DNA from: Verrucomicrobiaceae bacterium
Lineage (GTDB): Bacteria > Verrucomicrobiota > Verrucomicrobiia > Verrucomicrobiales > Verrucomicrobiaceae
Direction of reading: 5' to 3'
Length of the DNA stretch: 64,000 bases
Assembly (NCBI GenBank): GCA_947466075.1
Contig: CANIBP010000007.1
Coordinates: 9,272-73,271, forward strand
The notes beneath the pieces were generated by a model. It was given only the letters and a program-made list of their open reading frames with translations. It had not been told where the DNA came from and did no database searches. The translations under genes and the position numbers were made by a program. Below are positions 1-64,000 of the stretch, piece after piece. Numbering within the stretch: position 1 is the first letter of the stretch; the number at the start of each line of letters is the position of its first letter.

Positions 1-386
1 GCATTCCACGTGGCAATGACGGCAGCCAAGGACAGCAGGGCAGCAACGGAAACGATGGCGGCCCGGGCCCGCCGTTCACGAACTTCATCGTCGATGGCGT
101 GAACATGCTGAACCCGACTGACCCCGCCTCGGTGCAGACGGTCTTCGATGGCAACGCCGTGCGAATGATCTTCAACCTGCCGCGTGGCTTTACCGGCAAC
201 GATGGTGGGCAAGGACCCCAAGGACCACCCTTTGCCAACGCCCTCGTGGATAGCGTGACGACTTTGAATCCTGGCGACAACGCGACGGTGCAGACCAGCT
301 TCGACGGCAGCAACGTGCGCTTTCAGTTTGGCATTCCCCGTGGACAGAACGGCAACGACGGCGGCAGTGGGCCGCAAGGTTCACCG
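1..386 (+). repeat. tandem 156-nt (52-codon) in-frame coding repeats inside the collagen-like gene
   Basis: Units 75-230 and 231-386 align codon for codon (FTNFIVDGVNMLNPTDPASVQTVFDGNAVRMIFNLPRGFTGNDGGQGPQGPP versus FANALVDSVTTLNPGDNATVQTSFDGSNVRFQFGIPRGQNGNDGGSGPQGSP). Positions 1-74 (IPRGNDGSQGQQGSNGNDGGPGPP) are the tail of a further upstream copy. Confidence 0.8.
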
Positions 387-446
387 GGTGAGGTGACCAA
401 CATGCAGCTCAAATCAATGGTACGAGCAACAACAGCAATGCCGTGA
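1..446 (+). CDS. collagen-like / tail-fibre-like repeat protein, 5'-truncated by the window edge, frame apparently disrupted near the 3' end
   Basis: The frame is open from the window edge; the track start at 99 is an internal GTG/Val. Gly-X-Y runs (GNDGGQGPQGPP, GNDGGSGPQGSPG) alternate with ~35-aa units of the form F.N..VD.V..LNP.D.A.VQT.FDG..VR..F..PRG. The stop is at 444-446, but a typical fibre C-terminal module continues in another frame to 544 (see findings). Confidence 0.6.
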   Translation, partial: IPRGNDGSQGQQGSNGNDGGPGPPFTNFIVDGVNMLNPTDPASVQTVFDGNAVRMIFNLPRGFTGNDGGQGPQGPPFANALVDSVTTLNPGDNATVQTSFDGSNVRFQFGIPRGQNGNDGGSGPQGSPGEVTNMQLKSMVRATTAMP

Positions 447-600
447 ACACGCTGGCCATGACCGTGAGAGACCCACCGGCCGTGGGCGAGATGCAGGCCA
501 TTGCCAGCAAGCTGGATGAACTGATCCTGGCATTAAGGCGGTAGGTTGTTCTTTTTGATTGCCGGGGCAATGCTGGCGGCCATACTCGCTGCACCCATGA

Positions 601-676
601 GGGGCTATAGCTCAGTTGGTAGAGCGCTTCGTTCGCAATGAAGAGGTCAGGGGTTCGAATCCCCTTAGCTCCACCA
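601..676 (+). tRNA. tRNA-Ala (anticodon CGC)
   Basis: The sequence GGGGCTATAGCTCAGTTGGTAGAGCGCTTCGTTCGCAATGAAGAGGTCAGGGGTTCGAATCCCCTTAGCTCCACCA folds as a cloverleaf. It has a 7-bp acceptor stem with the G3:U70 Ala identity pair, a GCTC/GAGC D stem, anticodon loop TTCGCAA, an AGGGG/CCCCT T stem with TTCGAAT loop, and an encoded CCA. Confidence 0.95.
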
Positions 677-696
677 CTTCCACTTGACCATCGACC

Positions 697-1113
697 ATGA
701 AACACCTGCTCTTCACCCTGCTTGCCTCCTGTCTCCTCCTGTCATGCGCCACCCGGGATCTGGAGCATTGTGCGCCGGGAACCAAGGGAATCATCGTGGC
801 TCAGGAAGTGCAATGCACCCATAAGGATGGCAAACTCACCTTGCCTGCGGGCTTGTACCAAGCGGAAGCGCAATCGGCGAAGGGCATTTACTACGTGGCT
901 CCTGAACGTCTGAAGACCACCGGGATCATCCGCGATGGCCATGAGCGCGGCGGACTCTTCATTGCCAACGAGGGCTGGCAATGGGCATGGATCGGCAATC
1001 CGGCTTTTGAAGTCGAGGAGAACAAAACCTCCATCCTCGGCAAACGCGGCATCATCATGCCGACGCATTTCAAGTTTGAGCCCTTTGTGCATTACACGAA
1101 GGCTAAGAAGTAA
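697..1113 (+). CDS. hypothetical lipoprotein
   Basis: The N-terminus MKHLLFTLLASCLLLSCATRD has a lipobox-like LLSC. No recognisable domain. The ATG lies only 20 nt after the tRNA. Confidence 0.6.
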   Translation: MKHLLFTLLASCLLLSCATRDLEHCAPGTKGIIVAQEVQCTHKDGKLTLPAGLYQAEAQSAKGIYYVAPERLKTTGIIRDGHERGGLFIANEGWQWAWIGNPAFEVEENKTSILGKRGIIMPTHFKFEPFVHYTKAKK

Positions 1114-1151
1114 CGCCAAGCTGGAATCAACAACCGGGAGTGAGTCGATAC

Positions 1152-1577
1152 TCAGGGACCGGTGGCGCGCTGAATGCGCGCTGGCACGTCGTTGATGCTA
1201 TAGCCAGCTTCACGCAAGGAATCCCACACTTTGACCAGAATGCCGAGCGCGGCAGTGGTATCGGCCTGGAGTTCGAGTTTCATACCGGGCTTGGCGTCCT
1301 TCAGCGAGGTAATGGCGATGGCGAGTTTGTCGAGTTCCACAGGCTTGCCATCGAGGAAGATTTTCTGCTCTTCATTGATGCTGATGGCGACACGTGATTC
1401 AGGTGCCTCGGAGGAACCACCGAGAGATTTGGACTCCGGCAGGGTGATCTTCACCTGCGTTTTCTCCTTTTTGAACGTCGTGGTGGCGATGAAGAAGATC
1501 AGCAAGATGACCATGATGTCGATGAGCGAGACGATGGGAATCGTCGGCACGGATCGGCGGCGGGGGCGCAGGTTCAT
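1152..1577 (-). CDS. exbD: biopolymer transport protein ExbD/TolR
   Basis: 141 aa. Basic N-terminus and a single TM with a conserved Asp (IPIVSLIDIMVILLIFFI). The periplasmic domain has an ExbD-like pattern. Lies downstream of exbB. Confidence 0.85.
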   Translation of the reverse strand: MNLRPRRRSVPTIPIVSLIDIMVILLIFFIATTTFKKEKTQVKITLPESKSLGGSSEAPESRVAISINEEQKIFLDGKPVELDKLAIAITSLKDAKPGMKLELQADTTAALGILVKVWDSLREAGYSINDVPARIQRATGP

Positions 1578-1595
1578 GGCAGCGTGCGTGAGGGT

Positions 1596-2312
1596 TCAGG
1601 CTTGCGAACGCTGCACCTCAAAGTGCTGGTAAAAATGCTGGATGGTCTCCTGCATGATGGACTCGACACGCACCGCTAGAGCATCGAGACGACGCACAAA
1701 GTAGGTATGCAGGAGCACGGAAGGCACAGCGACAAACAGGCCCGCGATGGTGCAGCGCAGCGCCACGCCGATCTCATGGGCGATGACGGCGGTGTCAGGG
1801 GAACCATCGCCACCTGTACCAAAAGCGGAGAACATACCAACGAGGCCGCTGGTGGTGCCAAGCAGGCCGAGCAATGGCGCGACGGTGACCATCACTTCCA
1901 GCAGCGGGATACCGGTTTCGAGGCGATGGATTTCCTCACGCGCCTTGATCTCGCAGGCGGCGTGGCATTCCTGCTTACTGGTGAAGGCCCCACTGATGGC
2001 CATGGCCCCGAGGCGTGAGAGCATGGAACCATCATGCTCCAAAAAGTCCTGCAAGGGCCGGATATCGCCCTTCACGGCATAGCTGGGGATAGAGCGAAGC
2101 TGACTGACGACTCCTTTGGGCATGATGACCTGCTCACGCAGTTGCAACCACGCCAGGATGGAGGCGGTGATAGCGGCAATGGAACACAGCACGATGAACG
2201 CCATGACAAACCCACCGGTGGCAAGGAAATCATACACGAGTTGGAAGCCGGTAGGCGCAGGCTTGTCTGCAACAGCAAGGAGGAGATTAGTAAATAAGGA
2301 CATTGTATTCAA
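1596..2312 (-). CDS. exbB: MotA/TolQ/ExbB proton-channel protein
   Basis: 238 aa. MotA_ExbB signature APLLGLLGTTSGLVGMF ... IGVALRCTIAGLFVAVPSVLLHTYF. Its 5' end overlaps the 3' end of the tonB-like gene. Confidence 0.85.
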   Translation of the reverse strand: MNTMSLFTNLLLAVADKPAPTGFQLVYDFLATGGFVMAFIVLCSIAAITASILAWLQLREQVIMPKGVVSQLRSIPSYAVKGDIRPLQDFLEHDGSMLSRLGAMAISGAFTSKQECHAACEIKAREEIHRLETGIPLLEVMVTVAPLLGLLGTTSGLVGMFSAFGTGGDGSPDTAVIAHEIGVALRCTIAGLFVAVPSVLLHTYFVRRLDALAVRVESIMQETIQHFYQHFEVQRSQA

Positions 2313-3525
2313 TTTTCAGGCGCTCTTGGTCATTCATGGGGAGCGAAGGGATGACATCGGCGGGAATGGGCGGGATTTCCGCATCACGAATCGCCTGGAG
2401 GGTGAATCCGGTGAGCACGGGGTTAGACTCCTTGTCGTTCACAATGCGGAGATCTTCCACCTTGCCTTTCTTGTTGACGAAAAAAGTGATCTTGAGGCTG
2501 CCATAGGTGACGCCATCACGGCGCAAAGTGCGGTAGATGTGCCACTTCTTTTCCACCTGACCGGTGACCTGACGAATGTAGCGACCTTTGGGCGTCTCCT
2601 CTGCATCGACGGAGTTTTCAGTGCCACGGTTGGAGATGGTTCCTTTCGTCTGGGACGTGCGGGTGAATGGAGTGAAGGCGTCGGCATCCGGATTGCGCGT
2701 CGAGCGCGTGACTGGCTCATCATCTACCACCGGTAGCGCCTTTGGAATCGGCTGCTGCTGGGGTGATTCTGGCATGGCCTGCGCGATTTCACGGGCCGGC
2801 GGCGTCTGCGGTTCTGGCTTCTGTGGCGTCGGTGGCGTATCAGGCACCGCTTCGGCTTTTTTTACCTCAATGGAGAGACGGTTTTTGTCCACGCTGGCCA
2901 AAGCTTTGTCCGCCTCCTCCATCATCTTTGTCAGTGGCGTCGATTCTGGCACCGTCTTGGCAACGGTTTGTGGCGGGGTGACCGGCTGCGGCGGTGGTGC
3001 GGCATCCTTGGGCTTGACGATAGAGGGCGGACTCGGTGGTGAAGGCGGCTGGGGTTGCAGCATGGCCGGCGTTGCCTTGGGCGACTTTGGCCGCGCATCA
3101 TCTTTCAATTCGCCGTCGCGAAAGTCGCGGTCGGCGAGTTCCAGCATGGGGATTTTGATGCCGTCAGTCGTGGGCATCGGCTCCGTGCCGTCGGGAAACG
3201 GCGCTTTGACTGACGCGGCTTTCGTGTTGCGGTCAGCGATGAAAGCGGCGTTTTTGGGCGCAGTTTCAGCACGCTCATTCTGCGCCGTGCGAATGTAGAT
3301 CTCGGATTTTTTCGGCGGGGGCGGCAACAGCGGCGGTTCAGGAATAATCTGGTCGGGGAACAGCAGCACGACTTCCTTTTCCTTCGGCACCGCCGTAGCC
3401 TGCTGCCACAACCGCCGTGCGGCCTCACCAGCAAACATCCACGCCAGAATCAAAAAAAGCACCGCATGCAACACCAGAGAGCCGGTGATGGCGATGCGAA
3501 GGTTATTGTCTCGATGAGCGGTCAC
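2287..3525 (-). CDS. TonB-like energy transducer (GTG start)
   Basis: An N-terminal TM (LRIAITGSLVLHAVLFLILAWMF), a long Pro-rich spacer (PPPPKK, PQPPSPPSPPS, PPPQPVTPPQ) and a C-terminal TonB_C-like block (GSLKITFFVNKKGKVEDLRIV). First gene of the tonB-exbB-exbD operon. The codon at 3523-3525 is cac on the plus strand, so the start is GTG. Confidence 0.7.
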   Translation of the reverse strand: MTAHRDNNLRIAITGSLVLHAVLFLILAWMFAGEAARRLWQQATAVPKEKEVVLLFPDQIIPEPPLLPPPPKKSEIYIRTAQNERAETAPKNAAFIADRNTKAASVKAPFPDGTEPMPTTDGIKIPMLELADRDFRDGELKDDARPKSPKATPAMLQPQPPSPPSPPSIVKPKDAAPPPQPVTPPQTVAKTVPESTPLTKMMEEADKALASVDKNRLSIEVKKAEAVPDTPPTPQKPEPQTPPAREIAQAMPESPQQQPIPKALPVVDDEPVTRSTRNPDADAFTPFTRTSQTKGTISNRGTENSVDAEETPKGRYIRQVTGQVEKKWHIYRTLRRDGVTYGSLKITFFVNKKGKVEDLRIVNDKESNPVLTGFTLQAIRDAEIPPIPADVIPSLPMNDQERLKIEYNVLIY

Positions 3526-3542
3526 TTTGCGGCTTATAGTGC

Positions 3543-3573
3543 TTCCACGCCGCGTGGAATCAACGAGGATTCC
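3543..3573 (-). promoter_or_regulatory. two overlapping perfect inverted repeats between the hppA stop and the tonB-like start
   Basis: ttccacgc-c-gcgtggaa (3543-3559) and ggaatc-aacgag-gattcc (3556-3573) share the ggaa bases. No U-tract follows. This could be a terminator-like structure or an operator; the function cannot be decided from sequence. Confidence 0.25.
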
Positions 3574-3576
3574 GGC

Positions 3577-5637
3577 TCACTTTACGGCGGCTTTAAACAT
3601 GATCGGGATGATGAGGATGGCGAGGATGTTCACCACTTTGATCATCGGGTTCACGGCAGGACCGGCGGTGTCTTTGTAAGGATCGCCCACGGTATCGCCC
3701 GTGACGGCAGCCTGATGCGCAAAGCTGCCTTTGCCACCATGGTTGCCTTCCTCGATGTATTTCTTCGCGTTGTCCCAAGCACCACCAGCGCTGGTCATGG
3801 AGATGCCGATGAACAAACCGGTGACAATGGTGCCGATGAGGACGCCGCCAAGCGCCTCCATGCCGACATAGGCCATGCCGATCACGAAGACCAGTGGCAG
3901 CAGCGCGGGAAGAATCATCTGCTTCAACGCAGCACTGGTGACGATGCCGACGCACTGGGCATAATCAGGAATGTCCGTGCCATTGAGAATGCCGGGCTTG
4001 GCGGTGATCTGGCGGCGCACTTCGCGCACGACGGCACCGGCGGCGTTGCCCACGGCGCTCATGCAATAGGAGGTGAACAGGAACGGCAGCAGGCCGCCGA
4101 TGAACATGCCGATCACGACGCGGTGATCCATCAGGTCAAAGCTCACCTTGTGGCCGACGAAGGCTTGCAAATCCTCAACATAGCTGCCGAACAGCACCAT
4201 CGCGGCCAGACCAGCGCTGGCGATGGCGTAGCCCTTCGTTACCGCCTTCATGGTGTTGCCCACGGCATCGAGTTCATCGGTGATCTTGCGCACACTTTCA
4301 GGCAGTCCGGACATGACGGCGATGCCGCCCGCGTTGTCGGTGATCGGGCCAAACGCGTCGAGCGAGATGATGATGCCGGAGAGGCTGAGCATCGAAACGA
4401 CGGCAATAGCGATGCCATACAGACCTGCCAGATCGAAGCAGCCCCAGATCGAGGCGGCGATGGCCAGCACTGGCAGCAGCGTGGCCTGATTGCCAATGCT
4501 GATACCGGCGATGATGTTGGTGGCGTGGCCGGTTTCGGAGGCCTTCGCGATCAGGCGCACCGGCTTGTGGTGCGTGCTGGTGTAGTAGTTCGTGATCCAC
4601 ACAACGACCAGTGTCATGACGAGGCCGATGGCGGCGCAGTAGAAAATGTTCACGCTGGGAACATCGAGACCGCCGATCTTCAGCGCAGCACCAAAGATCG
4701 AAGAGGTGGCCCACCAGAACAACGCTGAGGCGATGATGCCGGAAACTGCCACACCGCACACGAGCGCCGCAGTCGCCTCCTGCTTCACAAAGTTTACCCA
4801 ACCGATGCCGATGAGCGAAGCGATGATGGCAAGCCCGCAGAGCACGAACGGATAAATCACCGCCGCTTCCGTGCCCACCGTGAGATGTCCCACGAGCACT
4901 CCGCCGATCAAGCTCACCGCATACGTTTCAAAAACGTCCGCTGCCATGCCTGCGCAGTCGCCGACGTTGTCGCCGACGTTGTCGGCGATGGTCGCCGGAT
5001 TACGAGGGTCGTCTTCATTGAGGTTTTGCTCGATCTTGCCAACGAGGTCAGCACCCACGTCCGCCGCCTTCGTGTAAATGCCGCCGCCAAGCCGGGCGAA
5101 CACGCTGATGAGCGAACTGCCCAGCGCCAGACCAACAAGCGAGTCGATGGCATGCTTCGCGTGATCCGCAGCGCCTTTGACGAACAAATAGAACACGCCA
5201 ACGGAAAGCAAACCGAGCGCCACCACGAGCAGACCCGTCACCGCACCGCCATTAAACGCCACTTTCAATGCCGAGTGGCTGCTGACCGATGCCGCCTGCG
5301 CCGTGCGCACATTGGCACGCACCGCAACCATCATGCCGATGTAACCAGCAGCTAGGGAGCACACCGCACCCACCACGAATCCCGCCGCTGTGAGTCCATC
5401 ACGCAGATACCAGACGGCCGCAAAGATGACGACAGCAATGGCACTGACGGCCATGACCTGTTTGTTCATATAAGCCTTCGCTCCCAATTGGATCGCGTTG
5501 GCGATGGCAGCCATCTTTTCATTGCCAGCATCTGCACCGACGACTTTGCGGATCAGAATCAGGGCAAACACCAAGCCCACAATAGACAGGGCGATGGCGA
5601 GAGCGATTCCGTTATGGAGCAGAAAGGATGGAGGCAT
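3577..5637 (-). CDS. hppA: membrane-bound proton-translocating pyrophosphatase (K+-independent type)
   Basis: Diagnostic blocks [36 protein letters not shown] and [16 protein letters not shown]. The Lys in GNT(T/M)K marks the K+-independent class. The start is placed at the second Met ([10 protein letters not shown]...); the track's 5709 start adds 24 unlikely residues. Confidence 0.93.
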
Positions 5638-5798
5638 GTGGGGATGATGTCGGGGTTGGTCCGGGGCGGGTAAAGCCGCGAACTTTATCGAGTCGAAAAA
5701 CAGAGGCAAGAACTTGCTCCGCTTTTGTGCGGCGCTCCCTTACGGACTCAAAAGGTAAAGCCTTGCAGTCTTTGGTCGAATGCAGCACCTCCTGCGTC

Positions 5799-7283
5799 AT
5801 GCACCGCCGTCGCCTGCTCCAATCCGCCGCCCTGGCCCTTTGTCCGGCTGCTTGTGAGCAAAAAAACCGATCTCCCCTGCCCTTCGTGACACTCGCAGAT
5901 CTCACAACCATGCTTGAGACGAAGCAAACAACGCCACTGCTGCTCGTGGAGCATTTTCTGAATCGCATCGCACAAATCGACCGCTCGGGGCCACGCATGA
6001 ACTCAATCATCGAGCTGAACCCCGACGCCCGCGCCATCGCCACCACCTGCAAGCCCGGCCTGCTGCACGGTTTGCCCATTTTGATCAAGGACAACATCGA
6101 AACCGCCGATGCCATGCAGACCACCGCCGGTTCGCTGGCTTTGCGTGATCACAAACCGAGGCGCGACGCAGCACTCGTGACTCGATTACGTGATGCCGGA
6201 GCCGTCATTCTCGGCAAAACGAATCTCAGCGAGTGGGCGAACATCCGCTCGCCCAATTCCACGAGTGGCTGGAGCGCACGCGGCGGTCTCACGCGCAATC
6301 CACACAAGCTCACGCATAGCGCCAGCGGCTCCAGTTCGGGATCTGCTGCCGCAGTGGCCGCCGGACTGGCACCGGCAGCGATTGGCACGGAAACGAACGG
6401 CTCCATCGTCAGTCCGGCCAGCGCCTGCGGCATCGTGGGTTTCAAACCAACCGTCGGTCTCATCAGCGGCACTGGCATCATTCCGATTACTCATCATCAA
6501 GACACTGCCGGACCGATGACGCTGACAGTGCGTGACGCCGCACTGCTCATGCAGGTGCTCGCTGATCATTTCACCATTGAACTGAAAGCCGATGCTCTCA
6601 AGGGGGCGCGACTCGGCGTGCTGCGTGAGCAATCCGGCAAGCATCCGCAAGTTCTCGCGCTGTTTGAAGCCACACTGCAAAAACTGCGCGATGCCGGAGC
6701 CATCATCGTCGATTCTGTCGAGCTACCGAATGCCCAGGAAGCTGGCACTTTAGCATGGAAGGCCATGCTCATTGAGTTGCGAACCGATATGAATGCATAC
6801 CTCGATCAACGCGGTGGAGATGTACATTCTCTAGCCGAACTGATTGCCTTCAACGAACAGCATCGCGACGCCGAAATGCCGCACTTCGGCCAGGAATTCT
6901 TCGTGCAAGCTGAAAAGCTCGGCACGCTGGAAATCATCGCCGCAGGCCAGAAAGCGCGAGAGCTAGCCAAACAACTCGCCGGGACTGAAGGCATCGACGC
7001 CGCTCTCAAAGCGCACAACCTTGATGCCTTGATCTGCCCCACGAATGATCCCGCTGGCATGATCGACTTGAAAAAGGGCGATGAAGACGTGCGAGTGGCC
7101 AGCACGCCAGCCGCAGTGGCCGGCTATCCGCATCTGACCGTGCCCATGGGCTTCGTGGAGAGCTTACCGGTCGGTTTTTCCATCATCGGTGCCGCCAATG
7201 ATGATGCTCACATCCTCGCGCTCGGTCACGCCTTCGAGCAAATCACACAGGCACGACGCTCACCAACCTTCGTTGTCGAATAA
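5799..7283 (+). CDS. amidase-signature family amidase, probable Tat/Sec-exported
   Basis: AS signature SASGSSSGSAAAVAAGL, with GTETNGSI and KPTVGLISG blocks. The start is placed at MHRRRLLQSAALAL (signal-like). The track ORF start at 5628 overlaps hppA. Confidence 0.85.
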   Translation: MHRRRLLQSAALALCPAACEQKNRSPLPFVTLADLTTMLETKQTTPLLLVEHFLNRIAQIDRSGPRMNSIIELNPDARAIATTCKPGLLHGLPILIKDNIETADAMQTTAGSLALRDHKPRRDAALVTRLRDAGAVILGKTNLSEWANIRSPNSTSGWSARGGLTRNPHKLTHSASGSSSGSAAAVAAGLAPAAIGTETNGSIVSPASACGIVGFKPTVGLISGTGIIPITHHQDTAGPMTLTVRDAALLMQVLADHFTIELKADALKGARLGVLREQSGKHPQVLALFEATLQKLRDAGAIIVDSVELPNAQEAGTLAWKAMLIELRTDMNAYLDQRGGDVHSLAELIAFNEQHRDAEMPHFGQEFFVQAEKLGTLEIIAAGQKARELAKQLAGTEGIDAALKAHNLDALICPTNDPAGMIDLKKGDEDVRVASTPAAVAGYPHLTVPMGFVESLPVGFSIIGAANDDAHILALGHAFEQITQARRSPTFVVE

Positions 7284-7382
7284 GACTCATCTTTTGCCAA
7301 TATCAGAGAGATGTGATTTGCAAAAAGCCGCGATGAACGCCCGTAACACTTTCATACCACCCCAAAGCACTTTCATACCACC

Positions 7383-10300
7383 ATGCTGAGCAACGCCCAT
7401 CTCCTCATCGCTGCCTTGTTAGCGGCCGCATCAACCGCTTCAGCGGAAACCATCGGCTTTAATAAGGACATCCGCCCCATCCTGGCGGATGCGTGCTTTC
7501 ACTGCCATGGTCCTGACCCAGGAACGCGCAAAGCGGGGCTGAGGCTGGATACCGAAGCTGGATTTTTCACCGCCAAGAAAGATGAGCAGCCAACGGTCAT
7601 CAAAGGTCAGCCGGACAAGAGCAGTTTGTTTCAACGTCTCCTCTCCAAAGATGAAGACGAGATCATGCCGCCGCCGGAGTCGCATAAGACGCTGAAGCCG
7701 GCTGAAATCGCCAAGGTGAAGGCTTGGATCGAGCAAGGCGCTCCCTGGCAGCCGCATTGGTCGCTGATCCAGCCGCAGCGCTCGACCTCACCTGAGGTGA
7801 AGGACAAGGCATGGGTGAAGACACCGGTGGATCGTTTTGTTTTGTCTAAACTGGAGGCCGCAGGACTCAAACCCGCGCCAGAGGCAGATGCACACGCGCT
7901 CATTCGTCGTGTAAGTCTCGACCTGACGGGGCTGCCGCCTTCGCCGGAGTTGGTGAAGCACTATGCCACCGCTGACAAGCTCACGGACGCTCAACTCAGC
8001 GCGCTCGTCGATGAACTCATGGAGTCTCCCGCATACGGCGAGCATCGCGCTCGTTACTGGCTGGATGCAGCACGTTATGGCGACTCGCACGGCCTGCATT
8101 TTGATAAACCACGCGAGATGTGGCCTTACCGCGATTGGGTGGTGAAAGCCTTCAACCTCAACCAGCCTTTCGATCAGTTCACCATTCAGCAAATCGCGGG
8201 CGATTTGCTGCCAAAGCCCACCGAGGACCAGCTCGTGGCCACGGGCTTCCAGCGCTGCAACATCACCACGAATGAAGGCGGCACCATTGATGAGGAAAAC
8301 CTCGCCAACTACGCCGCGGATCGTGTGCAAACGATGGGCTGGGTCTATTTCGGCCTCACCACGAATTGCTCGCAATGCCACGATCACAAGTTCGACCCCA
8401 TCACGCAGCGCGACTATTACTCGATGGCCGCCTTTTTCCGCAACACGACGCAGAAGGCCAAGGACGGCAACGTGAAGGATGGCCTCGGCCCTATTCTTGT
8501 GCTACCGACGGACACAGATCGTCCGCGTTGGACTGCCCTGCCCGCCGAGATCGCTGCGGCGAAAACCAAGCTGGATGAATCACGCAAAGGCGCGAAGCCG
8601 AGCTTTGATCAATGGCTTGCCAGTGCGAAGCCCGAAGACCTCGACAAAGACGTGCCGAGCAAAGGCATCGTCGCTCATCTGCCGCTGAATGAAGGCGTGG
8701 GCAGTGAAGTCACGGGCGTGTGCGGTGCGCCGAAGAAATTCAAAGCCACCGGCGAAGTCTCGTGGAAGCCCGATGGCAAACTCGGGCCTGCTCCGGTGAT
8801 GAAAGCAGGCGGCACCTTTGAGATCGGCGACGTGGGCGACTTTGAAAAGAATCACGCCTTCAGCTATGGCGCATGGGTTCGTGCAGGCCGCGCAGGCGTC
8901 TTCGGCGGCATCCTCGCTCGCATGGACGAGAAGGGCGACTATCGAGGTTGGGACCTTTTCCAAAACGACACCAAGCTCAGCGTTCACATCGTCAGCAAAT
9001 GGCCCGACGACGCGATCAAAGTCACCACGAATAAGCCCGCACTGCGGCCCAATGTTTGGCAGCACGTCTTCGTCACCTATGACGGCAAAGGAAAAGCCGG
9101 TGGCGTGCGCATCTTCATCAATGGTGAGGACACGCCCGTGAAAGCCGAAACCAATGCACTCAAAGGCAGCATCAAGACCACCACACCCACACGCATCGGC
9201 CAGCGCAGCCACACGCAGCTCTTCACGGACGGCGGCGTGCAGGACGTGCGCATCTATGACCGCCAACTCAGCGCAGCGGAAGTGATGACCATTTCCAAAG
9301 TCGGCCCGCTGAGCACCATGCTCGCAGCCAAGAAACAAGGCCCGAAACAGCAGGAGGCCCTCTTTGAGCACTACCTCGTCACTCGCGATACCACCTATCA
9401 GGCCGCATCGGCTCAAAGCGGCAAGCTCACCGCCGAACAAGAAGCCATCAAAGCCCGCAGCCCCATCACACACATCCAGCAAGAGAAGATGGACGCCAAA
9501 CCCATGGCCAACATCCTCATGCGTGGTGCCTATGACAAAGTCGGCGATCAGGTCGATGCCGCCGTACCTGCTTCACTCGGCAAATTGCCCGCGAATGCTC
9601 CGAGGAACCGACTCGGCCTCGCGCAGTGGCTCGTCGCAGCCGAAAATCCGCTCACCGCACGCGTCACCGTGAACCGCTTCTGGCAGGAGCTCTTCGGCGC
9701 AGGCATCGTGAAGACCAGCGACGACTTCGGCATCATGGGCAGCGCTCCCACGCATCCCGAATTGCTCGACTGGCTCGCCGTCGAGTTCCGTGAGAGCGGC
9801 TGGGATGTGAAGCGCTTCTACAAGATGCTTCTCACCTCCGCCACCTACCGCCAGGCCGCACTCATCACGCCGGAGAAGATCGAAAAAGATCGCGATAATT
9901 CGCTCCTCAGCCGCGGCCCACGTTTCCGCATGGATGCCGAGATGATCCGCGACTACGCACTCGCCGCCAGCAGCACGCTCTCACCTCGCATGGGCGGCCC
10001 TGGCACCATGCCGTATCAGCCCGAGAACATCTGGGAAGTCGTCGGACTCGGCACCGAGAAGTACAAGCAAGACAACGGCGAGAACCTCTATCGCCGCACG
10101 CTCTACAACTTCTGGAAGCGCATGTCCCCTTCCCCCAACATGGACATCTTCAACGCGCCCTCGCGTGAAGTGAGCTGCGTCCGCCGCGACCGCACCAACA
10201 CCCCGTTGCAAGCCCTCGTCACCATGAACGACCCCCAGTTCATCGAAGCTGCCCGCAACCTCGCCCAAAAAGCCATCGCGACCTCAGACCCACTCGCCTA

Positions 10301-10529
10301 CATCGCCGAGCACATCCTCTGCCGCCCACTCAAAGCCAACGAACTCACCATCCTCAACACCAGCCTCACCGACCTCCGCAAGCACTACACCACCAGCGCC
10401 GCCGACGCCGAAGCTCTCCTCAAAGTCGGTGAATCCAAACCCGACGAGAAGCTCCCGAAAGCCGAACTCGCGGCTTGGACGATGCTCGCGAATCAGCTCA
10501 TGAACCTGGACGAAGTCCTCAACAAATAA
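7383..10529 (+). CDS. PSCyt1/PSCyt2/PSD (DUF1549/DUF1553) protein with haem-binding CxxCH and an inserted LamG-like domain
   Basis: Signal peptide. CFHCHGPD planctomycete cytochrome c motif. DUF1549-like (RRVSLDLTGLPPSPE) and DUF1553-like (NCSQCHDHKFDP, C-terminal NRFWQELFG) blocks. A central concanavalin-like segment. Confidence 0.9.
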   Translation: MLSNAHLLIAALLAAASTASAETIGFNKDIRPILADACFHCHGPDPGTRKAGLRLDTEAGFFTAKKDEQPTVIKGQPDKSSLFQRLLSKDEDEIMPPPESHKTLKPAEIAKVKAWIEQGAPWQPHWSLIQPQRSTSPEVKDKAWVKTPVDRFVLSKLEAAGLKPAPEADAHALIRRVSLDLTGLPPSPELVKHYATADKLTDAQLSALVDELMESPAYGEHRARYWLDAARYGDSHGLHFDKPREMWPYRDWVVKAFNLNQPFDQFTIQQIAGDLLPKPTEDQLVATGFQRCNITTNEGGTIDEENLANYAADRVQTMGWVYFGLTTNCSQCHDHKFDPITQRDYYSMAAFFRNTTQKAKDGNVKDGLGPILVLPTDTDRPRWTALPAEIAAAKTKLDESRKGAKPSFDQWLASAKPEDLDKDVPSKGIVAHLPLNEGVGSEVTGVCGAPKKFKATGEVSWKPDGKLGPAPVMKAGGTFEIGDVGDFEKNHAFSYGAWVRAGRAGVFGGILARMDEKGDYRGWDLFQNDTKLSVHIVSKWPDDAIKVTTNKPALRPNVWQHVFVTYDGKGKAGGVRIFINGEDTPVKAETNALKGSIKTTTPTRIGQRSHTQLFTDGGVQDVRIYDRQLSAAEVMTISKVGPLSTMLAAKKQGPKQQEALFEHYLVTRDTTYQAASAQSGKLTAEQEAIKARSPITHIQQEKMDAKPMANILMRGAYDKVGDQVDAAVPASLGKLPANAPRNRLGLAQWLVAAENPLTARVTVNRFWQELFGAGIVKTSDDFGIMGSAPTHPELLDWLAVEFRESGWDVKRFYKMLLTSATYRQAALITPEKIEKDRDNSLLSRGPRFRMDAEMIRDYALAASSTLSPRMGGPGTMPYQPENIWEVVGLGTEKYKQDNGENLYRRTLYNFWKRMSPSPNMDIFNAPSREVSCVRRDRTNTPLQALVTMNDPQFIEAARNLAQKAIATSDPLAYIAEHILCRPLKANELTILNTSLTDLRKHYTTSAADAEALLKVGESKPDEKLPKAELAAWTMLANQLMNLDEVLNK

Positions 10530-10539
10530 TCCAACCGCC

Positions 10540-11988
10540 ATGCATCTTCTTCAAGAATGGAATACCCATCAGACTCGCCGTCAGCTCTTCGCTCGCGGTA
10601 AAAACGTGCTCGGTGGTGCGGCGCTGGCTTCGCTGTTTGGCGAGTCTTTGGCGAATGCCTCGAATGCGCATGCTCAAGGGCCGCAGTTTCCGCCGAAAGC
10701 CAAGCGGGTGATCTACCTGCACATGGTCGGTGGCCCGGCGCAGATGGATTTGTTCGACTACAAGCCGCAGATGCAGGCCTATTACGACAAGGACCTGCCA
10801 GAGAGCATCCGCAATGGCCAGCGACTCACGACGATGACCAGTGGACAGGCGCGTTTCCCCATCGCGCCATCGAAGTTCCAGTTCAGTGCCGCAGGCCAGT
10901 GTGGCATGATGATGAACACACAGTTGCTGCCAAACCTCGCCAAAAATGCCGACGACATCTGCTGGATGCGCTCGCTGCACACCGAAGCGATCAATCATGA
11001 GCCGGCCATCTGCGCCATGCAGACGGGGAATCAGATTGGCGGGCGTCCATGCCTCGGCTCCTGGGCCTCCTACGGCCTCGGGTCGATGAACTCGAATCTG
11101 CCCACCTTTGTCGTGCTCATCGCCACGCCGAGCAATCGCGAGCAGGAGCAGGCCATCTCATCGCGTCTCTGGTCCAGCGGTTATCTGCCCGGTGAGCACG
11201 CGGGCGTGAGCTTCCGCAGCAAAGGCGACCCCATTCTCTTCATCAACAATCCTCCTGGCGTGCCCGATAGCGTGCGCAAGCGTACCATTGAAGGATTGAA
11301 CGCCCTGAACGAGATCAACTACCAGCAAGTCGGCGATCCCGATACGCACACGCGCATTCAGCAATACGAAATGGCCTTCCGCATGCAGGCTAGCGTGCCG
11401 GAGCTCACCGACATCACCAAAGAGCCCGACCACATCTACAAACTCTACGGCGAGGAAGCCAAGAAGCCCGGCAGCTTTGCCAACAGCGTGCTCATGGCCC
11501 GCCGATTGGTCGAGCGCGGTGTGCGCTTCGTGCAGATCTACCACAACAACTGGGACCATCACAGCAACGTCGGTGGTCGCATGCCCAGCCAGTGCAAAGA
11601 CGTCGATCAACCCTGCTCCGCCCTCATCCAGGATCTCAAGCAGCGCGGCATGTTCGACGACACCCTCATCATCTGGGGCGGCGAATTTGGCCGCACGATC
11701 TACAGCCAAGGCGGCCTCACCAAAGAAAACTACGGCCGCGATCACCATCCACGCTGCTTCAGCATGTGGATGGCCGGCGGCGGCGCCAAAGGCGGCCAGA
11801 TCTACGGTGAGACGGACGACTTCAGCTACAACATCGTCAAAGACCCGCTCCACATCAGCGACTTCCACGCCACCGTGCTGGAACTCCTCGGCTTCCACGC
11901 CGACCGCTTCAGCTTCAAGACGCAAGGCCTTGATGGCAAACTCATCGGCATAAATCCCGCGAAACCGGTGAAGGCGCTGATGGCTTGA
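10540..11988 (+). CDS. DUF1501 (sulfatase-fold) protein, Tat signal
   Basis: TRRQLFARG twin-arginine region, YLHMVGGPAQMDLFDYKP and WGGEFGRT...GRDHH blocks typical of DUF1501. The usual partner of the preceding PSCyt/PSD gene. Confidence 0.9.
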   Translation: MHLLQEWNTHQTRRQLFARGKNVLGGAALASLFGESLANASNAHAQGPQFPPKAKRVIYLHMVGGPAQMDLFDYKPQMQAYYDKDLPESIRNGQRLTTMTSGQARFPIAPSKFQFSAAGQCGMMMNTQLLPNLAKNADDICWMRSLHTEAINHEPAICAMQTGNQIGGRPCLGSWASYGLGSMNSNLPTFVVLIATPSNREQEQAISSRLWSSGYLPGEHAGVSFRSKGDPILFINNPPGVPDSVRKRTIEGLNALNEINYQQVGDPDTHTRIQQYEMAFRMQASVPELTDITKEPDHIYKLYGEEAKKPGSFANSVLMARRLVERGVRFVQIYHNNWDHHSNVGGRMPSQCKDVDQPCSALIQDLKQRGMFDDTLIIWGGEFGRTIYSQGGLTKENYGRDHHPRCFSMWMAGGGAKGGQIYGETDDFSYNIVKDPLHISDFHATVLELLGFHADRFSFKTQGLDGKLIGINPAKPVKALMA

Positions 11989-12711
11989 TCATTTCGCATT
12001 CAATCCGCGAAACTTCCCCGGAGCCATGCCTGCATAGCGGCTGAAGTGCCGCGTGAACGCACTCTGATCACACCAACCCGTTTCGATGGCGATATCCGCC
12101 AGCGATTGATCCGTCTCACGAAGCAAACGCGTCGCTTCATCAAGACGTAGCTTGTGCAGCAGTTGCAGCGGACTCATTTGAAAAAGGCGCTGCACACGCT
12201 GCTCAAACTGATACACACTCAGCCCGGCCTTCGTGGCGATGTCCACGATGCGCAGACTCTCGGTGAAATGTTTCTGCATGTGGCGCAAAGCCGATGAGAG
12301 TTCCGCGAATCCGCTCGCCTTGTCACTCGGCGCATTCAGATCACGCGAAATGCCGGCCACACCGATGATGCGGCCCTTGTCATCGCGCAGAGCGTGCTTC
12401 GTGGTCAAACACCAACCAGCTTTGCTGCCACTATAGATGTGCAACTCCAACTGATGCTCCACTGGCTTGCCCGTCTTGAGCACATGCTCATCCTGCCGGG
12501 CATAACTAGCCGCCAACGCTGCTGGAAACACTTCCTCTGGCCGCTTGCCGATCAGCTTGGTCTTATCCCCACCCGCACAGCGATTCGCCAGCGTCTGATT
12601 CACCCTCACATAGCGACCTACGGTGTCCTTGATGAAGAAAACCACATCCGGCAGCGCATCGAAGAGCACTTCCGTGACTGCATGCTGAGAGAAGGGTCCG
12701 GTTGAATCCAT
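11989..12711 (-). CDS. AraC-family transcriptional regulator with N-terminal PAS domain
   Basis: A PAS-like N-terminus (DVVFFIKDTVGRYVRVNQTL...IIGVAGISRDL) and a C-terminal HTH_AraC (GLSVYQFEQRVQRLF...GWCDQSAFTRHFSRYAGMAPGKFR). The start is placed at MDSTGPF (ATG 12709-12711). Divergent from the DapA-family gene. Confidence 0.85.
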   Translation of the reverse strand: MDSTGPFSQHAVTEVLFDALPDVVFFIKDTVGRYVRVNQTLANRCAGGDKTKLIGKRPEEVFPAALAASYARQDEHVLKTGKPVEHQLELHIYSGSKAGWCLTTKHALRDDKGRIIGVAGISRDLNAPSDKASGFAELSSALRHMQKHFTESLRIVDIATKAGLSVYQFEQRVQRLFQMSPLQLLHKLRLDEATRLLRETDQSLADIAIETGWCDQSAFTRHFSRYAGMAPGKFRGLNAK

Positions 12712-12787
12712 GTTTTGGCTGAAATGACAGTTTGACGGCCAAAAAGCAATCAAGACCATCAACGCCTTTCGTTTGATCTTCCAACTT

Positions 12788-13684
12788 ATGAACCCATCCA
12801 CATGGTCCGGCGTATTCCCGGCAGTCCTCACTCAATTGCACCAGGATCAGTCGCTTGACCTCGCGGCTTCGGCCAAGCACTGGCAGGCACAGATCGACGT
12901 TGGAGTCTCAGGCTTGATCGTGTGCGGTTCTCTTGGTGAAAATCAGTGTCTCCAGCCAGAGGAAAAACGTGCCGTGGTCAAACACGCCGTCGAAGTCGCC
13001 GCAGGTCGCGTGCCTGTGGTCAGTGGCGTGGCCGAAATGAACACACAAGCCGCCGTCCGCTACATGCAGGACTGCGAAAAGCTCGGCGCGTCCGGATTCA
13101 TGATCATGCCACCGATGGTTTACAAGACCGACCCGCGCGAGACGCAGCATTGGTTCCGCACGCTGGCGAAAGCGACGCCGCTCTCCTGGATGCTTTACAA
13201 CAACCCCGTCGGCTACCACACCGATGTCACGCCCGAGATGTTCGTCGAACTCGCCGACATCCCGAACCTTCACGCCATTAAAGAAAGCAGCTCCAACACG
13301 CGCCGCATCACCGAGCTGCGCAATCAAACCGGCGACCGTTACCGCATTTTCACCGGTGTGGACGATCTCTTCCTCGAGTCCGCCATCCTCGGCATCGACG
13401 GCTGGGTTTGCGGCAGCGGCATCGCTTTCCCAAAAGAAAACCAACAGCTCTGGGACCTCGCCAAAGCTGGTAAATGGGACGAATGCCGCACGCTGTATCG
13501 CTGGAGCCAGCCGCTCATGAAGCTCGATACGCACCTCCACTTCGTGCAATACATCAAGCTCCTCTGCCAGGAGACCGGCCTCGGCCAAGAATGGGTGCGC
13601 GAGCCACGCCTGCCACTCGCAGGCGCTGAGCGCGATCAGGTGCTCAAAATCATCCGCGATGCGCTAGCGAAGCGCCCAGCGTGA
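12788..13684 (+). CDS. DapA/NAL-family lyase (candidate pyrroline-4-hydroxy-2-carboxylate deaminase or 4-hydroxy-2-oxoglutarate aldolase)
   Basis: DHDPS-family pattern (GLIVCGSLGENQCL, YNNPVGYHTD, IKESS). The track start at 12773 is TTG; ATG 12788 (MNPSTW) is preferred. The substrate is inferred only from neighbours. Confidence 0.8.
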   Translation: MNPSTWSGVFPAVLTQLHQDQSLDLAASAKHWQAQIDVGVSGLIVCGSLGENQCLQPEEKRAVVKHAVEVAAGRVPVVSGVAEMNTQAAVRYMQDCEKLGASGFMIMPPMVYKTDPRETQHWFRTLAKATPLSWMLYNNPVGYHTDVTPEMFVELADIPNLHAIKESSSNTRRITELRNQTGDRYRIFTGVDDLFLESAILGIDGWVCGSGIAFPKENQQLWDLAKAGKWDECRTLYRWSQPLMKLDTHLHFVQYIKLLCQETGLGQEWVREPRLPLAGAERDQVLKIIRDALAKRPA

Positions 13685-13728
13685 TGATCCGCATTGCATC
13701 TTGAGACGCTTTCCGATATTGAAAGCGC

Positions 13729-14535
13729 ATGGTTCGCCCACGCAAAAAATACACCGTTCACGATCTCCGTAAGCTCAAAGGCAAACGCTGCCTCACGCAC
13801 ATCCATGTGAAGTCGCCGGAGGAGGCGATCGCAGCCGAAGCGGCAGGGATCGATCTCATGAGCTGCAGCTTCGATTCGCCGGAGGCCCACGCACGGCTGC
13901 CGCTGCTCGTCGCCGCTGCACCCACGGCTTTCCTTTCCGGCTCCACGCCGCATGGCATGGCCACACAGGAGGAGGCCATCCGCACCGGCTTCCGCGCTCT
14001 CGAAATGGGTGCCAGCAGCGTGTATTGCTCCGGTAGCCCGTTTTTGATCGAGGCGATGGCTCGCGAAGGCATCCCCGTCGTCGGCCACATTGGCATGGTG
14101 CCGCGTCATGTCACGTGGACTGGCTACCGCAGCCTCGGCAAGACCGTGGATGAAGCGAAGGCGATCTATCGCAAGATGAAGGACCTCGAAAACGCCGGTG
14201 CCTATGCCGCCGAGATCGAAATCGTGCCGCACAACCTCGCCTCGTGGCTTTGCAAGCAAACGAGCATGCTGCTCATGTCCCTCGGCTCCGGCACGGGCTG
14301 CGACACGCAGTTCCTTTTCTCCTGCGACATTCTCGGCGACTACGACGAGCGCATCCCGCGCCACGCCAAGTCCTACCGCAACTTCGCCGAAGAAAACCGC
14401 CGCCTGCAAAACGAGCGCATCGCCGCCTTCAGCGAATACGTCGCCGACGTGACCCAAGGCCGCTTCCCCGAGCGCAGCCACCTCACGGAAATGGACGCTG
14501 CTTTGCTCGATGAAGTGGTACGCTCCATTCCATGA
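13729..14535 (+). CDS. PanB-family (ketopantoate hydroxymethyltransferase-like, ICL/PEPM superfamily) enzyme
   Basis: Blocks are collinear with E. coli PanB as I remember it: VVGHIGMVPRH (VCGHLGLTPQS), EIEIVPHNLA (VLECVP), SLGSGTGCDTQFLF (GIGAGNVTDGQILV), and the C-terminal YVADVTQGRFPERSH (YMAEVESGVYPGEEH). Confidence 0.7.
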   Translation: MVRPRKKYTVHDLRKLKGKRCLTHIHVKSPEEAIAAEAAGIDLMSCSFDSPEAHARLPLLVAAAPTAFLSGSTPHGMATQEEAIRTGFRALEMGASSVYCSGSPFLIEAMAREGIPVVGHIGMVPRHVTWTGYRSLGKTVDEAKAIYRKMKDLENAGAYAAEIEIVPHNLASWLCKQTSMLLMSLGSGTGCDTQFLFSCDILGDYDERIPRHAKSYRNFAEENRRLQNERIAAFSEYVADVTQGRFPERSHLTEMDAALLDEVVRSIP

Positions 14536-14620
14536 GATGATTCGTGCGATTTGAGCGAATTCACGCCTCCTCTGCCGGAATTAGCCAAGAAGCACCACTA
14601 GCGCGGGCCACGGTGCTTCC

Positions 14621-15484
14621 ATGAAGCGCATCCCCATCATCGACTCCCACACCGGCGGCGAGCCCACTCGCACGATCTTGAGTGGCGTGACGGCCGATGA
14701 ACTCGAAACCTACCGCCGTCCCATCATTTGCGAGCCGCGCGGGCATGAGGTGATCGTCGGTGCGTTAATTGTAGAGCCGAAAGACGCGTCGTGTGCCGCT
14801 GGCGTGATCTTTTTCAACAACGTCGGCCTGCTTGGCATGTGCGGACATGGCATGATTGGCCTCATCGCGACGCTGAAGCATCTCGGACGCATCAGCACGG
14901 GCGAACATCGTGTCGAGACCCCCGTCGGCATTGTGACCGCCACGCTGCACGACGATAGCTGCGTGAGCATTCGCAGTGTGCTGTCCTATCGAAAAGAAAA
15001 AGCCGTGAAGGCAGGCAGCGTCACCGGTGATGTCGCGTGGAGTGGAAACTGGTTCTTCCTCGTCGCGGATCATGGACTCGATCTCACGCTGAAAAACATC
15101 CCGCAGCTCACGCAGGCCAGTTTAGAGATGCGCGAGGCCGTGCGAGCCGCTGGCTATCCGGAGGTGGATCACGTCGAGCTTTTCGCGCCGCCGCACGAGG
15201 CTGCGAATCACAGCCGCAACTTCGTCCTCTGCCCTGGTGGCGAATACGATCGCTCCCCCTGCGGCACCGGCACCAGCGCGAAGCTCGCGTGTCTTGCTGC
15301 CGATGGAAAACTCGCTCCCGGCGAGTTGTGGCAGCAGGAAAGCATCCTCGGCAGCGTGTTTGAAGGCAGTTACGAAAACTGCGACGGCGGCATCATTCCC
15401 ACCATCACGGGTCGGGCCTTCATCACGGCTGAATCCACGCTCATCCTTGATCCACAAGATCCTTTCCAATTTGGCATCGCATGA
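14621..15484 (+). CDS. proline-racemase-family enzyme, Cys/Cys type (probable 4-hydroxyproline 2-epimerase)
   Basis: [12 protein letters not shown]-terminus. Catalytic pair MCGHG and SPCGTGTSA, both Cys, which argues for an epimerase/racemase rather than a Cys/Thr dehydratase. Confidence 0.85.
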
Positions 15485-17655
15485 AAACACTGCTCCTGCT
15501 CATCTCTGCCACTGCGGCCATGTCTGCCGACTTCGACGCCGCGTTAAGCTTTCCGAAGCGCACCGAAAACACCGTCTTCCGCGACCGCGTAAAGGCGAAC
15601 TGGCTGCCAGATGGTAAGTCATTCTGGTATCGCGTCCAAACAGGGCCAAAGGCACATGAGTCTGTCCTCATCAACGCGGAAACCGGTAAGCGCCAGACTG
15701 CACCCGAGCTCAAAACACTAGGCATCACCTCTTCGGAAGCGAAGACATCAGCATTGAAGATCGAACTACGTCGCACGAAACGCACGGGCGAGTCCTCTGG
15801 ACTTAAGTTCATCAATCAACTCGGTGAGGATGTGGATCTATTCTGGATCAATGAGCAAGGCGAGCATGTCCGCTTTGGTGGCGTGCGCGCAGGCGCAGAG
15901 CGGGAGCAGCACACCTATGAAGGGCACGTCTGGCTCATCACCAGTCGCACCGGCGAGCACCTCGCCGTCGTCGAAGGCGAAGCGACGATCAAAACGCTCA
16001 TAATCGACGGCAAAGGCATTTCAAAGCCCAAGGAGGAACCGAAGAAGCGTGGCACGCCTGGCAAATCACCTGACGGCACTTGCGTCGTTACGAGCGAGGC
16101 GGATGCCGTCACCAAACGTCAAATCACGATCGTCGATTCATCACCCAAAGAAGGTCTCCAGCCGAAAACCAAAGTCATCGACTACACCAAGCCAGGCGAT
16201 CCTTTGCCGAAACCGCAGTTGGTCATCATACAATTGGATGGACGAAAAATTCGTGGGCCACGGGATTTGTATGAAAATCCCTTCAATGAGTCTGGTAAAA
16301 TCGACATCACTTGGTCGCCAGACAGCAGCGAGTTCTACTTCGACTACAACCAGCGCGGTCATCAGCTTTACCGCATCCTCGCCGCGAACGCGAAGACCGG
16401 AGCGGTGCGTCTGGTTGTTGAAGAGACATCGAAGACCTTCATCGACTACACCAAGAAAACTTGGCGTCACTGGCTGCACAGCACGGGTGAACTCATCTGG
16501 ATGAGCGAACGCGATGGCTGGTGCCATCTTTGGCTTTATGACACCAAAACAGGCAAGCCGAAGCATCAAATCACCAAGGGTGCATGGCCCGTGCGTGAGG
16601 TTTTGCACGTCAATGATGCCAAACGAGAAGTCTGGTTCATGGCGAGCGGTTTAAAGGCTGGAGAAGACCCGTATCATGAGCACCTCTGCCGCGTGAAATT
16701 CGATGGCAGCGGCTTCCAGCTGCTCACGGCCAGCGATGGCAATCACCGCATCGATTTCTCACCAAATCGCGACTTCTTCATCGACACTTGGTCGCGCGCC
16801 GATCATCCCCCGGTCAACGAACTGCGCCGCAGCAGCGACGGCAGTCTCGTGTCCGAACTGGAGAAAGCAGACGCCACCGCCCTAGTCGCCGCAGGTTGGA
16901 CAATGCCGGAGCGCTTCGTCGCAAAGGGGCGCGATGGAAAAACCGATATCCATGGTGTCATCATCAAGCCTACGAACTTCGATCCGTCGAAAAAATACCC
17001 TATCGTCGAAAACATTTACGCAGGACCGCATTCCGCCTTTGCACCCAAAGATTTTGGTCGGCTACTTGGTCATCACATGATCGCTGAATTGGGATTCATC
17101 GTGGTTCAAATGGACGGCATGGGCACCAATCATCGCGGCAAAGCCTTCCACGATGTGTGCTGGAAGAATCTCAAGGATGCGGGCTTTCCAGATCGCAAAC
17201 TGTGGATCAAAGAGGCCGCCAAAACTCGCCCATGGATGGATTTGAGCCGCGTCGGCATCTACGGCGGTAGTGCCGGCGGTCAGAATGCCATGCGTGCGCT
17301 GCTCGATCATCACGACTTCTACCAAGTCGCCGTTGCTGACTGCGGCTGTCACGACAACCGCATGGACAAAATCTGGTGGAACGAGCAGTGGATGGGCTGG
17401 CCGGTGGATGAAAGCTACAAACTCAGCTCGAACATGGAAGACGCCGCCAAACTCCAAGGCCATCTGCTTCTCATCGTTGGCGAACTCGACACCAACGTCG
17501 ATCCTGCCACCACGGCCCAAGTCGTTGGAGCGTTGCAGAAAGCCGGCAAGACCTTCGACTTCATGCCCATCGTCGGCACGGGCCACGGTGCGGCCGAGAC
17601 GCCTTATGGTTCAAAGCTAAGAGCTGAGTTTTTGGTGCGGCATTTGAAGCCGTAA
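15481..17655 (+). CDS. secreted S9-family prolyl peptidase (DPP IV / prolyl tripeptidyl peptidase-like) with an inserted VHL-beta-like module
   Basis: The ATGA overlaps the upstream stop. Signal peptide. DPPIV_N-like propeller. Catalytic YGGSAGG ... GELDTNVD ... GTGHG. Residues ~104-176 form the extra module (see findings). Confidence 0.9.
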
Positions 17656-17664
17656 CCAACAAAG

Positions 17665-18456
17665 TTACCGAGCCTTGATCTCGAACGCATCCAAATAAGG
17701 CAGCGTGATCTGAGGCGGCATGCCGCCGAAGGGCTGGTAGGCGGGGAGCTGGACAATGCTCATGCTGTGAGGCTGGCTGGCGATGAAGAACATGGCGTCG
17801 GCGCAGTCGGCGCAGGTGATCATGGCTTCCTTGTGCTTCGCGGATGGCTGCACGGGGCGCTTTTTGACGAGCGGAGTGTCGGCTTCACCGGGAGCGTATT
17901 CGGAGACGACGATGCCATGTGCGTTGAGTTGCATGCGGGCGGTGAAAAGCATTCCGTGAACAGCCCACTTGCTCGCTGTGTAAGGCACGCCAGCAAAGGA
18001 ATCGTAGCCATGACCGGCAGTGGAAGAAACGACGACGATCTTCCCGCCGCCGTTCGCCGCCATCGGCTTCGCGACGGCCTGAATCATATTCGCCACACCG
18101 ATGACATTGATCTCCATGACCTTCCGCCAGCTTTCCTCGCTGGCGATTCGCGACGGATCAGCATGCGCCATGAAGCGGTCAGGCGTGTTAATGCCTGCGG
18201 TGTGGATGAGTGCGTGCAGAGCGCCGTGCTTCAGCACCGTTTCCATCGCGGCGGCCACACTAGCGCTATCCGCCACATCGCAGACGACGGGGATGATGTT
18301 CTTGGAAAGCACGGCGCTTTCCTGGAGCGACTCCAGCGTGCGCCCGAACACAAAGGTCTTGGCACCGGCATCCGCGAAACGCTTCGCTGCTGCCTGCCCC
18401 ATTCCACCGCCACCGCCGGTGACGATCACGATTTTGTCTGTCCAATTTTGGTCCAT
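17665..18456 (-). CDS. short-chain dehydrogenase/reductase (SDR)
   Basis: TGGGGGMGQ Rossmann motif and a YTASKWA catalytic Y-x3-K. The start is placed at MDQNWTDKIVIV. Confidence 0.85.
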   Translation of the reverse strand: MDQNWTDKIVIVTGGGGGMGQAAAKRFADAGAKTFVFGRTLESLQESAVLSKNIIPVVCDVADSASVAAAMETVLKHGALHALIHTAGINTPDRFMAHADPSRIASEESWRKVMEINVIGVANMIQAVAKPMAANGGGKIVVVSSTAGHGYDSFAGVPYTASKWAVHGMLFTARMQLNAHGIVVSEYAPGEADTPLVKKRPVQPSAKHKEAMITCADCADAMFFIASQPHSMSIVQLPAYQPFGGMPPQITLPYLDAFEIKAR

Positions 18457-18575
18457 ACGCTGATGGTAGCGAGTGCTCTCAGGTCGTCCAGCGTGCGAGC
18501 TTGGCAAAAATCGCGTATCTCGCTGCCAAAGTGCTCAAGAAGGCGGGCGGCGAAGGCGATTATCATACATTACTC

Positions 18576-20795
18576 ATGAAACTGCCCGCTTTGCTCTTCA
18601 TCGCCTCATTGTTGGCAGCGTCGCTCGCTGCAGCTGATCCGGCGCTGCTGACGCTCGACCGACTTTTCACCGCGGAGGAGTTCAAGGAAGAAAAAGCCAC
18701 GGCCATCCGCTGGAGCAAGAAAAGCGCCGATTACTTCACGCTGGATGCGCCGAAGATGGGTAAGGATGGCAAGGACTTGGTCCGCAATGACACGGCGAGT
18801 GGCAAAAAGAGCGTGCTGGCCACCGCGCAGCAACTGACGACGCCAGGTGCCAAAAAGCCGCTGGCCGTGGACAGCTTCGAATTCAATGCGGATGAATCAC
18901 AGGTGCTGCTTTTCACCGACACCAAGAAAGTGTGGCGCAAGAACACACGAGGTGACTACTGGTTGCTGGATTTAGCCTCGAAGAAGCTCACAAAGCTCGG
19001 TGGTGATGCAGCGGCATCGTCTCTGATGTTTGCGAAGTTTTCACCCGATGGAAAACGCGTGGCCTATGTGAGGGAAAACAACTTGTATGTGCAAAATCTG
19101 GCCGATCTGAAAATCACGGCGCTGACATCGGATGGCGGCAGCACACTGATCAATGGAACTTCCGATTGGGTGAATGAAGAAGAGCTTTTCATTCGCGATG
19201 CCTTCCGCTGGAGCCCAGATGGGACGCGAATCTTGTTTTGGCAGTTCGACACAAAGGACGTAAAGAAATTCCACCTCGTGAACCAAATCGCTGGCAATTA
19301 CCAGCAACTCAAGTCCTTCCCATACCCCAAAGCGGGCGAGAAAAATTCGGCCACACGGCTGGGCATGGTGAGCGCGGCTGGTGGAGCCGTGACATGGCTG
19401 AAAATTCCCGGTGATCCGCGTGATCATTACCTGCCACATGCTGAATGGACACCTGATGGTCATGCGGTCGTGCTTCAGCAGATGAATCGCCTGCAAAAAA
19501 CGAATCGCGTGATGCAGGCCGATCCAGCAACGGGCGAAACGAAGCTGGTGCTCACCGAAACGGACAAGGCGTGGGTGGAGAACAAAAATGACTTCAAGTG
19601 GATCGGTGCAGACTTTCTCTGGCTCAGCGAGCGCAGCGGCTGGCGGCACGCGTATCGCGCTCAGCTCGATGGCAAACTCACGCCCATCACCCAGGGCGAG
19701 TTTGATGTGATCGACGTGGCGCACGTCGATGCCAAAGGCGGCTGGCTTTACTACCACGCCTCACCGGAGAATGCGACGCAGCGCTATCTTTATCGGGTGA
19801 GTCTTGAAGGCGGTGAGGCGCAGCGGATCACACCAGCCAATCAGGCTGGAACGCATGGCTATGAAGTTAGCGAGGATGGCCAATGGGCCGTGCATACGTT
19901 TTCAAATTTCACCACACCGCCAGTGGTCGAAATCGTGTCTCTGCCAGAGCATCACAATGCGAGTGTGCTTGTGAGTCATGCCAAACTGAAAGAGAAATTA
20001 GCACTACTGAAGAAGCCGAGGTGCGAATTCCTCCGTGTCGATATCGGCGGCGGTGTGAAGCTCGATGCATGGAGTGTCAGCGCGGCTGATTTGGCCACAT
20101 CCAAGAAGCATCCCCTGCTCATGTATGTGTATGGCGAGCCAGCAGGACAGACGGTGAAGGACGCATGGGGCGGCTCTAAGATGCTGTGGCATTGGATGCT
20201 CGCGCAGCAGGGCTACATCGTCGCCAGTGTGGACAATCGCGGCACGCCAGCGCCACGTGGACGTGACTGGCGGCGGTGTGTGTATCGACAGCTCGGTGTT
20301 TTGAGTTCACAAGAGCAAGCAGAGGCTGTGAAGGCACTGCTGAAGCGCTGGCCTCAGGCAGATCCTGCGCGTGTCGGCATCTGGGGCTGGAGCGGCGGCG
20401 GCAGTTCGAGTCTGGATGCCATTTTCCGCTACCCGGACATCTACCACACTGCGATCTCGGTGGCTCCGGTGACTGATCGCATGCTCTACGATTCCATTTA
20501 CGAAGAGCGCTACATGGGCCTGCCGAAAGAAAACGCCAAAGATTACAAGCAGGCATCATCCATCAACTACGCCGCTGCTTTGAAAGGGAACCTCCTCATC
20601 GTGCATGGCACCGGCGACGACAACGTGCACTACCAGGGCGTGGAGAAGCTCATCAACGAACTCATCGCGAAAAATAAAGCCTTCACCGTTATGCCCTACC
20701 CCAATCGCGACCACGCGATCAATCAGGGCAAAGGCACCACACGTCATCTCTACGGGCTGTTCACTGAATACCTGCAAACGCATCTCCATGAGTAA
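18576..20795 (+). CDS. secreted dipeptidyl peptidase IV (S9B)
   Basis: Signal peptide MKLPALLFIASLLAASLAAA. DPPIV_N propeller motifs (DWVNEEE). Catalytic GWSGGG, GTGDDNVH and RDHAI. Confidence 0.9.
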   Translation: MKLPALLFIASLLAASLAAADPALLTLDRLFTAEEFKEEKATAIRWSKKSADYFTLDAPKMGKDGKDLVRNDTASGKKSVLATAQQLTTPGAKKPLAVDSFEFNADESQVLLFTDTKKVWRKNTRGDYWLLDLASKKLTKLGGDAAASSLMFAKFSPDGKRVAYVRENNLYVQNLADLKITALTSDGGSTLINGTSDWVNEEELFIRDAFRWSPDGTRILFWQFDTKDVKKFHLVNQIAGNYQQLKSFPYPKAGEKNSATRLGMVSAAGGAVTWLKIPGDPRDHYLPHAEWTPDGHAVVLQQMNRLQKTNRVMQADPATGETKLVLTETDKAWVENKNDFKWIGADFLWLSERSGWRHAYRAQLDGKLTPITQGEFDVIDVAHVDAKGGWLYYHASPENATQRYLYRVSLEGGEAQRITPANQAGTHGYEVSEDGQWAVHTFSNFTTPPVVEIVSLPEHHNASVLVSHAKLKEKLALLKKPRCEFLRVDIGGGVKLDAWSVSAADLATSKKHPLLMYVYGEPAGQTVKDAWGGSKMLWHWMLAQQGYIVASVDNRGTPAPRGRDWRRCVYRQLGVLSSQEQAEAVKALLKRWPQADPARVGIWGWSGGGSSSLDAIFRYPDIYHTAISVAPVTDRMLYDSIYEERYMGLPKENAKDYKQASSINYAAALKGNLLIVHGTGDDNVHYQGVEKLINELIAKNKAFTVMPYPNRDHAINQGKGTTRHLYGLFTEYLQTHLHE

Positions 20796-22029
20796 ACAAA
20801 TCACCATCCTCGGCGCAGGTGTCATCGGCCTCAGCACGGCGCTTTATTGCGCCCGGCGCGGCATGCGGGCGACAATCATCGACCAAAAGCCGCGTCAGCG
20901 CGATGGCTGTTCGTTTGGCAATGCGGGCATGATCGTGCCGAGCCACTTCATCCCGCTCGCGGCTCCAGGCATGGTCAAACTAGGCCTCAAATGGATGTGG
21001 AATCCGGAATCGCCCTTCTACATCAAGCCGCGGCTCAATTTAGATTTGATGACCTGGGGCCTGCATTTCTGGAAAGCGGCTACCAAAGGCCGAGTCGATG
21101 CCGCAGCGCCTGTGTTGCGTGATTTGAGCCTGCTGAGCCGCCAATGTTTCGAGGAGATCGGGCTCGACTTCGGTCTCGTGAAGAAGGGACTGCTCATGCT
21201 GTGCAAAAAACAACAGACGCTCGATGAAGAAGCTCACATGGCGGCAATAGCGAACAAGCTCGGCATTCCCGCCGAAGTTCTCGACGCCAAGGCCACTGCG
21301 GCGCTCGATCCAGCAGTGACGATGGATGTGTGCGGTAGTGTCTTCTTTCCGAAAGACTGCCATCTAGCACCTGGACGCTTCATCGCCGCAGTGGAGCAGG
21401 AGTTGATGAAGTTCGGAGTCGAAATGCTGTGGGAGACTGAGGTGCGTGGCTTTGATGTCGAGAATGGAGCGTTGCGGGCAGTCAAGACGTCAAAAGGTCA
21501 AGTCGAGGGTCAAGAAGTGGTGCTGTGCGGTGGCGTGTGGTCGGCGGATTTGGCGAAGGAACTCGATTTGAAGCTGCCGATGCAGGCGGGCAAAGGCTAC
21601 AGCCTCACGCTCACGAATCCGAAGCAACTTCCCGAACTGTGCAGCATCTGCACGGAGGCGCGACTCGCCGTGACGCCGATGGATGGTGCGCTGCGAGTCG
21701 GCGGCACGATGGAGATGGCTGGAACCGATGAATCCATCACGCCACGCCGTGTGCGCGGCATCACACGAGCCTTTCCCGACTTCTTCCCCGCCTTCAATGA
21801 AAGCGATTTCGCCGATGTAAAACCTTGGAGCGGCTTGCGGCCCGTCTCACCCGACGGCATGCCCTACCTCGGCCGCACACAGCGCTGGAAGAACCTCACC
21901 ATCGCCACCGGCCACGCCATGATGGGCCTCAGCCTCGCTCCCGCGACAGGCAAAATTATCGCGGATGTGCTTTGTGGTGAGAAATCGCCCGTAGCACTCG
22001 ATTTGATGTCACCTGATCGCTTCTTATGA
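20788..22029 (+). CDS. FAD-dependent D-amino-acid dehydrogenase/oxidase-family enzyme (candidate D-hydroxyproline dehydrogenase)
   Basis: The start at MSKQITILGAGVIGLSTALYCARRG (GxGxxG) overlaps the DPP IV stop by 8 nt (ATGAGTAA). DAO-family C-terminal GHAMMGLSLAP. The substrate is inferred from context. Confidence 0.8.
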   Translation: MSKQITILGAGVIGLSTALYCARRGMRATIIDQKPRQRDGCSFGNAGMIVPSHFIPLAAPGMVKLGLKWMWNPESPFYIKPRLNLDLMTWGLHFWKAATKGRVDAAAPVLRDLSLLSRQCFEEIGLDFGLVKKGLLMLCKKQQTLDEEAHMAAIANKLGIPAEVLDAKATAALDPAVTMDVCGSVFFPKDCHLAPGRFIAAVEQELMKFGVEMLWETEVRGFDVENGALRAVKTSKGQVEGQEVVLCGGVWSADLAKELDLKLPMQAGKGYSLTLTNPKQLPELCSICTEARLAVTPMDGALRVGGTMEMAGTDESITPRRVRGITRAFPDFFPAFNESDFADVKPWSGLRPVSPDGMPYLGRTQRWKNLTIATGHAMMGLSLAPATGKIIADVLCGEKSPVALDLMSPDRFL

Positions 22030-23768
22030 AACAACTCATCCTTCTTTTGGCCGTTTCGTCGGCTGCACTCGCTTTGGATCGCCCGAAGTTGCAAATCATC
22101 AACGCGGCACCGAATGCGATCGAGGTGTATTGGGAAATGAACGATGGGCATCGTGTCTCGAATGGCACGATAGAACCCGGCAATAACAAGGTCATCGGCA
22201 CAACAATCGGGCACCGCTTTGTGATTGTAGATGGCAAGCGTGAGACCGATGTGGTGAGCCAGGTGCGAATTCAGGGTTTTCGCTATGATCCGGCGGCGAA
22301 GGATGGGGTGCCGGCGTTTTATACGCAGCGTGCAAGTGCGGGTGGGTTTCCCATTGTGGCCTCGGCAAAGGTGAGTCCGTATGCGGTGAAGGAAGCGGTG
22401 TATCTCGTCGATCTGATGTTGGCTAAGCGTCCAGACGTGCGAGAAGCGATGATAAAAAGCGGGGCGCGGTTGTGCATCCTCGCGCACAACGAGTTCACGA
22501 TGGACCAGCCGGAGTTTGCCAATCTGGAAACCGTGAAAGGCTATGAGGCGCTGACGCCACGTGAGTATTGGGATGCACGAGCGCGTGGGCTCGGTGGTAG
22601 CGAGGAAGATCCCTTCTGCTCCTGCGCGGAGGAGAACCTGCTGGCCTACGACGGCGATCCGTATGACACGGAGAACATCCTGATTCACGAGTTCGCCCAC
22701 AACATGCACCTGCGTGGCCTGACGAATGTCGATCCGACCTTCGACACGCGATTGAAGGCCGCTTTTGAAGCCGCGATGAAGGCGGGACTGTGGAAAGGTG
22801 CCTATGCATCGTCGAATCATCACGAATACTGGGCGGAGGGCATTCAGAGCTGGTTCGACAACAACCGCGAGAACGATGCGCAGCATAACCACGTCAACAC
22901 ACGTGACGAATTGATCGCCTACGATCCGAAACTGGCAGCGCTGTGTCGCGAGGTCTTTGGTGACACCGTTTTGAAATACACAAAGCCGCAGACGCGGCTC
23001 ACCGGACATCTCGCAGGCTATGATCCGGCAAAAGCACCGAAGTTTGTGTGGCCTGAGCGCCTCATGAAGGCTCGTGGATTGATCAAGGGCCAGCAGGTGA
23101 AGCGGTTTCAGGAGATGACTGGTGCGAAGTCGCATGACGAGCGTCTCATCGCGGGCTGGAAGGTGCAAGTAAGCACGAAGCTGATCGAGCTGGATGCCGG
23201 GGCGGTGGAAAAGGCGATGCAACTGCTGCGTGCGCAACTCGACGAGATCGTGCGCATCGTGCCGAAGGCTGCGGTGGCGGAATTGCAGAAGGTGCCGCTG
23301 TGGATCAACCCAGAGTATCCGAAGGTGCATCCGCGCGCCGAGTTTCATCCCGATGCAGGATGGCTGCAGAACAACGGGCGCGATCCCGTGATGGCGAAAG
23401 GCGTTGAGTTCACCAACGTGCGCATTTTTGAAGCCGAAACACGCCGCATGCCGAACTTCGCGCTGCATGAGCTGGCGCACGCGTATCACAACCGCACGGT
23501 GCGCATGAGCTTTGGCAATTTGGAGATCAAAGCGGCTTATCAGAAGGCCAAGGCCAGCGGCAAGTATGATCGCGTTGAGCGCAAGGACAGCGAAGGGCGC
23601 AGCAGCATGGATCGGGCGTATGCGATGACTACGCCGCAGGAATACTTCGCCGAATGCACGGAGGCCTACTTTAGCCGTAATGACTTCTTCCCCTTCACTC
23701 GAGACGAGCTGAAGCAGCATGACCCAGAGATGTTCACGTTGTTGGAGAAACTTTGGGGTGTGAATTAG
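22026..23768 (+). CDS. secreted protein: VHL-beta-like module + two tandem HExxH...E(Y)(F/W)AE gluzincin (lethal-factor-like) domains
   Basis: ATGA start/stop overlap with the upstream gene. Signal peptide LILLLAVSSAALA. HEFAH at 22686-22700 followed 42 aa later by EYWAEG. HELAH at 23466-23480 followed 54 aa later by EYFAEC. Confidence 0.75.
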   Translation: MKQLILLLAVSSAALALDRPKLQIINAAPNAIEVYWEMNDGHRVSNGTIEPGNNKVIGTTIGHRFVIVDGKRETDVVSQVRIQGFRYDPAAKDGVPAFYTQRASAGGFPIVASAKVSPYAVKEAVYLVDLMLAKRPDVREAMIKSGARLCILAHNEFTMDQPEFANLETVKGYEALTPREYWDARARGLGGSEEDPFCSCAEENLLAYDGDPYDTENILIHEFAHNMHLRGLTNVDPTFDTRLKAAFEAAMKAGLWKGAYASSNHHEYWAEGIQSWFDNNRENDAQHNHVNTRDELIAYDPKLAALCREVFGDTVLKYTKPQTRLTGHLAGYDPAKAPKFVWPERLMKARGLIKGQQVKRFQEMTGAKSHDERLIAGWKVQVSTKLIELDAGAVEKAMQLLRAQLDEIVRIVPKAAVAELQKVPLWINPEYPKVHPRAEFHPDAGWLQNNGRDPVMAKGVEFTNVRIFEAETRRMPNFALHELAHAYHNRTVRMSFGNLEIKAAYQKAKASGKYDRVERKDSEGRSSMDRAYAMTTPQEYFAECTEAYFSRNDFFPFTRDELKQHDPEMFTLLEKLWGVN

Positions 23769-23787
23769 CCACCGTGAAGGAGGCCTG

Positions 23788-25056
23788 TTACTTCACCTTG
23801 ATCGGGAAGTTCCCTGTTGCGGCGCGTTTGCGATTGTCGGTCACGATGACATGCACGCGATAATCTCCAGGCTTGGTGGGGGCGTGAAAGGTGGCGGATG
23901 AGCCTTCGGCTTTGATGAGGCAATTCGGGAGTGGTTTGGTTGGGCGCTCTCGGTTGTGGTTGTCTCGACCTGCGGATTCAGGGGTGAGCGTCCAGTGATA
24001 GATGAGTGGGTCTCCATCAGGATCGGTGGCTTCAGCTTGGGCGGTGAACTCGCTGTCTGCTGGAATCTCTTTTTTGGCGACGGCGCTAGTTAAACTCTTG
24101 AGTTCGGGAGCTTGATCTGGCGGTGGCTGTTTCTTCCAGAGTTCGTGCATGACGTCCTGGGTGGCGGTGGATTCGCCGGATTCGGTGAAAATGCCGAACC
24201 ACGTAGAGGTAGCCTCTTGCTTTTGGCCCCAGAGGAAGATGTAGCCTCCCCAGCAGTCGCCAGCGGGCAGGATGGCGGCTTCGTAGGCTTTGCGGATGAA
24301 TTTGGCTTTCTCGGTGCTGGTCGCCTCGATGGGAGCTGCCCATGGCGCACGTGGACTTTCCCAAAAGCCGCGTGGGCCGTATTCGGTGACAACCCACGGG
24401 CGTGTCCACTTGCGCTCCGCCAAATAGCCGCGCAGTCCAGTGAGTGCGCCGTAGGTGTTGATGCCGACAAAGTCGAGACTCGGCGTGAGAGCATTGAGCC
24501 CCGCGATTTTCAGCGGCTGGAGGCCCGCGAGGGCGGTGAAGGTGGGGTGCGCAGGGTCCAGATCCTTCACGGCCTTTGCCAGCACCTCCAATTGGATCCA
24601 GTAGGCCATGTTGTTGCCATCGCCTTCGGCTTCATTGCCGATGCCCCAGAAGAGCAGGGCCGGGTGATCGCGAAATTCGGTCACCTCCTTTTTCACGCGC
24701 TCCGTCTGGCGTGCGCAGTGCTCGGCGTTCGTGTAGGAAAACCAGCTGCACTCAGGCTCCAGCCAAATGCCAGAGCAGACGGTGAGGCCGCGCTTCTCGG
24801 CATCATCAAGGATCTCGCGCAGACCATTGGTGGTCCAGGTGCGAATGCTGTTGCCGCCGGTGGCCACCAATTCATCAAGATGCTTGTCCCCACCTGCGCC
24901 TTTGACGAAGTAAGGCTCTCCTCCACGAGTGATACCGACCCCCGGCACGATCTTCACAGGCACAGGCACTGCTGCGGCGTGAGTGGTCGCGATGAAAAAG
25001 ACGATTAGTGAGATGAGGATTGGGCGGATCATGGGCGACTCATCGCGTGTGGTCAT
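23788..25056 (-). CDS. secreted TIM-barrel glycoside hydrolase (GH2/GH5-like clan A) with C-terminal Ig/PKD-like domain
   Basis: Signal peptide. LLFWGIGNEAEG (the NE acid/base motif of clan GH-A). The C-terminal DPDGDPLIYHWTL is typical of PKD-like domains. The family assignment is uncertain. An alternative start is at 25032 (MIRPIL). Confidence 0.65.
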   Translation of the reverse strand: MTTRDESPMIRPILISLIVFFIATTHAAAVPVPVKIVPGVGITRGGEPYFVKGAGGDKHLDELVATGGNSIRTWTTNGLREILDDAEKRGLTVCSGIWLEPECSWFSYTNAEHCARQTERVKKEVTEFRDHPALLFWGIGNEAEGDGNNMAYWIQLEVLAKAVKDLDPAHPTFTALAGLQPLKIAGLNALTPSLDFVGINTYGALTGLRGYLAERKWTRPWVVTEYGPRGFWESPRAPWAAPIEATSTEKAKFIRKAYEAAILPAGDCWGGYIFLWGQKQEATSTWFGIFTESGESTATQDVMHELWKKQPPPDQAPELKSLTSAVAKKEIPADSEFTAQAEATDPDGDPLIYHWTLTPESAGRDNHNRERPTKPLPNCLIKAEGSSATFHAPTKPGDYRVHVIVTDNRKRAATGNFPIKVK

Positions 25057-25083
25057 GAAAGACGCAAGACGACACGATCAGTG

Positions 25084-25896
25084 TTATAGGTCATGCAAAT
25101 GACTCGCACGGGCAGCTGACGCCATCGCCATTGGTGCTGATGAGGAATTCAGCCGACGATATTCGCTCGGTGAGTAGCTCGTGACCGCCCGAAAGGCGCG
25201 TGTGAATGCGCTATGATCTGCAAATCCGCAATCGAGAGCGATCTGGGCAATCGAGGCATCGGTTTCGCGCAACAAGCGGCAGCCGACGGAGATGCGGGTC
25301 TTGGTGATTAATTGCATCGGACTGATACCGTGAATGCGCCTGATAATACGGGCAAAGCGCGCTGGGGGCATGCCAGCCTTTCGCGCAAGTGAGGAAGGGC
25401 TTACCGGATCGTCGTATGCGGTTTCGAGATAGCGTAGCACACGCGCAACTTCAGGCGAGACGTCCTCTCGGCTCACAGGGGCAACCAAGTCTTTGGAAAT
25501 ACCGATAAGGCCCGTCACTTGGCCGCGTGCATCGCGGATGGGCAACTTGCTGGTAAGGCCCCACACCGGCACGTTCGGCCTGCGCCAGAAAAGCTCCAGT
25601 CGCTCCACAATGGGCTGACCTGTGCGCAGCACCTGGGCATCCTGCTCCGTGGGGATGCGTCCGTAGTCTCCGGGGCAGACATCGCAGGGCCTTCTACCAA
25701 TCATTTGCGCCTTGTCTTTGAGACCGTGCCGCTCCACGAGAGATTGATTTACCAAGAGGTAACGTCCTGATGCATCCTTGATGAAAAAAGCCGTATCGTG
25801 CATCAGATCGGCAACCTGCTCGATGAGACGTGCGTCCATGAGCAGCGCTCCTTGCTTGGAAAGGAGACCTGAAAATACTGGAATGGCTTTTTTCAT
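25084..25896 (-). CDS. AraC-family transcriptional regulator with N-terminal PAS domain (paralog of 11989-12711)
   Basis: DTAFFIKDASGRYLLVNQSL...LIGISKDL is collinear with the first regulator. C-terminal HTH_AraC (GFADHSAFTRAFRAVTSYSPSEYR). Confidence 0.85.
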   Translation of the reverse strand: MKKAIPVFSGLLSKQGALLMDARLIEQVADLMHDTAFFIKDASGRYLLVNQSLVERHGLKDKAQMIGRRPCDVCPGDYGRIPTEQDAQVLRTGQPIVERLELFWRRPNVPVWGLTSKLPIRDARGQVTGLIGISKDLVAPVSREDVSPEVARVLRYLETAYDDPVSPSSLARKAGMPPARFARIIRRIHGISPMQLITKTRISVGCRLLRETDASIAQIALDCGFADHSAFTRAFRAVTSYSPSEYRRLNSSSAPMAMASAARASHLHDL

Positions 25897-26030
25897 AGGG
25901 TACGGCTGCCAGATAGTTGGCGGCTTACTAGGCAGCTTCCAGTCGTTTCCTCATTGTGCGGCTTTTATCGGGTTCGGCGGCCAGAAATGACAAGACATCG
26001 AGGCTGCCCCTGCCCGATGATGCATGCATC

Positions 26031-27305
26031 ATGTTTAGGCCATTTCACACTCTCCTCGCCACATATTTCATGAGCATTGCCGCCTTGTCTGCCGACGATA
26101 TCACTGAACTGCAAAGCAAGGCCGCTAGCGGCGATGCGAAGGCCCAACTCGAACTCGCCATTCGCTACCGCGATGGCAAAGGCGTCACGAAAGACGATGC
26201 ACGGGCCATGGAGTTGGCACACAAAGCAGCGGATGCAGGGAATGCGGACGCAATGGACTTCGTCGGTTTTGCTCATCTCCGTGGTGCCGTGGTGAAGCGC
26301 AATCCTGAGATCGCCATCGCCTATTTTAAAGAGGCGGCGGCTGAATCGGCGCAGGCGGCTTTTAACCTCGGTCAATGTTACTTCGGTGCGCAAGGAACCG
26401 CGCAGGATTGCCCGAAGGCGCTCGAATGGTGGAAGAAGGCCGCGAAGATGGGCAACGGTCGAGCCGCAGCGAATGCGGCGATGGCCTATCGCTCCGGCGA
26501 AGGCGTCGAGCCTGATGCAGCTCTAGCTCGCCAACTCGCGGAGCGAGCGGCGGAGTTGAACGATCCCTCGGGTCTCGTGTTTCTTGGTGAACTGCAGTTT
26601 CAAGCCGGTGAACTCGATGCTGCGAAAGCCAACTGGACCAAAGCCTCCAAACTTTCGCCCACCACTGCCACAGGGCATCCAGCGCAACCTTCTGGCAATG
26701 CTTCTGCTCAAGAAGCCGCCGATCTTTTGAAGCTCATCGATTACCGCAAGCGCAAAGGCGAGCCGAGCAACTTCGCCTTCGTGCAAATGCCGCACATTCA
26801 GCAGGGCTACAACAACTGCGGCTCCACCGCCTGTGCCATCTTCGCCCGCTTTCACGGCAGCAAGATTGGTGGCTGGGATTTCAAGAAACTATGCCCATCG
26901 CCACTCGGCACCGGCACCGACTGGGGCCATCTGCTTGATGCCTCGAAAAAGATCGGGCAGAACTGGAAGCTCATCACCTTCACGCCTGATGATGACGGCT
27001 TCGTCAAAGCCACCGACATGCTGAAGAGCGAACTCGATGCCGGAAGGCCCGTGGTCGTGGACTTCAAATACATCGGCCCGCAGTTCCCCAACGGCAGCGC
27101 CGGCCACACGCTCAATGTCTGCGGCTACATCGCCAAAGACGATCTCTACATCCTTTGCAATCCCGCCGTTGCCACTCCTGGCATCCAACTCATCACCGCC
27201 GACGATTTGAAGAACTTCTGGCGCTCGGATCACTACGGTGCGCTCTCCAAAGGCGTGCTCTCGCGGCCAGCATTTGTCATCGATAAACCTATTCCAACAC
27301 CATGA
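26031..27305 (+). CDS. Sel1-repeat protein fused to a C-terminal papain-like (C39-like) cysteine peptidase domain
   Basis: Signal-like N-terminus. At least 4 Sel1 repeats (AQLELAIRYRDGKGVTKDDARAMELAHKAADAGNADAM...). The C-terminus has QQGYNNCGSTAC (a Gln 6 residues before the Cys, as in papain-like enzymes) and SAGHTLNVCGY. Confidence 0.75.
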   Translation: MFRPFHTLLATYFMSIAALSADDITELQSKAASGDAKAQLELAIRYRDGKGVTKDDARAMELAHKAADAGNADAMDFVGFAHLRGAVVKRNPEIAIAYFKEAAAESAQAAFNLGQCYFGAQGTAQDCPKALEWWKKAAKMGNGRAAANAAMAYRSGEGVEPDAALARQLAERAAELNDPSGLVFLGELQFQAGELDAAKANWTKASKLSPTTATGHPAQPSGNASAQEAADLLKLIDYRKRKGEPSNFAFVQMPHIQQGYNNCGSTACAIFARFHGSKIGGWDFKKLCPSPLGTGTDWGHLLDASKKIGQNWKLITFTPDDDGFVKATDMLKSELDAGRPVVVDFKYIGPQFPNGSAGHTLNVCGYIAKDDLYILCNPAVATPGIQLITADDLKNFWRSDHYGALSKGVLSRPAFVIDKPIPTP

Positions 27306-28501
27306 AACATCTGCGCTTCCTCTCGATTACCATTCTCCTACTTGCTACTCAGCTTCACGCGAAGCCGCTGCAAGTTTTCATCCTCGCAGGCCAATCCAAC
27401 ATGCAGGGCCATGCGAAGATCTCCACCTTCGAGCACATCGGCATGGACCCGGCGACGAAGCCGATGCTGGATGAGATGCAGAATGCGGATGGCACACCAA
27501 AGGTCTGCGACCGCGTGTGGATCTCGTCCATCGGCTGCGCGAAAGACGATACGACAGAGCAGACCGGAAAACTGACGGCTGGTCTTGGGGCCACGACCGA
27601 GAAAATCGGCCCCGAGTTCACCTTTGGCCTCTACATGCAGAAGTTCACGGACGCGCCCATTTTGCTCATCAAGACCGCGTGGGGTGGCAAGAGCCTGAAC
27701 ACTGACTTCCGCTCGCCGAGCGCTGGACCGTATGTGTTCAATGAAACGCAGCTCGCGCAGTTTCAAAAGCAGGGAAAAGACGTCGCGGCCATCAAAGCAG
27801 CGAAGGAAAAAGAGACCGGCGTGTATTACCGGCTCATGATCGAGCACGTGAAAAAAGTGCTCAGTGACCTCAAACGCGTGGTGCCGAGCTACGATGCGGC
27901 TCAGGGCTATGAACTCGCCGGTTTCGCCTGGCTTCAAGGCTGGAACGACATGGTGGATAGCGGAACCTATCCGAATCGCGACAAACCCGGCGGCTACGAT
28001 GCCTACAGCACCGCGTTGACCCACTTCATCCGCGATGTCCGCAGAGATCTGAACACGCCGAAGCTGCCTTTCGTCATCGGCGTCATAGGTGTCGGCGGCC
28101 CCACCTCCGAATACGGTCCCGATGAGCAGCGCTACAAATCGACGCACCAAAACATTCGCGATGCCATGGCCGCTCCAGCCGACTTGCCCGAGTTCAAAGG
28201 CAACGTCCTGGCCATTCGCACAGAGAAGTATTGGGATCGCGAGCTGAAGCTGGCCCGAGCCAAGGAGAACGAGGTCAAAGAGAAAGCCAAGAAACTCGCC
28301 AAGGAAGGTAAGATGAAGCCCGCGGAAGAAAGAGCCCTAGCAGACAAAATGCGCAACGAGATGCTAACCGAGCGCGAACGCCTCATCCTCGAAAAAGGCG
28401 TCTCCAACGCCGAGTTTCATTACCTCGGCTGCGCGAAGATCCTCGGTGGCATTGGCAAAGGCTTGGCTGAGGCAATGGCTGACCTATTGGCCAAAAAGTA
28501 A
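27302..28501 (+). CDS. sialate O-acetylesterase-like (SASA/SGNH) carbohydrate esterase
   Basis: ATGA overlap with the upstream gene. Signal peptide. QVFILAGQSNMQGH block I and WLQGWND. A Lys/Glu-rich helical C-terminus. Confidence 0.8.
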   Translation: MKHLRFLSITILLLATQLHAKPLQVFILAGQSNMQGHAKISTFEHIGMDPATKPMLDEMQNADGTPKVCDRVWISSIGCAKDDTTEQTGKLTAGLGATTEKIGPEFTFGLYMQKFTDAPILLIKTAWGGKSLNTDFRSPSAGPYVFNETQLAQFQKQGKDVAAIKAAKEKETGVYYRLMIEHVKKVLSDLKRVVPSYDAAQGYELAGFAWLQGWNDMVDSGTYPNRDKPGGYDAYSTALTHFIRDVRRDLNTPKLPFVIGVIGVGGPTSEYGPDEQRYKSTHQNIRDAMAAPADLPEFKGNVLAIRTEKYWDRELKLARAKENEVKEKAKKLAKEGKMKPAEERALADKMRNEMLTERERLILEKGVSNAEFHYLGCAKILGGIGKGLAEAMADLLAKK

Positions 28502-28519
28502 GTTTCAGATCACCACTCC

Positions 28520-31498
28520 ATGAAGTTTTTACTCGTCCTTAGTGCGCTTTTCTCCTTTGCGAACGCTCTTGCCGCGGCTCCTCTCCCCGGCTGGAAGCAC
28601 ACAGGCGTGGTCACAGTGCTCACCACGCCGGAGGGCGCGAATCTGCCTGCGGGCGCGGTGGTGGAGCAGTTTCCGCTGCTGGTGCGACTGAATCGTGATG
28701 GTTTTGATTTTTCTCAAGTAAAGCCAGACGGCGCGGATGTGCGCTTCACCACGAGCGATGGCAAGCCACTACCGCATCAGATTGATCATTGGGATGCCTC
28801 GCGTGGCACGGCGAGCATCTGGGTGCGTGTGCCGCGCCTTGAAGGCAACGCACGGCTGCCGCTGCATCTGCATTGGGGAAATGCGAGCGCTACGAGCATA
28901 TCAGACGCGAGCGCGGTCTTCAATGAGTCGAACGGCTACGTCGGTGTGTGGCACATGGATGGTGTGTTGGCGCCGGGCGAGACGCGCACGCAGTCCGCGC
29001 CGGGTGTGATCGGTGCTGCGCAGCATTTTGACGGCGAAGGCGGCATCAAGGTGGGGGACAAGCTCACGGGCTTTCCCACCGGGCACGAGGCGCACACCAC
29101 GGAATTGTGGTTTCGTGCGGAGCGTGCTGGCAGCAGCATGTTTGGCTGGGGAAACAGCCAGCCGCAGGGCAAGGTAGTCTTCCAATTGCGCGGTCCGCCG
29201 CACATTCGCATGGACTGTTGGTTCTCGGAGGCCAGCATCCATGGCGATGAAGTTTTGCGCCTGGGCGAGTGGCAGCACGCGGCCTTTGTGTATGAGAAAG
29301 GCAGCGCGCGACTCTACATCGACGGTGCGCCTGCCGGCAGTTCGACGCGCCCGGGCACGCCGATGAAGATAAGCAGTCCGGCCTCGCTGTGGATGGGCGG
29401 CTGGTTCAATGAGGAAGGCTTCTGCGGTGACATGGATGAGGTGCGCGTCTCCAAGGTGACGCGTTCCGCGGATTGGATTCGGCTGCAATACGAGAACCAA
29501 AAGCCGCTGCAGACGCTGGTGGGGCCGCTGATGCGTGCTGGCAGCGATTTCGCACTCACGCCGGAGAAGGCGGCGCTGGATGAAAATGGTCGCGCTAGTT
29601 TCAAGGCGCAGGCGGGAGGCGCGGAGAAGATTTACTGGTCACTCGTGCGCGAGGGACGCGAGCAAATCTTGGCGGTGGATCGTTTTGCGTTCGAGTTCGA
29701 TGCGGGGCGCGTGACAGGCGATCAATCGCTCACGCTGCGCTTCAAGGCCGTGCGTGCAGATGGTGTGAAGACTCGCGACATTCCGATCACGGTGCGCGAG
29801 ACGATACCAGATCCGGAGTTCACGCTGGAAGCGCCATCGAACTGGGATGGCCGCACGCCGCTGGATATCCGCCCGCGCCTTTACAATGCAGCAAAAGCCG
29901 GTGCAGTGCGCATGGAATGGCAGGCAGGGCCGTGTGCGGTAACCAAGGATGTTTTGCCCGATCGTCTGCGACTGCTCGCCGCGCAGAAAAACGGTCCACT
30001 AACCATCATGGCGACGCTGAGCAATGGCGGCGCGCCTGTTTCTCGCTCGGTGACGATTCAAGTCGCCCAGCCCACGAAACACACGTGGATCGAACGCGAG
30101 CCTGAGGACGATGAAAAGCCCGAGGAAGGCCAGTTTTATGGCCGAAACGACCGAAACGAGGCCACGCTGCATTATCGCGGCGTTTTGGCCAAAAAGGCCG
30201 CGGAGGTGTTTCTGCGTGTCTTTGCCGATGACAAGCCTTTCGCCGCTTTGAAGGCCAAACCGAACGCACAAGGCCGCTACGCGCTCGCGGCGACGTTGAC
30301 GGCAGGCTTAGTAAAGTATCGCGTCGAGTTCGGCACGCGTGATGGCGGCGCGGAGACAGTGCTCGACCGCGTGGGCGATCTCGTCTCTGGGGATGTGTTT
30401 CTGCTCGACGGCCAGTCAAACACCGAGGCACTCGATTTAAAGGAAGAGCGTTCCAAGCCGCGCGAGACGAATGAGTGGCTGCGCACCTACGGCGGTCCGA
30501 TGGGTCGCGATGACGGCGTCGCGTGGCTGCGGCAGAACTGGACTAGCAAAGGCCGTCCGAATCTTTGGAGTCGCGCGGTGTGGGCACCGAAAGAGCCTGA
30601 GTATCGCACCTTCATCGGCTGGTGGGGCATGGAACTCGGCAAGCGACTCGTCGAGAGCGAGAAGATGCCCGTTTGCATCATCAATTGCGCGCTCGGTGGC
30701 ACGCGCATCGACCAGCATCAACGCCACGCCGCCGATCCTGCGGATGTGAGCACGATTTACGGTCGCTGGCTCTGGCGTTTGCGTCAGGCACGTCTCACGC
30801 ATTGCGTGCGCGCGTTGATCTGGCATCAAGGCGAGAACGACCAACCGGCGGACAACCCACTGGGCCGTCCCGGTCATGAAATTTACGCGCCGCTGTTCCT
30901 TGAGATGGCCTCCGGCTGGCAACGCAATCTGCCGAATGCGCGGCGCTACTTCATGTTCCAAATCTGGCCGAACTCCTGCGCCATGGGTGGCGACAAAGGC
31001 GCGGGCGACCGGCTGCGCGAGGCCCAGCGCACGCTGCCGGAGCGCTTCGACAACCTGAGTATCCTCTCCACGCTCGGCATTCGTCCGCCGGGCGGCTGTC
31101 ATTATCCAAAGGAGGGCTACAACGAGTTCGCCCGCATGCTGCACCCGCTCATCGGGCGCGATCTGTATGGCCGCGATCCGGGCGTGCCCGTCACGCCGCC
31201 GAATCTTAAACGCGTCTCGTTTGCCAATGCCGAGAAGGACACACTCACGCTCGAGTTTGATCAAGGCGTGGTCTGGCTCGACTCGCTGTTGACGCAATTC
31301 TATCTCGATGGCGAGCCAGATCGCATCGCCAGTGGAAGCGCGAAGGGCAGCACGCTCACGCTTAAGCTCAAATCGCCCACCACCGCCAAAACCATCACCT
31401 ACCTCCAGGAGAAGAAATGGAGTCAGGACACTCTGCTGCTCGGTGAAAACGGTCTCGCAGCCCTCACCTTCTGTGAAGTGCCTATCGCCGCCCCTTAA
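28520..31498 (+). CDS. DUF2341 + LamG-like + C-terminal SASA-like esterase multidomain protein
   Basis: DUF2341-like VRFTTSDGKPLPHQIDHWDASRGTASIWVRVP. A concanavalin-like segment (MDEVRVSKVTRSADWI). C-terminal FLLDGQSNTEA and WHQGEND. Confidence 0.8.
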   Translation: MKFLLVLSALFSFANALAAAPLPGWKHTGVVTVLTTPEGANLPAGAVVEQFPLLVRLNRDGFDFSQVKPDGADVRFTTSDGKPLPHQIDHWDASRGTASIWVRVPRLEGNARLPLHLHWGNASATSISDASAVFNESNGYVGVWHMDGVLAPGETRTQSAPGVIGAAQHFDGEGGIKVGDKLTGFPTGHEAHTTELWFRAERAGSSMFGWGNSQPQGKVVFQLRGPPHIRMDCWFSEASIHGDEVLRLGEWQHAAFVYEKGSARLYIDGAPAGSSTRPGTPMKISSPASLWMGGWFNEEGFCGDMDEVRVSKVTRSADWIRLQYENQKPLQTLVGPLMRAGSDFALTPEKAALDENGRASFKAQAGGAEKIYWSLVREGREQILAVDRFAFEFDAGRVTGDQSLTLRFKAVRADGVKTRDIPITVRETIPDPEFTLEAPSNWDGRTPLDIRPRLYNAAKAGAVRMEWQAGPCAVTKDVLPDRLRLLAAQKNGPLTIMATLSNGGAPVSRSVTIQVAQPTKHTWIEREPEDDEKPEEGQFYGRNDRNEATLHYRGVLAKKAAEVFLRVFADDKPFAALKAKPNAQGRYALAATLTAGLVKYRVEFGTRDGGAETVLDRVGDLVSGDVFLLDGQSNTEALDLKEERSKPRETNEWLRTYGGPMGRDDGVAWLRQNWTSKGRPNLWSRAVWAPKEPEYRTFIGWWGMELGKRLVESEKMPVCIINCALGGTRIDQHQRHAADPADVSTIYGRWLWRLRQARLTHCVRALIWHQGENDQPADNPLGRPGHEIYAPLFLEMASGWQRNLPNARRYFMFQIWPNSCAMGGDKGAGDRLREAQRTLPERFDNLSILSTLGIRPPGGCHYPKEGYNEFARMLHPLIGRDLYGRDPGVPVTPPNLKRVSFANAEKDTLTLEFDQGVVWLDSLLTQFYLDGEPDRIASGSAKGSTLTLKLKSPTTAKTITYLQEKKWSQDTLLLGENGLAALTFCEVPIAAP

Positions 31499-31527
31499 CA
31501 TCTTTTGTAATCATTCCTCCACTCACC

Positions 31528-33927
31528 ATGAAACTCCGTCTCACTAGCGTCATCCTCATTCTCTCCACACTCGCCCATGGGGCTGGTAAGAGCGAATCAA
31601 CCGCACCACCCGATTTCACCCAAGGCGGCACCATCCCCAAGAATGCCAAGCACGACTGGAACCTCGGTGCCACCGGTGCTCGCGGTTGGATGTTTTGCGA
31701 TAAGATGGTGACGAGTGATGCGCGACAGATCGCGATCACGAAGGTCGAGAAAAACTCGCCAGCGGATGACATCCTTGCTGTGGGCGATGTCTTGCTCGGA
31801 GTGGGTGGGAAAGCGTTTTCATACGATCCACGCACCGAGCTTGGTAAGGCACTCACAGCAGCAGAAACGGAGGCTGGCAGCGGCAAGCTCGCACTCACTC
31901 GTTGGCGGGCGGGCAAGACGGAAGAGGTCGTTTTGAAGCTCCCTGTGCTTGGCAGTTACTCGGCGACGGCTCCCTTCGATTGCTCGAAGTCGAAGCGCAT
32001 TTTTGATCAAGGATGCAAAGCACTCGCGGTCCGCATGGCTCAACCAGCCTACAGCAAGAGTCATGATCCCATCGTGCGCTCGCTCAATGCACTCGCCTTG
32101 TTGGCCAGCGGCGATCCTGCTTATCTTCCGCTCATTAAAACCGAAGCTCAGTGGGCCGCAGACTTCTCTGCCGATAGCATGCAAACCTGGCACTATGGCT
32201 ACGTCATGATGCTGCTGTCCGAATATGTGATGGCGACGGGTGATGAGTCGGTGATGCCGGGCTTGAAGCGGCTCGCGCTGGAAGCGGCCACGGGGCAAAG
32301 CGCCGTCGGCTCCTGGGGCCATGGATTTGCAAAGCCCGATGGCAGACTCGGTGGTTACGGCATGATGAACTCTCCCGGCTTGCCGCTCACGATCTCGCTG
32401 GTCATGGCGCGTGCGGCAGGTGTGAAAGACCCTGCGGTGGATCTTGCCATCGAGCGCAGTGCTCGGCTGCTGCGCTTCTACATCGGCAAGGGAGCCATTC
32501 CCTATGGCGATCATCATCCCTGGATCGAAAATCATGATGACAATGGCAAATGCGGCATGGCCGCCGTCTTGTTCAACGTGCTCAATGAACCGAAGGGCGC
32601 GGAGTTCTTCTCGCGTATGAGCACCGCATCCCATGGCCCCGAGCGCGACACCGGACACACGGGGAACTTCTTCAACGTCCTCTGGTCCATGCCCGGCGTG
32701 GCGCTATCCGGCCCTCAAGCCACGGGCGCGTGGATGCAGGAGTTTGGCGCTTGGTATTTCGATCTCGCCAGGCAATGGGACGGCAGCTTTGTGCATCTAG
32801 GCCCACCGGAAAACGGCCGAGACAGCTACGCTGGTTGGGACTGCACCGGCAGCTACCTGCTGGCCTACGCGATGCCACTCAAAAAGATTTACCTTACCGG
32901 CAAACGCCCCAGCACCGCGCCGCAAATCGATGCAGCAACTGCTAGCTCGCTCATTCAAGATGGTCGCGGCTGGAATAACAAAGATCGCAACAGCGCTTAT
33001 GACCGAATGAGCATGGATCAGTTGCTTGAGCGTCTTGGCAATTGGTCGCCCATCGTCCGTGAACGCACCGCGATGGCCCTGGCTCGGCGCAAAGACACGC
33101 CCATGCCGCCGCTGCTCACCCTGCTCGATTCTCCGAGCCTCGAAGCCCGCTACGGTGCCTGTCAGGCCATCATTGCTCTCGGCGGTCGTGCCGCGCCAGC
33201 GGTCGATGCCTTGCGCAAATCGCTCACATCTCCCGATCTCTGGCTGCGCATCAAAGCCGCCGAAGCCCTCGCCAGCATCGGCAAGCCCGCCATGCAAACC
33301 GTGCCGCAGCTCCTCGAACTGCTCGCTCAAGTGGACATCAAGAATGATCCACGCGGCATGCAGCAGCGCTACCTCACCTTCGCGCTCTTTGAGAATCGTG
33401 AAGGCATGCTCAGCCGATCTCTGGACGGCGTGGATCGCGCGGCCCTCTACAAAGCCGTGCGTGCAGGGCTCACCAATCAAGATGGCCGCGCTCGCGGCAG
33501 CATCGGCTCCGTGTATCGCAATCTCTCCGCTGAAGACATCAAGCCGCTGCTACCCGCCATCCATCAAGCCATCATCGATCCCGCTCCCAGTGGCGAGATG
33601 TTTGCCGACGGTATCCGTGTGGAAGGCCTGGGCCTCCTCGCCAAGCACCACATCCAGGAAGGCATCAGTGCCCTCGTGAAATACACCCGCGATCAAAACC
33701 CTTGGGCGAGTCAAAACCGGACGCCGGAACTCATGAAGATCCTGCTCGCCTATGGCACACACGCGAAAGCAGTTATCCCCGAATTGGAAAAGCTCGCGCA
33801 TTACTTCGAGAAAGAGGAAAAGGACTTCCCCAAAAACCTCGGACTCCAGAAGGCCAACTCCGTCCGCGATACCATCAAGGCCATCGAATCGAGCACGGAG
33901 ACGCCGGAACTCATCCGACTCCAATAG
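31528..33927 (+). CDS. secreted PDZ-like / alpha-helical-barrel / HEAT-repeat protein of unknown function
   Basis: Signal peptide. PDFTQGGTIPKNAKHDWNLGATGARGW followed by a PDZ-like segment (ITKVEKNSPADDILAVGDVLLGVGG). C-terminal HEAT/PBS-lyase-like repeats (LEARYGACQAIIALGGRAAPAV, LWLRIKAAEALASIGKPA). Confidence 0.7.
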   Translation: MKLRLTSVILILSTLAHGAGKSESTAPPDFTQGGTIPKNAKHDWNLGATGARGWMFCDKMVTSDARQIAITKVEKNSPADDILAVGDVLLGVGGKAFSYDPRTELGKALTAAETEAGSGKLALTRWRAGKTEEVVLKLPVLGSYSATAPFDCSKSKRIFDQGCKALAVRMAQPAYSKSHDPIVRSLNALALLASGDPAYLPLIKTEAQWAADFSADSMQTWHYGYVMMLLSEYVMATGDESVMPGLKRLALEAATGQSAVGSWGHGFAKPDGRLGGYGMMNSPGLPLTISLVMARAAGVKDPAVDLAIERSARLLRFYIGKGAIPYGDHHPWIENHDDNGKCGMAAVLFNVLNEPKGAEFFSRMSTASHGPERDTGHTGNFFNVLWSMPGVALSGPQATGAWMQEFGAWYFDLARQWDGSFVHLGPPENGRDSYAGWDCTGSYLLAYAMPLKKIYLTGKRPSTAPQIDAATASSLIQDGRGWNNKDRNSAYDRMSMDQLLERLGNWSPIVRERTAMALARRKDTPMPPLLTLLDSPSLEARYGACQAIIALGGRAAPAVDALRKSLTSPDLWLRIKAAEALASIGKPAMQTVPQLLELLAQVDIKNDPRGMQQRYLTFALFENREGMLSRSLDGVDRAALYKAVRAGLTNQDGRARGSIGSVYRNLSAEDIKPLLPAIHQAIIDPAPSGEMFADGIRVEGLGLLAKHHIQEGISALVKYTRDQNPWASQNRTPELMKILLAYGTHAKAVIPELEKLAHYFEKEEKDFPKNLGLQKANSVRDTIKAIESSTETPELIRLQ

Positions 33928-33928
33928 C

Positions 33929-36900
33929 ATGAAACACCTACTCGCACTCTTCCTTCTCTCAGCCGTCACAGCCCACAGTGCAGACACCGACACCAAAACC
34001 CTGCGCGTCTTCATCTTCGCAGGCCAGTCGAACATGGTGGGCACGCATTCCAAGGTTGTGGACATCCAGCGCTTCCCACCGTTTGCGGGTCTGGACAAGC
34101 CGCAGAAGAACGTGCTGTTTGCCTACAAGCTCGGTCGTGAGAAGATGGAAGCTTCCGATGGCTGGATCGATATGCAGCCGACTCGTGACTACTTCGGCCC
34201 GGAGCTGAGTTTTGCCAAAACGGTCTCGCAGAGGATCGAAGCACCCATCGCCATCATCAAGGTGGCCTCTGGCGGCACGACGTTGGGTGGCGATTGGAAT
34301 CCTGATGAACCCAGTGGCTTCAAGCTTTATCCGCTAGCGTTGGATTTCATTCGTTCATCGCTCGCCGATTTGGACCGAAAGAAGATCGCTTACCGCATCG
34401 AAGGCTTCATGTGGCATCAAGGCGAGAACGACATGTTCGATAAGGCGTTCAAACCTATCTACGGCAAGAACCTCAAGAATTTCCTCGCATGCTGGCGGCG
34501 TGATCTCAAGACGCCGAGCCTGAAGTTCTACATCGGCGAGATGTGCACCAAGACCATCTGGGGCATGGACAACCGCGACAACATGTATGCCATCCGCACT
34601 GGGCAGAAGGCCGTCACCGACACCGATCCGCTGGCGGAATACATTCCCACCTCGCATGATGGTGTCGAGATCGGTGGCGGTGCGGGATTGCACTATCACT
34701 ACGGAACCCTCGGCCAATTGGAGCACGGCGTGAACTATGCAGACGCCTACCTGCGCACGATCGGAAAGAAGCCAGCCACTGACCGCCTTCTCAAAGTTTG
34801 GCCGTATGCCAAGGGGAGTCCCGTAAAGCTTTTCATCCTCGCCGGACATCGCAACATGGAAGGCGAGCGCGCCTTCACTCAGGACCTCAAAGCCCTGAAA
34901 GGCCATGAGATGCTGGCAAACGACAACAACAAGATCGCTTTCAAATACAACCTCGGCGGCGGCTTCAAAACATCGAACGGCTGGGAGCCACTCGGTCCCG
35001 CTGGAGCCTACGACACCTTTGGTCCTGAACTCAGTTTTGGCCAAGTTCTGCAAAGCAAGGCCATCGGTAACATCGCCATTGCCAAGTTCACGCACAGCGG
35101 ATCACAGATGAACGATTGGACGCCGCAAGGCACGAGCGCGAAAGACCGAAACCTCTACGCGCCCTTCATCGCCTTCATCAAAGAATCCATCGCAGAACTC
35201 ACAGCCAAAGGTCATCAGGTGGAGCTAGCGGGCATCGTGTATCATGTCGGTGAGAACGACATGTCCTTTGGAGCCTATCGCCGAGACGCCGCCAAGTGGC
35301 TGCAATCCACCGTCACCCAAAGTCGTCAGGATTTGGCGATGCCGATGCTGAAATGGTTCGTCAGCCAGCAACCACCCACTGATGAAAAAGGCCTCAACAA
35401 CATCGACGTAACCGCAAACTTGGCCGCCATCGCCGCCGCTGATCCAGCCTTCATTCACATCAGAGCTTTCGATCTTCCGCCGGAGAAAGAGAAATTGGTC
35501 ATCACTACTGCGGGCATCGTTCAACTCGGTGAGTTGCTGGCTCAAAGTTACCTGCATGGACCTTCAGCACCGCCGAAGTCTGCTACAGTCCAATCCGCTG
35601 AAATCAAAGAAGGCGAGATGGCCGGCTATCTATTTGGACCCGCTGAGAAAGTGCCGGAGGAGTTCAATGGTGGCTTCTCGCTCTACGCCGCGGCCTGGCC
35701 ATTGGTGGGCACGTATCCAGGGCACAAGTTCCAAACCGGCCTCTGCGGCACTTGGATGCACCCTCAATGGGACGAAGCTCAGAAGCCGAAGGGCAAGCTC
35801 TACACAGACATCGAAGGCGGCCTTGGTTGGTGGCGCGACACGCATTTCCCGACCACGACGCCAAAGTTCATCATGGGCGGTGTGGGGCCAAATTTTTCCT
35901 TCATCGCGAATGGTCCTGGCTACGGCGCAGGCACTTGGGAAAAGCCGCGTGGGCAGTATGGCGTGGCGCAGTTGAGTCCGTGGCTGCTGTTTCCACTCGA
36001 CGGCCTCAATTTGAAGCAAGGCACCCAAGGCGAGCTCTTCGGCTACGGTTATCTACCACTGCCGCTGACGAATCCGAAGGCCACCACGGCGGGCAAGAAC
36101 GTGCCGACGGGCAATCATTGCTGGACGCTATTTCTGAACACCGCGAACTTCAAAGGCCCCGCAACCTTCTTCACGCCGTTTTTCTGGACGCAGGCCACCA
36201 TCGAACATCCCGAGTATGGCGGGTTTCTGCTCGACTCGCGTCCGGCAGGCCCGAACAAGGCGATTCAAATGGAGACGCAACACGTTCCGGCCATTTTAAC
36301 CAAGGACGCTGCGGGCAAAGATTTCGCGCGTGTCGCACCGACTGCATTCCCTGTGGGCGCGGATGGCACCTCCACCGTGCTGCATCGCCTCACCGCCTAC
36401 AAGAAAGCCGCGCTCTGGGATGACGTGCAAAAGTGGTTCGACGGCGGCGCTCCAACCGATGGCACAATCAAAGCCGATGCCTCTGCCGTGCATCATTTTC
36501 GCGAAGGCGGTGGATCGAACTGGAGCATCTATCCTCCGGGCACAAAACGTGAACAAAAAGTGCCGCTCGCTTGGAAATCCTTCGCCACCTCCTTCACACC
36601 AAACCCAATCACCTTCGGCTATAAATGGAACGATCAACTCACTCGCACCAGCGGTTCGCTCGTCATTCTGCCAGAATACTACGCGCTCGAAACTGACGGC
36701 AAAAAACCGCAGTGGACCGTGATGGAGCCGAAGGACGTGCCTACCGACTGTGGCCTCACGCAGCATCGTTTTGAAACACCAACGGAAAAGCCGCAGGAGC
36801 CACGCACGACACCTGATGATGCTGCAAGCTGCTGGAAGACACCCGGACCAAAGGCTGGCCCATTCAAAGCCAAGCTCGGCGATGGCAGCGTGGTGACCTA

Positions 36901-37144
36901 TTACTGGTATCGCTTCGCCGATCAGCCAGCGATGCTCAATGCGGACCTCACCCCCGAAGAACGTGAACTAGTGCAGCAGCGAGTCGAAAAACTGCATCGC
37001 ACATGGACCAAGGAGCGCAACTACCTTACTCCGCCCGATATCGGTACACTCGCCAGCATTGACCCTGCATTGATACTCACCCCACCAAAGGGCCTGGAGA
37101 TCGGCTATGTGCCGATCGCCACGCGTCAGGAGATCGTCCCATGA
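33929..37144 (+). CDS. protein with two N-terminal SASA-like domains (the second lacks the nucleophile Ser) and a ~560-aa C-terminal region of unknown function
   Basis: The start at MKHLLALFLLSAV lies 2 nt after the upstream stop; the track ORF start at 33752 is an upstream extension. RVFIFAGQSNMVG (GQSN at 34022-34033), WHQGEND, then KLFILAGHRNMEG (34841-34864) and HVGEND. Confidence 0.8.
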   Translation: MKHLLALFLLSAVTAHSADTDTKTLRVFIFAGQSNMVGTHSKVVDIQRFPPFAGLDKPQKNVLFAYKLGREKMEASDGWIDMQPTRDYFGPELSFAKTVSQRIEAPIAIIKVASGGTTLGGDWNPDEPSGFKLYPLALDFIRSSLADLDRKKIAYRIEGFMWHQGENDMFDKAFKPIYGKNLKNFLACWRRDLKTPSLKFYIGEMCTKTIWGMDNRDNMYAIRTGQKAVTDTDPLAEYIPTSHDGVEIGGGAGLHYHYGTLGQLEHGVNYADAYLRTIGKKPATDRLLKVWPYAKGSPVKLFILAGHRNMEGERAFTQDLKALKGHEMLANDNNKIAFKYNLGGGFKTSNGWEPLGPAGAYDTFGPELSFGQVLQSKAIGNIAIAKFTHSGSQMNDWTPQGTSAKDRNLYAPFIAFIKESIAELTAKGHQVELAGIVYHVGENDMSFGAYRRDAAKWLQSTVTQSRQDLAMPMLKWFVSQQPPTDEKGLNNIDVTANLAAIAAADPAFIHIRAFDLPPEKEKLVITTAGIVQLGELLAQSYLHGPSAPPKSATVQSAEIKEGEMAGYLFGPAEKVPEEFNGGFSLYAAAWPLVGTYPGHKFQTGLCGTWMHPQWDEAQKPKGKLYTDIEGGLGWWRDTHFPTTTPKFIMGGVGPNFSFIANGPGYGAGTWEKPRGQYGVAQLSPWLLFPLDGLNLKQGTQGELFGYGYLPLPLTNPKATTAGKNVPTGNHCWTLFLNTANFKGPATFFTPFFWTQATIEHPEYGGFLLDSRPAGPNKAIQMETQHVPAILTKDAAGKDFARVAPTAFPVGADGTSTVLHRLTAYKKAALWDDVQKWFDGGAPTDGTIKADASAVHHFREGGGSNWSIYPPGTKREQKVPLAWKSFATSFTPNPITFGYKWNDQLTRTSGSLVILPEYYALETDGKKPQWTVMEPKDVPTDCGLTQHRFETPTEKPQEPRTTPDDAASCWKTPGPKAGPFKAKLGDGSVVTYYWYRFADQPAMLNADLTPEERELVQQRVEKLHRTWTKERNYLTPPDIGTLASIDPALILTPPKGLEIGYVPIATRQEIVP

Positions 37145-38706
37145 AGGCCTTCGTTTTCCTGTTTTTTGCGTCACTTGCCGCACTGCATGCCGACACCAAA
37201 GTAGTTTCGGTTTTAGGCGAATTGAATGCGGCTAAAGCCGCAGCCACTCTGCCCAACATCGTCCTCATCCTAGCCGATGATCTGGGTTACGGCGATGTGC
37301 GTTGCTACAGCGACCAATCAAAGGTCCCCACGCCTAACATCGACCGTCTCGCGGCTGAAGGCTTGCGTTTCACCGATGCTCATAGTCCGGCCACCGTTTG
37401 CACGCCATCGCGCTACAGCCTCATGACGGGCCAGATGGCTTTTCGGGTACCGAATGGCGGCACGGTGTTTCAAGGTGCAGGCGGACCGTCTTTGATCGCG
37501 CCAAGCCGCCTGACTTTGCCCGCGATGCTGAAGAAACAAGGCTACGCCACCGCCGCAGTCGGCAAATGGCATGTGGGACTGACCCTTCGTGACAAAGCAG
37601 GCGAGCCAATTCACAGCGGCAAACTAGAGGACGTGCTGCGCATTGATTACTCACGCCGGATCGAAGGCGGACCATTGGATCACGGCTTTGACCGCTTCTT
37701 CGGCACTGCCTGCTGTCCTGGGACCGACTGGATTTATGCCTTCATCGACGGTGATCGCATTCCGGTGCCGCCAACAGGCCCCATCGACAAATCAAAGCTG
37801 CCCAAGCACCCGTATGCGAATGATTGCCGTGCAGGCTTCATCGCACCGAACTTCCCGATTGAAGAAGTGGACATGATCTTCCTCAAGAAGAGCCGCGAGT
37901 TCATCGAGCAACATCGGCGCACTTCACCGGACCAGCCCTTCTTCCTCTACCACGCCACTCACGCCGTGCATTTGCCTTCCTTCGCCGCTCCTGAGTTCAA
38001 AAACAAAACACAGGCCGGCCCGCATGGCGACTTCATCCATGAGTTCGATCACATCGTTGGCGCATTGATGGACGACCTCAAACGACTCGGCATCGCGAAC
38101 AACACGCTCGTTCTTTTATCCAGTGATAATGGCCCAGAGACCGCCAGCGTCGTCCACATGCGCGCAGATCATCATCACGACGGAGCCAGACCCTGGCGCG
38201 GCGTGAAGCGCGACTCTTGGGAAGGCGGACACCGCGTACCGTTCATCATCCGCTGGCCTGGCAAAGTAAAACCCGGCACCACCAGTGCGCAGCTCACTAG
38301 CCTCACCGACGTGATGGCCACCGTCGCGGCGATCACCGGCGCTGAACTGCCGCAAGATGCCGCTGAAGACAGCTTCAACATGCTTCCCGCTTGGCTCAGT
38401 GAGGACAAAGCTCCGATTCGCCCTTATCTGCTCGAGCAAGCCTTCGCTGGTCAACGCACACTCTCAATTCGTCGCGGCCCATGGAAATACCTCGACCACA
38501 CCGGCTCCGGCGGAAACAACTACGACAAAGGTGAGCTCAAACCCTTTGCTCTGACCGATACAGCGCCAGATGCACCGGGTCAGCTCTACAACCTCGAAAC
38601 CGATCCCGGTGAAACGACGAATCTCTATTTCGAACGCTCTGAGATCGTGACCGAACTGAAAGCATTGCTCAAAAAATCAAAGGCCGAAGGCCGAAGCACA
38701 CCCTGA
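37141..38706 (+). CDS. arylsulfatase-family sulfatase (Cys-type)
   Basis: ATGA overlap with the upstream gene. Signal peptide. LILADDLGYGD and the VCTPSRYSLMTG formylglycine motif. SSDNGPE. Confidence 0.9.
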   Translation: MKAFVFLFFASLAALHADTKVVSVLGELNAAKAAATLPNIVLILADDLGYGDVRCYSDQSKVPTPNIDRLAAEGLRFTDAHSPATVCTPSRYSLMTGQMAFRVPNGGTVFQGAGGPSLIAPSRLTLPAMLKKQGYATAAVGKWHVGLTLRDKAGEPIHSGKLEDVLRIDYSRRIEGGPLDHGFDRFFGTACCPGTDWIYAFIDGDRIPVPPTGPIDKSKLPKHPYANDCRAGFIAPNFPIEEVDMIFLKKSREFIEQHRRTSPDQPFFLYHATHAVHLPSFAAPEFKNKTQAGPHGDFIHEFDHIVGALMDDLKRLGIANNTLVLLSSDNGPETASVVHMRADHHHDGARPWRGVKRDSWEGGHRVPFIIRWPGKVKPGTTSAQLTSLTDVMATVAAITGAELPQDAAEDSFNMLPAWLSEDKAPIRPYLLEQAFAGQRTLSIRRGPWKYLDHTGSGGNNYDKGELKPFALTDTAPDAPGQLYNLETDPGETTNLYFERSEIVTELKALLKKSKAEGRSTP

Positions 38707-38711
38707 CCACC

Positions 38712-40256
38712 ATGACACCCGTTTCCATTTTCAATGACGTCATCGGCCCCGTGATGCGCGGCCCATCGAGTTCGCATTGTGCAGCAGCCTTACGCATCGG
38801 GCGACTGGCGCGTGACTTGATGGATGGCGAAATCACTGAGTTGCTCGTCGAATTTGATCGTGAAGGCTCGCTGCCATTGACCCATGAGAGTCAGGGCTCA
38901 GACATGGGCCTGTTCGGTGGCCTTCTAGGTTGGGACGCCGATGACGAACGACTTCCAGACTCGGCAAAGGCGCTCGCAGATGCCGGAATCAAGCTGCGCA
39001 TCGAAACCATCGATGTCGGCGATCCGCACCCAAATACGTATCGCCTCACACTGCGCAACAATCGTGAATCGCACTCACTCGTCGCCATCTCCACCGGCGG
39101 CGGCATGATGGAGGTGCTGAGCATTAATGGCGTGACGATGCACATGGATGGCGGTTACCACGAAACGCTCATTTGGCTTCCAAAAGGCCCTGTGAGTGAC
39201 TTTAAGGCCGATGAAGTCATCCTTCACGACGCGGGCGAGTTTCAGATCGTGCAGGTCAAGGCGGCGTTTTTTGCATCAACTGCTGGATTGCAGGCCAATT
39301 CAGTCAAAAAGCTGTCTCCAGTGCTTCCGGTGCCATCGCGCAAAGACATGCGCGTGCCCTTCACGAGCTGCGCAGACATGCTGAAACACGATGGCGGCCA
39401 AAACACGCCGATCTGGCAACTCGCTATCGAGTACGAGCGTGCTCGCGGCAATTTCACCGAGCGTGAAGTCATCGATAAGATGGTCGCCATCGTGCGCATC
39501 CTACGCAAATCCATCGCCAGCGGCATTGCGGGCACGAGTTATGAAGATCGCGTGTTGCATCATCAAAGCGGACGCTTTGCGGAGATGCTGAAAGCAGGCC
39601 GTCTTCTCGATGGCGGTGCCTTGAACCGCATCGTTCTCTACATCACTGCACTCATGGAAGTAAAAAGCAGCATGGGCGTAATCGTTGCAGCACCGACCGC
39701 AGGTGCGTGCGCGGCGCTGCCAGGAGCAGTCATTGGTATGGCAGAGGCGATGAATCAAAATGAAGAAGCGATGGCTAAAGCCATGCTCGCGGCAGGTTTG
39801 ATCGGTGTCTTCATCGCCACGCGCTGGACCTTCGCCGCTGAGGTCGGCGGCTGTCAGGCCGAGGGAGGCTCCGCAGCCAGCATGGCAGCAGCAGCACTCA
39901 TTACTCTGGCCGGTGGATCACGCGATCAAGCCATCGCAGCGGCCTCCATGGCCTTTCAGAGCATGCTCGGCCTCATTTGCGATCCCATCGCAAATCGCGT
40001 CGAAGCACCATGCCTCGGCAAGAACGTCATGGCTGCGAGTAACGCTCTCTCCTGCGCAAATATGGCCCTCGCTGGATTCGATCCGCTCATCCCGCTCGAT
40101 GAAGTCATCGACGCCGCGAAACATGTCTCCACCATGATGCCCCGTGAGCACCGCTGCACCTCACTTGGTGGTTTAGCGATCACGCCGACCTCGCTGGAGA
40201 TCGAACGGAAGCTCGCGACGCTGAAGAGCAAGGGTTGCGGCAGTTGTCATTGTTGA
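38712..40256 (+). CDS. iron-sulfur L-serine dehydratase-family protein (single chain, beta+alpha domains)
   Basis: N-terminal SIFNDVIGPVMRGPSSSH. Alpha-domain blocks AAPTAGACAALPGAV, GGCQAEGGSAASMAAA, GLICDPIANRVEAPC and TSLGGLA, collinear with E. coli SdaA as I remember it. The protein ends in ...CGSCHC. Confidence 0.8.
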   Translation: MTPVSIFNDVIGPVMRGPSSSHCAAALRIGRLARDLMDGEITELLVEFDREGSLPLTHESQGSDMGLFGGLLGWDADDERLPDSAKALADAGIKLRIETIDVGDPHPNTYRLTLRNNRESHSLVAISTGGGMMEVLSINGVTMHMDGGYHETLIWLPKGPVSDFKADEVILHDAGEFQIVQVKAAFFASTAGLQANSVKKLSPVLPVPSRKDMRVPFTSCADMLKHDGGQNTPIWQLAIEYERARGNFTEREVIDKMVAIVRILRKSIASGIAGTSYEDRVLHHQSGRFAEMLKAGRLLDGGALNRIVLYITALMEVKSSMGVIVAAPTAGACAALPGAVIGMAEAMNQNEEAMAKAMLAAGLIGVFIATRWTFAAEVGGCQAEGGSAASMAAAALITLAGGSRDQAIAAASMAFQSMLGLICDPIANRVEAPCLGKNVMAASNALSCANMALAGFDPLIPLDEVIDAAKHVSTMMPREHRCTSLGGLAITPTSLEIERKLATLKSKGCGSCHC

Positions 40257-40258
40257 TC

Positions 40259-41680
40259 ATGATTCGACTCATCACTCTAATTGCGCTTCTTGGCGGCACT
40301 TCACTTGCCGCACCGAAGCCCAACGTCCTCTTCATCGGCCTTGATGATCTCAATGACTGGATCGGTTGTCTCGGTGGGCATCCGCAGACGAAGACGCCAA
40401 ACATCGACAAGCTTGCGGCTAGCGGCGTGTTGTTTCGCAATGCTTACACCGCAGCGGCTTCGTGCAATTCATCGCGCACGGCCATTTTCAGTGGGCTTTT
40501 GCCGCATCGCTCGGGGCTTTACTCGAACCGGCAAAAGATGCGCGAGGTGTTGCCGGATGCGGAGTTGTTGCCGCGATACTTTTCGCGCAACGGCTACTGG
40601 AGCGCAGGATCGGGGAAGATGCTGCACTACGTCATCGATCCGCAGTCGTGGGATGATTACTTTCCGGACAAGGCCAAGGACGATCCATTTCCGCGCACGT
40701 TCTATCCCAAGAAGCGACCCGTGAATCTGCCGCGTGCCGGTGAGTGGCAGTATGATGAAACGGACTGGGCCGCACTCGATGTGACCGATGAAGAGTTCGG
40801 CGGCGACTGGCTCGTGACGAAGTGGATCGGCGAGCAAATTCAGATCAAGCGCGACAAGCCCTTCTTCCTTGCCTGTGGATTGTATCGGCCGCACGAGCCG
40901 TGGTTTGTGCCGAAGAAGTATTTCGAACCGTTTCCACTAGAGAGCATCCAGCCCGGCCCCGGCTTCAAGGCCGATGACGTGAACGATTTACCACCTTCGG
41001 GACTGAAGCTCGCGCGCAATCGCTACTTCGAGCACATCCAAAAGCAGGGCCAATGGAAGCAAGGCATTCAAAGCTACCTCGCCTCCATTCATTTCGCCGA
41101 TGCGATGGTCGGTCGCGTGATGGAAGCGCTCGAGAAGAGTCCGCAGCGCGACAACACCATCGTCGTGCTATGGAGCGATCACGGCTGGCATCTCGGCGAG
41201 AAGGAGCATTGGCAGAAGTTTACCGGCTGGCGCGTCTGCGACCGCGTGCCGCTCATCATTCGCGTGCCGAAGGGCGTCACTGGCTTGCCGGAAGGCGCTC
41301 ACGCTGGCTCCGTGTGTGATCGCGACGTGAGCCTCGTCGATCTATTCCGCACGCTCACCGACTTATGCGACGTGCCCGACAAACCCGGCATCATGGGCCA
41401 CAGCCTTGTCCCGCTGCTACGCGATCCAAACACAGCGTGGCCCCACTTCGCGATCACCCATCTCGATTTACCCGAGAGCTACTCCATCAGCACTGAGCGC
41501 TGGCGCTACATCCATTACAAAGGCGGCGACGAGGAACTCTACGACATCGAGAGCGATCCGCATGAGTGGATTAATCTCGCGCCCAAATCCGAGCACGCTG
41601 CCAAACTCGCCGAGATGCGCGATCTTGCCCCGAAGGACATCACGCCAATGCCTGCCGCGAAAGATGTGCGCAAGAATTGA
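40259..41680 (+). CDS. sulfatase-family protein with non-canonical C-N-S-S-R active-site motif
   Basis: The start at MIRLITLIALLGG lies 2 nt after the upstream stop. NVLFIGLDDLNDW, AAASCNSSRTAIFSG (40463-40477) and WSDHGWHLGEK. Confidence 0.85.
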   Translation: MIRLITLIALLGGTSLAAPKPNVLFIGLDDLNDWIGCLGGHPQTKTPNIDKLAASGVLFRNAYTAAASCNSSRTAIFSGLLPHRSGLYSNRQKMREVLPDAELLPRYFSRNGYWSAGSGKMLHYVIDPQSWDDYFPDKAKDDPFPRTFYPKKRPVNLPRAGEWQYDETDWAALDVTDEEFGGDWLVTKWIGEQIQIKRDKPFFLACGLYRPHEPWFVPKKYFEPFPLESIQPGPGFKADDVNDLPPSGLKLARNRYFEHIQKQGQWKQGIQSYLASIHFADAMVGRVMEALEKSPQRDNTIVVLWSDHGWHLGEKEHWQKFTGWRVCDRVPLIIRVPKGVTGLPEGAHAGSVCDRDVSLVDLFRTLTDLCDVPDKPGIMGHSLVPLLRDPNTAWPHFAITHLDLPESYSISTERWRYIHYKGGDEELYDIESDPHEWINLAPKSEHAAKLAEMRDLAPKDITPMPAAKDVRKN

Positions 41681-41707
41681 AAAAGGTCACGTTACCCAAT
41701 TCTCTTC

Positions 41708-43096
41708 ATGAAATCTCTCCTCGCTTTGATCGTCGTTCAATTTTTTTGCATGGTAACCTCAGGAGCTTCGAGCGAGCATCCCAACATCATCTTCGTTCTC
41801 TTCGATGATCTGGGTTACGGCCAGCCACAGAGCTACAATCCGACGTCAGCTTTGCGCACGCCGAATCTCGACAAGCTAGCGACGCAAGGGATGCGCTTCA
41901 CGGATGCGCACACGGCTGCGGCCGTCTGCACGCCGACGCGCTATGGTGTGCTCACGGGGCGCTACCCTTCGCGTCTCGGGCAGTTCGGTGTGCTCACCAC
42001 GTTTTCGAAGCCGATCATTCCGCCAACTCGCATCTCGGTGGCGTCATTGCTCAAGCTGCACGGCTACACGACCGCTTGCATCGGCAAGTGGCATCTCGGC
42101 ATGGATTGGGTGGAAGGAAAGCCGGGTAGCGAAAAGGAAGTGCCCATCGGTGCGAAGATGACCGGTGGCCCGAACGCGCTCGGCTTCGATTACTTCTTCG
42201 GCTTCACCCACGCGCGCAACATCGGCACCATTGTCGAGCAGGATCATGTTCTTGCTCATGTGCAGCCAGTGGAAAATCAGCCGATGATGGCGAAGAAGGC
42301 GGTGGAGTGGCTCGATCAACGAAAGGCAGGCGAACCATTCTTCCTCTACTACCCGCTCGGCATCCCGCATGAGCCGATTGTGCCCTCGGACGAGTTTATC
42401 GGGAAGAGCGGCGCAGAAGATGTGGTGAAGAAGGATCCCAAATACGGCGACTGGCTTTACGAAGGCGATGCCTTTCTCGGTAAGATCTTGGAAGCACTGG
42501 AGCGCAATCATTTGGCCGAAAACACGCTCATCATCGCCACCAGTGACAATGGCGCTGAACACCGCGCCTATGCGCCGCTGCGCGAATCCAAACGGAGCAT
42601 CTACGAAGGCGGGCATCGCGTGCCGTTCATCGTCCGCTGGCCCGGCAAAGTGAAGTCCGGCTCGGTGAATGACCACACCGTCTGCCTCAACGACCTCATG
42701 GCGACCGCCGCTGAAATCACCGGCGCGAAGATTCCAGACAATGCCGGTGAGGACAGCGTGAGCTTGCTCCCCGAGTTGCTCGGCACCTCGAAGGACGGCA
42801 CGCGGGAAGCCACCGTTCATCAGTCCGCCGCCGGCGATCTCGCGATCCGTCAGGGCCCGTGGAAGATGATTTTCCACAAGGGCGGCCAGCGCGAACTCTA
42901 CAACCTGCAAGCCGACTTGAGTGAAACGAAGGATGTCCTCGCGGCGAACGCGGAGGTCGCCGAGAAAATGACGACGCTCATGCAAGGCTACATCGACAAC
43001 GGCCGCAGCACCGCAGGCCCGGCGCAGAAGAACGACTTCGATCTCTCAATCAGTGGCGAAGGCGAACAACCGGCTAAACCGAAGAAGAATCGATAA
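41708..43096 (+). CDS. arylsulfatase-family sulfatase (Cys-type)
   Basis: Signal peptide. IIFVLFDDLGYG, VCTPTRYGVLTGRYPSR and TSDNGAE. Confidence 0.9.
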   Translation: MKSLLALIVVQFFCMVTSGASSEHPNIIFVLFDDLGYGQPQSYNPTSALRTPNLDKLATQGMRFTDAHTAAAVCTPTRYGVLTGRYPSRLGQFGVLTTFSKPIIPPTRISVASLLKLHGYTTACIGKWHLGMDWVEGKPGSEKEVPIGAKMTGGPNALGFDYFFGFTHARNIGTIVEQDHVLAHVQPVENQPMMAKKAVEWLDQRKAGEPFFLYYPLGIPHEPIVPSDEFIGKSGAEDVVKKDPKYGDWLYEGDAFLGKILEALERNHLAENTLIIATSDNGAEHRAYAPLRESKRSIYEGGHRVPFIVRWPGKVKSGSVNDHTVCLNDLMATAAEITGAKIPDNAGEDSVSLLPELLGTSKDGTREATVHQSAAGDLAIRQGPWKMIFHKGGQRELYNLQADLSETKDVLAANAEVAEKMTTLMQGYIDNGRSTAGPAQKNDFDLSISGEGEQPAKPKKNR

Positions 43097-43118
43097 AACG
43101 AACAAGAAAAAACCATCC

Positions 43119-44738
43119 ATGAAGCCGATCACCATACTCATCACTACCGCGCTACTTGTCGCAAATGGGAACACGCTGCAGGCCGCATCAGCGGCTAAGC
43201 CAAACATCCTGCACATCCACGCCGATGATCACCGCGCCGACGGCGCACGGGCACTAGGCAATCCGATGCTCCAGACTCCCAATCTTGATTCGCTCGTCGA
43301 GAGGGGCATGACCTTCACGCATTGCTACACCATGGGTTCCAACATCGGAGCAGTCTGCGTTCCGAGTCGCACGATGATGCTCACGGGTCGTTCGTGGCAG
43401 CGCATTCCTGGCGCACCTGACGCAGCAGCCAATGCCAAGGAACCGACGACGTTTTTGCCACGTGTCATTCAGGCTGCTGGCTATCAAACCTTTCACATAG
43501 GCAAATATGGCAACGGCTTCCCTGCGGGTCTCGCAGAGTTTGAAACCACCATCAAAGACGATGCCCATGGCAAAGGAGCGGAGGAAGATCGTGCTCATTG
43601 CAGCCAACGTCTAGCCGACAACACGATCAAGTTCCTCAAAACACGCACAACATCACACGAAGAGAAGCCCTTCTACATCTACATCGCACCACCTGTGCCG
43701 CATGATCCACGCTCGGCTGAACCGCAGTTTCATGCGCTCTATGATGCCGCCAAGATCACTCTCTCTCCCGCATTTATGCCACAGCATCCCTTCGACAATG
43801 GTGAAATGACTGTGCGCGATGAAAAGCTTGCCCCATGGCCGCGCACCGAGGCAGATACGAAGCAGCAGAATGCCGATTATTACGCCTGCGTCACCGGACT
43901 CGATCATCACATCGGCCGCATCTTTGCCGAACTGAAAGCCAGTGGCCAGTGGGAGAATACGATCATCATTTTCAGCGCTGACAATGGACTCTCGCTTGGT
44001 GAGCACGGTTTGTTTGGAAAACAAAACCTCTATGAATTCGGCGGTATGCACGTGCCACTCATCATCGCAGGCCCAAGCATTCCGAAGGGCAAGAGTGAGG
44101 CGTTGGTTTATCTCATGGATTTGTTCCCGACCTTCGCAGATTTTGCAGGCACAAAGATCCCCGATGGTGTCGATGCCAAAAGCCTCGTCTCGATCCTGAA
44201 CGGCACGCAACCAAAGGTCCGCGATGTGATCTACACGGCCTACCGCGACTGCCAGCGCGCTATTCGCGACGATCGTTGGAAACTCATCCGCTATCCACTC
44301 GTGGATCGCACCCAACTTTTCGATCTCAGCAGCGATCCGCATGAGCTAACCAACCTCGCCGATAAACCCGAACACGCGGTAAAGGTTGCCGAGTTGACCG
44401 CATTGCTGACCAAAGAAATGGCTACCCATGCGGATAAGTCCCCACTCACAGTCGCCAATCCCAAGCCCGCTGAATGGACGCCGCCCGCGCCCGGTAACGA
44501 ACCCACCAAGCAAGCCAAGAAGAAGCCAGCAGACGGACAGGCAAACAATCGAATCAGAGTCGATAGCGCACTTCATTTTACCAATTGGGACACCAATAAA
44601 GACGATTTCGTGACGCTCGAAGAGTATCAGCTCGGCCAAAAGAAACGCAAAGGACTCGAAGCGGGCTTCAAAGCCTACGACAAGAATGCCGACGGCAAAT
44701 TGAGCCGCGAGGAGTATATAGATCCTCGGGCGAAATGA
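43119..44738 (+). CDS. sulfatase (Cys-type) with C-terminal EF-hand pair
   Basis: The start is at MKPITILITTALL. ILHIHADDHR, VCVPSRTMMLTGR and SADNGLSLGEHG. The C-terminus has WDTNKDDFVTLEEY and YDKNADGKLSREEY. Confidence 0.9.
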   Translation: MKPITILITTALLVANGNTLQAASAAKPNILHIHADDHRADGARALGNPMLQTPNLDSLVERGMTFTHCYTMGSNIGAVCVPSRTMMLTGRSWQRIPGAPDAAANAKEPTTFLPRVIQAAGYQTFHIGKYGNGFPAGLAEFETTIKDDAHGKGAEEDRAHCSQRLADNTIKFLKTRTTSHEEKPFYIYIAPPVPHDPRSAEPQFHALYDAAKITLSPAFMPQHPFDNGEMTVRDEKLAPWPRTEADTKQQNADYYACVTGLDHHIGRIFAELKASGQWENTIIIFSADNGLSLGEHGLFGKQNLYEFGGMHVPLIIAGPSIPKGKSEALVYLMDLFPTFADFAGTKIPDGVDAKSLVSILNGTQPKVRDVIYTAYRDCQRAIRDDRWKLIRYPLVDRTQLFDLSSDPHELTNLADKPEHAVKVAELTALLTKEMATHADKSPLTVANPKPAEWTPPAPGNEPTKQAKKKPADGQANNRIRVDSALHFTNWDTNKDDFVTLEEYQLGQKKRKGLEAGFKAYDKNADGKLSREEYIDPRAK

Positions 44739-44833
44739 AGAACAGGAAGAAGACGAACTGAGAAGCGGTGCCCAGGAATTGAAATGACCCAAGGCTGCAA
44801 GAAACACATCTTTGGCTTACTTATAAACTCACC

Positions 44834-46186
44834 ATGAAACGCCGTTCCTTTATCTCCACCTCCGCTGCCACTGCCTTTGGTTTTCAGTTTGTCCCCGCGC
44901 ATGTACTGCGCGCGCAAGGCGATACCAAAACACCTGCCAACAAGATTCGACTGGCTGTGGTCGGCTGTGGTGGTCGTGGCGCTGCTGATTTAGGCGACAT
45001 GGCGAGCGAGGACATCGTGGCAATGTGCGATGTGGATGAGCGGCGTGCGGCAGAGAGCTTTAAGAAATTCCCAAAAGCGCGGCGCTTCACCGATTTTCGC
45101 AAGATGTTCGATGCAATGAACAACGAAATCGACGCCGTGCTCGTCGCCACGCCGGATCACACGCACGCGGTGATCACGCTCGCGGCCATCGGTCATGGGA
45201 AGCATGTGTATTGCGAGAAGCCGCTGGCGCATACCATCGCAGAAGTGCGGGCAATGCGAAAGGCGGCGCTGGAGAAGAAGGTGATCACGCAGGTGGGCAA
45301 TCAGGGCCATTCGTCTGACAGTATTCGGCTGTTCGTGGAGATAGTGCAGTCAGGGGCCATCGGCAATGTGTCGGAGATTCACGCCGGCTGCGATGCCTTC
45401 CGCGACGTGTATTGCCAGATCAGCAAGCAGCAGGCGATGCAAGCGGAGAAGCATGAGATACCGAAGGAACTCGACTGGGACCTGTGGCAGGGGCCGCTGA
45501 AAACGCGGCCATTCAATCCTGCCTATGTGCCGTTTAGCTGGCGCGGCTTTTCGGCCTTCGGTAGCGGGTGCATTGGCGACTGGATCTGCCACGTCGTCGA
45601 TCCGTCGTTCTGGGCGCTCGATCTCGGCATGCCCACAGCGATCACGGCGGAAACGAAGGGCTATGATCCGGTCAAGAATGCCGAGTTTTACCCGCAGGGC
45701 ACGCGCATCACGTATGAGTTCCCGGCGAAGGACAATCGTGGGCCGGTGAAGCTGATCTGGCACGATGGCGACTTTGGCATCCCGGCACCTGATGAACTCA
45801 AACAGGACAACCGCAAGGTCGTCGGCACCGGCGCGGTGGTGATCGGTGACAAAGGCAAGATCATGCATGGCTCGCATGGTGCGGGTGGCACGCGCCTGAT
45901 TCCCGAGGCGAGCATGAAGGACTTCAAGCTGCCGGAGAAGACGATTCCGCGTGTGCCGAAGGGCAATCATCAGCAAGACTGGCTCAACGCCATCCGCGAG
46001 AACCGGCCAGCGGGCTCGAGCTTTGAATACGGCGGTGCTTTGAGCGAGATCGGCCTGCTTGGTATGATCGCCGTTCGCCGCAGCGGCACACGTTTAGAGT
46101 GGAACAGTGAGGCGATGAAGTTCACGAATGACAACGAAGCGAACACGCTGCTGAAGCCGGAATATCGCGAGGGGTGGAGCTTGTAG
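44834..46186 (+). CDS. Tat-exported Gfo/Idh/MocA-family NAD-binding oxidoreductase (GH109-like architecture)
   Basis: MKRRSFISTSAATAFG twin-arginine signal. VVGCGGRGAAD Rossmann motif and EKPLAH. The GH109 suggestion rests only on this architecture. Confidence 0.85.
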   Translation: MKRRSFISTSAATAFGFQFVPAHVLRAQGDTKTPANKIRLAVVGCGGRGAADLGDMASEDIVAMCDVDERRAAESFKKFPKARRFTDFRKMFDAMNNEIDAVLVATPDHTHAVITLAAIGHGKHVYCEKPLAHTIAEVRAMRKAALEKKVITQVGNQGHSSDSIRLFVEIVQSGAIGNVSEIHAGCDAFRDVYCQISKQQAMQAEKHEIPKELDWDLWQGPLKTRPFNPAYVPFSWRGFSAFGSGCIGDWICHVVDPSFWALDLGMPTAITAETKGYDPVKNAEFYPQGTRITYEFPAKDNRGPVKLIWHDGDFGIPAPDELKQDNRKVVGTGAVVIGDKGKIMHGSHGAGGTRLIPEASMKDFKLPEKTIPRVPKGNHQQDWLNAIRENRPAGSSFEYGGALSEIGLLGMIAVRRSGTRLEWNSEAMKFTNDNEANTLLKPEYREGWSL

Positions 46187-46247
46187 CTGATTCGGTGAAA
46201 GAGGGCGCCCTTGGAGTGGGTAATGTTTTTAGCCACTAAATCCCCCC

Positions 46248-48578
46248 ATGGCTGCGAAATCCCCCAAAACTCCTTTTCCATGGCCTGCGCTGTGGATGCT
46301 AATGACGTGCGCCTTTGCGGCACCGGCGCAGCATCCTGGCGCAGCGATTTACCAGAAGCTCTGCGCAGAGTGCCATGGGGATCGTGGACAGGGTGTGGAG
46401 GATGAATACGATGAAGCGCTAGTCGGCGAGAAGACCATCGAGGCGCTGGCCCGGCAGATCGACCGCACGATGCCGGAGGATGCGCCGCAGAAGAGCACGC
46501 CGAAAGATTCCAAACTGATCGCGGAGTACATTTACGATGCCTTTTACTCGCCGATGGCCCAGGCGCGCCTGAATCCAGCGAAGAAGGAACTGGCGCGGCT
46601 AACGATCGACCAGTTCCGCAACAGCGTGATGGATGTGATCGGCCGTTTTCGCATGGGGCCGGGCTTTGACCGTCCGGTGAACGCGGAGCAGGGCCTGAAG
46701 GCGACTTACCGCGGTGTGGAGCTGCCGAAACCGGGCGAGAAGGCCGTGGACACAACACCCAAGAAGGGCATCAAGGCGAAGCGCCCGAACAAGACGATCG
46801 AGAAGGTGGAGCCGGTGATTTCCTTTCACTGGGGTCCAGACAGCCCGGACAAGGCGGTGCTGGAGGCGGAGCAGTTTCAAAACCGCTTCGAGGGCAGCGT
46901 GGTGGCGAATGAGACGGGCGTGTATGAGTTCGCGGTGAAGTCAGAGAATGGCTTCCGCTTGTGGATCAATGACACGAACGAGGGAGATGCGCTGATCGAT
47001 GGCTGGGTGAGCGCCGGGCCGCAGGTGCGGGAGGAGAAGAAGAGCCTCTATCTGGTTGGCGGCCGTGCCTACCGGCTGCAATTGGAGCATTTCAAATTCA
47101 AAGAGAAGTCCGCGTCCATCGAGCTGTGGTGGAAGACGCCGCATGGCGTGAAGGAGCTGATCCCCGCGCATGCACTGCGCACGGAGCGCACCCGCGAGCT
47201 GATGATCGTGAGTACGGAATTCCCCGCTGATGACAGCAGCGGCGGCTATCCACGCGGCACGACGATTTCAAAGGCCTGGGACCAGGCGGTGACGGATGCG
47301 GCCATCGCCACGGCGGAGCATGTAGTTGAAAACCTTGACGAACTTGCGCAGACGAAGGCGGCAGCGCCGGATCGCGGCGAGAAGCTGCGCAAGTTCGCGA
47401 ACACGTTCGTCGAGGCCGTCTTCTGCAGGCCGTTGAGCGAGGACATGAAGCAACTTTTCATCGAATCGCATTTCAAAGCGGCCAAGACGCCGGAGACGGC
47501 GGTCAAGCGCATCGTGATGCTGACGCTAAAGTCGCCGCAGTTTTTGTATCCGAACCTGCGCGAAGACGAAGCCACGGATGATTTTGACGCGGCTTCACGG
47601 CTGGCGCTGACGCTGTGGGATTCGATTCCTGACAAGAAGCTCGCGCAGACCGCCGCAGCGGGAAAACTCAAGACGCGCGAGCAAATCCAGGCTGAGGCCC
47701 GGCGGATGCTCGCGGACTCGCGCACGAAGGCAAAGCTGCATGGCTTCTTCCACCAGTGGCTGGATCTGGAACGCGCCGAGGGCACCAACAAGGACCCGAA
47801 GATCTTCCCGGACTTCACACCCGAACTGCTGGCAGACTTGCGCGAGTCGCTGTTGCAATTCATCGACGAGGTTGTGTGGAGCGAGAAGTCCGACTACCGC
47901 GAGCTGCTTCAAGCGGATTACTTGTTGCTCAACGAGCGCCTAGGCAAATTCTACGGCCATCCGGTCACGGGTGAGGAATTTCAGCGTGTGGGCTTTGATC
48001 CGAAGCAGCGGGCGGGCGTGGTCACGCATCCGTATCTGCTCGCCTCGCTCGCTTACACGAAGCAGTCGTCGCCGGTGCATCGCGGCGTGTTTTTGACGCG
48101 CAACATCGTCGGCATGTCACTGAAGCCGCCGATGAAGGCGGTGGTGTTTGAAGACAGCCACTTCAATCCGCAGCTCACGATGCGCGAGAAGATCACCGAG
48201 ATGACACGCAGCGGCGGCTGCATGGCCTGCCACAGCATGATCAATCCACTCGGTTTCAGCCTTGAGAATTTCGACGCCGTGGGCCGCTGGCGCACGAAGG
48301 ACAACAACAAGCCAGTCAACCCCGTGGGCGAACTCACGACTGCGGAGGGCAAGACCGTGCGGCTCACCGGGCCGCGCGACATCGTGAACTACGTCGCGAA
48401 CAACCCCAGCGGTCACCGCGCCTTCATCCGGCATCTGTTTCATCACCTCATCAAACAGGAACCTTCCGCGTATGGCATTGCCACGCTTGAAAACCTCCAG
48501 CGCGACTTCGCCGCCAACAACTGCAACATCCAAAAGCTCATCCTCGACATCGCCATCGTCGCGACTGAGTTGAAGTAA
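46248..48578 (+). CDS. DUF1587/DUF1592/DUF1595/DUF1588/DUF1585-type protein with CxxCH haem motif and PA14-like insert
   Basis: CAECHGD near the N-terminus. A PA14-like segment (GVYEFAVKSENGFRLWIND...YRLQLEHF). C-terminal GGCMACHSMINPLGFSLENFD, typical of this PVC family. Confidence 0.85.
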   Translation: MAAKSPKTPFPWPALWMLMTCAFAAPAQHPGAAIYQKLCAECHGDRGQGVEDEYDEALVGEKTIEALARQIDRTMPEDAPQKSTPKDSKLIAEYIYDAFYSPMAQARLNPAKKELARLTIDQFRNSVMDVIGRFRMGPGFDRPVNAEQGLKATYRGVELPKPGEKAVDTTPKKGIKAKRPNKTIEKVEPVISFHWGPDSPDKAVLEAEQFQNRFEGSVVANETGVYEFAVKSENGFRLWINDTNEGDALIDGWVSAGPQVREEKKSLYLVGGRAYRLQLEHFKFKEKSASIELWWKTPHGVKELIPAHALRTERTRELMIVSTEFPADDSSGGYPRGTTISKAWDQAVTDAAIATAEHVVENLDELAQTKAAAPDRGEKLRKFANTFVEAVFCRPLSEDMKQLFIESHFKAAKTPETAVKRIVMLTLKSPQFLYPNLREDEATDDFDAASRLALTLWDSIPDKKLAQTAAAGKLKTREQIQAEARRMLADSRTKAKLHGFFHQWLDLERAEGTNKDPKIFPDFTPELLADLRESLLQFIDEVVWSEKSDYRELLQADYLLLNERLGKFYGHPVTGEEFQRVGFDPKQRAGVVTHPYLLASLAYTKQSSPVHRGVFLTRNIVGMSLKPPMKAVVFEDSHFNPQLTMREKITEMTRSGGCMACHSMINPLGFSLENFDAVGRWRTKDNNKPVNPVGELTTAEGKTVRLTGPRDIVNYVANNPSGHRAFIRHLFHHLIKQEPSAYGIATLENLQRDFAANNCNIQKLILDIAIVATELK

Positions 48579-48597
48579 CCTACATCGCACCACCTTC

Positions 48598-49917
48598 ATG
48601 AAACACCTCGACCGCCGCCAATTCCTCCGCGACCTCGGTATCTCCGCTGGGGCGCTGCCGTTTCTCACCGGCCTGCCAAGCCTCACCGGCGCTCCCGCTC
48701 CGCAAAAGCGCCAGCGGCTCGTGATCATGTTTTCGCCAAACGGCACGCTGCCAAACGAGTTCTGGCCCGACCAGGAAGGCGCGGAGTTCAGCTTCAAGTC
48801 GATCCTCAAGCCGCTGGAGCCCTTCAAGAAGCAGATGCTGATCCTCCACGGCATCGCCAACAAGGTGACGGGCGATGGCGACAGCCACATGCGCGGCATG
48901 AGCTGCCTGCTGACCTGCGACGAACTGCTCAAAGGCAACATCATGGGCGGCGGCGGCAATCCTGCCGGCTGGGCCAGCAACATCTCCATCGACCAGGAGA
49001 TCAAAAACTTCCTCCAGAGCCGCAAGGAGACGAAAACGCGCTTCGGCTCGCTCGAATTCGGCGTCGCCGTGCCGGAGCGTGCCGATCCGTGGACGCGCAT
49101 GAGTTACGCCGGTGGCAACCAGCCCATCGCGCCCATCGACGATCCGCATCAGATTTTGAAGAAGGTGTACGGCAAGATGAAGGACAAGGAGAGCCTCGTG
49201 AGCATCCTCGATGACGTGCGCGAGGACTTGAAGCGCGTCTCCTCCAAGCTCAGCGCTCGCGACAAGGCGCTGCTCGACCAGCACATGACGCTGGTGCGCG
49301 GATTGGAGCAGGATCTGGCGGAGGCGGACAAGCAGGGCAAGCTGCTGCACCCCGTGCCGGCCGTCGATCCCAGCATCGAACTCGTGAACGACAACACGCC
49401 GCAGATCAGCCGCATCCAGATCGACCTGCTGGTCAATTCGCTCTCCAACGACATGGCCCGCGTGGCCACGCTGCAATACATGCGCAGCGTCGGCATGGCC
49501 CAGATGCGCTGGCTCGGCGTCGAGGAGGGCCACCACAGCCTCTCGCACGATCCGGACGACAAGAAGGACAGCTACGAGAAGCTCATGAAGATCAACACCT
49601 GGTTCGCCGGTGAGTTTGCCTACATGGCCAAACGCCTCGCCGAAACGCCGGAGCCCGCCGGTGAAGGCAGCATGCTCGACAACACGCTGCTGGTGTGGAC
49701 CAACGAACTCGGCAAAGGCAACACGCACACGCTCGACAACATCCCCTACGTCATGGTCGGCGGCGGATTCGGCTTCAAGATGGGCCGCTCGCTTAAATTC
49801 GACAAAGCAGCGCACAACCGCCTCTGGATGTCCGTCGCGCATGCAATGGGCCACGATTTGAAGACCTTCGGCAAGAAGGAGCTGTGCGAAGGCGGGGCTT
49901 TGAATCTGGCAGCGTGA
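48598..49917 (+). CDS. DUF1552 protein, Tat signal
   Basis: MKHLDRRQFLRDLGISAGALPFL. The usual partner of the DUF1592-type gene upstream. HHSLSHD block. Confidence 0.85.
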   Translation: MKHLDRRQFLRDLGISAGALPFLTGLPSLTGAPAPQKRQRLVIMFSPNGTLPNEFWPDQEGAEFSFKSILKPLEPFKKQMLILHGIANKVTGDGDSHMRGMSCLLTCDELLKGNIMGGGGNPAGWASNISIDQEIKNFLQSRKETKTRFGSLEFGVAVPERADPWTRMSYAGGNQPIAPIDDPHQILKKVYGKMKDKESLVSILDDVREDLKRVSSKLSARDKALLDQHMTLVRGLEQDLAEADKQGKLLHPVPAVDPSIELVNDNTPQISRIQIDLLVNSLSNDMARVATLQYMRSVGMAQMRWLGVEEGHHSLSHDPDDKKDSYEKLMKINTWFAGEFAYMAKRLAETPEPAGEGSMLDNTLLVWTNELGKGNTHTLDNIPYVMVGGGFGFKMGRSLKFDKAAHNRLWMSVAHAMGHDLKTFGKKELCEGGALNLAA

Positions 49918-49962
49918 ATCATCATTTGCCTCGGTTCGTTGTTCCTCTAGCCTTGCGGATCT

Positions 49963-51399
49963 ATGAGCGATCCAACCCGCAGCCCCGAGAGCATCGAAAC
50001 ATCGTTTGCCCCTTTTCGTCAGAAAATGCAGGCCGCTGGCCTTAGCGAGTCTGCCATTCGAGCTTTTCGCGGTAGTTACGCGGCCTTACTGGCCGGTGAG
50101 ACGGGGATGATCCCGGAGAGCACCATTGCCGCAGCGAAAGAGCTGCCTTGTGCCGATACGCTCACTCCGCCGGATGCCGCACGCGCGGCGACACTGCTGA
50201 AGCAAACCGTGCTCATCAAGCTCAACGGCGGCCTCGGCACAGGCATGGGTTTGGAGAAGGCCAAGTCGCTACTGCCGGTGCGTGGCGACGACACGTTTCT
50301 CGATTTGATCGCGCGGCAAATTCTCCGCATGCGCGCTCAGACCGGCAGCCAAGTTCCTTTGTTCATGCTCATGAACAGCTTCAGCACCTCGGCGGACACG
50401 GCGGCGCATCTCGCAGCGAGATTCCCTCAACTCGGTGGAACGGAGACCTGGGAACTCATGCAGAATAAGGTTCCCAAGGTGCTGGCTGGTTCACTTGAGC
50501 CTGCGACTTGGTCGGCTAATCCTGATCAAGAATGGTGCCCGCCAGGTCATGGTGACATTTATGCGTGCTTGGTTGGTTCTGGCTGGCTGGATCGCCTGCT
50601 CGGCGGTGGTGTGCGCTATGCATTTGTGTCAAACTCGGACAATCTCGGTGCCACGCTCGATCCGGCGATCTTGGCTTGGTTTGCCGACAGCGGCATGCCT
50701 TTTGCCATGGAAGTCACTCGTCGAACGGAGTCGGATAAGAAGGGTGGTCATCTCGCGGTGCGGTTGCGTGATGGACGCTTCCTGCTGCGTGAGTCCGCGC
50801 AATGCCCGAAGGACGATGAGAGTCATTTCCAAAACATTGATCTCCATCGCTACTTCAACACAAACAACCTGTGGATTGATCTCCAAGCGCTCAAGATCGC
50901 GCTCGAAGCGAACGAGGGCCTCATCCCGCTGCCGCCGATCATGAACAAGAAGACGGTCGATCCACGCGATAGCAGTTCACCTGCGGTCATCCAAGTGGAG
51001 ACGGCGATGGGCGCAGCGATCGAATGCTTTGCCGGCGCTGGTGCCATTGAAGTATCGCGAGTGCGCTTTGCCCCAGTGAAAACCACGAGCGATCTACTGG
51101 CTGTGCGTTCCGATGCCTACGAGCTCACCGAAGACTTCTGCCTGTGTCTGCACCCCAGCCGCAACGGTCAACCACCGCATCTACATCTCGATCAAAAGCT
51201 CTGCAAACTGGTGGATGGCCTGGAGCAGAACTTTCCGCTCACACCGAGTCTATTACACTGTCACAGCCTGCTAGTGCATGGCCCAGTCGAATGTGGCGCG
51301 GGTGTCGTCTTCAAAGGCGATGCTGTGATTCACAATCACACAGGCACAGCAGTGAAGCTCAAAGCCGGTGTGCATGAAGGACAGATCAGCGTGGATTGA
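49963..51399 (+). CDS. UDPGP-family (eukaryote-type) UTP--glucose-1-phosphate uridylyltransferase
   Basis: KLNGGLGTGMGLEKAKSLLPV, NSFSTSADT, PPGHGDIY and NSDNLGA blocks of the UDPGP (PF01704-type) family. This is not the GalU type. Confidence 0.85.
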   Translation: MSDPTRSPESIETSFAPFRQKMQAAGLSESAIRAFRGSYAALLAGETGMIPESTIAAAKELPCADTLTPPDAARAATLLKQTVLIKLNGGLGTGMGLEKAKSLLPVRGDDTFLDLIARQILRMRAQTGSQVPLFMLMNSFSTSADTAAHLAARFPQLGGTETWELMQNKVPKVLAGSLEPATWSANPDQEWCPPGHGDIYACLVGSGWLDRLLGGGVRYAFVSNSDNLGATLDPAILAWFADSGMPFAMEVTRRTESDKKGGHLAVRLRDGRFLLRESAQCPKDDESHFQNIDLHRYFNTNNLWIDLQALKIALEANEGLIPLPPIMNKKTVDPRDSSSPAVIQVETAMGAAIECFAGAGAIEVSRVRFAPVKTTSDLLAVRSDAYELTEDFCLCLHPSRNGQPPHLHLDQKLCKLVDGLEQNFPLTPSLLHCHSLLVHGPVECGAGVVFKGDAVIHNHTGTAVKLKAGVHEGQISVD

Positions 51400-51426
51400 T
51401 CTTTGCTGCCAAAGAAACATCAATCC
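51393..51426. terminator. imperfect hairpin spanning both stop codons of convergent genes (candidate bidirectional terminator)
   Basis: ggattgat-ctttg-ctgc-caaag-(aaac bulge)-atcaatcc. This gives 13 bp in total. There is no flanking U/T tract, hence the low confidence. Confidence 0.3.
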
Positions 51427-52958
51427 AGCGAGCGCTTTGGCGGTGCGATGGTGACAGCCGCAGCAGCACCCGCTTTGGCACGAGCCGCAGTGGGAGCGAG
51501 ACGTTGAACCTCGTAGCCAGTCACATTTAGAGCGAGATCTAGTTTGGCAAGAAATTCCCAGGTAGCGGCGACACCGACTTCGTCGGCGAGTTTACGAGCT
51601 TCAAGATAGGCCGAAAAAGCATCCGGCATAACTTGGAAAACGGCGACACCATTAGGATCTGCCTTGATGTCGCGCATGAGGCGGATGTAGGCAGAGTTAG
51701 GCTGTTTCATGGCTTCAATGGTCTCCCCGCCGCCGCCTTTGGGTGTGAGAGCCAGCTGCACATAGGGCAAGGTGGGTATGATTTTCGGTTCCATGGCATA
51801 CGAGCCAGAAATGAGCGGATTGGAGGCAGCACGTTGCAGCAGTGCTTGAATTCGCGCGGCATCGTAGATGGTACGTGCCTTGCTGATGTTCTCGATACCT
51901 TTGACCTTACCGAGATCGTGGAAGTAGTCGGTGACATCCTTCGGTGTGGCCTTCACCTCTTTGGACAACGCACCCCATGAAAAAGTGATCTTATTACCTG
52001 CCGCGACGGCTTTGATCACAGGCGTCAAAGGATCGCGGGAGGGGTCGAGTTTGATCCACTTGGAAACATCTCCCTTCGCAGCAGCCGCGACAGCTTCAGC
52101 AACGACGGGCAAAGGCTGACGAGTCGGCACAGCGATGTCGGTAAGCGCGGCGAGAAGCTGCTTCGTGGGAACAATTCCACCGTCTGACAATGCTTTATAA
52201 GCCTGCGCGGCCAGCTCCATCTGCACTCGATCGACCAATGGCGCGATTTCAGGCCAGGCTTTCTGAGCATTGGCAGGCGAACCTAGAATGCCTTCGAGCA
52301 GTTTGGCAAAGGTCGGGTATTCCACTTTCTGGAATTCGAGCTGTGACTTCACCTTCTCCATGCCGTCGAGGATGGGTTGAAGGAACTTAGTTTGATTGAA
52401 GGTGAGCACGCCTTGTTTGGCGACGAGGATACGCGTTTCGACCGGCTTTTCAGGATAGGGGCGCGGATTGGGCAGGCGCACATAGGTTGGCGGCGGTGGC
52501 TTGAACTCCGGCGTCTGATCGAGCAATGCCTTCAAACGTTCCAACTCTTGCAGCATCTTGTCGGTCTCCGCCTTGGCCAGTTCACGTTCCTTCTGGCGGT
52601 CTTCGAGCTGCTTTTTGAAAACATCGAGGTCCATGAATTTCATCTTGGACTGCATCTCGGAGGTATCGACGGTCTTGAGGTCTTCGATGGCTTTTTTAAG
52701 CGCGGCCTCGGCCTGTTTTTGCTTTTCCTTGATCTCCTCGGGAGTCAGGAGCTTGGGCAACTCTTTGACCTGCTGGGTGATCTCCTTGAGTTCTTCAGGA
52801 GTGACCGGCGGCAGGTCAGAGAGCACTTTCTTGACGGCGCTGGTCACGCTGAGACCGACCATGACGAGCACGATGATGAGTACGCCGACGACGTTGGTCA
52901 TCGTGTCCATCAAGGCAACGAACGGCAACTCCTGCTCCTCGTGTTTGCGTTTCGACAT
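51420..52958 (-). CDS. ExbD/TolR-like single-pass membrane protein with long coiled coil and large periplasmic region (512 aa)
   Basis: N-terminus MSKRKHEEQELPFVALMDTMTNVVGVLIIVLVMV (basic stretch, then a TM with a central Asp18). ~110 aa of K/E/Q-rich heptads. The C-terminal GVAVFQVMPDAFSAYLEARKLADEVG resembles the ExbD C-domain. Confidence 0.7.
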   Translation of the reverse strand: MSKRKHEEQELPFVALMDTMTNVVGVLIIVLVMVGLSVTSAVKKVLSDLPPVTPEELKEITQQVKELPKLLTPEEIKEKQKQAEAALKKAIEDLKTVDTSEMQSKMKFMDLDVFKKQLEDRQKERELAKAETDKMLQELERLKALLDQTPEFKPPPPTYVRLPNPRPYPEKPVETRILVAKQGVLTFNQTKFLQPILDGMEKVKSQLEFQKVEYPTFAKLLEGILGSPANAQKAWPEIAPLVDRVQMELAAQAYKALSDGGIVPTKQLLAALTDIAVPTRQPLPVVAEAVAAAAKGDVSKWIKLDPSRDPLTPVIKAVAAGNKITFSWGALSKEVKATPKDVTDYFHDLGKVKGIENISKARTIYDAARIQALLQRAASNPLISGSYAMEPKIIPTLPYVQLALTPKGGGGETIEAMKQPNSAYIRLMRDIKADPNGVAVFQVMPDAFSAYLEARKLADEVGVAATWEFLAKLDLALNVTGYEVQRLAPTAARAKAGAAAAVTIAPPKRSLD

Positions 52959-52964
52959 AGTGGG

Positions 52965-53873
52965 TCAGATGGTTTTCTTCGGCACCGGAGGCGGCGCGGC
53001 AGGCGGAGCTGGGACGGCAACGGGTGGCGGCGAGATTTTGCCGCGAAACTTTTCAAACATGGCGAGATCAAGTACGCCGCGACCAGGAATGGGCAGCTTT
53101 CCAACGCGCACCTTGTATTCGTTATCCGCACGACCGGCACCGTTGTTGAAAGCGCCCTGGCCATCGTCTCGAATCAAGAATAGCACGAGTGACTTTGGGT
53201 TCTTCGCCACTTCGGTGAGGAAATGATTGTAGGCCACATCGGCGACGACAACCTCGGCAGTGGCACTGAGACGATAATCCTCACCCCAAGCACCCAGAAT
53301 TTTCAAAGCGCCTGCACTGGCCTCGACGAAATAGACTTTCGTATCCGGTGCCATGCCGCTGCCGGAAGGCTGCACGATGACCGGCGGCACTTTTTTGTCC
53401 GGTGGCACCTCGCGTTTTTTGAGTTCGGCCATGAGCAGCGCGATTTCTTTCTTGCTGTCGAGCTGCTGCTTTTTCATGCCCTCGATTTCGAGCAGCAAAC
53501 CATCCAGCTCCTTCTGCATTTTCTGGCTGATCTTGAGGTTGGCCTCCTGGATGTCCTTCGAGGTTGAGAGCAACTTATAGAGCTTGATGTAGCGCTGCTG
53601 TTTTTCGTCGATCTGCTTCTGCAACTCATCAAGTGTGGCGAGTTTTTCCTTGAGCACGACCTCCTGCGCCTTCACTTCCACAATCTCTTTGCGCATGCGT
53701 TTGGCCGCCTGAGCCTGCTGAATTTCCTCTTCCGTGCGTCCTTCGGTCTGCTGTGTCTGTGAAACACATAGCACAACGATGATGAGAATCAGCACACCAA
53801 TGAGCGAGCACAGGATATCCAGAAACGGGACCAGGAGGATCTCGTCTTTGGCGGCATGACGGCGCTTTGCCAT
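52965..53873 (-). CDS. ExbD/TolR-like single-pass membrane protein with long coiled coil (302 aa)
   Basis: N-terminus MAKRRHAAKDEILLVPFLDILCSLIGVLILIIVV (TM with Asp19). ~120 aa of coiled coil. An ExbD-like C-domain (KVYFVEASAGALKILG...LVLFLIRDDGQGAF). A Pro-rich tail. Confidence 0.7.
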   Translation of the reverse strand: MAKRRHAAKDEILLVPFLDILCSLIGVLILIIVVLCVSQTQQTEGRTEEEIQQAQAAKRMRKEIVEVKAQEVVLKEKLATLDELQKQIDEKQQRYIKLYKLLSTSKDIQEANLKISQKMQKELDGLLLEIEGMKKQQLDSKKEIALLMAELKKREVPPDKKVPPVIVQPSGSGMAPDTKVYFVEASAGALKILGAWGEDYRLSATAEVVVADVAYNHFLTEVAKNPKSLVLFLIRDDGQGAFNNGAGRADNEYKVRVGKLPIPGRGVLDLAMFEKFRGKISPPPVAVPAPPAAPPPVPKKTI

Positions 53874-53908
53874 AACGATTCAGAAATGAATGGTGAAACG
53901 AGCGTGAG

Positions 53909-55348
53909 TCACGACTTGCTGAACCAGCCCTTCTTTTTGACTTGGTGAATGAGAATCTGCTTCCCGCCCAACTCCGAGAGCAGGTTGTTCAAAGATTGAA
54001 TGCCGCTGGCGAGTGCCCGGGTGTAATCTGTGGTCGATTTGACACTGTCATTCACTGCATTGGTCATGTCTTCGCGCATGCGGTTCAAGGTAATGGCAAA
54101 CTCGGAATCCACCCGCTGCTGGTGCGCAGCAGCACGTTTATCCAGGTTATCGGCCTGCTCTTTGATCTGTTTGGAGAGTGAGTTGAGATCGACGAGGAAA
54201 TCTTTCTGAGCGTTCGCCACGGCTTTGACCAGCGTGTCCATGATCCCGGTAGTGTCGCCACCGGCAATGCTGCCACCGTCATTGAGCCGAGGGAGAAGCA
54301 CTTCATTGCAGAATGAGTCGATGTCATTGAGGCAGTCATCCTCGGCCTTCATCATGGTGTTCAGCGGGAAATTCAGGAACATGGCGAGCACGAGGCCAAG
54401 CAACGTCGCATCGAAGGCCGTGCCCAGACCACCAGTCACTTTACCCAGCGTGCTGGTGACTTCTTTAAGATCGGTCATGTTGCCGAAATTCATGCCACCG
54501 ATAGCGTGGGAGAGTCCAATAACGGTGCCGATGAAGCCGAGGATGGGAATCGCCCACAGGAATGCTTTGAGCAGCGCGTAACTGCCACCGATGCGCATGC
54601 TGTCGATGTCCGACTGGCTGGAGAGCATGTTCGACACATCCCCCGCGTTTTGCTTCACCTCGAAGAGCTCCAACGCCTTGCGAATGCGGTTCACCATCAT
54701 GCTGTCGCGCAGGCGATGAGGCAATTTGTAGAGATTATCGATGAACTGGCCCACGTTGTCGCGGTTGATCTCCGCACCCATCTCCCACGGCAGCACATCG
54801 AGCAGCAGAGCTTTGCGCTGATGGCTGAGCTTTTGCAGCTTCAAGTAGAGAATCGACATGGCCCAAGTGAAGAACAGCGTGTTCGTGAAGCTGACCAGCA
54901 TGTGCTTGTAGAACAACGATGCTACGAACTGCATGCCTGTGTAAGTGGCCGGCGAGGTGCCTTCTGGCGCCTGGAATGGAAACAGAATGCCCACCCAGGC
55001 CAGAAACAGCACGAAGCCGATGGCGAAGCTCAAAAAGCCGTTCGGATTCGTCGGGTCGATCTCCTCCCAGCCACCACGCTCACCGCGTTCACTGCCACTG
55101 CTAGTAGGAAGTGGCTGCTCCGGCGCCGAAGTTCCGTGCTCATATTCGGCACCAAAGGCATCATTGTCCGCCGGAGGCGGACTCACCTCACTCGGAGCGG
55201 GCAGGCCGGAAGGCGGAGGCGGCGTAGCGGACACAACAGCCGTAGGGATGCTCAGCTTCGAGTTGCAGCCGGGGCAGCGGACGATTTTACCGGCCATTTC
55301 GGGCTCGGCCTTGAGCTGCATGTCGCAGTATGGGCATTTGAACGTCAC
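53909..55348 (-). CDS. Zn-ribbon-fused MotA/TolQ/ExbB-family proton-channel protein
   Basis: N-terminal CPYC-x17-CPGC ribbon and a Pro-rich linker. Two N-terminal TMs. The MotA_ExbB signature pair LWAIPILGFIGTVIGLSHAIG and GLGTAFDATLLGLVLAMFLNFP. A ~130-aa helical C-terminal tail. Confidence 0.8.
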   Translation of the reverse strand: MTFKCPYCDMQLKAEPEMAGKIVRCPGCNSKLSIPTAVVSATPPPPSGLPAPSEVSPPPADNDAFGAEYEHGTSAPEQPLPTSSGSERGERGGWEEIDPTNPNGFLSFAIGFVLFLAWVGILFPFQAPEGTSPATYTGMQFVASLFYKHMLVSFTNTLFFTWAMSILYLKLQKLSHQRKALLLDVLPWEMGAEINRDNVGQFIDNLYKLPHRLRDSMMVNRIRKALELFEVKQNAGDVSNMLSSQSDIDSMRIGGSYALLKAFLWAIPILGFIGTVIGLSHAIGGMNFGNMTDLKEVTSTLGKVTGGLGTAFDATLLGLVLAMFLNFPLNTMMKAEDDCLNDIDSFCNEVLLPRLNDGGSIAGGDTTGIMDTLVKAVANAQKDFLVDLNSLSKQIKEQADNLDKRAAAHQQRVDSEFAITLNRMREDMTNAVNDSVKSTTDYTRALASGIQSLNNLLSELGGKQILIHQVKKKGWFSKS

Positions 55349-55523
55349 GTGTGATTTCCTCCAGGGTGAATGAGAATTGAAATAGACGAGTCAGTACGTA
55401 GCGGAAAGCCAACTCCATCGACAAGAAGATTCTTGGGATGAAATCACTTTGTTGGTTTCTGGAGCGGCTGTTTCGCACAAATCCTTGCCATTGGCTCCCC
55501 CTGCCGCTTACATCTGCCTGCCC

Positions 55524-58500
55524 ATGTCTGCCGACCTCCCCGCTGCACTCGAGAAATTTGTCAGCTTCGCCCAGTCGCTTAAAGGTGACGAGAAGGGCGA
55601 GGCACCGATCTATCTCAACGCGCTGTTCCAGGCCTTCGGCCATGATGGCACGCAGCAGGCCGGGGCCACACATGAGCACCGCATCGCCAAAGGTGCCGGG
55701 GCGAAGGGCAAGAACTTCGCCGACCTGCTCTGGCCGCAGCGTGTGTTGTTCGAGATGAAGTCACGCGGCGTGAAGCTTGAGCGCCATTACGACCAAGCCT
55801 TTGACTACTGGACGCACATCGTCCCACACCGCCCGCCGTATGTCGTGCTGTGCAACTTCGATGAGTTCTGGATCTACGACTTCAACCAGCAGCTCTTTGA
55901 TCCCGTCGATAAGATCAAACTGGCAGACCTACCGCAGCGCTGGAGCGCGCTTGCCTTCCTGCTGCCGCATGAACAGAAGCCGTTGTTCGCGAACAATCGC
56001 GTCGAAGTCACCCGCAAGGCCGCCGCGAAGCTGGCGGAGCTGTTCCGGGCGCTGTTGCAGCGTGGCGAGGATCGTGCGCGGGCGCAGCGCTTCGTGCTGC
56101 AACTGCTCGTCGCCCTCGTGTCCGAAGACATGGGCCTGCTGCCCGATTTCATCCTCAGTCGTCTCATTCAAGAGTGCCGGGAGCAAAAGCTGAGCACGTT
56201 TGATCTAATCGGCGGCCTGTTCCGGCAGATGAACAGCGACAAACCCGCTCCTGGTGGCCGGTTCCAAGGCGTGCCGTATTTCAACGGCGGTTTGTTTGCC
56301 GACATCGACGCGCTGGACCTCAGCCGTGACGAGATCACGATCCTCGAACAGGCTGCCGACTTCGACTGGAGCATGGTGAAGCCGGAAATCTTCGGCACAC
56401 TGTTTCAGGCCAGCATGGACGATGGCAGCGCGAGCGGACGCGATGAACGTCATGCCTTCGGTGCTCACTTCACCAGTGAGTTCGACATTCAGAAAGTCGT
56501 CGGCCCCACCATCGTGCGGCCATGGCGCGAGCGCATGGCGAAGGTCTGGAACAAAGTCGGCCAGCTCAAGGAAGTGCTGCGTGACCTGCGCCTCTACCGC
56601 GTGCTCGATCCCGCCTGCGGCTCCGGCAATTTCCTCTATGTGGCCTATCGTGAACTGAAACGTCTGGAGCGCGAAATCCTCCTGCGACTCTCCGAGATCA
56701 GCAAAGGCGAGCCGCTGGAGACCGCCGTGTCGATTCATCAATTCTACGGTCTCGACATCATGCCCTTCGCCGTGGAACTCGCCAAGGTCACGCTCATGCT
56801 CGCCAAAGAACAGGAAGTGCGTGAAGCCGCCAAACTTCAGGATAGCGACGGCCTCCTCGTGCTCGAACAGCCGCTCCCGCTCGACAATCTCGACAAGAAC
56901 ATCGTCTGCGCGGATGCGCTGTTCACGGAGTGGCCGAAAGCGGACGCGATCATTGGCAATCCGCCGTATCTCGGAGCGAAGCTGCTCAAGCCTGAATACG
57001 GTCCCGATTATGTGAAGAAGCTGCGCAAAGCTTATCCCGAGATGCCAGGCATGGCAGACTTCTGCGTGTATTGGTTTCGCAAGGCACATGCCGCGTTGGA
57101 GGAATGCACAGAGGAAAACTCATGCGGCGGGAGAGCCGGGCTGGTTGGAACCCAGAACGTTCGCAACAACTACTCCCGCATCGGCGGCCTCGATTACATC
57201 GTCCGCGATGGCACCATCATCGAAGCAATCGACAATCAAGACTGGTCCGGCGAAGCCAAGGTGCATGTCTCGATTGTGAATTGGGTGAAGACGCAGAACC
57301 CCACTTTGCTGCCAGCCAAACGAATCATCTGGTCCAGAGTTGATCCTGCCAAGGGCAGCCGTCGCAAGGACGCCACCTCAACTGAAGGCAGCTCGCTCGA
57401 TTTGCGTGAGGTTGATCACATTAACTCGGCGCTGTCCGATGCAGTCGATGTGAGTGTGCTGGGTCCGCTGGCGGCAAACACCAAGCCGCAGCGCTGCTTC
57501 AACGGTCAGATGATCGGTCATGAAGGCTTCCTGATGTCTGCTGACGAACGCGAAAAGATGGTCACGCTCGAACCAAACACCCTGTGCGTGACTTACCCTT
57601 ACCTAAATGGCATGGACGCGCTCACGGGTGCCAGGCTTGATCGGTTCGTCATCGACTTTGAACAGCGGGACCGCTTTGAAGCAGAGGAATACCGGCTGGC
57701 GCTTCAACGCATTCGTGAGCGTGTCCTGCCAGATCGACAACGAAAAGCGGAGGAAGGAAAAGATGCTGACGGGAAGGTCCGATCACACCACAAGGCATTC
57801 CTGGCCCGCTGGTGGCAGCTATCCTTCGGCAGGCCGGAGATGCTGGCAGCCATCAAGCCACTAAACCGCTTCATGGCCTGTGCGTATGTGACCAAGCGCC
57901 CGATCTTCATGTTTGTCTCCACTTCTGTGAGACCGAGCAATCTGATCCAAGTATTCACCTTCGAGGACGATTACAGCTTTGGAATTCTGCAAAGCACCCT
58001 GCACTGGGTTTGGTTCACGACGAAATGTGGCAAGCTCAAGTCGGACTTCCGCTACAGCGCAGAATCTGTCTTCGACACCTTCCCCTGGCCGCAACATCCA
58101 ACACTGGCACAAATTGAAGCTGTTGCTGTTGCCGCCGTGGCAGTGCGCACACTGCGCCACGAGATCATGCAAAAGCTCGACTACTCGCTGCGTGAGCTTT
58201 ATCGCACACTCGAAGACCCCGGCGAAAACCCACTACGCAGCGCCCACGCCCGACTCGATGACGCGGTGCGTGCCGCGTATGGCATGCCGAAGGATGCGGA
58301 CATCCTCCAATTCCTTCTCGACCTCAACCTTGCCCTCGCGGCCAAGGAAAAGGCGGGTGAGCCGATCACGCCGCCTGGTCTGCCGCTGCCCCAAAGCGAG
58401 CATGCCCGATTCGTCACCGAAGACTGCATCAAGGCGGACCTCATCGACGGTGGCACCGATGAATCTCGCGCCGCTGCGGCTCACTTCCACAGCTCCATCG

Positions 58501-58529
58501 TGCAGGAAGAGCCGGCGAAATATGGTTGA
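55524..58529 (+). CDS. MmeI-like Type IIL restriction-modification enzyme (fused PD-ExK nuclease + N6-adenine methyltransferase + TRD)
   Basis: D-x9-E-x-K motif DLLWPQRVLFEMKSRG (55722-55760). SAM motif I VLDPACGSGNFLY. Motif IV IIGNPPYLG (NPPY at 56958-56969). A long C-terminal region. The start is placed at MSADLPAALEKF. Confidence 0.8.
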   Translation: MSADLPAALEKFVSFAQSLKGDEKGEAPIYLNALFQAFGHDGTQQAGATHEHRIAKGAGAKGKNFADLLWPQRVLFEMKSRGVKLERHYDQAFDYWTHIVPHRPPYVVLCNFDEFWIYDFNQQLFDPVDKIKLADLPQRWSALAFLLPHEQKPLFANNRVEVTRKAAAKLAELFRALLQRGEDRARAQRFVLQLLVALVSEDMGLLPDFILSRLIQECREQKLSTFDLIGGLFRQMNSDKPAPGGRFQGVPYFNGGLFADIDALDLSRDEITILEQAADFDWSMVKPEIFGTLFQASMDDGSASGRDERHAFGAHFTSEFDIQKVVGPTIVRPWRERMAKVWNKVGQLKEVLRDLRLYRVLDPACGSGNFLYVAYRELKRLEREILLRLSEISKGEPLETAVSIHQFYGLDIMPFAVELAKVTLMLAKEQEVREAAKLQDSDGLLVLEQPLPLDNLDKNIVCADALFTEWPKADAIIGNPPYLGAKLLKPEYGPDYVKKLRKAYPEMPGMADFCVYWFRKAHAALEECTEENSCGGRAGLVGTQNVRNNYSRIGGLDYIVRDGTIIEAIDNQDWSGEAKVHVSIVNWVKTQNPTLLPAKRIIWSRVDPAKGSRRKDATSTEGSSLDLREVDHINSALSDAVDVSVLGPLAANTKPQRCFNGQMIGHEGFLMSADEREKMVTLEPNTLCVTYPYLNGMDALTGARLDRFVIDFEQRDRFEAEEYRLALQRIRERVLPDRQRKAEEGKDADGKVRSHHKAFLARWWQLSFGRPEMLAAIKPLNRFMACAYVTKRPIFMFVSTSVRPSNLIQVFTFEDDYSFGILQSTLHWVWFTTKCGKLKSDFRYSAESVFDTFPWPQHPTLAQIEAVAVAAVAVRTLRHEIMQKLDYSLRELYRTLEDPGENPLRSAHARLDDAVRAAYGMPKDADILQFLLDLNLALAAKEKAGEPITPPGLPLPQSEHARFVTEDCIKADLIDGGTDESRAAAAHFHSSIVQEEPAKYG

Positions 58530-58538
58530 GCTTGCTTG

Positions 58539-59384
58539 CTACAGCAGTTCTTCCACAAACCGCTTCGAATCGAAGGGTTGGAAGTCTTCGACACGTTCGC
58601 CGAGGCCGATGAAGCGGGTGGGGACGCCGAGTTCCTGCTGGATGGCGACGAGAATGCCGCCTTTGCCGCTGCCGTCGAGCTTGGTGACGATGAGTCCCGT
58701 CAGCGGGATGGCTTTATTAAATTCGCGGGCCTGCTGGAGCGCGTTGGAGCCGGTGGTGGCATCGACGACGAGCAGAACCTCATGCGGCGAGGTGTCATCT
58801 TTGCGGCCAAGGATGCGGTGAATCTTCTTCAACTCCTCCATGAGGTTATGCTTCGTGTGAAGGCGTCCGGCTGTGTCGCAGATGAAGAAATCCGCCTGTG
58901 TTTTGAGGGCGAGTTCGTAGCCTTCAAAGCAGACGGAGGCGGGATCACCATTTGGCGGGCCTTTGACGAGCGGAATCTTCAAGCGCTCGGACCAAACGGT
59001 GAGCTGCTCGACAGCGGCGGCGCGAAAGGTATCTGCCGCAGCGAGAACGACCTTGTGGCCGTGTTGATGCAGGATATGTGCGAGCTTGGCGGTGCTGGTG
59101 GTCTTCCCAGTGCCATTCACGCCCACCATGAGAAGCACTTTAGGCTTTCCAGCGATGGGATCGAGTGCTGGAACCGTTGCGGGAAGGATCTGACGCACGT
59201 GCTCGCGTGTGACCTGCACGATGTCTGTTCCATGCAGAGTGCGCTGACGTGATTTGAGGTCTTCGACGATCTGCAACGCGAGACGCGGACCGAGATCGCC
59301 CGCGATGAGGGATGCTTCGAGATCATCCCAGTCGATGTCGGGCTTGGTGAAGCGCTGGAGGAGGGATTTGAAGAAGCCGGCCAT
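58539..59384 (-). CDS. ftsY: signal recognition particle receptor FtsY (short form)
   Basis: GVNGTGKTTSTAKLA P-loop, DTAGRLH and TKLDGSGKGG SRP-GTPase motifs. Confidence 0.95.
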   Translation of the reverse strand: MAGFFKSLLQRFTKPDIDWDDLEASLIAGDLGPRLALQIVEDLKSRQRTLHGTDIVQVTREHVRQILPATVPALDPIAGKPKVLLMVGVNGTGKTTSTAKLAHILHQHGHKVVLAAADTFRAAAVEQLTVWSERLKIPLVKGPPNGDPASVCFEGYELALKTQADFFICDTAGRLHTKHNLMEELKKIHRILGRKDDTSPHEVLLVVDATTGSNALQQAREFNKAIPLTGLIVTKLDGSGKGGILVAIQQELGVPTRFIGLGERVEDFQPFDSKRFVEELL

Positions 59385-59828
59385 CTACTCGGGATTTGCG
59401 ATTGAAGGTTTGGAATTTGAGACGGGCCGCAATGCCCTGGCCAGCTTGTCGAGGACACCATTGACGAAAGAACCGGATTCACCGGCACTGAGGGCTTTGG
59501 CAATGTCGATGGCTTCGTTGAGGATGACGGGTGCGGGCACGTCGGGGCAGTGCAGCAACTCGTAGGCGGCAAGGCGCAGCACATTGCGATCCACGGCGGC
59601 GAGACGCTCGATGCGGAAATTTACGACGATGCTCATGATATGCTCGTCGATCTCACTTTGATGCTCGATGACACCCTTGATGAGGCTTTCGGCATAGGCT
59701 CGGGTGGAGGTTTTGGCGCTGTGGAGCGTCCAGAAGACATCGGCGTCTTCGGGTTTGGTCTCACCTTGAAGATCACGAGCAAAGAGGAATTGAATGGCGG
59801 CTTCGCGGCCGTCGCGGCGTTTTCCCAT
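59385..59828 (-). CDS. nusB: transcription antitermination factor NusB
   Basis: RRDGREAAIQFLF, DRNVLRLAAYELL and INEAIDIAK blocks. The start is placed at MGKRRDG to avoid overlap with ribH (the track start is 59861). Confidence 0.9.
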   Translation of the reverse strand: MGKRRDGREAAIQFLFARDLQGETKPEDADVFWTLHSAKTSTRAYAESLIKGVIEHQSEIDEHIMSIVVNFRIERLAAVDRNVLRLAAYELLHCPDVPAPVILNEAIDIAKALSAGESGSFVNGVLDKLARALRPVSNSKPSIANPE

Positions 59829-59832
59829 GAGG

Positions 59833-60336
59833 TTAGGCGTGGTCGATGGGTTCGCCGGCAAAGCTGGCTTTCATTTTACCGAAGAGATTGATCATTTTGA
59901 CGCAGGTTTGGGCAGCTTCTGTGCCGCGGTTGATGGTAGTGCCAAGGCAGCGTTCCTCGGCCTGCTCTTCGCTGCTGACGAGCAGCACTTCATGAATGAC
60001 AGGGATGCAATGCCTCACCGCCATCTGCTGCAAAGCATCGGTCACAGAAGCACCCACGAGATCCGCATGCTCAGTGGAGCCACGAATGATGACGCCGAGA
60101 GCAATGACGGCATCAGGCGCACTGCCACGCAGCACATGCTCAGTGCAGACAGGAATTTCAAACGCACCAGGCACGCGATAGACATCGATGGAGGCATTCG
60201 GTGCGATGATTTCGATTTCTTCTTTGGCAGCATTGAGCAAGCCTTGAACGAAGGTGTTATTATACAAGGAAGCGACGATCGCGATACTGATCGGCTCCTG
60301 AGTGGGACGTGGGCGACTGGAGGCGGCGTTGGACAT
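59833..60336 (-). CDS. ribH: 6,7-dimethyl-8-ribityllumazine synthase
   Basis: IAIVASLYNNTFVQGLL, VPGAFEIP and ALGVIIRGSTEHADLV blocks. The start is placed at MSNAASS (cat 60334-60336); the track's upstream extension overlaps ribBA. Confidence 0.9.
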   Translation of the reverse strand: MSNAASSRPRPTQEPISIAIVASLYNNTFVQGLLNAAKEEIEIIAPNASIDVYRVPGAFEIPVCTEHVLRGSAPDAVIALGVIIRGSTEHADLVGASVTDALQQMAVRHCIPVIHEVLLVSSEEQAEERCLGTTINRGTEAAQTCVKMINLFGKMKASFAGEPIDHA

Positions 60337-60340
60337 GTGG

Positions 60341-61555
60341 CTAGAGTTTGTGGCCCATTTTCTTCTTCTTGGTTTCGAGGTAGCGGGCGTTTTCGGGCTT
60401 CGGCACCGATTTGACTGGCACTTGCTCGACGATTTCGAGTTTGTGACCTTCGAGGCCGACAACTTTGCGCGGGTTGTTGGTCATGAGCAGGATTTTGCGC
60501 ACGCCGAGGTCGGAGATGATCTGCGCGCCGATACCGTAGTCACGAAGGTCCATGGGGAAGCCGAGTTTGAGATTGGCTTCAACGGTATCGAGGCCCTGCT
60601 CTTGGAGCTTGTAGGCCATGATCTTGCCATGCAGGCCAATCCCACGTCCTTCGTGGCCGCGCATGTAAACAATGATCCCCTTCCCTGCCTTGGCGATTTG
60701 TTGCATCGCGGCATGAAGCTGGCTGCCGCAGTCGCAACGACGGGAGGCGAAGATGTCTCCCGTGAGGCATTCGCTATGCACACGCACCAGCGTCGGCTCG
60801 CCGGGAGTGATGTCGCCCATGACGAGGGCGATGTGATGCACGCCATCGAGGCTGCTCTTGTAGAGATGCAGTTTGAAAACACCGAAATCGGTGGGCATGT
60901 CCACAACCTCGATTTTTTCGACCATCTTCTCACTAAGACGGCGATACGCGATGAGATCGGCGATGCTGCCCATCTTGAGACCGTGCTTCTTCGCGAATTT
61001 CTTCAGGTCAGGCAGACGCGCCATGGTCCCGTCGGGATTCATGATCTCGATGAGCACACCGGCTTCACGCAAACCGGCGAGGCGTGCAAGATCGACAGCG
61101 GCTTCGGTATGACCGGCACGACGCAGCACACCACCGGGCTTGGCGACGAGCGGATTGATATGACCGGGCTGCACCAGGTCTGTGGCGGTGCTTTTCGGAT
61201 CAGCCAGCAACCGAATCGTACGCGTGCGGTCGGCGGCACTGATGCCGGTGGAGATGCCTTTGGCAGCATCAACGGTGACGGTGAAGTCGGTGCGGAAGGC
61301 CTCACGATTTTCCGGCACCATGCTGGCGAGATTGAGGCGCTGGGCGATATCGAGCGAAACAGGCACGCAGAGCATGCCACCGCCTTGGCGCACCATGAAG
61401 TTCACCATCTCGGCGGTGATTTTTTCGGCGGCACAGATGAGATCACCTTCGTTTTCGCGGTCTTCGTCGTCGGTGACGATGACCATGCGTCCAGCACGGA
61501 TGTCTGCGATGACAGACGCCATGGAGTCAAAGACGGGTTCCTTTTTACGAGGCAT
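60341..61555 (-). CDS. ribBA: bifunctional 3,4-dihydroxy-2-butanone-4-phosphate synthase / GTP cyclohydrolase II
   Basis: DDEDRENEGDL and HTEAAVDLARLAG (RibB). VRVHSECLTGD, RCDCG and YMRGHEGRGIGL (RibA). Confidence 0.95.
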   Translation of the reverse strand: MPRKKEPVFDSMASVIADIRAGRMVIVTDDEDRENEGDLICAAEKITAEMVNFMVRQGGGMLCVPVSLDIAQRLNLASMVPENREAFRTDFTVTVDAAKGISTGISAADRTRTIRLLADPKSTATDLVQPGHINPLVAKPGGVLRRAGHTEAAVDLARLAGLREAGVLIEIMNPDGTMARLPDLKKFAKKHGLKMGSIADLIAYRRLSEKMVEKIEVVDMPTDFGVFKLHLYKSSLDGVHHIALVMGDITPGEPTLVRVHSECLTGDIFASRRCDCGSQLHAAMQQIAKAGKGIIVYMRGHEGRGIGLHGKIMAYKLQEQGLDTVEANLKLGFPMDLRDYGIGAQIISDLGVRKILLMTNNPRKVVGLEGHKLEIVEQVPVKSVPKPENARYLETKKKKMGHKL

Positions 61556-61695
61556 GGGAGAGGTGGAAAAGAGCCAATACCGCTGATGGCGGCGTTCGGG
61601 GGGGGGGCAATCATTTAGCGGGTTGGGGCAGCTTTTCCAGCGCGAGCTTGGTTTTTCGTTGCTGCCGAGGAGGGGGAGCGAGTAGAGTTGTCCCC

Positions 61696-62664
61696 ATGCC
61701 CCTGCAGCCCAAAATCAAACGCCCGTCCTCGGTGACGGTGGAGGAATTTTTTCAGCTGAATGAAAAAGCGCTCAAATTGAAGCTCGTTGGCACTGATGCA
61801 GGTTTCTCCCGCAAGATCAGCGAACCCTCGGTGAACCGCCCTGGTCTGGCGCTCTCCGGCTTTTTCACCTATTTCGCCTACAAGCGTGTGCAGGTGATCG
61901 GCAATTCGGAGAGTTCTTTCCTCGAAGGGCTGGAACCCAAGCTGCGTGCGGGACGCTTCAGCCAGCTCTGCTCCTGGGACATTCCGTGCATCGTCATCGC
62001 CCGTGGCCATCGGATCGGCGATGATTTGATCGATATCGCAAATAGCGCTGGCATCTCCGTCTTCCAGACGAGCATGATGACGATGAAGTTCCTCAACGCG
62101 GCGACCATCAAGCTGGAGTGGGCGTTTGCCCCCAATTTGCTGGTGCATGGCTGTTTGGTCGATGTGCAGGGCATTGGCGTCCTCATTCAAGGAGACAGCG
62201 GCTGCGGCAAAAGCGAAAGCGTGATCGGGCTACTGCAACGCGGCGGCAGTCTCGTGGCAGATGACGCCGTGCGACTACGGCTGATCGAGGACCGCGAAAT
62301 CGTCGGTTCAGCGCCGGACATGACCCGTGGTATGATCGAAATCCGTGGTCTGGGCATCCTAAACGTGGCGGCACTCTTCGGCGTCGGAGCCGTGCGCTTG
62401 AGCAAACGGCTGGATTTGATCGTGGAACTCGTGCGAGGCGCAAAAACTGAAGATTTGGAGCGCGTAGGCGTGACGACCGACGGCCGCGATGTGATGGGCA
62501 TGAAAATTGAGCGGGTGGCGCTGCCAGTCGAACCCGGCCGCGACGTGGCCGCCTTGATCGAACTGGCGGCCCTGAACTACAAACTGCGGGCCTTCGGCTA
62601 CAATAGTGCCGTAGAGTTTGATCAAAGATTGTTAAAAAAGATGACGGATGACCAATTAGGTTAA
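61696..62664 (+). CDS. hprK: HPr kinase/phosphorylase
   Basis: NRPGLALSGFFTYF, the GDSGCGKSE P-loop and MIEIRGLGILNV signature. The start is placed at MPLQPKI. Confidence 0.9.
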   Translation: MPLQPKIKRPSSVTVEEFFQLNEKALKLKLVGTDAGFSRKISEPSVNRPGLALSGFFTYFAYKRVQVIGNSESSFLEGLEPKLRAGRFSQLCSWDIPCIVIARGHRIGDDLIDIANSAGISVFQTSMMTMKFLNAATIKLEWAFAPNLLVHGCLVDVQGIGVLIQGDSGCGKSESVIGLLQRGGSLVADDAVRLRLIEDREIVGSAPDMTRGMIEIRGLGILNVAALFGVGAVRLSKRLDLIVELVRGAKTEDLERVGVTTDGRDVMGMKIERVALPVEPGRDVAALIELAALNYKLRAFGYNSAVEFDQRLLKKMTDDQLG

Positions 62665-62685
62665 ATGTAAGGCACCCGACCTCCC

Positions 62686-62958
62686 ATGAGCATTGAAAAA
62701 GAACTCACGATCCGCAACAAGATGGGCATGCATGCGCGCCCAGCCGCGCAGTTCGTGAAACGCGCCAGCAAATACCAATGCGACGTGTGGGTAGAAAAGG
62801 ACGATGAACCAGTAAACGGCAAGAGCATCATGGGACTCATGATGCTGGCCGCTGGCCGTGGTGAAACGATCAAAATCATTGCCGATGGCAATGATGCCGA
62901 GGCTGCCGTGGCTGATCTCGAGGAACTGGTCTCGTCAGGCTTTGGCGACGTGGAGTAA
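62686..62958 (+). CDS. ptsH: phosphocarrier protein HPr
   Basis: 90 aa. NKMGMHARPA (active-site His) and GKSIMGLMML (regulatory Ser). Confidence 0.9.
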   Translation: MSIEKELTIRNKMGMHARPAAQFVKRASKYQCDVWVEKDDEPVNGKSIMGLMMLAAGRGETIKIIADGNDAEAAVADLEELVSSGFGDVE

Positions 62959-62966
62959 GTTCACAC

Positions 62967-63233
62967 CTACTGCTTGGTTTTCTGCGGCTCTACGACAGCT
63001 GGTGCTGACACGCGGATTTCTGTACCGTCCGGCGACTCAGGCGGCGCGCTCTCTTTGAGCATCTCCAGCATCATGGTGCCGATTAAATAGATCAAACCGC
63101 CACCCACCCCAGCCCCGATGGCAATAAACCGCCGCTGCCAAGTGTGCTCACGGTCGATTGCATACCAGAAACGCATGCAAAGCAGCATCCACATGATGCT
63201 GCCACCAAGGACAAGAAGTTGGCCAGATGTCAT
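62967..63233 (-). CDS. small hypothetical membrane protein
   Basis: Two hydrophobic helices (LLVLGGSIMWMLLCMRFW; FIAIGAGVGGGLIYLIGTMML). No known motif. The start is uncertain (the track start is 63329). Confidence 0.35.
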   Translation of the reverse strand: MTSGQLLVLGGSIMWMLLCMRFWYAIDREHTWQRRFIAIGAGVGGGLIYLIGTMMLEMLKESAPPESPDGTEIRVSAPAVVEPQKTKQ

Positions 63234-63362
63234 GCATGGATTTTGGAACGGGTTTGCCCTGCCAGCGACAAGAAAATGACCGCTCAGACTTCCTCCAGTC
63301 CCACACCAAGAAATCACTGGCTCCAACACGCAAGCAGCCTACTCTCCGCCACCCCAAAAAAC

Positions 63363-63890
63363 ATGCCCACCGAGTTCGACATTCAATATGCCTTGGAAAA
63401 CACCCAGGTACTGCACGAACCCGACCGCCGCATCGACACCTTTGGCAGTACGCAGTTTGAATTTCAGATCGTCACCGAACTGATGGACACCGTGGGTGCC
63501 GTGCGCGTGCGAGAAGGCCGGATTGAGGCGGAGAAGCCGATGATTCTGCGCCCGGAAATGCCCGGGAACTTCGATTTCGAAGGCTTCGGCCCGGAGGTGG
63601 CCGCGTTTGGCGATTTCCTCAAAGACAACCTGCACAAGCTGGCGATTTTGAAATACGGCTTCAAATTCCGCAAAGGCGAGATCACCGAGCAGATCGTGCA
63701 TGAGTCCATGGACGAGGTCTGCGGCAAACTGCTCGGCGACATCCGCACCTCCGGCAATCCCATGCGTGCGGTGATTCAAGGCGTGGACGACACTTGGGAA
63801 ATCTGCCTGCTCAAATTCACCGTTGAGATGATTGAGAAGTCCCAGAATATCAACCTGTTCGATTTCAAACGGCGCGGCCTGCTCGGCTGA
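63363..63890 (+). CDS. hypothetical cytoplasmic protein (175 aa)
   Basis: The ORF has plausible composition starting at MPTEFDIQYALENTQ. The track's upstream extension runs antisense to the neighbouring ORF. No domain recognised. Confidence 0.55.
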   Translation: MPTEFDIQYALENTQVLHEPDRRIDTFGSTQFEFQIVTELMDTVGAVRVREGRIEAEKPMILRPEMPGNFDFEGFGPEVAAFGDFLKDNLHKLAILKYGFKFRKGEITEQIVHESMDEVCGKLLGDIRTSGNPMRAVIQGVDDTWEICLLKFTVEMIEKSQNINLFDFKRRGLLG

Positions 63891-63910
63891 GCGCGCATTT
63901 TGCTTCAACG

Positions 63911-64000
63911 ATGGCCAAGGCACAGCTCAAGATTCTTGTTTTCCTCATCACCATCGGCCTGGTGGCCGGGAGTTTGTCCGTCGGTTGGTGGTTTTATACC
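63911..64000 (+). CDS. 5' end of a membrane-anchored protein, truncated by the window edge
   Basis: The ATG at 63911 gives MAKAQLKILVFLITIGLVAGSLSVGWWFYT, a signal-anchor-like helix. Only 30 codons are visible. Confidence 0.4.
   Translation, partial: MAKAQLKILVFLITIGLVAGSLSVGWWFYT

Follow-up and report, generated by a model that had tools for sequence, protein, structure and literature searches.

A homologue of the pVHL beta domain in a secreted peptidase of a verrucomicrobial hydroxyproline operon, a candidate hydroxyproline-peptide-binding module

A secreted S9B-family serine peptidase, encoded in a hydroxyproline catabolic operon of a Verrucomicrobiaceae bacterium, carries a true VHL-beta homologue at residues 105-175. 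The animal protein, pVHL, stands at the centre of animal oxygen sensing as the textbook example of a protein that reads prolyl hydroxylation, and it supplies the most used PROTAC handle. The VHL domain is already catalogued in bacteria, and the locus described here offers the first concrete, testable function for the bacterial family, namely hydroxyproline-peptide binding on secreted peptidases. Homology and genomic context, with a pocket predicted from sequence, lead us to lean towards a module that binds hydroxyproline-containing peptides and feeds the prolyl-peptidase of the hydroxyproline operon.

The VHL beta module and its host peptidase

The window, that is, the whole stretch of 64,000 nucleotides that was analysed, contains the peptidase gene with the parts listed below, as well as a paralogue.

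15481..17655, + strand: gene of the secreted S9B-family serine peptidase bearing the VHL module (ORF, 724 aa)
15481..15528, + strand: predicted Sec signal peptide of 16 residues (hydrophobic N-terminus; putative cleavage site)
15793..16005, + strand: VHL-beta-like seven-stranded beta-sandwich module, aa 105-175 (Pfam, PDB searches, AF2 strands)
15844..15876, + strand: W122 to F132, equivalent to pVHL W88 to Y98 (9-residue spacing identical)
15910..15936, + strand: predicted pocket motif H144-T145-Y146-E-G-H149-V-W151-L152, equivalent to pVHL H110-S111-Y112-R-G-H115-L-W117-L118
16066..16812, + strand: rest of the DPP-IV-type beta-propeller (DPPIV_N profile positions 109-354)
17077..17646, + strand: alpha/beta-hydrolase catalytic domain (Pfam; aligns to the PTP catalytic region)
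18501..20795, + strand: canonical DPP-IV paralogue with complete DPPIV_N and a Glu-Glu motif, no VHL module

The initial annotation had placed a VHL-beta-like module at 15790-16008, and these bounds nearly match the predicted strands (nt 15793-16005). It had also aligned residues 108-155 (nt 15802-15945) without gaps to pVHL 74-121. The 15 identities that it counted over 48 positions are exact, and PDB alignments corroborate the pVHL sequence in that alignment. The Pfam model VHL (PF01847) scores 21.7 bits on the whole protein and 25.9 bits on the isolated segment aa 89-185, the gathering cut-off being 21. When residues 89-185 were compared with 177,635 PDB sequences by phmmer, only pVHL chains were recovered (E 2e-5), the next match having an E-value of 1.5. 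Similarly, a profile built from 61 diverse bacterial modules matched pVHL with an E-value of 5e-14 and had no other hit under 0.05, and all 61 of these diverse family members match PF01847. The AF2 model of the module (pLDDT 84) has seven strands over model residues 18-88, and Foldseek placed pVHL first among PDB structures. The best 50 listed PDB matches are all pVHL, with probability 1.00 and a TM score of about 0.70 (0.66-0.71 for nearly all of these listed matches, down to 0.59), and the rmsd is about 2.2-2.5 Å for the best of them.

A chance resemblance over a short stretch might be suspected from the mere 15 identities in 48 positions and from a whole-protein Pfam score barely over the cut-off. 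We give this explanation a negligible probability, since both the single sequence and the profile find pVHL across the whole PDB without a competing family, an independent structure prediction puts pVHL first and PF01847 matches every one of the members tested. Chance similarity was rejected, the phmmer, profile and Foldseek results all giving pVHL.

The host had been described as a secreted S9 peptidase, and Pfam, the PDB relatives and the signal peptide bear this out and place it in S9B (DPP-IV / prolyl-tripeptidyl-like). DPPIV_N covers aa 196-444 (E 2.9e-43) and Peptidase_S9 aa 533-722 (E 4e-43), and the closest PDB relatives are the prolyl tripeptidyl peptidase of P. gingivalis (2d5l, E 4.5e-49) and bacterial DPP-IVs. 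The catalytic Ser597 (nt 17269-17271) lies within GGSAGG, fitting GxSxGG, and Asp670 and His702 complete the triad, all three residues being invariant in 27 orthologues. The protein thus combines the DPPIV_N propeller, the Peptidase_S9 domain and the Ser/Asp/His triad by which S9B membership is recognised. More than 120 orthologues, with identities of 69-94%, are found in Prosthecobacter/Verrucomicrobiaceae. The signal-peptide stretch has a mean Kyte-Doolittle value of 2.36 over 10 residues, and a signal-peptide-like N-terminus is conserved among the orthologues.

Two descriptions of the host stand in part. It had been called a proline-specific exopeptidase; the proline-type S9B family is retained, but exopeptidase activity is at most putative; the module sits where the paralogue has its Glu-Glu motif. 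In that paralogue (18501-20795), WVNEEELF lies just ahead of the SPDG blade, and the same stretch of the module-bearing peptidase consists of the VHL module and linker. No equivalent of the paralogue's Glu-Glu motif, which anchors the substrate N-terminus, can be aligned in the module-bearing enzyme; E314-E315, invariant elsewhere in this protein, is at most a putative equivalent. The module had also been called inserted. This holds for distant relatives, in which one or two modules are inserted and far more of the propeller is kept (DPPIV_N restarts at profile positions 42-51). In the present peptidase, about 60 further DPPIV_N profile positions are also lost or have diverged, and Pfam finds no match to profile positions 1-108. 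A Lys/Pro-rich linker follows the module and leads into the propeller. A full-length AlphaFold model computed with 27 close orthologues (pLDDT 57, pTM 0.35) was unusable for placing the module relative to the active site.

The module family and its predicted hydroxyproline pocket

An exhaustive profile search recovered 1480 representative proteins of the VHL-module family at E <= 0.001; word-indexed homologue searches with the module alone returned merely 2 and 12 proteins. The family is large and mostly uncharacterised. Its modules occur in S9 peptidases, in metallopeptidases, in lectin fusions, in tandem arrays and free-standing. For 96 representative proteins the partner domains were listed, of which DPPIV_N is the commonest (34), with astacin, reprolysin and calpain also present, and none of the 25 partner families listed for them is a glycoside hydrolase. 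One protein joins a metallopeptidase, a VHL module and an S9 domain in a single chain. Further members include fusions to ricin-B lectin, class-3 lipase and TIR/SAM domains, as well as giant proteins with 9-11 tandem copies. The ricin-type lectin fusions and long tandem arrays of some members speak against hydroxyproline binding.

The pocket residues listed by the initial annotation map onto the module as it had proposed (W88 to W122, Y98 to F132, S111 to T145, H115 to H149 and W117 to W151), and the motif H-T-Y-x-G-H-x-W-L was located at nt 15910-15936. Of the two computational outcomes that the initial annotation named as refuting, neither came up: profile and structure searches lead to VHL-beta, and the Thr-His-Trp residues of the predicted pocket are there in the sequence. 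His110 of pVHL, absent from that list, is also kept, as H144. In pVHL, Ser111 and His115 hydrogen-bond the hydroxyl of hydroxyproline and Tyr98 bonds its carbonyl (PMC9528729). Position 132 is Phe in this peptidase, so that the hydrogen bond from the Tyr hydroxyl to the hydroxyproline carbonyl would be lost; most orthologues, and 85% of family copies, have Tyr there. The Trp/Tyr/His/Thr make-up would also suit a sugar-binding site, which counts against hydroxyproline binding.

In a set of 88 copies filtered to less than 50% identity, information content is highest in seven columns, which correspond to N78, W88, W117, S111 (Thr), G93, H115 and Y98. All five pocket residues, H110 being left aside, are therefore among the top seven. 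The signature N-x9-W-x9-[YFW]-x12-[ST]-x3-H-x-[WF] occurs with pVHL spacing in 173 of 223 diverged copies, and the equivalents of both pVHL residues that bond the hydroxyproline hydroxyl are kept in 94-98% of copies, again with identical spacing. At the level of sequence, this pattern shows the predicted pocket, and not the fold alone, to be what the bacterial VHL family conserves. The substitution Y98H leaves the pVHL fold undisturbed (PMC3688787), so conservation of the Tyr98 equivalent points to a ligand and not to folding. The same work assigns W117 and F76 to a structural 'aromatic tetrahedron' of pVHL (PMC3688787), and conservation of the pocket may for that reason be partly structural.

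A mainly structural module, a ligand-free beta-sandwich that took the place of blades lost from the propeller and serves it as a cap or gate, would agree with this role of W117 and F76 and with a DPPIV_N profile that restarts only at 109, as if the module stood in for the missing propeller sequence. Yet distant relatives keep much more propeller beside one or two modules, the module also exists on its own, in tandem and attached to unrelated enzymes, and the best-conserved positions are surface pocket residues dispensable for folding (the equivalents of Tyr98, Ser111 and His115). We therefore regard a mainly structural role as improbable.

The hydroxyproline locus and the proposed function

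The genes around the peptidase that bear on its function, together with a second VHL-like module, are as follows.

12773..13684, + strand: DHDPS-family gene, probable pyrroline-4-hydroxy-2-carboxylate deaminase (Pfam DHDPS; function assigned from the pathway)
14621..15484, + strand: 4-hydroxyproline epimerase gene (Pfam Pro_racemase, 264 bits; NCBIfam)
20605..22029, + strand: FAD-dependent D-amino-acid-dehydrogenase-like gene, probable D-hydroxyproline dehydrogenase (Pfam DAO; start probably internal)
22026..23768, + strand: secreted zinc metallopeptidase with two HExxH motifs and an N-terminal VHL-like module (Pfam ATLF / M90-like)
22086..22244, + strand: divergent VHL-like module of the metallopeptidase, aa 21-73, pocket variant W / N / T / H / F (hmmsearch)

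The stop codon of the epimerase gene overlaps the start codon of the peptidase gene (ATGA). The two best NCBIfam models for the former are both 4-hydroxyproline epimerase, at 368 bits (equivalog cut-off 442) and 362 bits, each short of its strict equivalog cut-off; proline racemase scores far lower, at 157. The DAO gene reaches 275 bits against a D-amino acid dehydrogenase subfamily model of NCBIfam. It is syntenic, as is the DHDPS-family gene across many loci, and both are family-level matches. The epimerase, DHDPS-family and DAO genes form one cluster with two further secreted peptidases, with overlapping start and stop codons.

A locus scan seeded with a closer homologue set kept 80 loci, almost all from Verrucomicrobiales; P. 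fluviatilis is one Prosthecobacter species with the locus. Of 70 related loci, 49 have the 4-hydroxyproline epimerase gene directly upstream of the peptidase gene, and 59 contain one or more hydroxyproline genes within 10 kb (peptidase identities 61-94%). The hydroxyproline catabolic locus that had been proposed is accordingly real and conserved, as judged by Pfam and NCBIfam assignments, synteny and the 49/70 epimerase neighbours. No alpha-ketoglutarate semialdehyde dehydrogenase was seen among the locus genes scanned. On the contigs inspected for six distant family members (P0155, P0219, P0253, P0232, P0152/P0255 and P0215), no hydroxyproline genes were found beside the module gene. The operon link is confined to Verrucomicrobiales and, being limited to one lineage, could be inherited and not repeatedly selected.

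The second module belongs to the operon's metallopeptidase, whose start overlaps the stop of the preceding DAO gene and whose catalytic part shares about 50% identity with metallopeptidase domains that are joined to canonical VHL modules in other proteins. It is the sole other match to the family profile in the six-frame ORFs of the window (hmmsearch, E 6e-8). Asn replaces Tyr98 and Phe replaces Trp117, and this variant is conserved in orthologues. The changed pocket would imply that the ligand can drift within the family.

Our preferred reading runs as follows. The module lies in the N-terminal part of the propeller, where it takes the place of the DPP-IV propeller profile's first ~100 positions, and it keeps, as W122, F/Y132, H144, T145, H149 and W151, the residues of the buried pocket in which pVHL holds trans-4-hydroxyproline. 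Its role would resemble that of a carbohydrate-binding module, but with peptides as the ligand: those containing hydroxyproline, from collagen or from hydroxyproline-rich proteins of algae or plants, would be captured and passed to the prolyl-peptidase active site. The hydroxyproline set free may then be catabolised by the epimerase, the D-hydroxyproline dehydrogenase and the deaminase of the same operon. We infer that hydroxyproline is the ligand, that its binding helps catalysis and what the natural substrate is. Against this reading, the hydroxyproline of plant and algal glycoproteins usually carries O-linked sugars, a modification that would block a pVHL-type pocket. As for collagen, pVHL itself binds hydroxylated collagen IV, according to work (Grosfeld 2007, Kurban 2008) cited in PMC3579754.

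The module could instead be a VHL-beta homologue with another ligand, either unmodified proline-rich or extended peptides or, as a lectin or CBM, carbohydrate, with hydroxyproline reading derived in animal pVHL. The great variety of hosts in the family (ricin-B lectin, class-3 lipase, TIR/SAM, giants of 9-11 copies) would suit this explanation, as would the distant members outside hydroxyproline loci, the altered pocket of the second operon module (Tyr98 to Asn, Trp117 to Phe) and the fact that pockets of aromatic and polar residues are typical for sugar binding. However, the hydroxyl-bonding pair is kept with identical spacing in 94-98% of copies, the listed fusion partners are mostly peptidases and include no glycoside hydrolase, and the peptidase belongs to an operon whose product is free hydroxyproline. 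Taken together, these points make another ligand rather unlikely, if still a serious contender.

By direct analogy with pVHL and HIF, the module might also read a hydroxylated partner protein, set by a bacterial prolyl hydroxylase and serving regulation or assembly, and not food peptides. Bacterial prolyl hydroxylases do exist, to go by a reference given in PMC9618697 (Scotti et al. 2014), but the peptidase has a signal peptide and lacks an alpha domain, the catabolic operon is shared with other secreted peptidases, and no prolyl hydroxylase was seen among the locus genes scanned. This makes the reading of a partner protein very improbable.

If hydroxyproline-peptide binding is borne out, it would define a new class of substrate-targeting module for environmental protein degradation, with relevance to how Verrucomicrobia turn over collagen and the hydroxyproline-rich proteins of algae or plants, and would provide biotechnology with small, stable, secreted and engineerable natural hydroxyproline binders. 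For the other half of animal oxygen sensing, the prolyl hydroxylase, a prokaryotic ancestry has already been proposed; the reader half would then gain a prokaryotic root beside it. Animal VHL beta may even be no animal invention but one branch of a large and ancient bacterial family of modules, mostly extracytoplasmic, that bind hydroxyproline-containing peptides and that bacteria join to peptidases and other secreted proteins for finding and digesting collagen-like or hydroxyproline-rich proteins, a possibility that we put forward only tentatively. The evolutionary literature searched follows VHL back only to early animals (PMC9618697).

Comparison with known systems

In the literature searched, bacterial or prokaryotic VHL appears only in a paper on retrons and in an in-silico note on Litorilituus. 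Neither a bacterial VHL-like domain tied to hydroxyproline nor a hydroxyproline-binding domain on a peptidase was found in the literature searched. The accessory protein of retron type X (PMC7736814) and the Litorilituus hypothetical protein (PMC9002001) belong to the same Pfam family as the module, and the retron paper states that the function of the prokaryotic VHL-beta domain is unknown (PMC7736814). These members have a cytoplasmic or unclear context and no ligand proposed from the genome, whereas the catabolic setting of the peptidase module suggests a specific ligand.

The beta domain of human pVHL, the reader of the VCB-Cul2 ubiquitin ligase, is a homologous seven-stranded beta-sandwich that aligns without gaps over pVHL 74-121. 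W88, H110, H115 and W117 are identical in the module, which has Thr for S111 and Phe for Y98 (most orthologues have Tyr), all at unchanged spacing; N67, R69 and I109, which flank the pocket and read the HIF peptide in pVHL, differ. Pfam finds no VHL_C or other helical-domain match in the peptidase, which hence lacks the alpha domain and BC-box. Absence of the alpha domain leaves no link to elongin C or cullin, so the protein is not a ligase subunit of the pVHL type. Orthology to pVHL was rejected on the same ground and because the protein is secreted and so is not cytosolic or nuclear. Unlike pVHL, the bacterial module is extracytoplasmic and embedded in a peptidase, and its proposed role would be nutrient capture and not degradation signalling.

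The prolyl tripeptidyl peptidase of P. gingivalis (2d5l) and the DPP-IV of S. maltophilia (2ecf) share the propeller, the alpha/beta-hydrolase domain and the Ser-Asp-His triad. In these enzymes the propeller is complete and a VHL module is absent, whereas here the module replaces the first ~108 profile positions. The S. maltophilia enzyme is active on a 4-hydroxyproline-containing substrate, as the title of Nakajima et al. 2008, given in PMC11964003, indicates.

Finally, the module invites comparison with two kinds of binding domain. Carbohydrate-binding modules and the collagen-binding domains of clostridial collagenases are non-catalytic, are fused to secreted hydrolases and sometimes occur in tandem. 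By analogy, the proposed logic would be the same, a raised local concentration of substrate; the module has no homology to these domains, and its ligand would be a single modified peptide residue.

Sequence and fold of the module

The module lies in the reading frame of the VHL-S9 peptidase, an S9B peptidase carrying it at residues 105-175.

15481-17655, + strand: ORF of the 724-aa VHL-S9 peptidase

The initial annotation had aligned a 48-residue string of this protein to human pVHL, the VHL protein that reads hydroxyproline (Hyp), and its observation is confirmed in every detail. The string is an exact match to residues 108-155, which align without gaps to pVHL 74-121 with 15/48 identities. 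The alignment returns the claimed pocket correspondence (W88 to W122, Y98 to F132, S111 to T145, H115 to H149, and W117 to W151), so that the Thr-His-Trp residues of the pocket are present, and the motif H-T-Y-x-G-H-x-W-L falls at nt 15910-15936. Also kept in this alignment is the equivalent of pVHL His110 (H144), a residue which in pVHL touches the ligand through its backbone.

The profile and structure searches that had been proposed led to the same family. The Pfam VHL beta domain (PF01847, curated cut-off 21 bits) matched the whole protein at 21.7 bits and residues 89-185 at 25.9 bits (E 1e-5). A phmmer search of the module segment against 177,635 distinct PDB sequences matched solely pVHL chains (E about 2e-5; next E 1.5), and a profile built from 61 diverse bacterial modules, all of which match PF01847 individually (61/61), retrieved pVHL at E 5e-14 without a competing family. 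No bacterial VHL-beta member was found in the PDB by these sequence and profile searches. The AlphaFold2 model of residues 88-186, computed on the 61-copy alignment, has seven strands (mean pLDDT 84, core >90); the best 50 matches listed by Foldseek against the PDB were all pVHL (probability 1.00, TM about 0.70 when query-normalised, rmsd 2.2-2.5 A for the best). The similarity to pVHL is well beyond chance, and a fortuitous resemblance is hardly credible given the matches in sequence, profile and structure. Score, fold and pocket all place the module in PF01847.

The host peptidase and its hydroxyproline gene cluster

The description of the host as a secreted S9 prolyl-type peptidase also holds. 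A signal-peptide-like N-terminus is followed by a short first propeller segment (aa about 25-88), the module, a Lys/Pro-rich linker, DPPIV_N (aa 196-444, profile positions 109-354) and Peptidase_S9 (aa 533-722). The catalytic triad, Ser597 (GGSAGG), Asp670 and His702, is unchanged across 27 orthologues, and the nearest solved structures are the P. gingivalis prolyl tripeptidyl peptidase (E 4.5e-49) and bacterial DPP-IVs. The full-length AlphaFold model has a pLDDT of 57. The neighbouring paralogue at 18501-20795 carries the canonical WVNEEELF motif, the anchor for the substrate N-terminus, directly before its SPDG blade, and the module and linker occupy that stretch in the VHL-S9 peptidase; exopeptidase action, named in the initial annotation, is thus a possibility for this enzyme. 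The claim that the module is inserted stands for distant VHL-S9 proteins, in which one or two modules come first and DPPIV_N picks up again at profile positions 42-51; it holds less well for the window's own lineage, where about 60 further DPPIV_N profile positions are lost or unrecognisable.

The genes around the peptidase are as follows.

11989-12831, - strand: AraC regulator
12773-13684: DHDPS-family gene
13729-14535: PanB-like gene (ketopantoate hydroxymethyltransferase family), flanked by the DHDPS-family gene and the epimerase
14621-15484: 4-hydroxyproline epimerase (best NCBIfam models, 4-hydroxyproline epimerase at 368 and 362 bits versus proline racemase at 157)
minus strand, listed between the VHL-S9 peptidase and the canonical DPP-IV: SDR gene
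18501-20795: canonical DPP-IV paralogue
20605-22029: D-amino-acid-dehydrogenase-like flavoenzyme
22026-23768: secreted metallopeptidase

In bacteria, trans-4-hydroxy-L-proline is degraded through an epimerase, a D-Hyp dehydrogenase and a pyrroline-4-hydroxy-2-carboxylate deaminase. The cluster has genes of these enzyme families, the epimerase alone being specifically indicated by the models. ATGA overlaps join the epimerase stop to the VHL-S9 peptidase start (15481-15484) and the dehydrogenase stop to the metallopeptidase start (22026-22029), an arrangement that points to translational coupling between the catabolic and the peptidase genes.

Of 80 loci sampled from GTDB species genomes, 70 extended far enough upstream to be assessed. 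In 49 of these 70 the epimerase is the gene immediately upstream, on the same strand as the peptidase, and in 59/70 one or more of the three pathway genes can be found no further than 10 kb away. Peptidase identities span 61-94%, and Akkermansiaceae and other Verrucomicrobiales are represented. Together with the epimerase model matches, these counts bear out the assignment to a hydroxyproline catabolic locus. Pathway genes were absent from both planctomycete loci in the sample and were not found beside the six distant family members with usable contig context; the association is strong, yet it is one order's.

Several other features of the region were recorded. A minority of related loci also contain the PanB-like gene, which is not known to act in the standard hydroxyproline pathway. 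At 7383-11988, a DUF1501 protein follows a PSCyt1/PSCyt2/PSD1 (DUF1549/DUF1553) protein that has a Laminin_G_3 insert. The gene pair is characteristic of Planctomycetes and Verrucomicrobia, and its DUF1501 member, the one examined for synteny, accompanies the hydroxyproline locus in many genomes. Two adjacent SASA (sialate O-acetylesterase-like) genes, one also with DUF2341 and Laminin_G_3, lie at 27302-31498, downstream of a Sel1-repeat / C39-like peptidase gene. Several freshwater MAGs (L011, L018, L024) with a Prosthecobacter-like locus at about 78% identity are titled 'Akkermansia muciniphila', which looks like a taxonomic mislabel.

A second module and conservation of the pocket

The family profile matched exactly two of all six-frame ORFs in the window, the VHL-S9 peptidase (E about 4e-31) and the N-terminus of the metallopeptidase (aa 21-73, E 6e-8).

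about 22086-22244: divergent VHL-like module, N-terminus of the secreted zinc metallopeptidase with two HExxH motifs

Its pocket is in register as W / N / T / H / F (Tyr98 to Asn, Trp117 to Phe), a variant kept in about 20 orthologues. Over its catalytic part the metallopeptidase shares about 50% identity with metallopeptidase domains that, in other organisms, are joined to canonical VHL modules. A metagenomic protein of 1426 aa (P0181, L082 2481-6761) combines two metallopeptidase domains, a VHL module and an S9 peptidase in one chain; it is a Rosetta-stone-type link between both VHL-bearing peptidases of the operon. The presence of the module on two different operon peptidases that are fused elsewhere supports a role in the recognition of shared substrates.

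A profile search run exhaustively over 1.84 billion representative proteins gave 1480 matches at E <= 1e-3, of which 321 reach E <= 1e-10. S9 peptidases carry the module singly or doubled, and zinc metallopeptidases, astacin, reprolysin and calpain-type peptidases are further hosts. Among 96 representatives scanned, DPPIV_N was by far the commonest partner domain (34), and the 25 partner families listed include no glycoside hydrolase. A crude test of hydrophobicity assigns a signal- or anchor-like N-terminus to 77/135 members that look full-length.

Other arrangements include VHL-like triplets fused to ricin-B lectin domains (P0139, P0145) or on a class-3 lipase (P0136), and stand-alone proteins of ~120 aa (P0273-P0279; JGI label 'von Hippel-Lindau disease tumor supressor'). 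Giant proteins of ~1700-2000 aa (P0123, P0125-P0128), with 8-11 tandem modules and then a long helical, transmembrane-looking C-terminal half, look like effectors or toxins. The family survey also counted arrays of 9-11 copies in proteins of roughly 1900 aa.

In 223 diverged copies, conservation is highest at the columns that match pVHL N78, W88, G93, Y98, S111, H115 and W117, and the same seven rank top after filtering to <50% identity. The S111 column is Thr in 92% and Ser in 6% of these copies, and N-x9-W-x9-[YFW]-x12-[ST]-x3-H-x-[WF] with human spacing occurs in 173/223. In pVHL, the Hyp site comprises Trp88, Tyr98, His110, Ser111, His115 and Trp117, the Hyp hydroxyl bonding Ser111 and His115 and its carbonyl Tyr98 (PMC9528729). 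Since W117 and F76 are also part of a structural aromatic cluster in pVHL (PMC3688787), some of the pocket-column conservation may be structural; the contact mutant Y98H leaves the fold intact (PMC3688787). A purely structural role of the module is unlikely: the pattern at the Tyr, Ser/Thr and His columns resembles a conserved ligand-binding site in which a buried polar pair calls for a hydroxyl partner.

The F132 codon (15874-15876) encodes Phe here, and Tyr is found in most orthologues and in 85% of family copies. Because the Tyr hydroxyl of pVHL bonds the Hyp carbonyl, this S9-peptidase copy may bind Hyp more weakly.

Proposed role and comparison with known systems

Homology, fold, pocket conservation, operon and second module are shown, and the best-supported reading, which we consider somewhat favoured, is a Hyp-peptide-binding unit serving the prolyl peptidase. 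The module would select or hold Hyp-containing peptides, with some benefit to catalysis; the metallopeptidase and the canonical DPP-IV would finish peptide breakdown, and the operon enzymes would consume the released hydroxyproline. Candidate substrates are collagen and algal and plant hydroxyproline-rich proteins. The weak points of this mechanism are the Phe for Tyr at position 132, the restriction of synteny to one lineage, and the O-glycosylation of plant and algal Hyp, which would block a pVHL-type pocket. We regard another ligand, for example a sugar or a plain proline-rich peptide, as a less likely alternative, and a regulatory reader of a hydroxylated partner as very improbable. A VHL pocket that reads the hydroxyproline of collagen has a precedent: Grosfeld 2007 and Kurban 2008, both cited in PMC3579754, are reported to show binding of pVHL to collagen IV in its hydroxylated form. 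The observation stands, and its interpretation is borne out within the reach of a computational analysis.

Bacterial VHL-beta domains are already catalogued, with precomputed PF01847 matches on many orthologues. Our literature search on bacterial members found nothing beyond a purely in-silico note (PMC9002001) and the paper on a retron type X accessory protein (PMC7736814), the latter stating that no function is known for the domain in prokaryotes. A 2025 review of microbial S9B peptidases leaves the VHL-like module unmentioned, and an analysis of how the HIF system arose follows VHL back no further than the base of animals (PMC9618697). In contrast to the pVHL ligase receptor, the VHL-S9 peptidase is secreted and has neither an alpha domain nor a BC-box, and a role as a receptor of that type was rejected. 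What is new is the functional setting of a known domain, as a module of a secreted peptidase tied to hydroxyproline catabolism.

Follow-up and report, generated by a model that had tools for sequence, protein, structure and literature searches.

The gene described here lies on the plus strand of the window, the 64,000-nt stretch of a Verrucomicrobiaceae contig that was analysed, and encodes a 580-aa protein composed of three modules: a VHL-beta module, zincin domain A and zincin domain B (Table 1). Its start overlaps with the stop of a DAO-family dehydrogenase gene. This ATGA coupling to a putative D-hydroxyproline dehydrogenase had been pointed out in the initial annotation, and the same type of 4-nt overlap is also present in two further loci (L001 and L003). 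The N-terminus (MKQLILLLAVSSAALA, with LD following the presumed cleavage site) shows a hydrophobic core and an AxA site without a lipobox cysteine, as judged by eye, and in the AF2 model the putative signal stretch forms a lone helix with lower pLDDT. Export of the protein, either periplasmic or extracellular, is probable from these sequence features. An antisense ORF (21864–23720, minus strand) was dismissed, as all homology and family evidence falls on the plus strand. More than 4,600 homologues were found; the best 120 of them are full length, share 68–92% identity and belong to Prosthecobacter/Verrucomicrobiaceae. The AF2 model of the 580-aa protein reached a pLDDT of 94.3 and a pTM of 0.89.

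Table 1. Features of the zincin gene and its neighborhood (positions in the window).
Feature	Position (nt)	Strand	Basis
PAS-AraC regulator, oriented divergently to the Hyp operon	11989..12831	-	conserved at the operon head in five loci
DHDPS-family gene	12773..13684	+	Pfam DHDPS
4-Hydroxyproline epimerase (proline racemase family)	14621..15484	+	Pfam Pro_racemase, 264 bits
Exported DPP-IV-like S9 peptidase with the 'first' VHL-beta module (about nt 15784-16011)	15481..17655	+	Pfam
Second DPP-IV-type S9 peptidase, directly upstream of the DAO gene	18576..20795	+	Pfam
DAO-family FAD dehydrogenase (putative D-hydroxyproline dehydrogenase)	20788..22029	+	Pfam DAO, 223 bits
ATGA start/stop overlap of DAO-family gene and zincin gene	22026..22029	+	sequence
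Gene of the probably exported VHL-beta + twin M34-like zincin protein	22026..23768	+	ORF, 580 aa
Probable Sec signal peptide, residues 1-16, cleavage after A-L-A	22026..22073	+	sequence read by eye
VHL-beta-like module, residues 18-92, seven beta strands	22077..22301	+	AF2 model, Foldseek, family profile
Zincin domain A, residues 93-365, M34 (PPEP / lethal factor)-like fold	22302..23120	+	domain model, Foldseek
HEFAH (H221, E222, H225), zinc ligands and general base	22686..22700	+	residues 221-225
Y260-x6-E267-YWAE271, catalytic Tyr and third zinc ligand	22803..22838	+	conserved motif
Zincin domain B, residues 366-580, Pfam ATLF / Peptidase_M90	23121..23765	+	Pfam, hhalign
HELAH (H481, E482, H485)	23466..23480	+	residues 481-485
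Y532-x6-E539-YFAE543	23619..23654	+	conserved motif

The genes preceding the zincin gene point to the catabolism of hydroxyproline (Hyp). The DAO-family gene gives a subthreshold NCBIfam match to the D-amino-acid dehydrogenase subfamily and presumably starts at M62, just ahead of the GxGxxG motif. The epimerase scores 368 bits with the NCBIfam 4-hydroxyproline epimerase model, whose cut-off is 442. By analogy with the canonical bacterial Hyp pathway, the DHDPS-family gene may encode pyrroline-4-hydroxy-2-carboxylate deaminase. The first S9 peptidase combines Pfam DPPIV_N and Peptidase_S9 domains with a VHL module (21.7 bits, cut-off 21). The second one shows DPPIV_N at 324 bits and Peptidase_S9 at 145 bits, and its start is presumably M26, which opens a signal-peptide-like stretch. 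A prolidase-type step freeing Hyp from dipeptides was not identified among the operon genes. The order AraC, then DHDPS-epimerase-S9_VHL-DAO-zincin, recurs in five loci (L020, L024, L028, L036 and L042), where a PAS-AraC regulator also heads the operon. A DAO gene is located directly upstream of the zincin orthologue in 17 of 48 loci, all 17 being among the 30 orthologues with at least 66% identity. When considering Hyp genes within a distance of up to 10 kb, 22 of these 30 orthologues are accompanied by them versus 1 of the 18 below 66%. Such linkage is a feature of one clade only, that of related Verrucomicrobiaceae. In some loci sulfatases, TonB receptors and carbohydrate-active genes adjoin the orthologues.

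Residues 22–69 had been aligned without gaps to pVHL 74–121 in the initial annotation, and the N-terminal module had been read as VHL-beta-like. The 12 identities in 48 positions and the five residue equivalences were reproduced exactly; the 69–131 stretch of the pVHL sequence used for this alignment agrees with the PDB alignment. In 20,000 shuffles, with any pVHL register allowed, none reached 12 identities or a BLOSUM62 score of 46, and 74–121 is the best register of residues 22–69 along pVHL. Since the module itself scores below the Pfam VHL cut-off (12.8–13.2 bits, E about 0.1, cut-off 21 bits) and a profile of the N module built from orthologues only matches pVHL at 3 bits, the case for homology to pVHL is built on intermediate homologues and the fold of the model. 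An HMM from close orthologues matches modules in P0221 (E 2.5e-14), P0168 (2e-9) and other proteins, and homologous modules pass the Pfam cut-off at 27–41 bits (P0221 39.2, P0168 40.9). The orthologue-only profile also matches the Pfam-positive VHL module of the neighboring S9 peptidase (E 1.6e-6), and a profile of 22 modules searched against the PDB found pVHL chains only (E 6e-8 to 2e-7).

Structure prediction, which had been proposed as a check, gave models with a pVHL fold for the N-terminal module and a PPEP/lethal factor fold for domain A. The former shows seven strands between residues 21 and 87. In a Foldseek search with the whole-protein model the best 50 matches were all pVHL, 49 of them at E <= 1e-3, and the predicted beta domain superimposes on pVHL with 2.4 Å over 74 columns (8zv8_C) and 3.2 Å over 77 columns (1vcb_C). 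As judged from the intermediates, the family profile (E 6e-8) and the predicted fold, the N-terminal module is a VHL-beta homologue. By sequence it is a homologue of this domain only, without orthology to pVHL. It shares with the pVHL beta domain (PF01847) the seven-stranded sandwich, profile-level homology and the counterparts of W88, of H115 and of S111, the last as Thr. In contrast to pVHL, the bacterial module is apparently exported and fused to a peptidase, Pfam finds no alpha domain with an elongin C-binding box, domain A following directly, and Y98, W117 and H110 are exchanged.

In the pVHL-HIF structures the hydroxyproline pocket includes W88, Y98, S111, H115 and W117, with S111 and H115 holding the Hyp hydroxyl and W88 and W117 forming the pocket wall. 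The equivalent residues are W36, N46, T59, H63 and F65, and H110, a further pocket residue, is replaced by Gly. W36, T59, H63 and F65, the latter a conservative change, are conserved in 118–120 of 121 orthologues, and N46 is invariant. VHL modules elsewhere in the family carry Y/F and W at the Y98 and W117 positions. As the equivalents of Y98 and W117 differ from pVHL, Hyp binding by this module is putative, and with N, F and G in place of Y98, W117 and H110 its ligand may differ from that of pVHL.

For the remainder of the protein two tandem lethal-factor-like (M34/ATLF) gluzincins had been proposed, each with an HExxH motif followed 42 or 54 residues later by E-Y-(W/F)-A-E. Both copies were found (HEFAH with EYWAE at 267–271, HELAH with EYFAE at 539–543; H225 to E267 is 42 and H485 to E539 is 54 residues), and the assignment is borne out by Pfam ATLF on domain B, Foldseek on domain A and hhalign between the two. 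In domain A no Pfam model reaches its cut-off: ATLF (11.9 bits, cut-off 27.4) and M90 are both subthreshold, and weak M90 matches occur in 25 of 27 diverse A domains. PPEP-3 shows the same Y-x6-E spacing as domain A (Y190/E197; PMC12828418). As the whole-protein Foldseek matches listed were pVHL only, domain A was modelled separately (pLDDT 95.4). Ranks 1–15 were then occupied by chains of PPEP-1, PPEP-2 and PPEP-3 (E 7e-6 to 6e-4, probability 1.00, TM 0.45–0.71), followed by lethal factor from rank 16; with an rmsd of 4.6–5.8 Å and 16–20% identity the similarity to the PPEPs is moderate. The domain A profile found nothing significant in the PDB, a weak lethal factor alignment lying in the register of the Y-x6-E motif. 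E222 and H225 are invariant in 121 orthologues and H221 is present in 120 of them; a set of 27 diverse A domains shows no exception at any of these three positions, and Y260 and E267 are invariant in both sets.

Domain B exceeds the Pfam ATLF cut-off of 27.4, scoring 38 bits when the whole protein is searched and 32.8 bits as an isolated domain, and an overlapping Peptidase_M90 match (36.6 bits, cut-off 26.2) covers the same motif region. H481, E482, H485, Y532 and E539 are invariant in 121 orthologues and 20 diverse B domains. Domains A and B are homologous (hhalign 98.4%, E 6.6e-15, reciprocal HMM matches); Foldseek was run on domain A, and domain B is linked to the M34 fold via this hhalign match. 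The PDB yielded nothing significant with the domain B profile or the whole-protein sequence. These PDB searches aligned lethal factor, a SusCD-associated zinc metallohydrolase and MtfA in the motif register at E 0.5–1.2, which is no more than compatible with the assignment. As read from the conserved motifs, both domains keep the complete H-E-x-x-H, Tyr and Glu catalytic set.

The family comprises 5,310 representatives at 50% clustering and belongs to Verrucomicrobiota and Planctomycetota. An index of 5.8 billion proteins, queried with the 85-aa N module and with the 22-module profile, returned only 6–7 short fragments. Since these showed no carrier architectures, 150 family representatives were examined with local HMMs instead. 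VHL-like modules were detected in 37 of the 150, on either side of domain A. Among 27 A-domain proteins, three contain a cyclophilin PPIase and six a Pfam VHL domain, and in L041 a single ORF of 1,322 aa fuses N-A-B to DPPIV_N and Peptidase_S9. The zincin family is very large and has no known characterised member. In literature searches for bacterial VHL-domain peptidases the one relevant item was an in-silico note that deals with a hypothetical protein of Litorilituus (PMC9002001).

Comparison with known systems places the protein closest to the M34 peptidases. With PPEP-1 (Zmp1/CD2830), PPEP-2 and PPEP-3 (MEROPS M34) it shares the best-matching fold of domain A, the HExxH helix, the catalytic Tyr seven residues ahead of the Glu zinc ligand and, putatively, secretion and the biology of proline-rich substrates. 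PPEPs (EC 3.4.24.89) cleave between two prolines, their specificity elements being the S-loop and the diverting loop. It differs in its low identity (16–20%), in domain A staying below the Pfam ATLF cut-off, and in having two zincin domains and a VHL module, whereas PPEPs have one catalytic domain and no VHL module. PPEPs are also described from Firmicutes only (PMC8610288), in contrast to the Verrucomicrobiota and Planctomycetota of the present family. Anthrax lethal factor (M34, Pfam ATLF) likewise contains two copies of one zincin fold per chain and the HExxH...Y-x6-E-x-x-A-E signature; it is matched by domain B in Pfam and by domain A in Foldseek. In lethal factor the N-terminal copy is degenerate as a catalytic domain and serves to bind protective antigen, whereas both copies of the 580-aa protein have all catalytic residues, and the gene context here is catabolic, with no toxin setting. 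MtfA (Peptidase_M90) resembles domain B, which exceeds the M90 cut-off and aligns weakly to PDB 3dl1/3khi in the motif region. MtfA itself is an Mlc-binding aminopeptidase of the cytoplasm with a single domain, unlike our protein with its signal-peptide-like N-terminus, two zincin domains and VHL module. Clostridial M9 collagenases (ColG/ColH) similarly combine a gluzincin catalytic unit with accessory substrate-binding domains for a Pro/Hyp-rich polymer; both their zincin family and their accessory domains (PKD, CBD) are unrelated. The sole M9 entry among the domain A Foldseek matches listed was collagenase T (E 0.28, TM 0.31), a weak match.

A VHL-related domain joined to two intact zinc-protease domains within a hydroxyproline-catabolism operon suggests an uncharacterised enzyme cutting hydroxyproline-rich proteins. 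On balance we consider it probable, from sequence and models, that the protein is an exported three-module endopeptidase of Pro/Hyp-rich proteins acting in Hyp catabolism. Most likely the VHL-beta module would dock the enzyme on hydroxyproline- or proline-rich peptide segments, and the twin M34-type zincins would break these protease-resistant stretches down to oligopeptides. X-Pro/X-Hyp units may then be trimmed by the DPP-IV-type serine peptidases of the operon, of which one bears a VHL module, and the freed hydroxyproline would be catabolised by the epimerase, the D-Hyp dehydrogenase (DAO family) and the DHDPS-family enzyme. The protein had been proposed as a candidate collagen-peptide-specific metallopeptidase. 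The Pro/Hyp-peptide part of this claim is strengthened by the Pro-Pro endopeptidase fold, the DPP-IV and cyclophilin fusions, the Hyp operon and the recurring VHL-zincin pairing; the collagen specificity stays a candidate property, and for freshwater Verrucomicrobia algal or plant Hyp-rich glycoproteins are plausible substrates at least on a par with collagen. The analysis shows the domain identities, the intact catalytic residues, the A–B homology, the conserved gene linkage and the fusions, and from these we infer export, Hyp binding, endopeptidase activity with a preference for Pro/Hyp, and the kind of substrate (collagen/gelatin or Hyp-rich glycoproteins of algae or plants).

The exchanged Y98, W117 and H110 equivalents, the subthreshold VHL score, the more distant orthologues without nearby Hyp genes and the sulfatases, TonB receptors and carbohydrate-active neighbors in some loci would also fit a general exported zinc peptidase, whose N-terminal sandwich is structural or binds, for example, unhydroxylated proline-rich peptides, glycans or another protein instead of Hyp, in an operon for general peptide scavenging. 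We regard this as unlikely, given that T59 and H63, the hydroxyl-binding equivalents, and W36 are nearly invariant, that the Hyp operon encodes a second VHL module on a DPP-IV-like peptidase, that VHL modules are paired with zincins repeatedly and in either domain order, and that the DAO coupling is conserved. Somewhat less likely still, one or both zincins could be an MtfA/M90-type aminopeptidase or X-Hyp dipeptidase finishing the S9 products and supplying free Hyp. Structurally, domain A comes closest to endopeptidases, namely PPEPs and lethal factor, the extended-peptide binding known for the VHL-beta module of pVHL suits polymer or oligopeptide substrates, and the protein is apparently exported, whereas Hyp catabolism is cytoplasmic; such an exopeptidase would, however, account for the M90 match of domain B and the weak ones of 25 of 27 A domains, the operon lacking an obvious prolidase and the tight coupling to the gene of the first committed catabolic dehydrogenase. 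That the HExxH domains are alpha-ketoglutarate/HExxH-type peptide hydroxylases, or belong to another HExxH enzyme without proteolytic activity, as a weak NCBIfam TIGR04267 match to domain A might indicate (20.8 bits, E 3e-4), is extremely improbable and this lead was rejected, as the match is well under the cut-off of 40 and covers the motif region only, the fold and the Tyr/Glu signature are those of M34 peptidases, Pfam gives ATLF/M90, and the protein has a probable signal peptide, whereas these hydroxylases are cytoplasmic RiPP enzymes.

Returning to the Pro/Hyp-rich-protein endopeptidase, we tentatively suggest that VHL-beta could be a bacterial hydroxyproline reader, steering the twin PPEP-like endopeptidases and the DPP-IV-like peptidase of the operon to Hyp-rich proteins, for instance collagen or the Hyp-rich glycoproteins of algae or plants. 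To our knowledge the VHL beta fold is known almost solely as the animal receptor of hydroxy-HIF and as a PROTAC handle. If our suggestion is true, Hyp recognition by the VHL fold would not be confined to animal HIF oxygen sensing; the fold would have a bacterial catabolic role, widely used by the catabolic peptidases of PVC bacteria for targeting their substrates, allowing a testable view of the evolution or transfer of Hyp recognition. It would also mean that Pro/Hyp-specific metallopeptidases form a large and so far uncharacterised family beyond the Firmicutes, with possible uses in gelatin/collagen processing, as PPEP-like site-specific proteases and as new Hyp-binding scaffolds. The family is probably specialised for proline-/hydroxyproline-rich substrates poorly cut by ordinary proteases, and may thereby bear on how carbon and nitrogen from collagen and from the cell-wall glycoproteins of algae or plants are turned over.

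The N-terminal module of the target protein (residues 18-92 of 580) had been aligned without gaps over residues 22-69 to residues 74-121 of human pVHL. This alignment was reproduced exactly with 12 identities in 48 positions, and the residue pairs W88->W36, Y98->N46, S111->T59, H115->H63 and W117->F65 were recovered. When the segment was shuffled 20,000 times, with the register chosen freely, no shuffle attained 12 identities or the BLOSUM62 score of 46. The segment alone gave no significant database match, scoring 12.8-13.2 bits against Pfam VHL at a cut-off of 21. The proposed VHL-beta similarity was borne out by four independent lines: an orthologue HMM, the insert of a neighbouring S9 peptidase, a PDB profile search and the predicted fold. 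An HMM built solely from the 121 close orthologues matched the module in the more distant family members P0221 (E 2.5e-14), P0168 (E 2e-9), P0226 and P0186, whose modules themselves exceed the Pfam VHL cut-off with 39.2, 40.9, 27.1 and 27.8 bits, respectively. The same HMM matched the Pfam-positive VHL insert of the S9 peptidase in the window with E 1.6e-6, therefore the first and second VHL modules of the operon are homologous. A profile of 22 diverse VHL-like modules retrieved pVHL and essentially nothing else from all PDB sequences (E 6e-8).

The structure prediction suggested in the initial annotation yielded a very confident whole-protein AlphaFold2 model with pLDDT 94.3 and pTM 0.89, showing seven strands within residues 21-87. 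Every Foldseek match at E <= 1e-3 (49 in total) was a pVHL chain, and the predicted beta domain superposed on pVHL with 2.4 A over 74 columns or 3.2 A over 77 columns. Among the 121 orthologues W36, H63 and F65 are each conserved in 120, T59 in 118 and N46 in all. The VHL alpha domain is absent from the target; the module is a VHL domain homologue, not a pVHL orthologue. Two flavours of the module can be distinguished: the N-terminal type, as in the target, has N in place of Y98 and F in place of W117, whereas the type placed C-terminal to the zincin carries Y/F and W there and is nearer to pVHL.

The remainder of the protein had been described as two lethal-factor-like gluzincin domains. Both motif pairs were confirmed, HEFAH (221-225) with EYWAE (267-271) at a spacing of 42 and HELAH (481-485) with EYFAE (539-543) at a spacing of 54, and the domain assignment itself is upheld by Pfam for domain B, by the predicted fold for domain A and by the homology between them. 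Domain B reaches 38 bits with Pfam ATLF (cut-off 27.4) and 36.6 bits with Peptidase_M90 (cut-off 26.2); domain A lies below both cut-offs. A and B gave reciprocal HMM matches inside the protein and aligned in hhalign with 98.4%, E 6.6e-15 over 186 columns. Sequence profiles of the whole protein, A or B matched no solved structure in the PDB significantly. Modelled separately, domain A (pLDDT 95.4) found PPEP-3, PPEP-2 and PPEP-1, Pro-Pro endopeptidases of MEROPS M34, as its best PDB matches (E 7e-6 to 6e-4, TM up to 0.71), followed by anthrax lethal factor and Certhrax. Both domains hold the full M34 catalytic set of His-Glu-x-x-His and a Tyr exactly seven residues N-terminal of the Glu ligand (Y260/E267 in A, Y532/E539 in B), the same spacing as Y190/E197 of PPEP-3 (PMC12828418). 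The catalytic residues are invariant in the 121 orthologues, except for H221 (120/121), and all are invariant in diverse A- and B-domain alignments too. Judged from these residues, both zincin domains are apparently active.

Features of the operon and its surroundings, in gene order
Feature	Position (nt)	Strand	Remarks
PAS-AraC regulator		-	first in order
DHDPS-family gene			second in order
PanB-like gene	13729-14535	+	ketopantoate hydroxymethyltransferase family; partial model match, 118 bits
4-hydroxyproline epimerase
S9 peptidase with VHL insert	15481-17655	+	insert ~15784-16011
Short-chain dehydrogenase (SDR)	17665-18507	-	TGGGGGMG Rossmann motif; Pfam adh_short in L001
Second DPP-IV-type S9 peptidase	18501-20795		mechanical ORF
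DAO-family dehydrogenase	20605-22029		mechanical ORF; directly upstream of target
Target	22026-23768	+	VHL-beta module, zincin domains A and B
Second PAS-AraC regulator	25084-25896	-
Sel1-repeat and Peptidase_C39_2-like protein	25956-27305	+

The canonical bacterial hydroxyproline (Hyp) pathway comprises an epimerase, a D-Hyp dehydrogenase and a pyrroline-4-hydroxy-2-carboxylate deaminase. The gene set of the window matches this pathway, with the DAO and DHDPS genes as the putative dehydrogenase and deaminase; an alpha-ketoglutarate semialdehyde dehydrogenase was not seen in the operon. The PanB-like gene keeps its place within the Hyp operon in two related loci (L005, L027). The first S9 peptidase is DPP-IV-like with a signal peptide and carries its VHL-beta insert N-terminal to the propeller. 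At 21.7 bits the insert passes the Pfam VHL cut-off of 21; it contains H-T-Y-E-G-H-V-W and is nearer to pVHL than the module of the target. Many Verrucomicrobiaceae retain this peptidase in their Hyp operon; with it, two different classes of peptidase share the VHL module.

The ATGA coupling of the target to the upstream DAO gene was found as an overlap of the two genes. The mechanical starts of the DAO gene and the second S9 gene lie too early. The likeliest start of DAO is M62 (nt 20788), just 5' of GAGVIG, so that the gene overlaps the end of the S9 gene by 8 nt; for the S9 gene, M26 (nt 18576) is the probable start, at the onset of a signal-peptide-like stretch. With these revised starts the second S9 gene, DAO and the target form a tightly coupled run. 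An antisense ORF of 618 aa (21864-23720, minus strand) spans nearly the whole target; no supporting evidence was found, and the ORF probably arises as an artefact of G+C-rich sequence.

We analyzed 80 loci from GTDB species genomes, 48 of which contain a full-length orthologue preceded by 1.5 kb or more of sequence. In 17 of the 48, all at >= 66% identity, the gene immediately upstream is DAO. Hyp genes occur within the locus for 22 of 30 orthologues of >= 66% identity, in contrast to 1 of 18 more distant ones. The 4-nt DAO/target overlap is kept even where the remaining neighbourhood differs, and the layout of AraC followed by DHDPS-epimerase-S9_VHL-DAO-target was found again in L020, L024, L028 (Prosthecobacter fluviatilis), L036 and L042. 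In the window the SDR gene separates the two S9 genes, but its usual place in related loci is immediately upstream of DAO and divergent from it, so that SDR and the divergent DAO-target pair constitute a conserved core. In L006, unlike in the window, the order is S9_VHL, S9_DPP4, SDR, DAO. The second AraC gene and the Sel1/C39_2 gene occur as a pair just downstream of, or divergent from, the target in L003, L006, L008-L010 and L028, and the regulator occurs without its partner in L027 and L029-L033.

Across 1.84 billion cluster representatives an exhaustive family search returned 5,310 relatives, in which A (residues ~93-362) and B (residues ~366-580) behave as independent modules, single, repeated or in many fusions. 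In 37 of 150 family representatives one to three VHL-like modules precede or follow the zincin. The short annotated proteins P0121 (Brevifollis gellanilyticus, 134 aa) and P0122-P0127 comprise a signal peptide, a VHL module and 20-40 residues from the start of A, which probably reflects truncation or frameshifts in the gene calls and not free-standing VHL modules. Among 27 A-domain proteins scanned, six carry Pfam VHL, three a cyclophilin-type prolyl isomerase and three Sel1 repeats. The cyclophilin domain is C-terminal (Pfam Pro_isomerase, best E 2.6e-28), its carriers by eye probably being the alignment representatives P0259, P0238 and P0270; ThuA is also fused to some A-domain proteins. In a Pirellula MAG (L041, 9914-13882, plus strand) the module and both zincin domains are joined to DPPIV_N and Peptidase_S9 in one ORF of 1,322 aa, and in a Schlesneria MAG (L059, 6524-10039, plus strand) to DUF885 in 1,171 aa. 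A DUF885 gene also adjoins the Hyp epimerase in L003 and L004; DUF885 may therefore be another member of this peptide-degrading set.

The four kinds of partner, VHL, DPP-IV, cyclophilin and Hyp-catabolism genes, therefore suggest proline/hydroxyproline peptides as the substrate class, and the PPEP-like fold of the domain A model points the same way. A general peptidase with an accessory domain that does not recognize Hyp is an unlikely reading, an exopeptidase or dipeptidase role is still less probable, and a non-hydrolytic HExxH enzyme is very unlikely. On the favored reading of a Pro/Hyp-directed endopeptidase, the protein would be exported, its VHL-beta module would bind onto Hyp- or Pro-rich segments and the two M34-like domains would cut them; the S9 dipeptidyl peptidases would shorten the products, and Hyp would pass into the epimerase/dehydrogenase pathway. 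Collagen or gelatin is a possible natural substrate. In freshwater Verrucomicrobia, with genes for sulfatases and carbohydrate-active enzymes nearby, Hyp-rich glycoproteins of algae or plants are no less likely.

In databases the family is named 'zinc-dependent peptidase', 'anthrax toxin lethal factor-related metalloendopeptidase' or 'MtfA'. Our searches turned up no characterized family member, nor any publication on bacterial peptidases with a VHL domain. PPEP homologues are reported only from Firmicutes (PMC8610288). The separate parts, M34/M90 zincins and the VHL beta domain, are of already known kinds. What is new is their combination in PVC bacteria: twin intact catalytic domains and a putative VHL-beta targeting module, together with a Hyp-catabolic operon.

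Follow-up and report, generated by a model that had tools for sequence, protein, structure and literature searches.

Three adjacent minus-strand genes, here termed g1, g2 and g3 (Table 1), raise the question of what kind of membrane machine they encode and which task it serves in a member of the Verrucomicrobiaceae. The trio looks like an apparently undescribed proton-driven membrane motor, in which a single MotA-like channel protein is joined by two long-stalked partners that are related to each other. An ORF check of the whole 64,000-nucleotide stretch of DNA that was analysed (the window) reproduces the coordinates, strand and spacing given in the first-pass annotation, with gaps of 35 nt between g1 and g2 and 6 nt between g2 and g3. 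The three are real genes with hundreds of homologs (E-values down to 0), and their GC content is close to that of the remainder of the window. Neighboring genes encode an MmeI-type restriction-modification (RM) protein, FtsY, UDP-glucose pyrophosphorylase and DUF1592/DUF1552-type proteins, and the RM gene lies between ftsY and g1, back-to-back with the latter. Inspection of the window neighbors bears out the annotated absence of TonB, TolA, Pal, OmpA, flagellar and TonB-dependent-receptor genes near the trio, and the canonical ExbD noted elsewhere in the window is indeed present, within an ExbB/ExbD pair.

Table 1. Coordinates of the trio, its parts and reference genes within the window
Feature	Position	Strand	Remarks
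g1	53909-55348	-	479 aa, GTG start
g1 zinc ribbon, residues 1-35, CPxC...CPxC	55244-55348	-	Weak zinc-ribbon Pfam matches; weak PDB matches to LysW
g1 MotA_ExbB core, residues 221-332 (TM3, periplasmic loop, TM4)	54353-54688	-	PF01618, invariant residues, structure-profile matches
g1 C-terminal cytoplasmic helical tail, residues 340-479	53912-54331	-	ZorA2 alignment, coiled-coil-type matches, homolog alignment
g2	52965-53873	-	302 aa, B-type subunit 1
g2 transmembrane helix with Asp19	53760-53840	-	Asp19 is Ser in 32/78 related loci
g3	51420-52958	-	512 aa, B-type subunit 2, g2 paralog
g3 transmembrane helix with Asp18, motif LMDxxTNVVG	52836-52925	-	Asp18 invariant
g3 lineage-specific insertion in head, residues ~205-365	51864-52346	-	Missing in the commoner 350-390 aa g3 form
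g3 head, C-terminal half (VAVFQVMPDAFSAYLEARKLADEVGVAATWEF) and Pro-rich tail	51423-51806	-	Tail terminus is a conserved LD-COOH
MmeI-type Type IIG/IIL RM gene	55449-58529	+	MmeI Pfam domains; PADLOC REase_MTase_IIG 1180 bits
Canonical ExbB/ExbD pair	1152-2312	-	ExbD PF02472 E = 8e-27; ExbB PF01618 E = 5e-25

Judged from its sequence, g1 is a divergent MotA/ExbB-superfamily protein and the proposed pentameric channel ring. Its match to PF01618 (MotA_ExbB; residues 221-332, E = 2e-11) scores 44.2 bits, above the gathering cut-off of 22.9, which supports the MotA/TolQ/ExbB signature annotated at the outset. The protein has four hydrophobic segments, at ~105-123, ~140-170 (assigned by eye from sequence), 259-277 and 307-333. 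Among 18 diverse homologs, P268, T275, T315 and P328 are invariant, as are C25, P26 and C28 of the N-terminal zinc ribbon, whose first CPxC pair is conserved as judged by eye from the alignment. Downstream of the ribbon, a Pro-rich linker leads to a conserved ERGGWEExDPxNPN motif ahead of TM1. The cysteine spacing resembles that of GltJ/ZitP-type zinc-ribbon (ZnR) domains (PMC11135422). The large cytoplasmic loop is highly conserved (LRDSMMVNRIRKxLELFE), and the C-terminal tail, which gives coiled-coil-type matches in Pfam and PDB profile searches, ends in a conserved KKKGWFS; the alignment to the PADLOC ZorA2 model extends to residue 455. In profile searches, the best solved-structure motor matches are 8vvn chain C (E = 0.0023, with TM3, loop and TM4 aligned) and PomA (E = 0.016). 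Chains C and B of 8vvn, named by the depositors ‘MotA/TolQ/ExbB proton channel domain-containing protein’ and ‘MotB-related protein’, are taken here as ZorA and ZorB. JGI labels g1 homologs ‘flagellar motor component MotA’.

Family profile comparison identifies g2 and g3 as a paralogous pair (hhalign probability 99.4%, E = 4e-21); with the coiled coil removed, the probability is 95.7% for the N-terminus and 62% for the C-terminus. They share one order of parts, namely a basic N-terminus, a single transmembrane (TM) helix, a long helix, a Pro-rich hinge and an α/β head. Stalk lengths match: from the TM aspartate to the hinge, g2 spans 144-149 residues and g3 144-151, across sequences down to ~30% identity. 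The basic N-termini and single Asp-bearing TM segments described earlier are both present, as MAKRRHAAKDEILLVPFLD19IL in g2 and MSKRKHEEQELPFVALMD18TM in g3, each protein having one hydrophobic segment. AlphaFold2 models g2 with a TM helix at 15-43, one helix at 48-153 (pLDDT >90) and an α/β head at 179-273 (pLDDT 60-73), and less confidently places the helices of g3 between 54 and 148; helical regions of ~100 residues in both models agree with the annotated coiled-coil-type extensions. The best-predicted part of g3 is its insertion (pLDDT 74-89), which has no Foldseek match. The g3 family comprises 496 clusters at 50% identity; Y451, R455, W467 and D512 are invariant in its alignment, and 222 of 225 representatives end in [LIV]D. 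Structure searches with the low-confidence head models yield nothing significant (TolR 5by4 appears only at E = 0.86), and Pfam identifies no peptidoglycan-binding, outer-membrane-binding or cargo domain in either protein.

Whether g2 and g3 belong to ExbD/TolR, as their opening sequences had suggested, is answered by a series of profile comparisons. Their N-terminal TM segments align to ExbD/TolR, placing the aspartate on ExbD D25, and also to ZorB and ExbD models, at sub-threshold scores. The g2 N-terminal matches, all below threshold, are ZorB1 (E = 6.6e-5), TIGR02804 ExbD (E = 3e-4) and PF02472 (E = 0.14), and a structure profile search matches this region to 8vvn chain B at E = 0.058. Against PF02472, g3 gives no score, whereas the ExbD of the same window gives E = 8e-27; the model is touched by 4 of 21 g2 homologs and by 0 of 26 g3 homologs. 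Terminal blocks had also been called ExbD-like: the sequences are present, but the likeness is statistically unsupported (between the head of g2 and the periplasmic domain of ExbD, hhalign returns a probability of 0.8%). Membership in ExbD/TolR is not supported for either protein, the resemblance to ExbD, TolR and ZorB being confined to the TM segment and below threshold. What stands is one MotA/ExbB-superfamily subunit, carried by the PF01618 match of g1, together with two distinct B-type subunits with TolR-like N-termini and coiled-coil extensions. The trio also keeps its annotated place outside every described 5:2 motor family: the models for ExbD, TolQ, MotA, PomA and ZorA/ZorB each score far under their cut-offs, the Pfam matches include no model of GldL/GldM type, and solved structures give weak ZorA, ZorB and PomA matches.

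The two TM aspartates highlighted by the first-pass annotation are both found in this sequence, but only that of g3 is universal in the family. It is present in 206 of 206 motif-matched representatives, and the listed non-matches keep it in all except N-terminally truncated or mis-started sequences. Among 78 related loci, position 19 of g2 is Asp in 46 and Ser in 32. Asp-type g2 pairs with ‘PFVALMD’ in g3 and ‘AFDATL/GLSHA’ in g1, and Ser-type g2 with ‘NLDSLMD’ and ‘AFDTTL’, a three-way covariation that is perfect in all 83 scorable loci. It splits two clades and may derive from one evolutionary event.

We consider it reasonably probable that the trio forms one inner-membrane motor of 5:1:1 composition, driven by protons, in which the heterodimeric axle doubles as the transducer that spans the periplasm. 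The 5:1:1 stoichiometry, the g2-g3 heterodimer and the output direction are what we infer here. The g1 ring would enclose both TM helices of the heterodimer, with protons routed via g3 Asp18 and the invariant Thr and Pro residues of g1 TM3 and TM4, and g2 would be the partner carrying Asp or Ser at the matching position. In the periplasm, g2 and g3 would extend as a parallel helical stalk of ~100 residues (~15 nm) that leads via the Pro-rich hinge to a pair of unequal α/β heads. Driven by proton flow, the stalk would rotate or cycle against g1 and so perform work on the peptidoglycan or outer membrane, while the zinc ribbon, flexible linker and C-terminal tail of g1 may serve cytoplasmic regulation or placement. 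The likeliest task, we infer, is an envelope housekeeping function.

The distribution of the trio bears on this task. The order g1-g2-g3 is kept in 79 of 88 related loci, the other nine being interrupted by a contig end, so that all 79 loci with enough sequence are colinear. The genes are also linked in Chthoniobacteraceae, Roseibacillus and three further distant lineages, with unrelated flanks, and many relatives in Verrucomicrobiaceae carry them inside a ribBA-ribH-nusB-ftsY housekeeping block. Relatives of g3 occur in at least 527 species representatives, homologs with a source name are all from Verrucomicrobiota, and identity declines gradually across loci. The trio is inherited across this phylum as a core module rather than a phage-defence island, and its distribution looks vertical. 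Of the two functions that the annotation left open, a PVC-specific envelope energiser fits these data. The other, a Zorya-like defence in which a ZorAB-type motor senses envelope perturbation, signals through the g1 tail and might cooperate with the RM protein, draws on the top PADLOC matches (ZorA2, E = 3e-10; ZorB1), the 8vvn matches of g1 and g2, the helical tail of g1 and the RM gene beside it. Yet all 88 loci lack a homolog of the RM gene, among them one with a 95%-identical g3, and in 25, this relative included, ftsY stands immediately ahead of g1; the RM gene is a strain-specific insertion between ftsY and g1, outside the trio module, which leaves the defence reading without support. 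The NCBIfam ZorA score (20.5 bits; cut-off 100), the absence of ZorC/D/E-type effector genes and of a ZorB-type peptidoglycan-binding domain, the housekeeping synteny, the single-phylum distribution and the matching GC content make it very improbable.

An additional Ton/Tol motor, that is, a diverged ExbB-ExbD-ExbD or TolQ-TolR-TolR paralog energising a TonB/TolA-type transducer encoded elsewhere, would account for the g2 motif PFLD, which matches ExbD PFID, and for the JGI name ‘biopolymer transport protein ExbD’ on many g2 homologs. The PF02472 results for both proteins and their families speak against it, TonB, TolA, vWA and TPR genes are unlinked in every lineage examined, and the B subunits already own a periplasm-spanning stalk; we regard this origin as improbable. 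A stator with cytoplasmic output, in which stalk and heads anchor to the cell wall like MotB/ZorB while the g1 ring turns and its loop, zinc ribbon or tail acts on a partner for surface movement or signaling, is unlikely, if less so. The conserved cytoplasmic motifs of g1 would fit it equally well. In its favor, the four hydrophobic segments with their large conserved loop, the pre-TM1 motif, the ~140-residue tail and the MotA label are joined by best structure matches, ZorA and PomA, that both have cytoplasmic output. However, g2 and g3 have no OmpA-like or other peptidoglycan-binding domain recognised by Pfam, no conserved cytoplasmic partner gene adjoins the trio in any lineage examined, and five long-linkered N-terminal domains would be awkward on a rotating ring.

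Among known systems of solved structure, ZorAB (8vvn) comes closest by profile to g1 and the g2 N-terminus, sharing an A subunit with a C-terminal helical tail and a B subunit with a MotB-like TM helix. The trio differs in its scores far under family cut-offs, in having two different B subunits where ZorAB has a homodimer, in lacking a peptidoglycan-binding domain and effector genes, and in its core, phylum-wide distribution, unlike that of a mobile defence island; the g1 tail has ~140 residues, that of ZorA several hundred. TolQRA and ExbBD-TonB likewise combine a proton-driven MotA/ExbB-superfamily ring and an Asp-bearing B-type TM helix with long periplasmic reach (TolA domain II, TonB linker). 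There, a separate SHLS-motif protein docks on the ring side and carries force across the periplasm, whereas in the trio this reach is fused to B subunits that fail PF02472, and g1 adds four hydrophobic segments, a zinc ribbon and a tail. GldLM/PorLM of type IX secretion and gliding offer a functional parallel, since there, too, a five-copy ring drives a subunit, present in two copies, that itself reaches across the periplasm as a long shaft, but the protein families differ (g1 belongs to PF01618). GldM forms a homodimer, and GldL carries the key acidic residue. The Myxococcus gliding motor AglRQS, set side by side from descriptions, similarly encodes one MotA/TolQ-like and two distinct TolR-like subunits together. 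Unlike g2 and g3, the TolR-like AglQ and AglS are short and have neither a coiled-coil stalk nor a head, and the Agl motor operates with a large Glt complex, no genes of which are linked to the trio. A zinc ribbon on a flexible linker is tied to both machines, carried in Myxococcus by GltJ (PMC11135422). ‘Transpore helix’-vWA systems differ in that no vWA domain is detected in g2/g3 by Pfam, the periplasmic part of the trio is a coiled-coil stalk with a small α/β head, and the g2 aspartate is dispensable. As in the trio, these TolQ-like rings with paired proteins have Asp-bearing B-type helices fused directly to a periplasmic effector domain, and their heterologous pairs, encoded beside a TolQ-like gene without a separate tolR, are reported in Verrucomicrobia (PMC12204202).

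In the minus-strand trio, a MotA/ExbB-family subunit and proposed ring protein (g1) precedes two B-type subunits, g2 and g3, each with a transmembrane (TM) helix, a stalk, and a head; the intergenic gaps are 35 nt (g1/g2) and 6 nt (g2/g3). An ORF check confirmed the three minus-strand frames at the coordinates and spacing of the first-pass annotation, and every N-terminal string, C-terminal block, and TM aspartate it quoted (Asp19 of g2, Asp18 of g3) was found in the sequence. The g2 and g3 genes are real, since searches of a 90%-identity collection at E ≤ 0.001 returned 907 matches for g2 and 615 for g3, and g3 matched 496 clusters at 50% identity. Scanning the operon for promoters and terminators returned nothing beyond shuffled expectation. 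The end of g3 lies only 20 nt from the end of a convergent UDP-glucose pyrophosphorylase gene, and no terminator-like hairpin was detected in that gap.

Features of the trio and of other genes in the window
Feature	Position	Strand	Description
g1	53909-55348	-	479 aa, GTG start
g2	52965-53873	-	302 aa
g3	51420-52958	-	512 aa
Insertion in g3 head	51864-52346		residues about 205-365; about 150 residues
C-terminal end of g3	51420-51440		[LIV]D-COOH
g3/UDP-glucose pyrophosphorylase gap	51399-51420		
MmeI-family Type IIG/IIL restriction-modification (RM) gene	55449-58529	+	complete: N-terminal, helicase-spacer, MTase, TRD, and C-terminal domains
Canonical ExbB and ExbD	1152-2312	-	238 aa and 141 aa
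ORF adjoining ExbB/ExbD	2287-3525		412 aa
'Planctomycete cytochrome/PSD' pair	46248-49917	+	first protein with cytochrome c, PA14, DUF1595, DUF1592, and DUF1588, then a DUF1552 protein

By profile comparison, g1 is a member of the MotA/TolQ/ExbB proton channel superfamily, scoring above the curated cut-off of PF01618 (MotA_ExbB) over residues 221-332 (44.2 bits against a gathering score of 22.9, E = 2e-11). P268 and T275 in TM3 and T315 and P328 in TM4, which we take to be the channel-lining Pro/Thr residues of MotA/ExbB, are invariant among 18 homologs with identities down to 42%. There are four hydrophobic segments, the second of which (about 140-170) was read by eye from the sequence, and the loop predicted to be cytoplasmic is strongly conserved. 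NCBIfam scores were low (ZorA_2 20.5 bits, cut-off 100; MotA 16, cut-off 340; TolQ 17, cut-off 221), and among motors the g1 family profile, searched against all PDB sequences, matched only 8vvn_C, presumably ZorA (E = 0.0023), and PomA (E = 0.016). Judged by these scores, g1 is distant from every characterised subfamily of its superfamily. The protein begins with a CPxC...CPxC zinc ribbon and a Pro-rich linker, carries an invariant RGGWEExDPxN motif ahead of TM1, and closes with a helical tail of ~140 residues ending in KKKGWFS; JGI names its homologs 'MotA / RPC12 zinc ribbon'. To judge from the analogous GltJ/ZitP-type zinc ribbon, this module on its flexible linker would most likely serve regulation or placement. 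Its cysteines are C5, C8, C25, and C28, compared with C5, C8, C28, and C31 in GltJ (PMC11135422).

The kinship of g2 and g3 with ExbD/TolR, proposed in the first-pass annotation, stands for the shared N-terminal TM logic but not for membership in PF02472, which gave 12.6 bits for g2 against a cut-off of 25.4 (E = 0.14) and no match for g3. At E ≤ 1, this model matched 4 of 21 diverse g2 homologs and none of 26 g3 homologs; as an internal control, the canonical ExbD in the same window scored 94 bits. Likeness to ExbD, TolR, MotB, and ZorB is confined to the first 40-90 residues, where the ZorB1 model (E = 6.6e-5) and TIGR02804 ExbD (E = 3e-4) matched. With hhalign, a small ExbD/TolR profile aligned to the basic N-terminus and TM helix only, and each Asp lined up with D25 of ExbD, at a probability of 45% in g2 and 11% in g3. 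The ExbD/TolR trait of a short basic N-terminus and a single TM helix with a conserved Asp is found in g3, in which the Asp is invariant; in g2 it holds for the copy in this window, the Asp not being family-wide. The 412-aa ORF adjoining the canonical ExbB/ExbD pair has no Pfam match and could encode a TonB-like partner.

Beyond the N-terminus, the g2 head aligned to the ExbD periplasmic domain with an hhalign probability of 0.8%, and the heads are not detectably ExbD-like at the sequence level. Searches of the g2 and g3 families against solved structures gave nothing significant except coiled-coil proteins, with a weak match (E = 0.058) of the N-terminal part to 8vvn_B, which we take to be ZorB. 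Pfam, NCBIfam, and PADLOC returned only coiled-coil noise for g3, and no OmpA-family (peptidoglycan-binding) match was found in g2, g3, or the 47 homologs scanned. An 'HpsJ' identity (PF28006; NF038305, E = 1e-4) was rejected, as the match covers the TM helix and coiled coil only and is faint in precomputed Pfam hits. In the AlphaFold2 model of g2, a TM helix leads into a single helix at residues 48-153 (pLDDT > 90) and then an α/β head (pLDDT 60-73). The g3 model has the same general layout, and its insertion at about 205-365 is predicted with more confidence. Neither model had a Foldseek match in the PDB at E ≤ 0.001. With head regions at pLDDT 60-75, g2 drew uS11-type α/β folds (E about 0.01) and g3 drew TolR 5by4 at rank 4 (E = 0.86). 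The two families align to each other (hhalign probability 99.4%, E = 4e-21, 279 columns), and dropping the coiled coil leaves alignments at 95.7% probability for the N-termini and 62% for the C-termini. This profile comparison identifies g2 and g3 as a paralogous pair.

The TM aspartates of the two paralogs are conserved unequally. Asp18 of g3 is invariant in every alignment, occurs in 206 of 206 motif-matched representatives, and is kept in all listed non-matches except those that are N-terminally truncated or mis-started. At position 19 of g2, 46 loci have Asp and 32 have Ser; the Ser group takes in the distant lineages. The residue at this position covaries perfectly with the TM segments of g3 and g1 (83/83 scorable loci). 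Asp-type loci combine PFLDILCS in g2 with PFVALMD in g3 and GLSHA and AFDATL in TM3/TM4 of g1. Ser-type loci combine PFLSILAC in g2 with NLDSLMD in g3, which brings an extra Asp four residues upstream, and GLS(Q/S/V)A and AFDTTL in g1. In either type, the g2-g3 pair therefore presents two acidic residues, though at different positions, and the g1 ring sequence changes with their placement. Such three-way covariation is what contact among the three TM segments would produce; as it splits two clades, it may also reflect one historical event. From the TM Asp to a Pro-rich hinge, g2 spans 144-149 residues and g3 144-151, at identities down to about 30%, consistent with a stalk of constant length whose two strands run in register; ~100 helical residues correspond to roughly 15 nm. 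Stalk lengths of g2 and g3 are matched across loci, with variation too small for the correlation (r = 0.10) to be meaningful.

The heads also differ between the two subunits. The commoner form of g3 has 350-390 aa, and the longer form in this window (about 510 aa) owes its length to a lineage-specific head insertion, modelled as a helical bundle with a small β-meander (pLDDT 74-89, the most confident part of g3), for which no structural match was found. One 660-aa member of the g3 family (P0251) seems to have this insertion twice. Behind a Pro-rich tail, the final two residues of g3 are [LIV]D-COOH in 222 of 225 family representatives, which suggests a C-terminal recognition peptide for some partner. 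A similar conserved motif, PxPGxGxxDL, lies near the end of g2.

Names attached to database matches place the source organism among Prosthecobacter-like Verrucomicrobiota. The g1-g2-g3 order is intact in 79 of 88 fetched loci, and the other nine end at a contig boundary. A relative of g3 is encoded in at least 527 species-representative genomes, and the source-attached names of homologs are Verrucomicrobiota without exception; the best 80 loci of a genome-collection scan were all Verrucomicrobiaceae, so that taxonomic breadth is read from source names and single look-ups. The same order occurs in Chthoniobacteraceae, Roseibacillus, Phragmitibacter, and three further, distant lineages, with flanks that all differ. 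In Verrucomicrobiaceae, ribBA-ribH-nusB-ftsY precede the trio, and ftsY is upstream in 25 loci. Of the distributions first considered, universal in Verrucomicrobiota or patchy and near defence genes, a patchy, island-like spread was not borne out; the trio is widespread among named Verrucomicrobiota, with housekeeping synteny in many relatives. Among genes linked to the trio, no partner was found in any lineage inspected.

Several neighbourhoods deserve separate mention. Two lake-metagenome MAGs labelled 'Akkermansia muciniphila' (L011 and L036) nevertheless carry Prosthecobacter-like trio loci, with g3 65-79% identical and, in L011, ftsY upstream; the label of these public records looks wrong. 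In a single case, at locus L088 (9321-14758) of a distant lineage, genes for a prepilin-type N-methyl protein, two uncharacterised proteins, and a 752-aa protein with a GYF domain come after the trio; in Myxococcus GltJ, GYF and zinc-ribbon modules work together. The 'Planctomycete cytochrome/PSD' pair in the window has an analogue in the distant locus L089, where a PSCyt/PSD1 and DUF1501 pair directly follows the trio.

The RM gene occupies exactly the ftsY-g1 intergenic region and does not differ in GC content from its surroundings. Homologs of it are absent from all 88 related loci, and one relative, with a 95% identical g3, has ftsY directly next to g1. It is therefore a strain-specific insertion, by its absence elsewhere a recent one of a single gene, and its adjacency is uninformative about the trio, of which it can be ruled out as a partner. 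The Zorya-like defence function that had been left open is likewise not upheld. Scores fell short of Zorya's curated cut-offs (ZorA_2 20.5 bits against 100, others lower), PADLOC matches were partial, and no ZorC/D, ZorE, or ZorF/G effector was found in the window or the loci inspected, where flanks are housekeeping and lineage-variable. The RM neighbour unique to this genome, the spread over at least 527 species, and the conserved synteny also speak against defence. ZorA/ZorB-like matches beside an RM gene can belong to housekeeping motors, not necessarily to defence systems.

The atypical stator-like operon first proposed is supported by the PF01618 score of g1 and the N-terminal TM logic shared by g2 and g3. 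We propose that the trio forms a proton-driven 5:2-type motor, with a single g2 and a single g3 inside a ring of five g1 subunits. Asp18 of g3 would be the obligatory proton carrier, and the g2/g3 stalk itself would be the periplasmic transducer. The proposed arrangement of five g1 around two B-type TM helices has indirect support from the three-way TM covariation and strict gene linkage. Because inheritance is core and vertical-looking and linked cargo genes are absent, the data suggest a housekeeping task at the envelope. A serious alternative is that output is cytoplasmic and the stalk acts as a wall anchor. The periplasmic-transducer reading can be extended, tentatively and with some doubt, to a trans-envelope force-transducer class so far seen only in Verrucomicrobiota, in which the TolR/MotB-like axle would be a periplasm-spanning shaft, an obligate g2-g3 heterodimer in an asymmetric 5:1:1 assembly in which only g3 would need its proton-binding Asp, and unequal heads, one ending in [LIV]D-COOH, would engage a wall or outer-membrane partner. 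Verrucomicrobiota are abundant in soil, freshwater, and gut, and the trio would mark an unrecognised conserved envelope process in this phylum. The Asp or Ser at the key g2 position across lineages is a natural experiment that makes the need for both proton-binding Asp residues testable.

Ion-driven 5:2 motors drive flagella, Ton/Tol transport, gliding, type IX secretion, and Zorya defence, and each new branch has shown another use of one rotary core; the trio would add a branch whose heterodimeric axle is fused to its own periplasmic shaft. No published description of the family was found in the literature. A simple replacement of Tol-Pal is unlikely in view of the sporadic Tol-Pal clusters reported from Verrucomicrobia (PMC8871954). 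ZorAB is nearest to the trio by sequence and AglRQS by gene content, both having one A subunit encoded together with two different B subunits; however, the association of AglRQS with Glt-type trans-envelope gliding proteins has no linked counterpart in the lineages inspected. GldLM is nearest by logic, with no GldL/GldM-family Pfam match for the trio or the scanned g2/g3 homologs, g1 falling in PF01618. Nearest by concept are the TolQ-like rings with paired 'transpore-helix'-vWA proteins of Verrucomicrobia (PMC12204202). On the features that define the known families, the trio falls short in each case. Its proposed working principle is like that of GldLM, or of TolQR with a fused TolA, but built on a MotA/ZorA-like ring.
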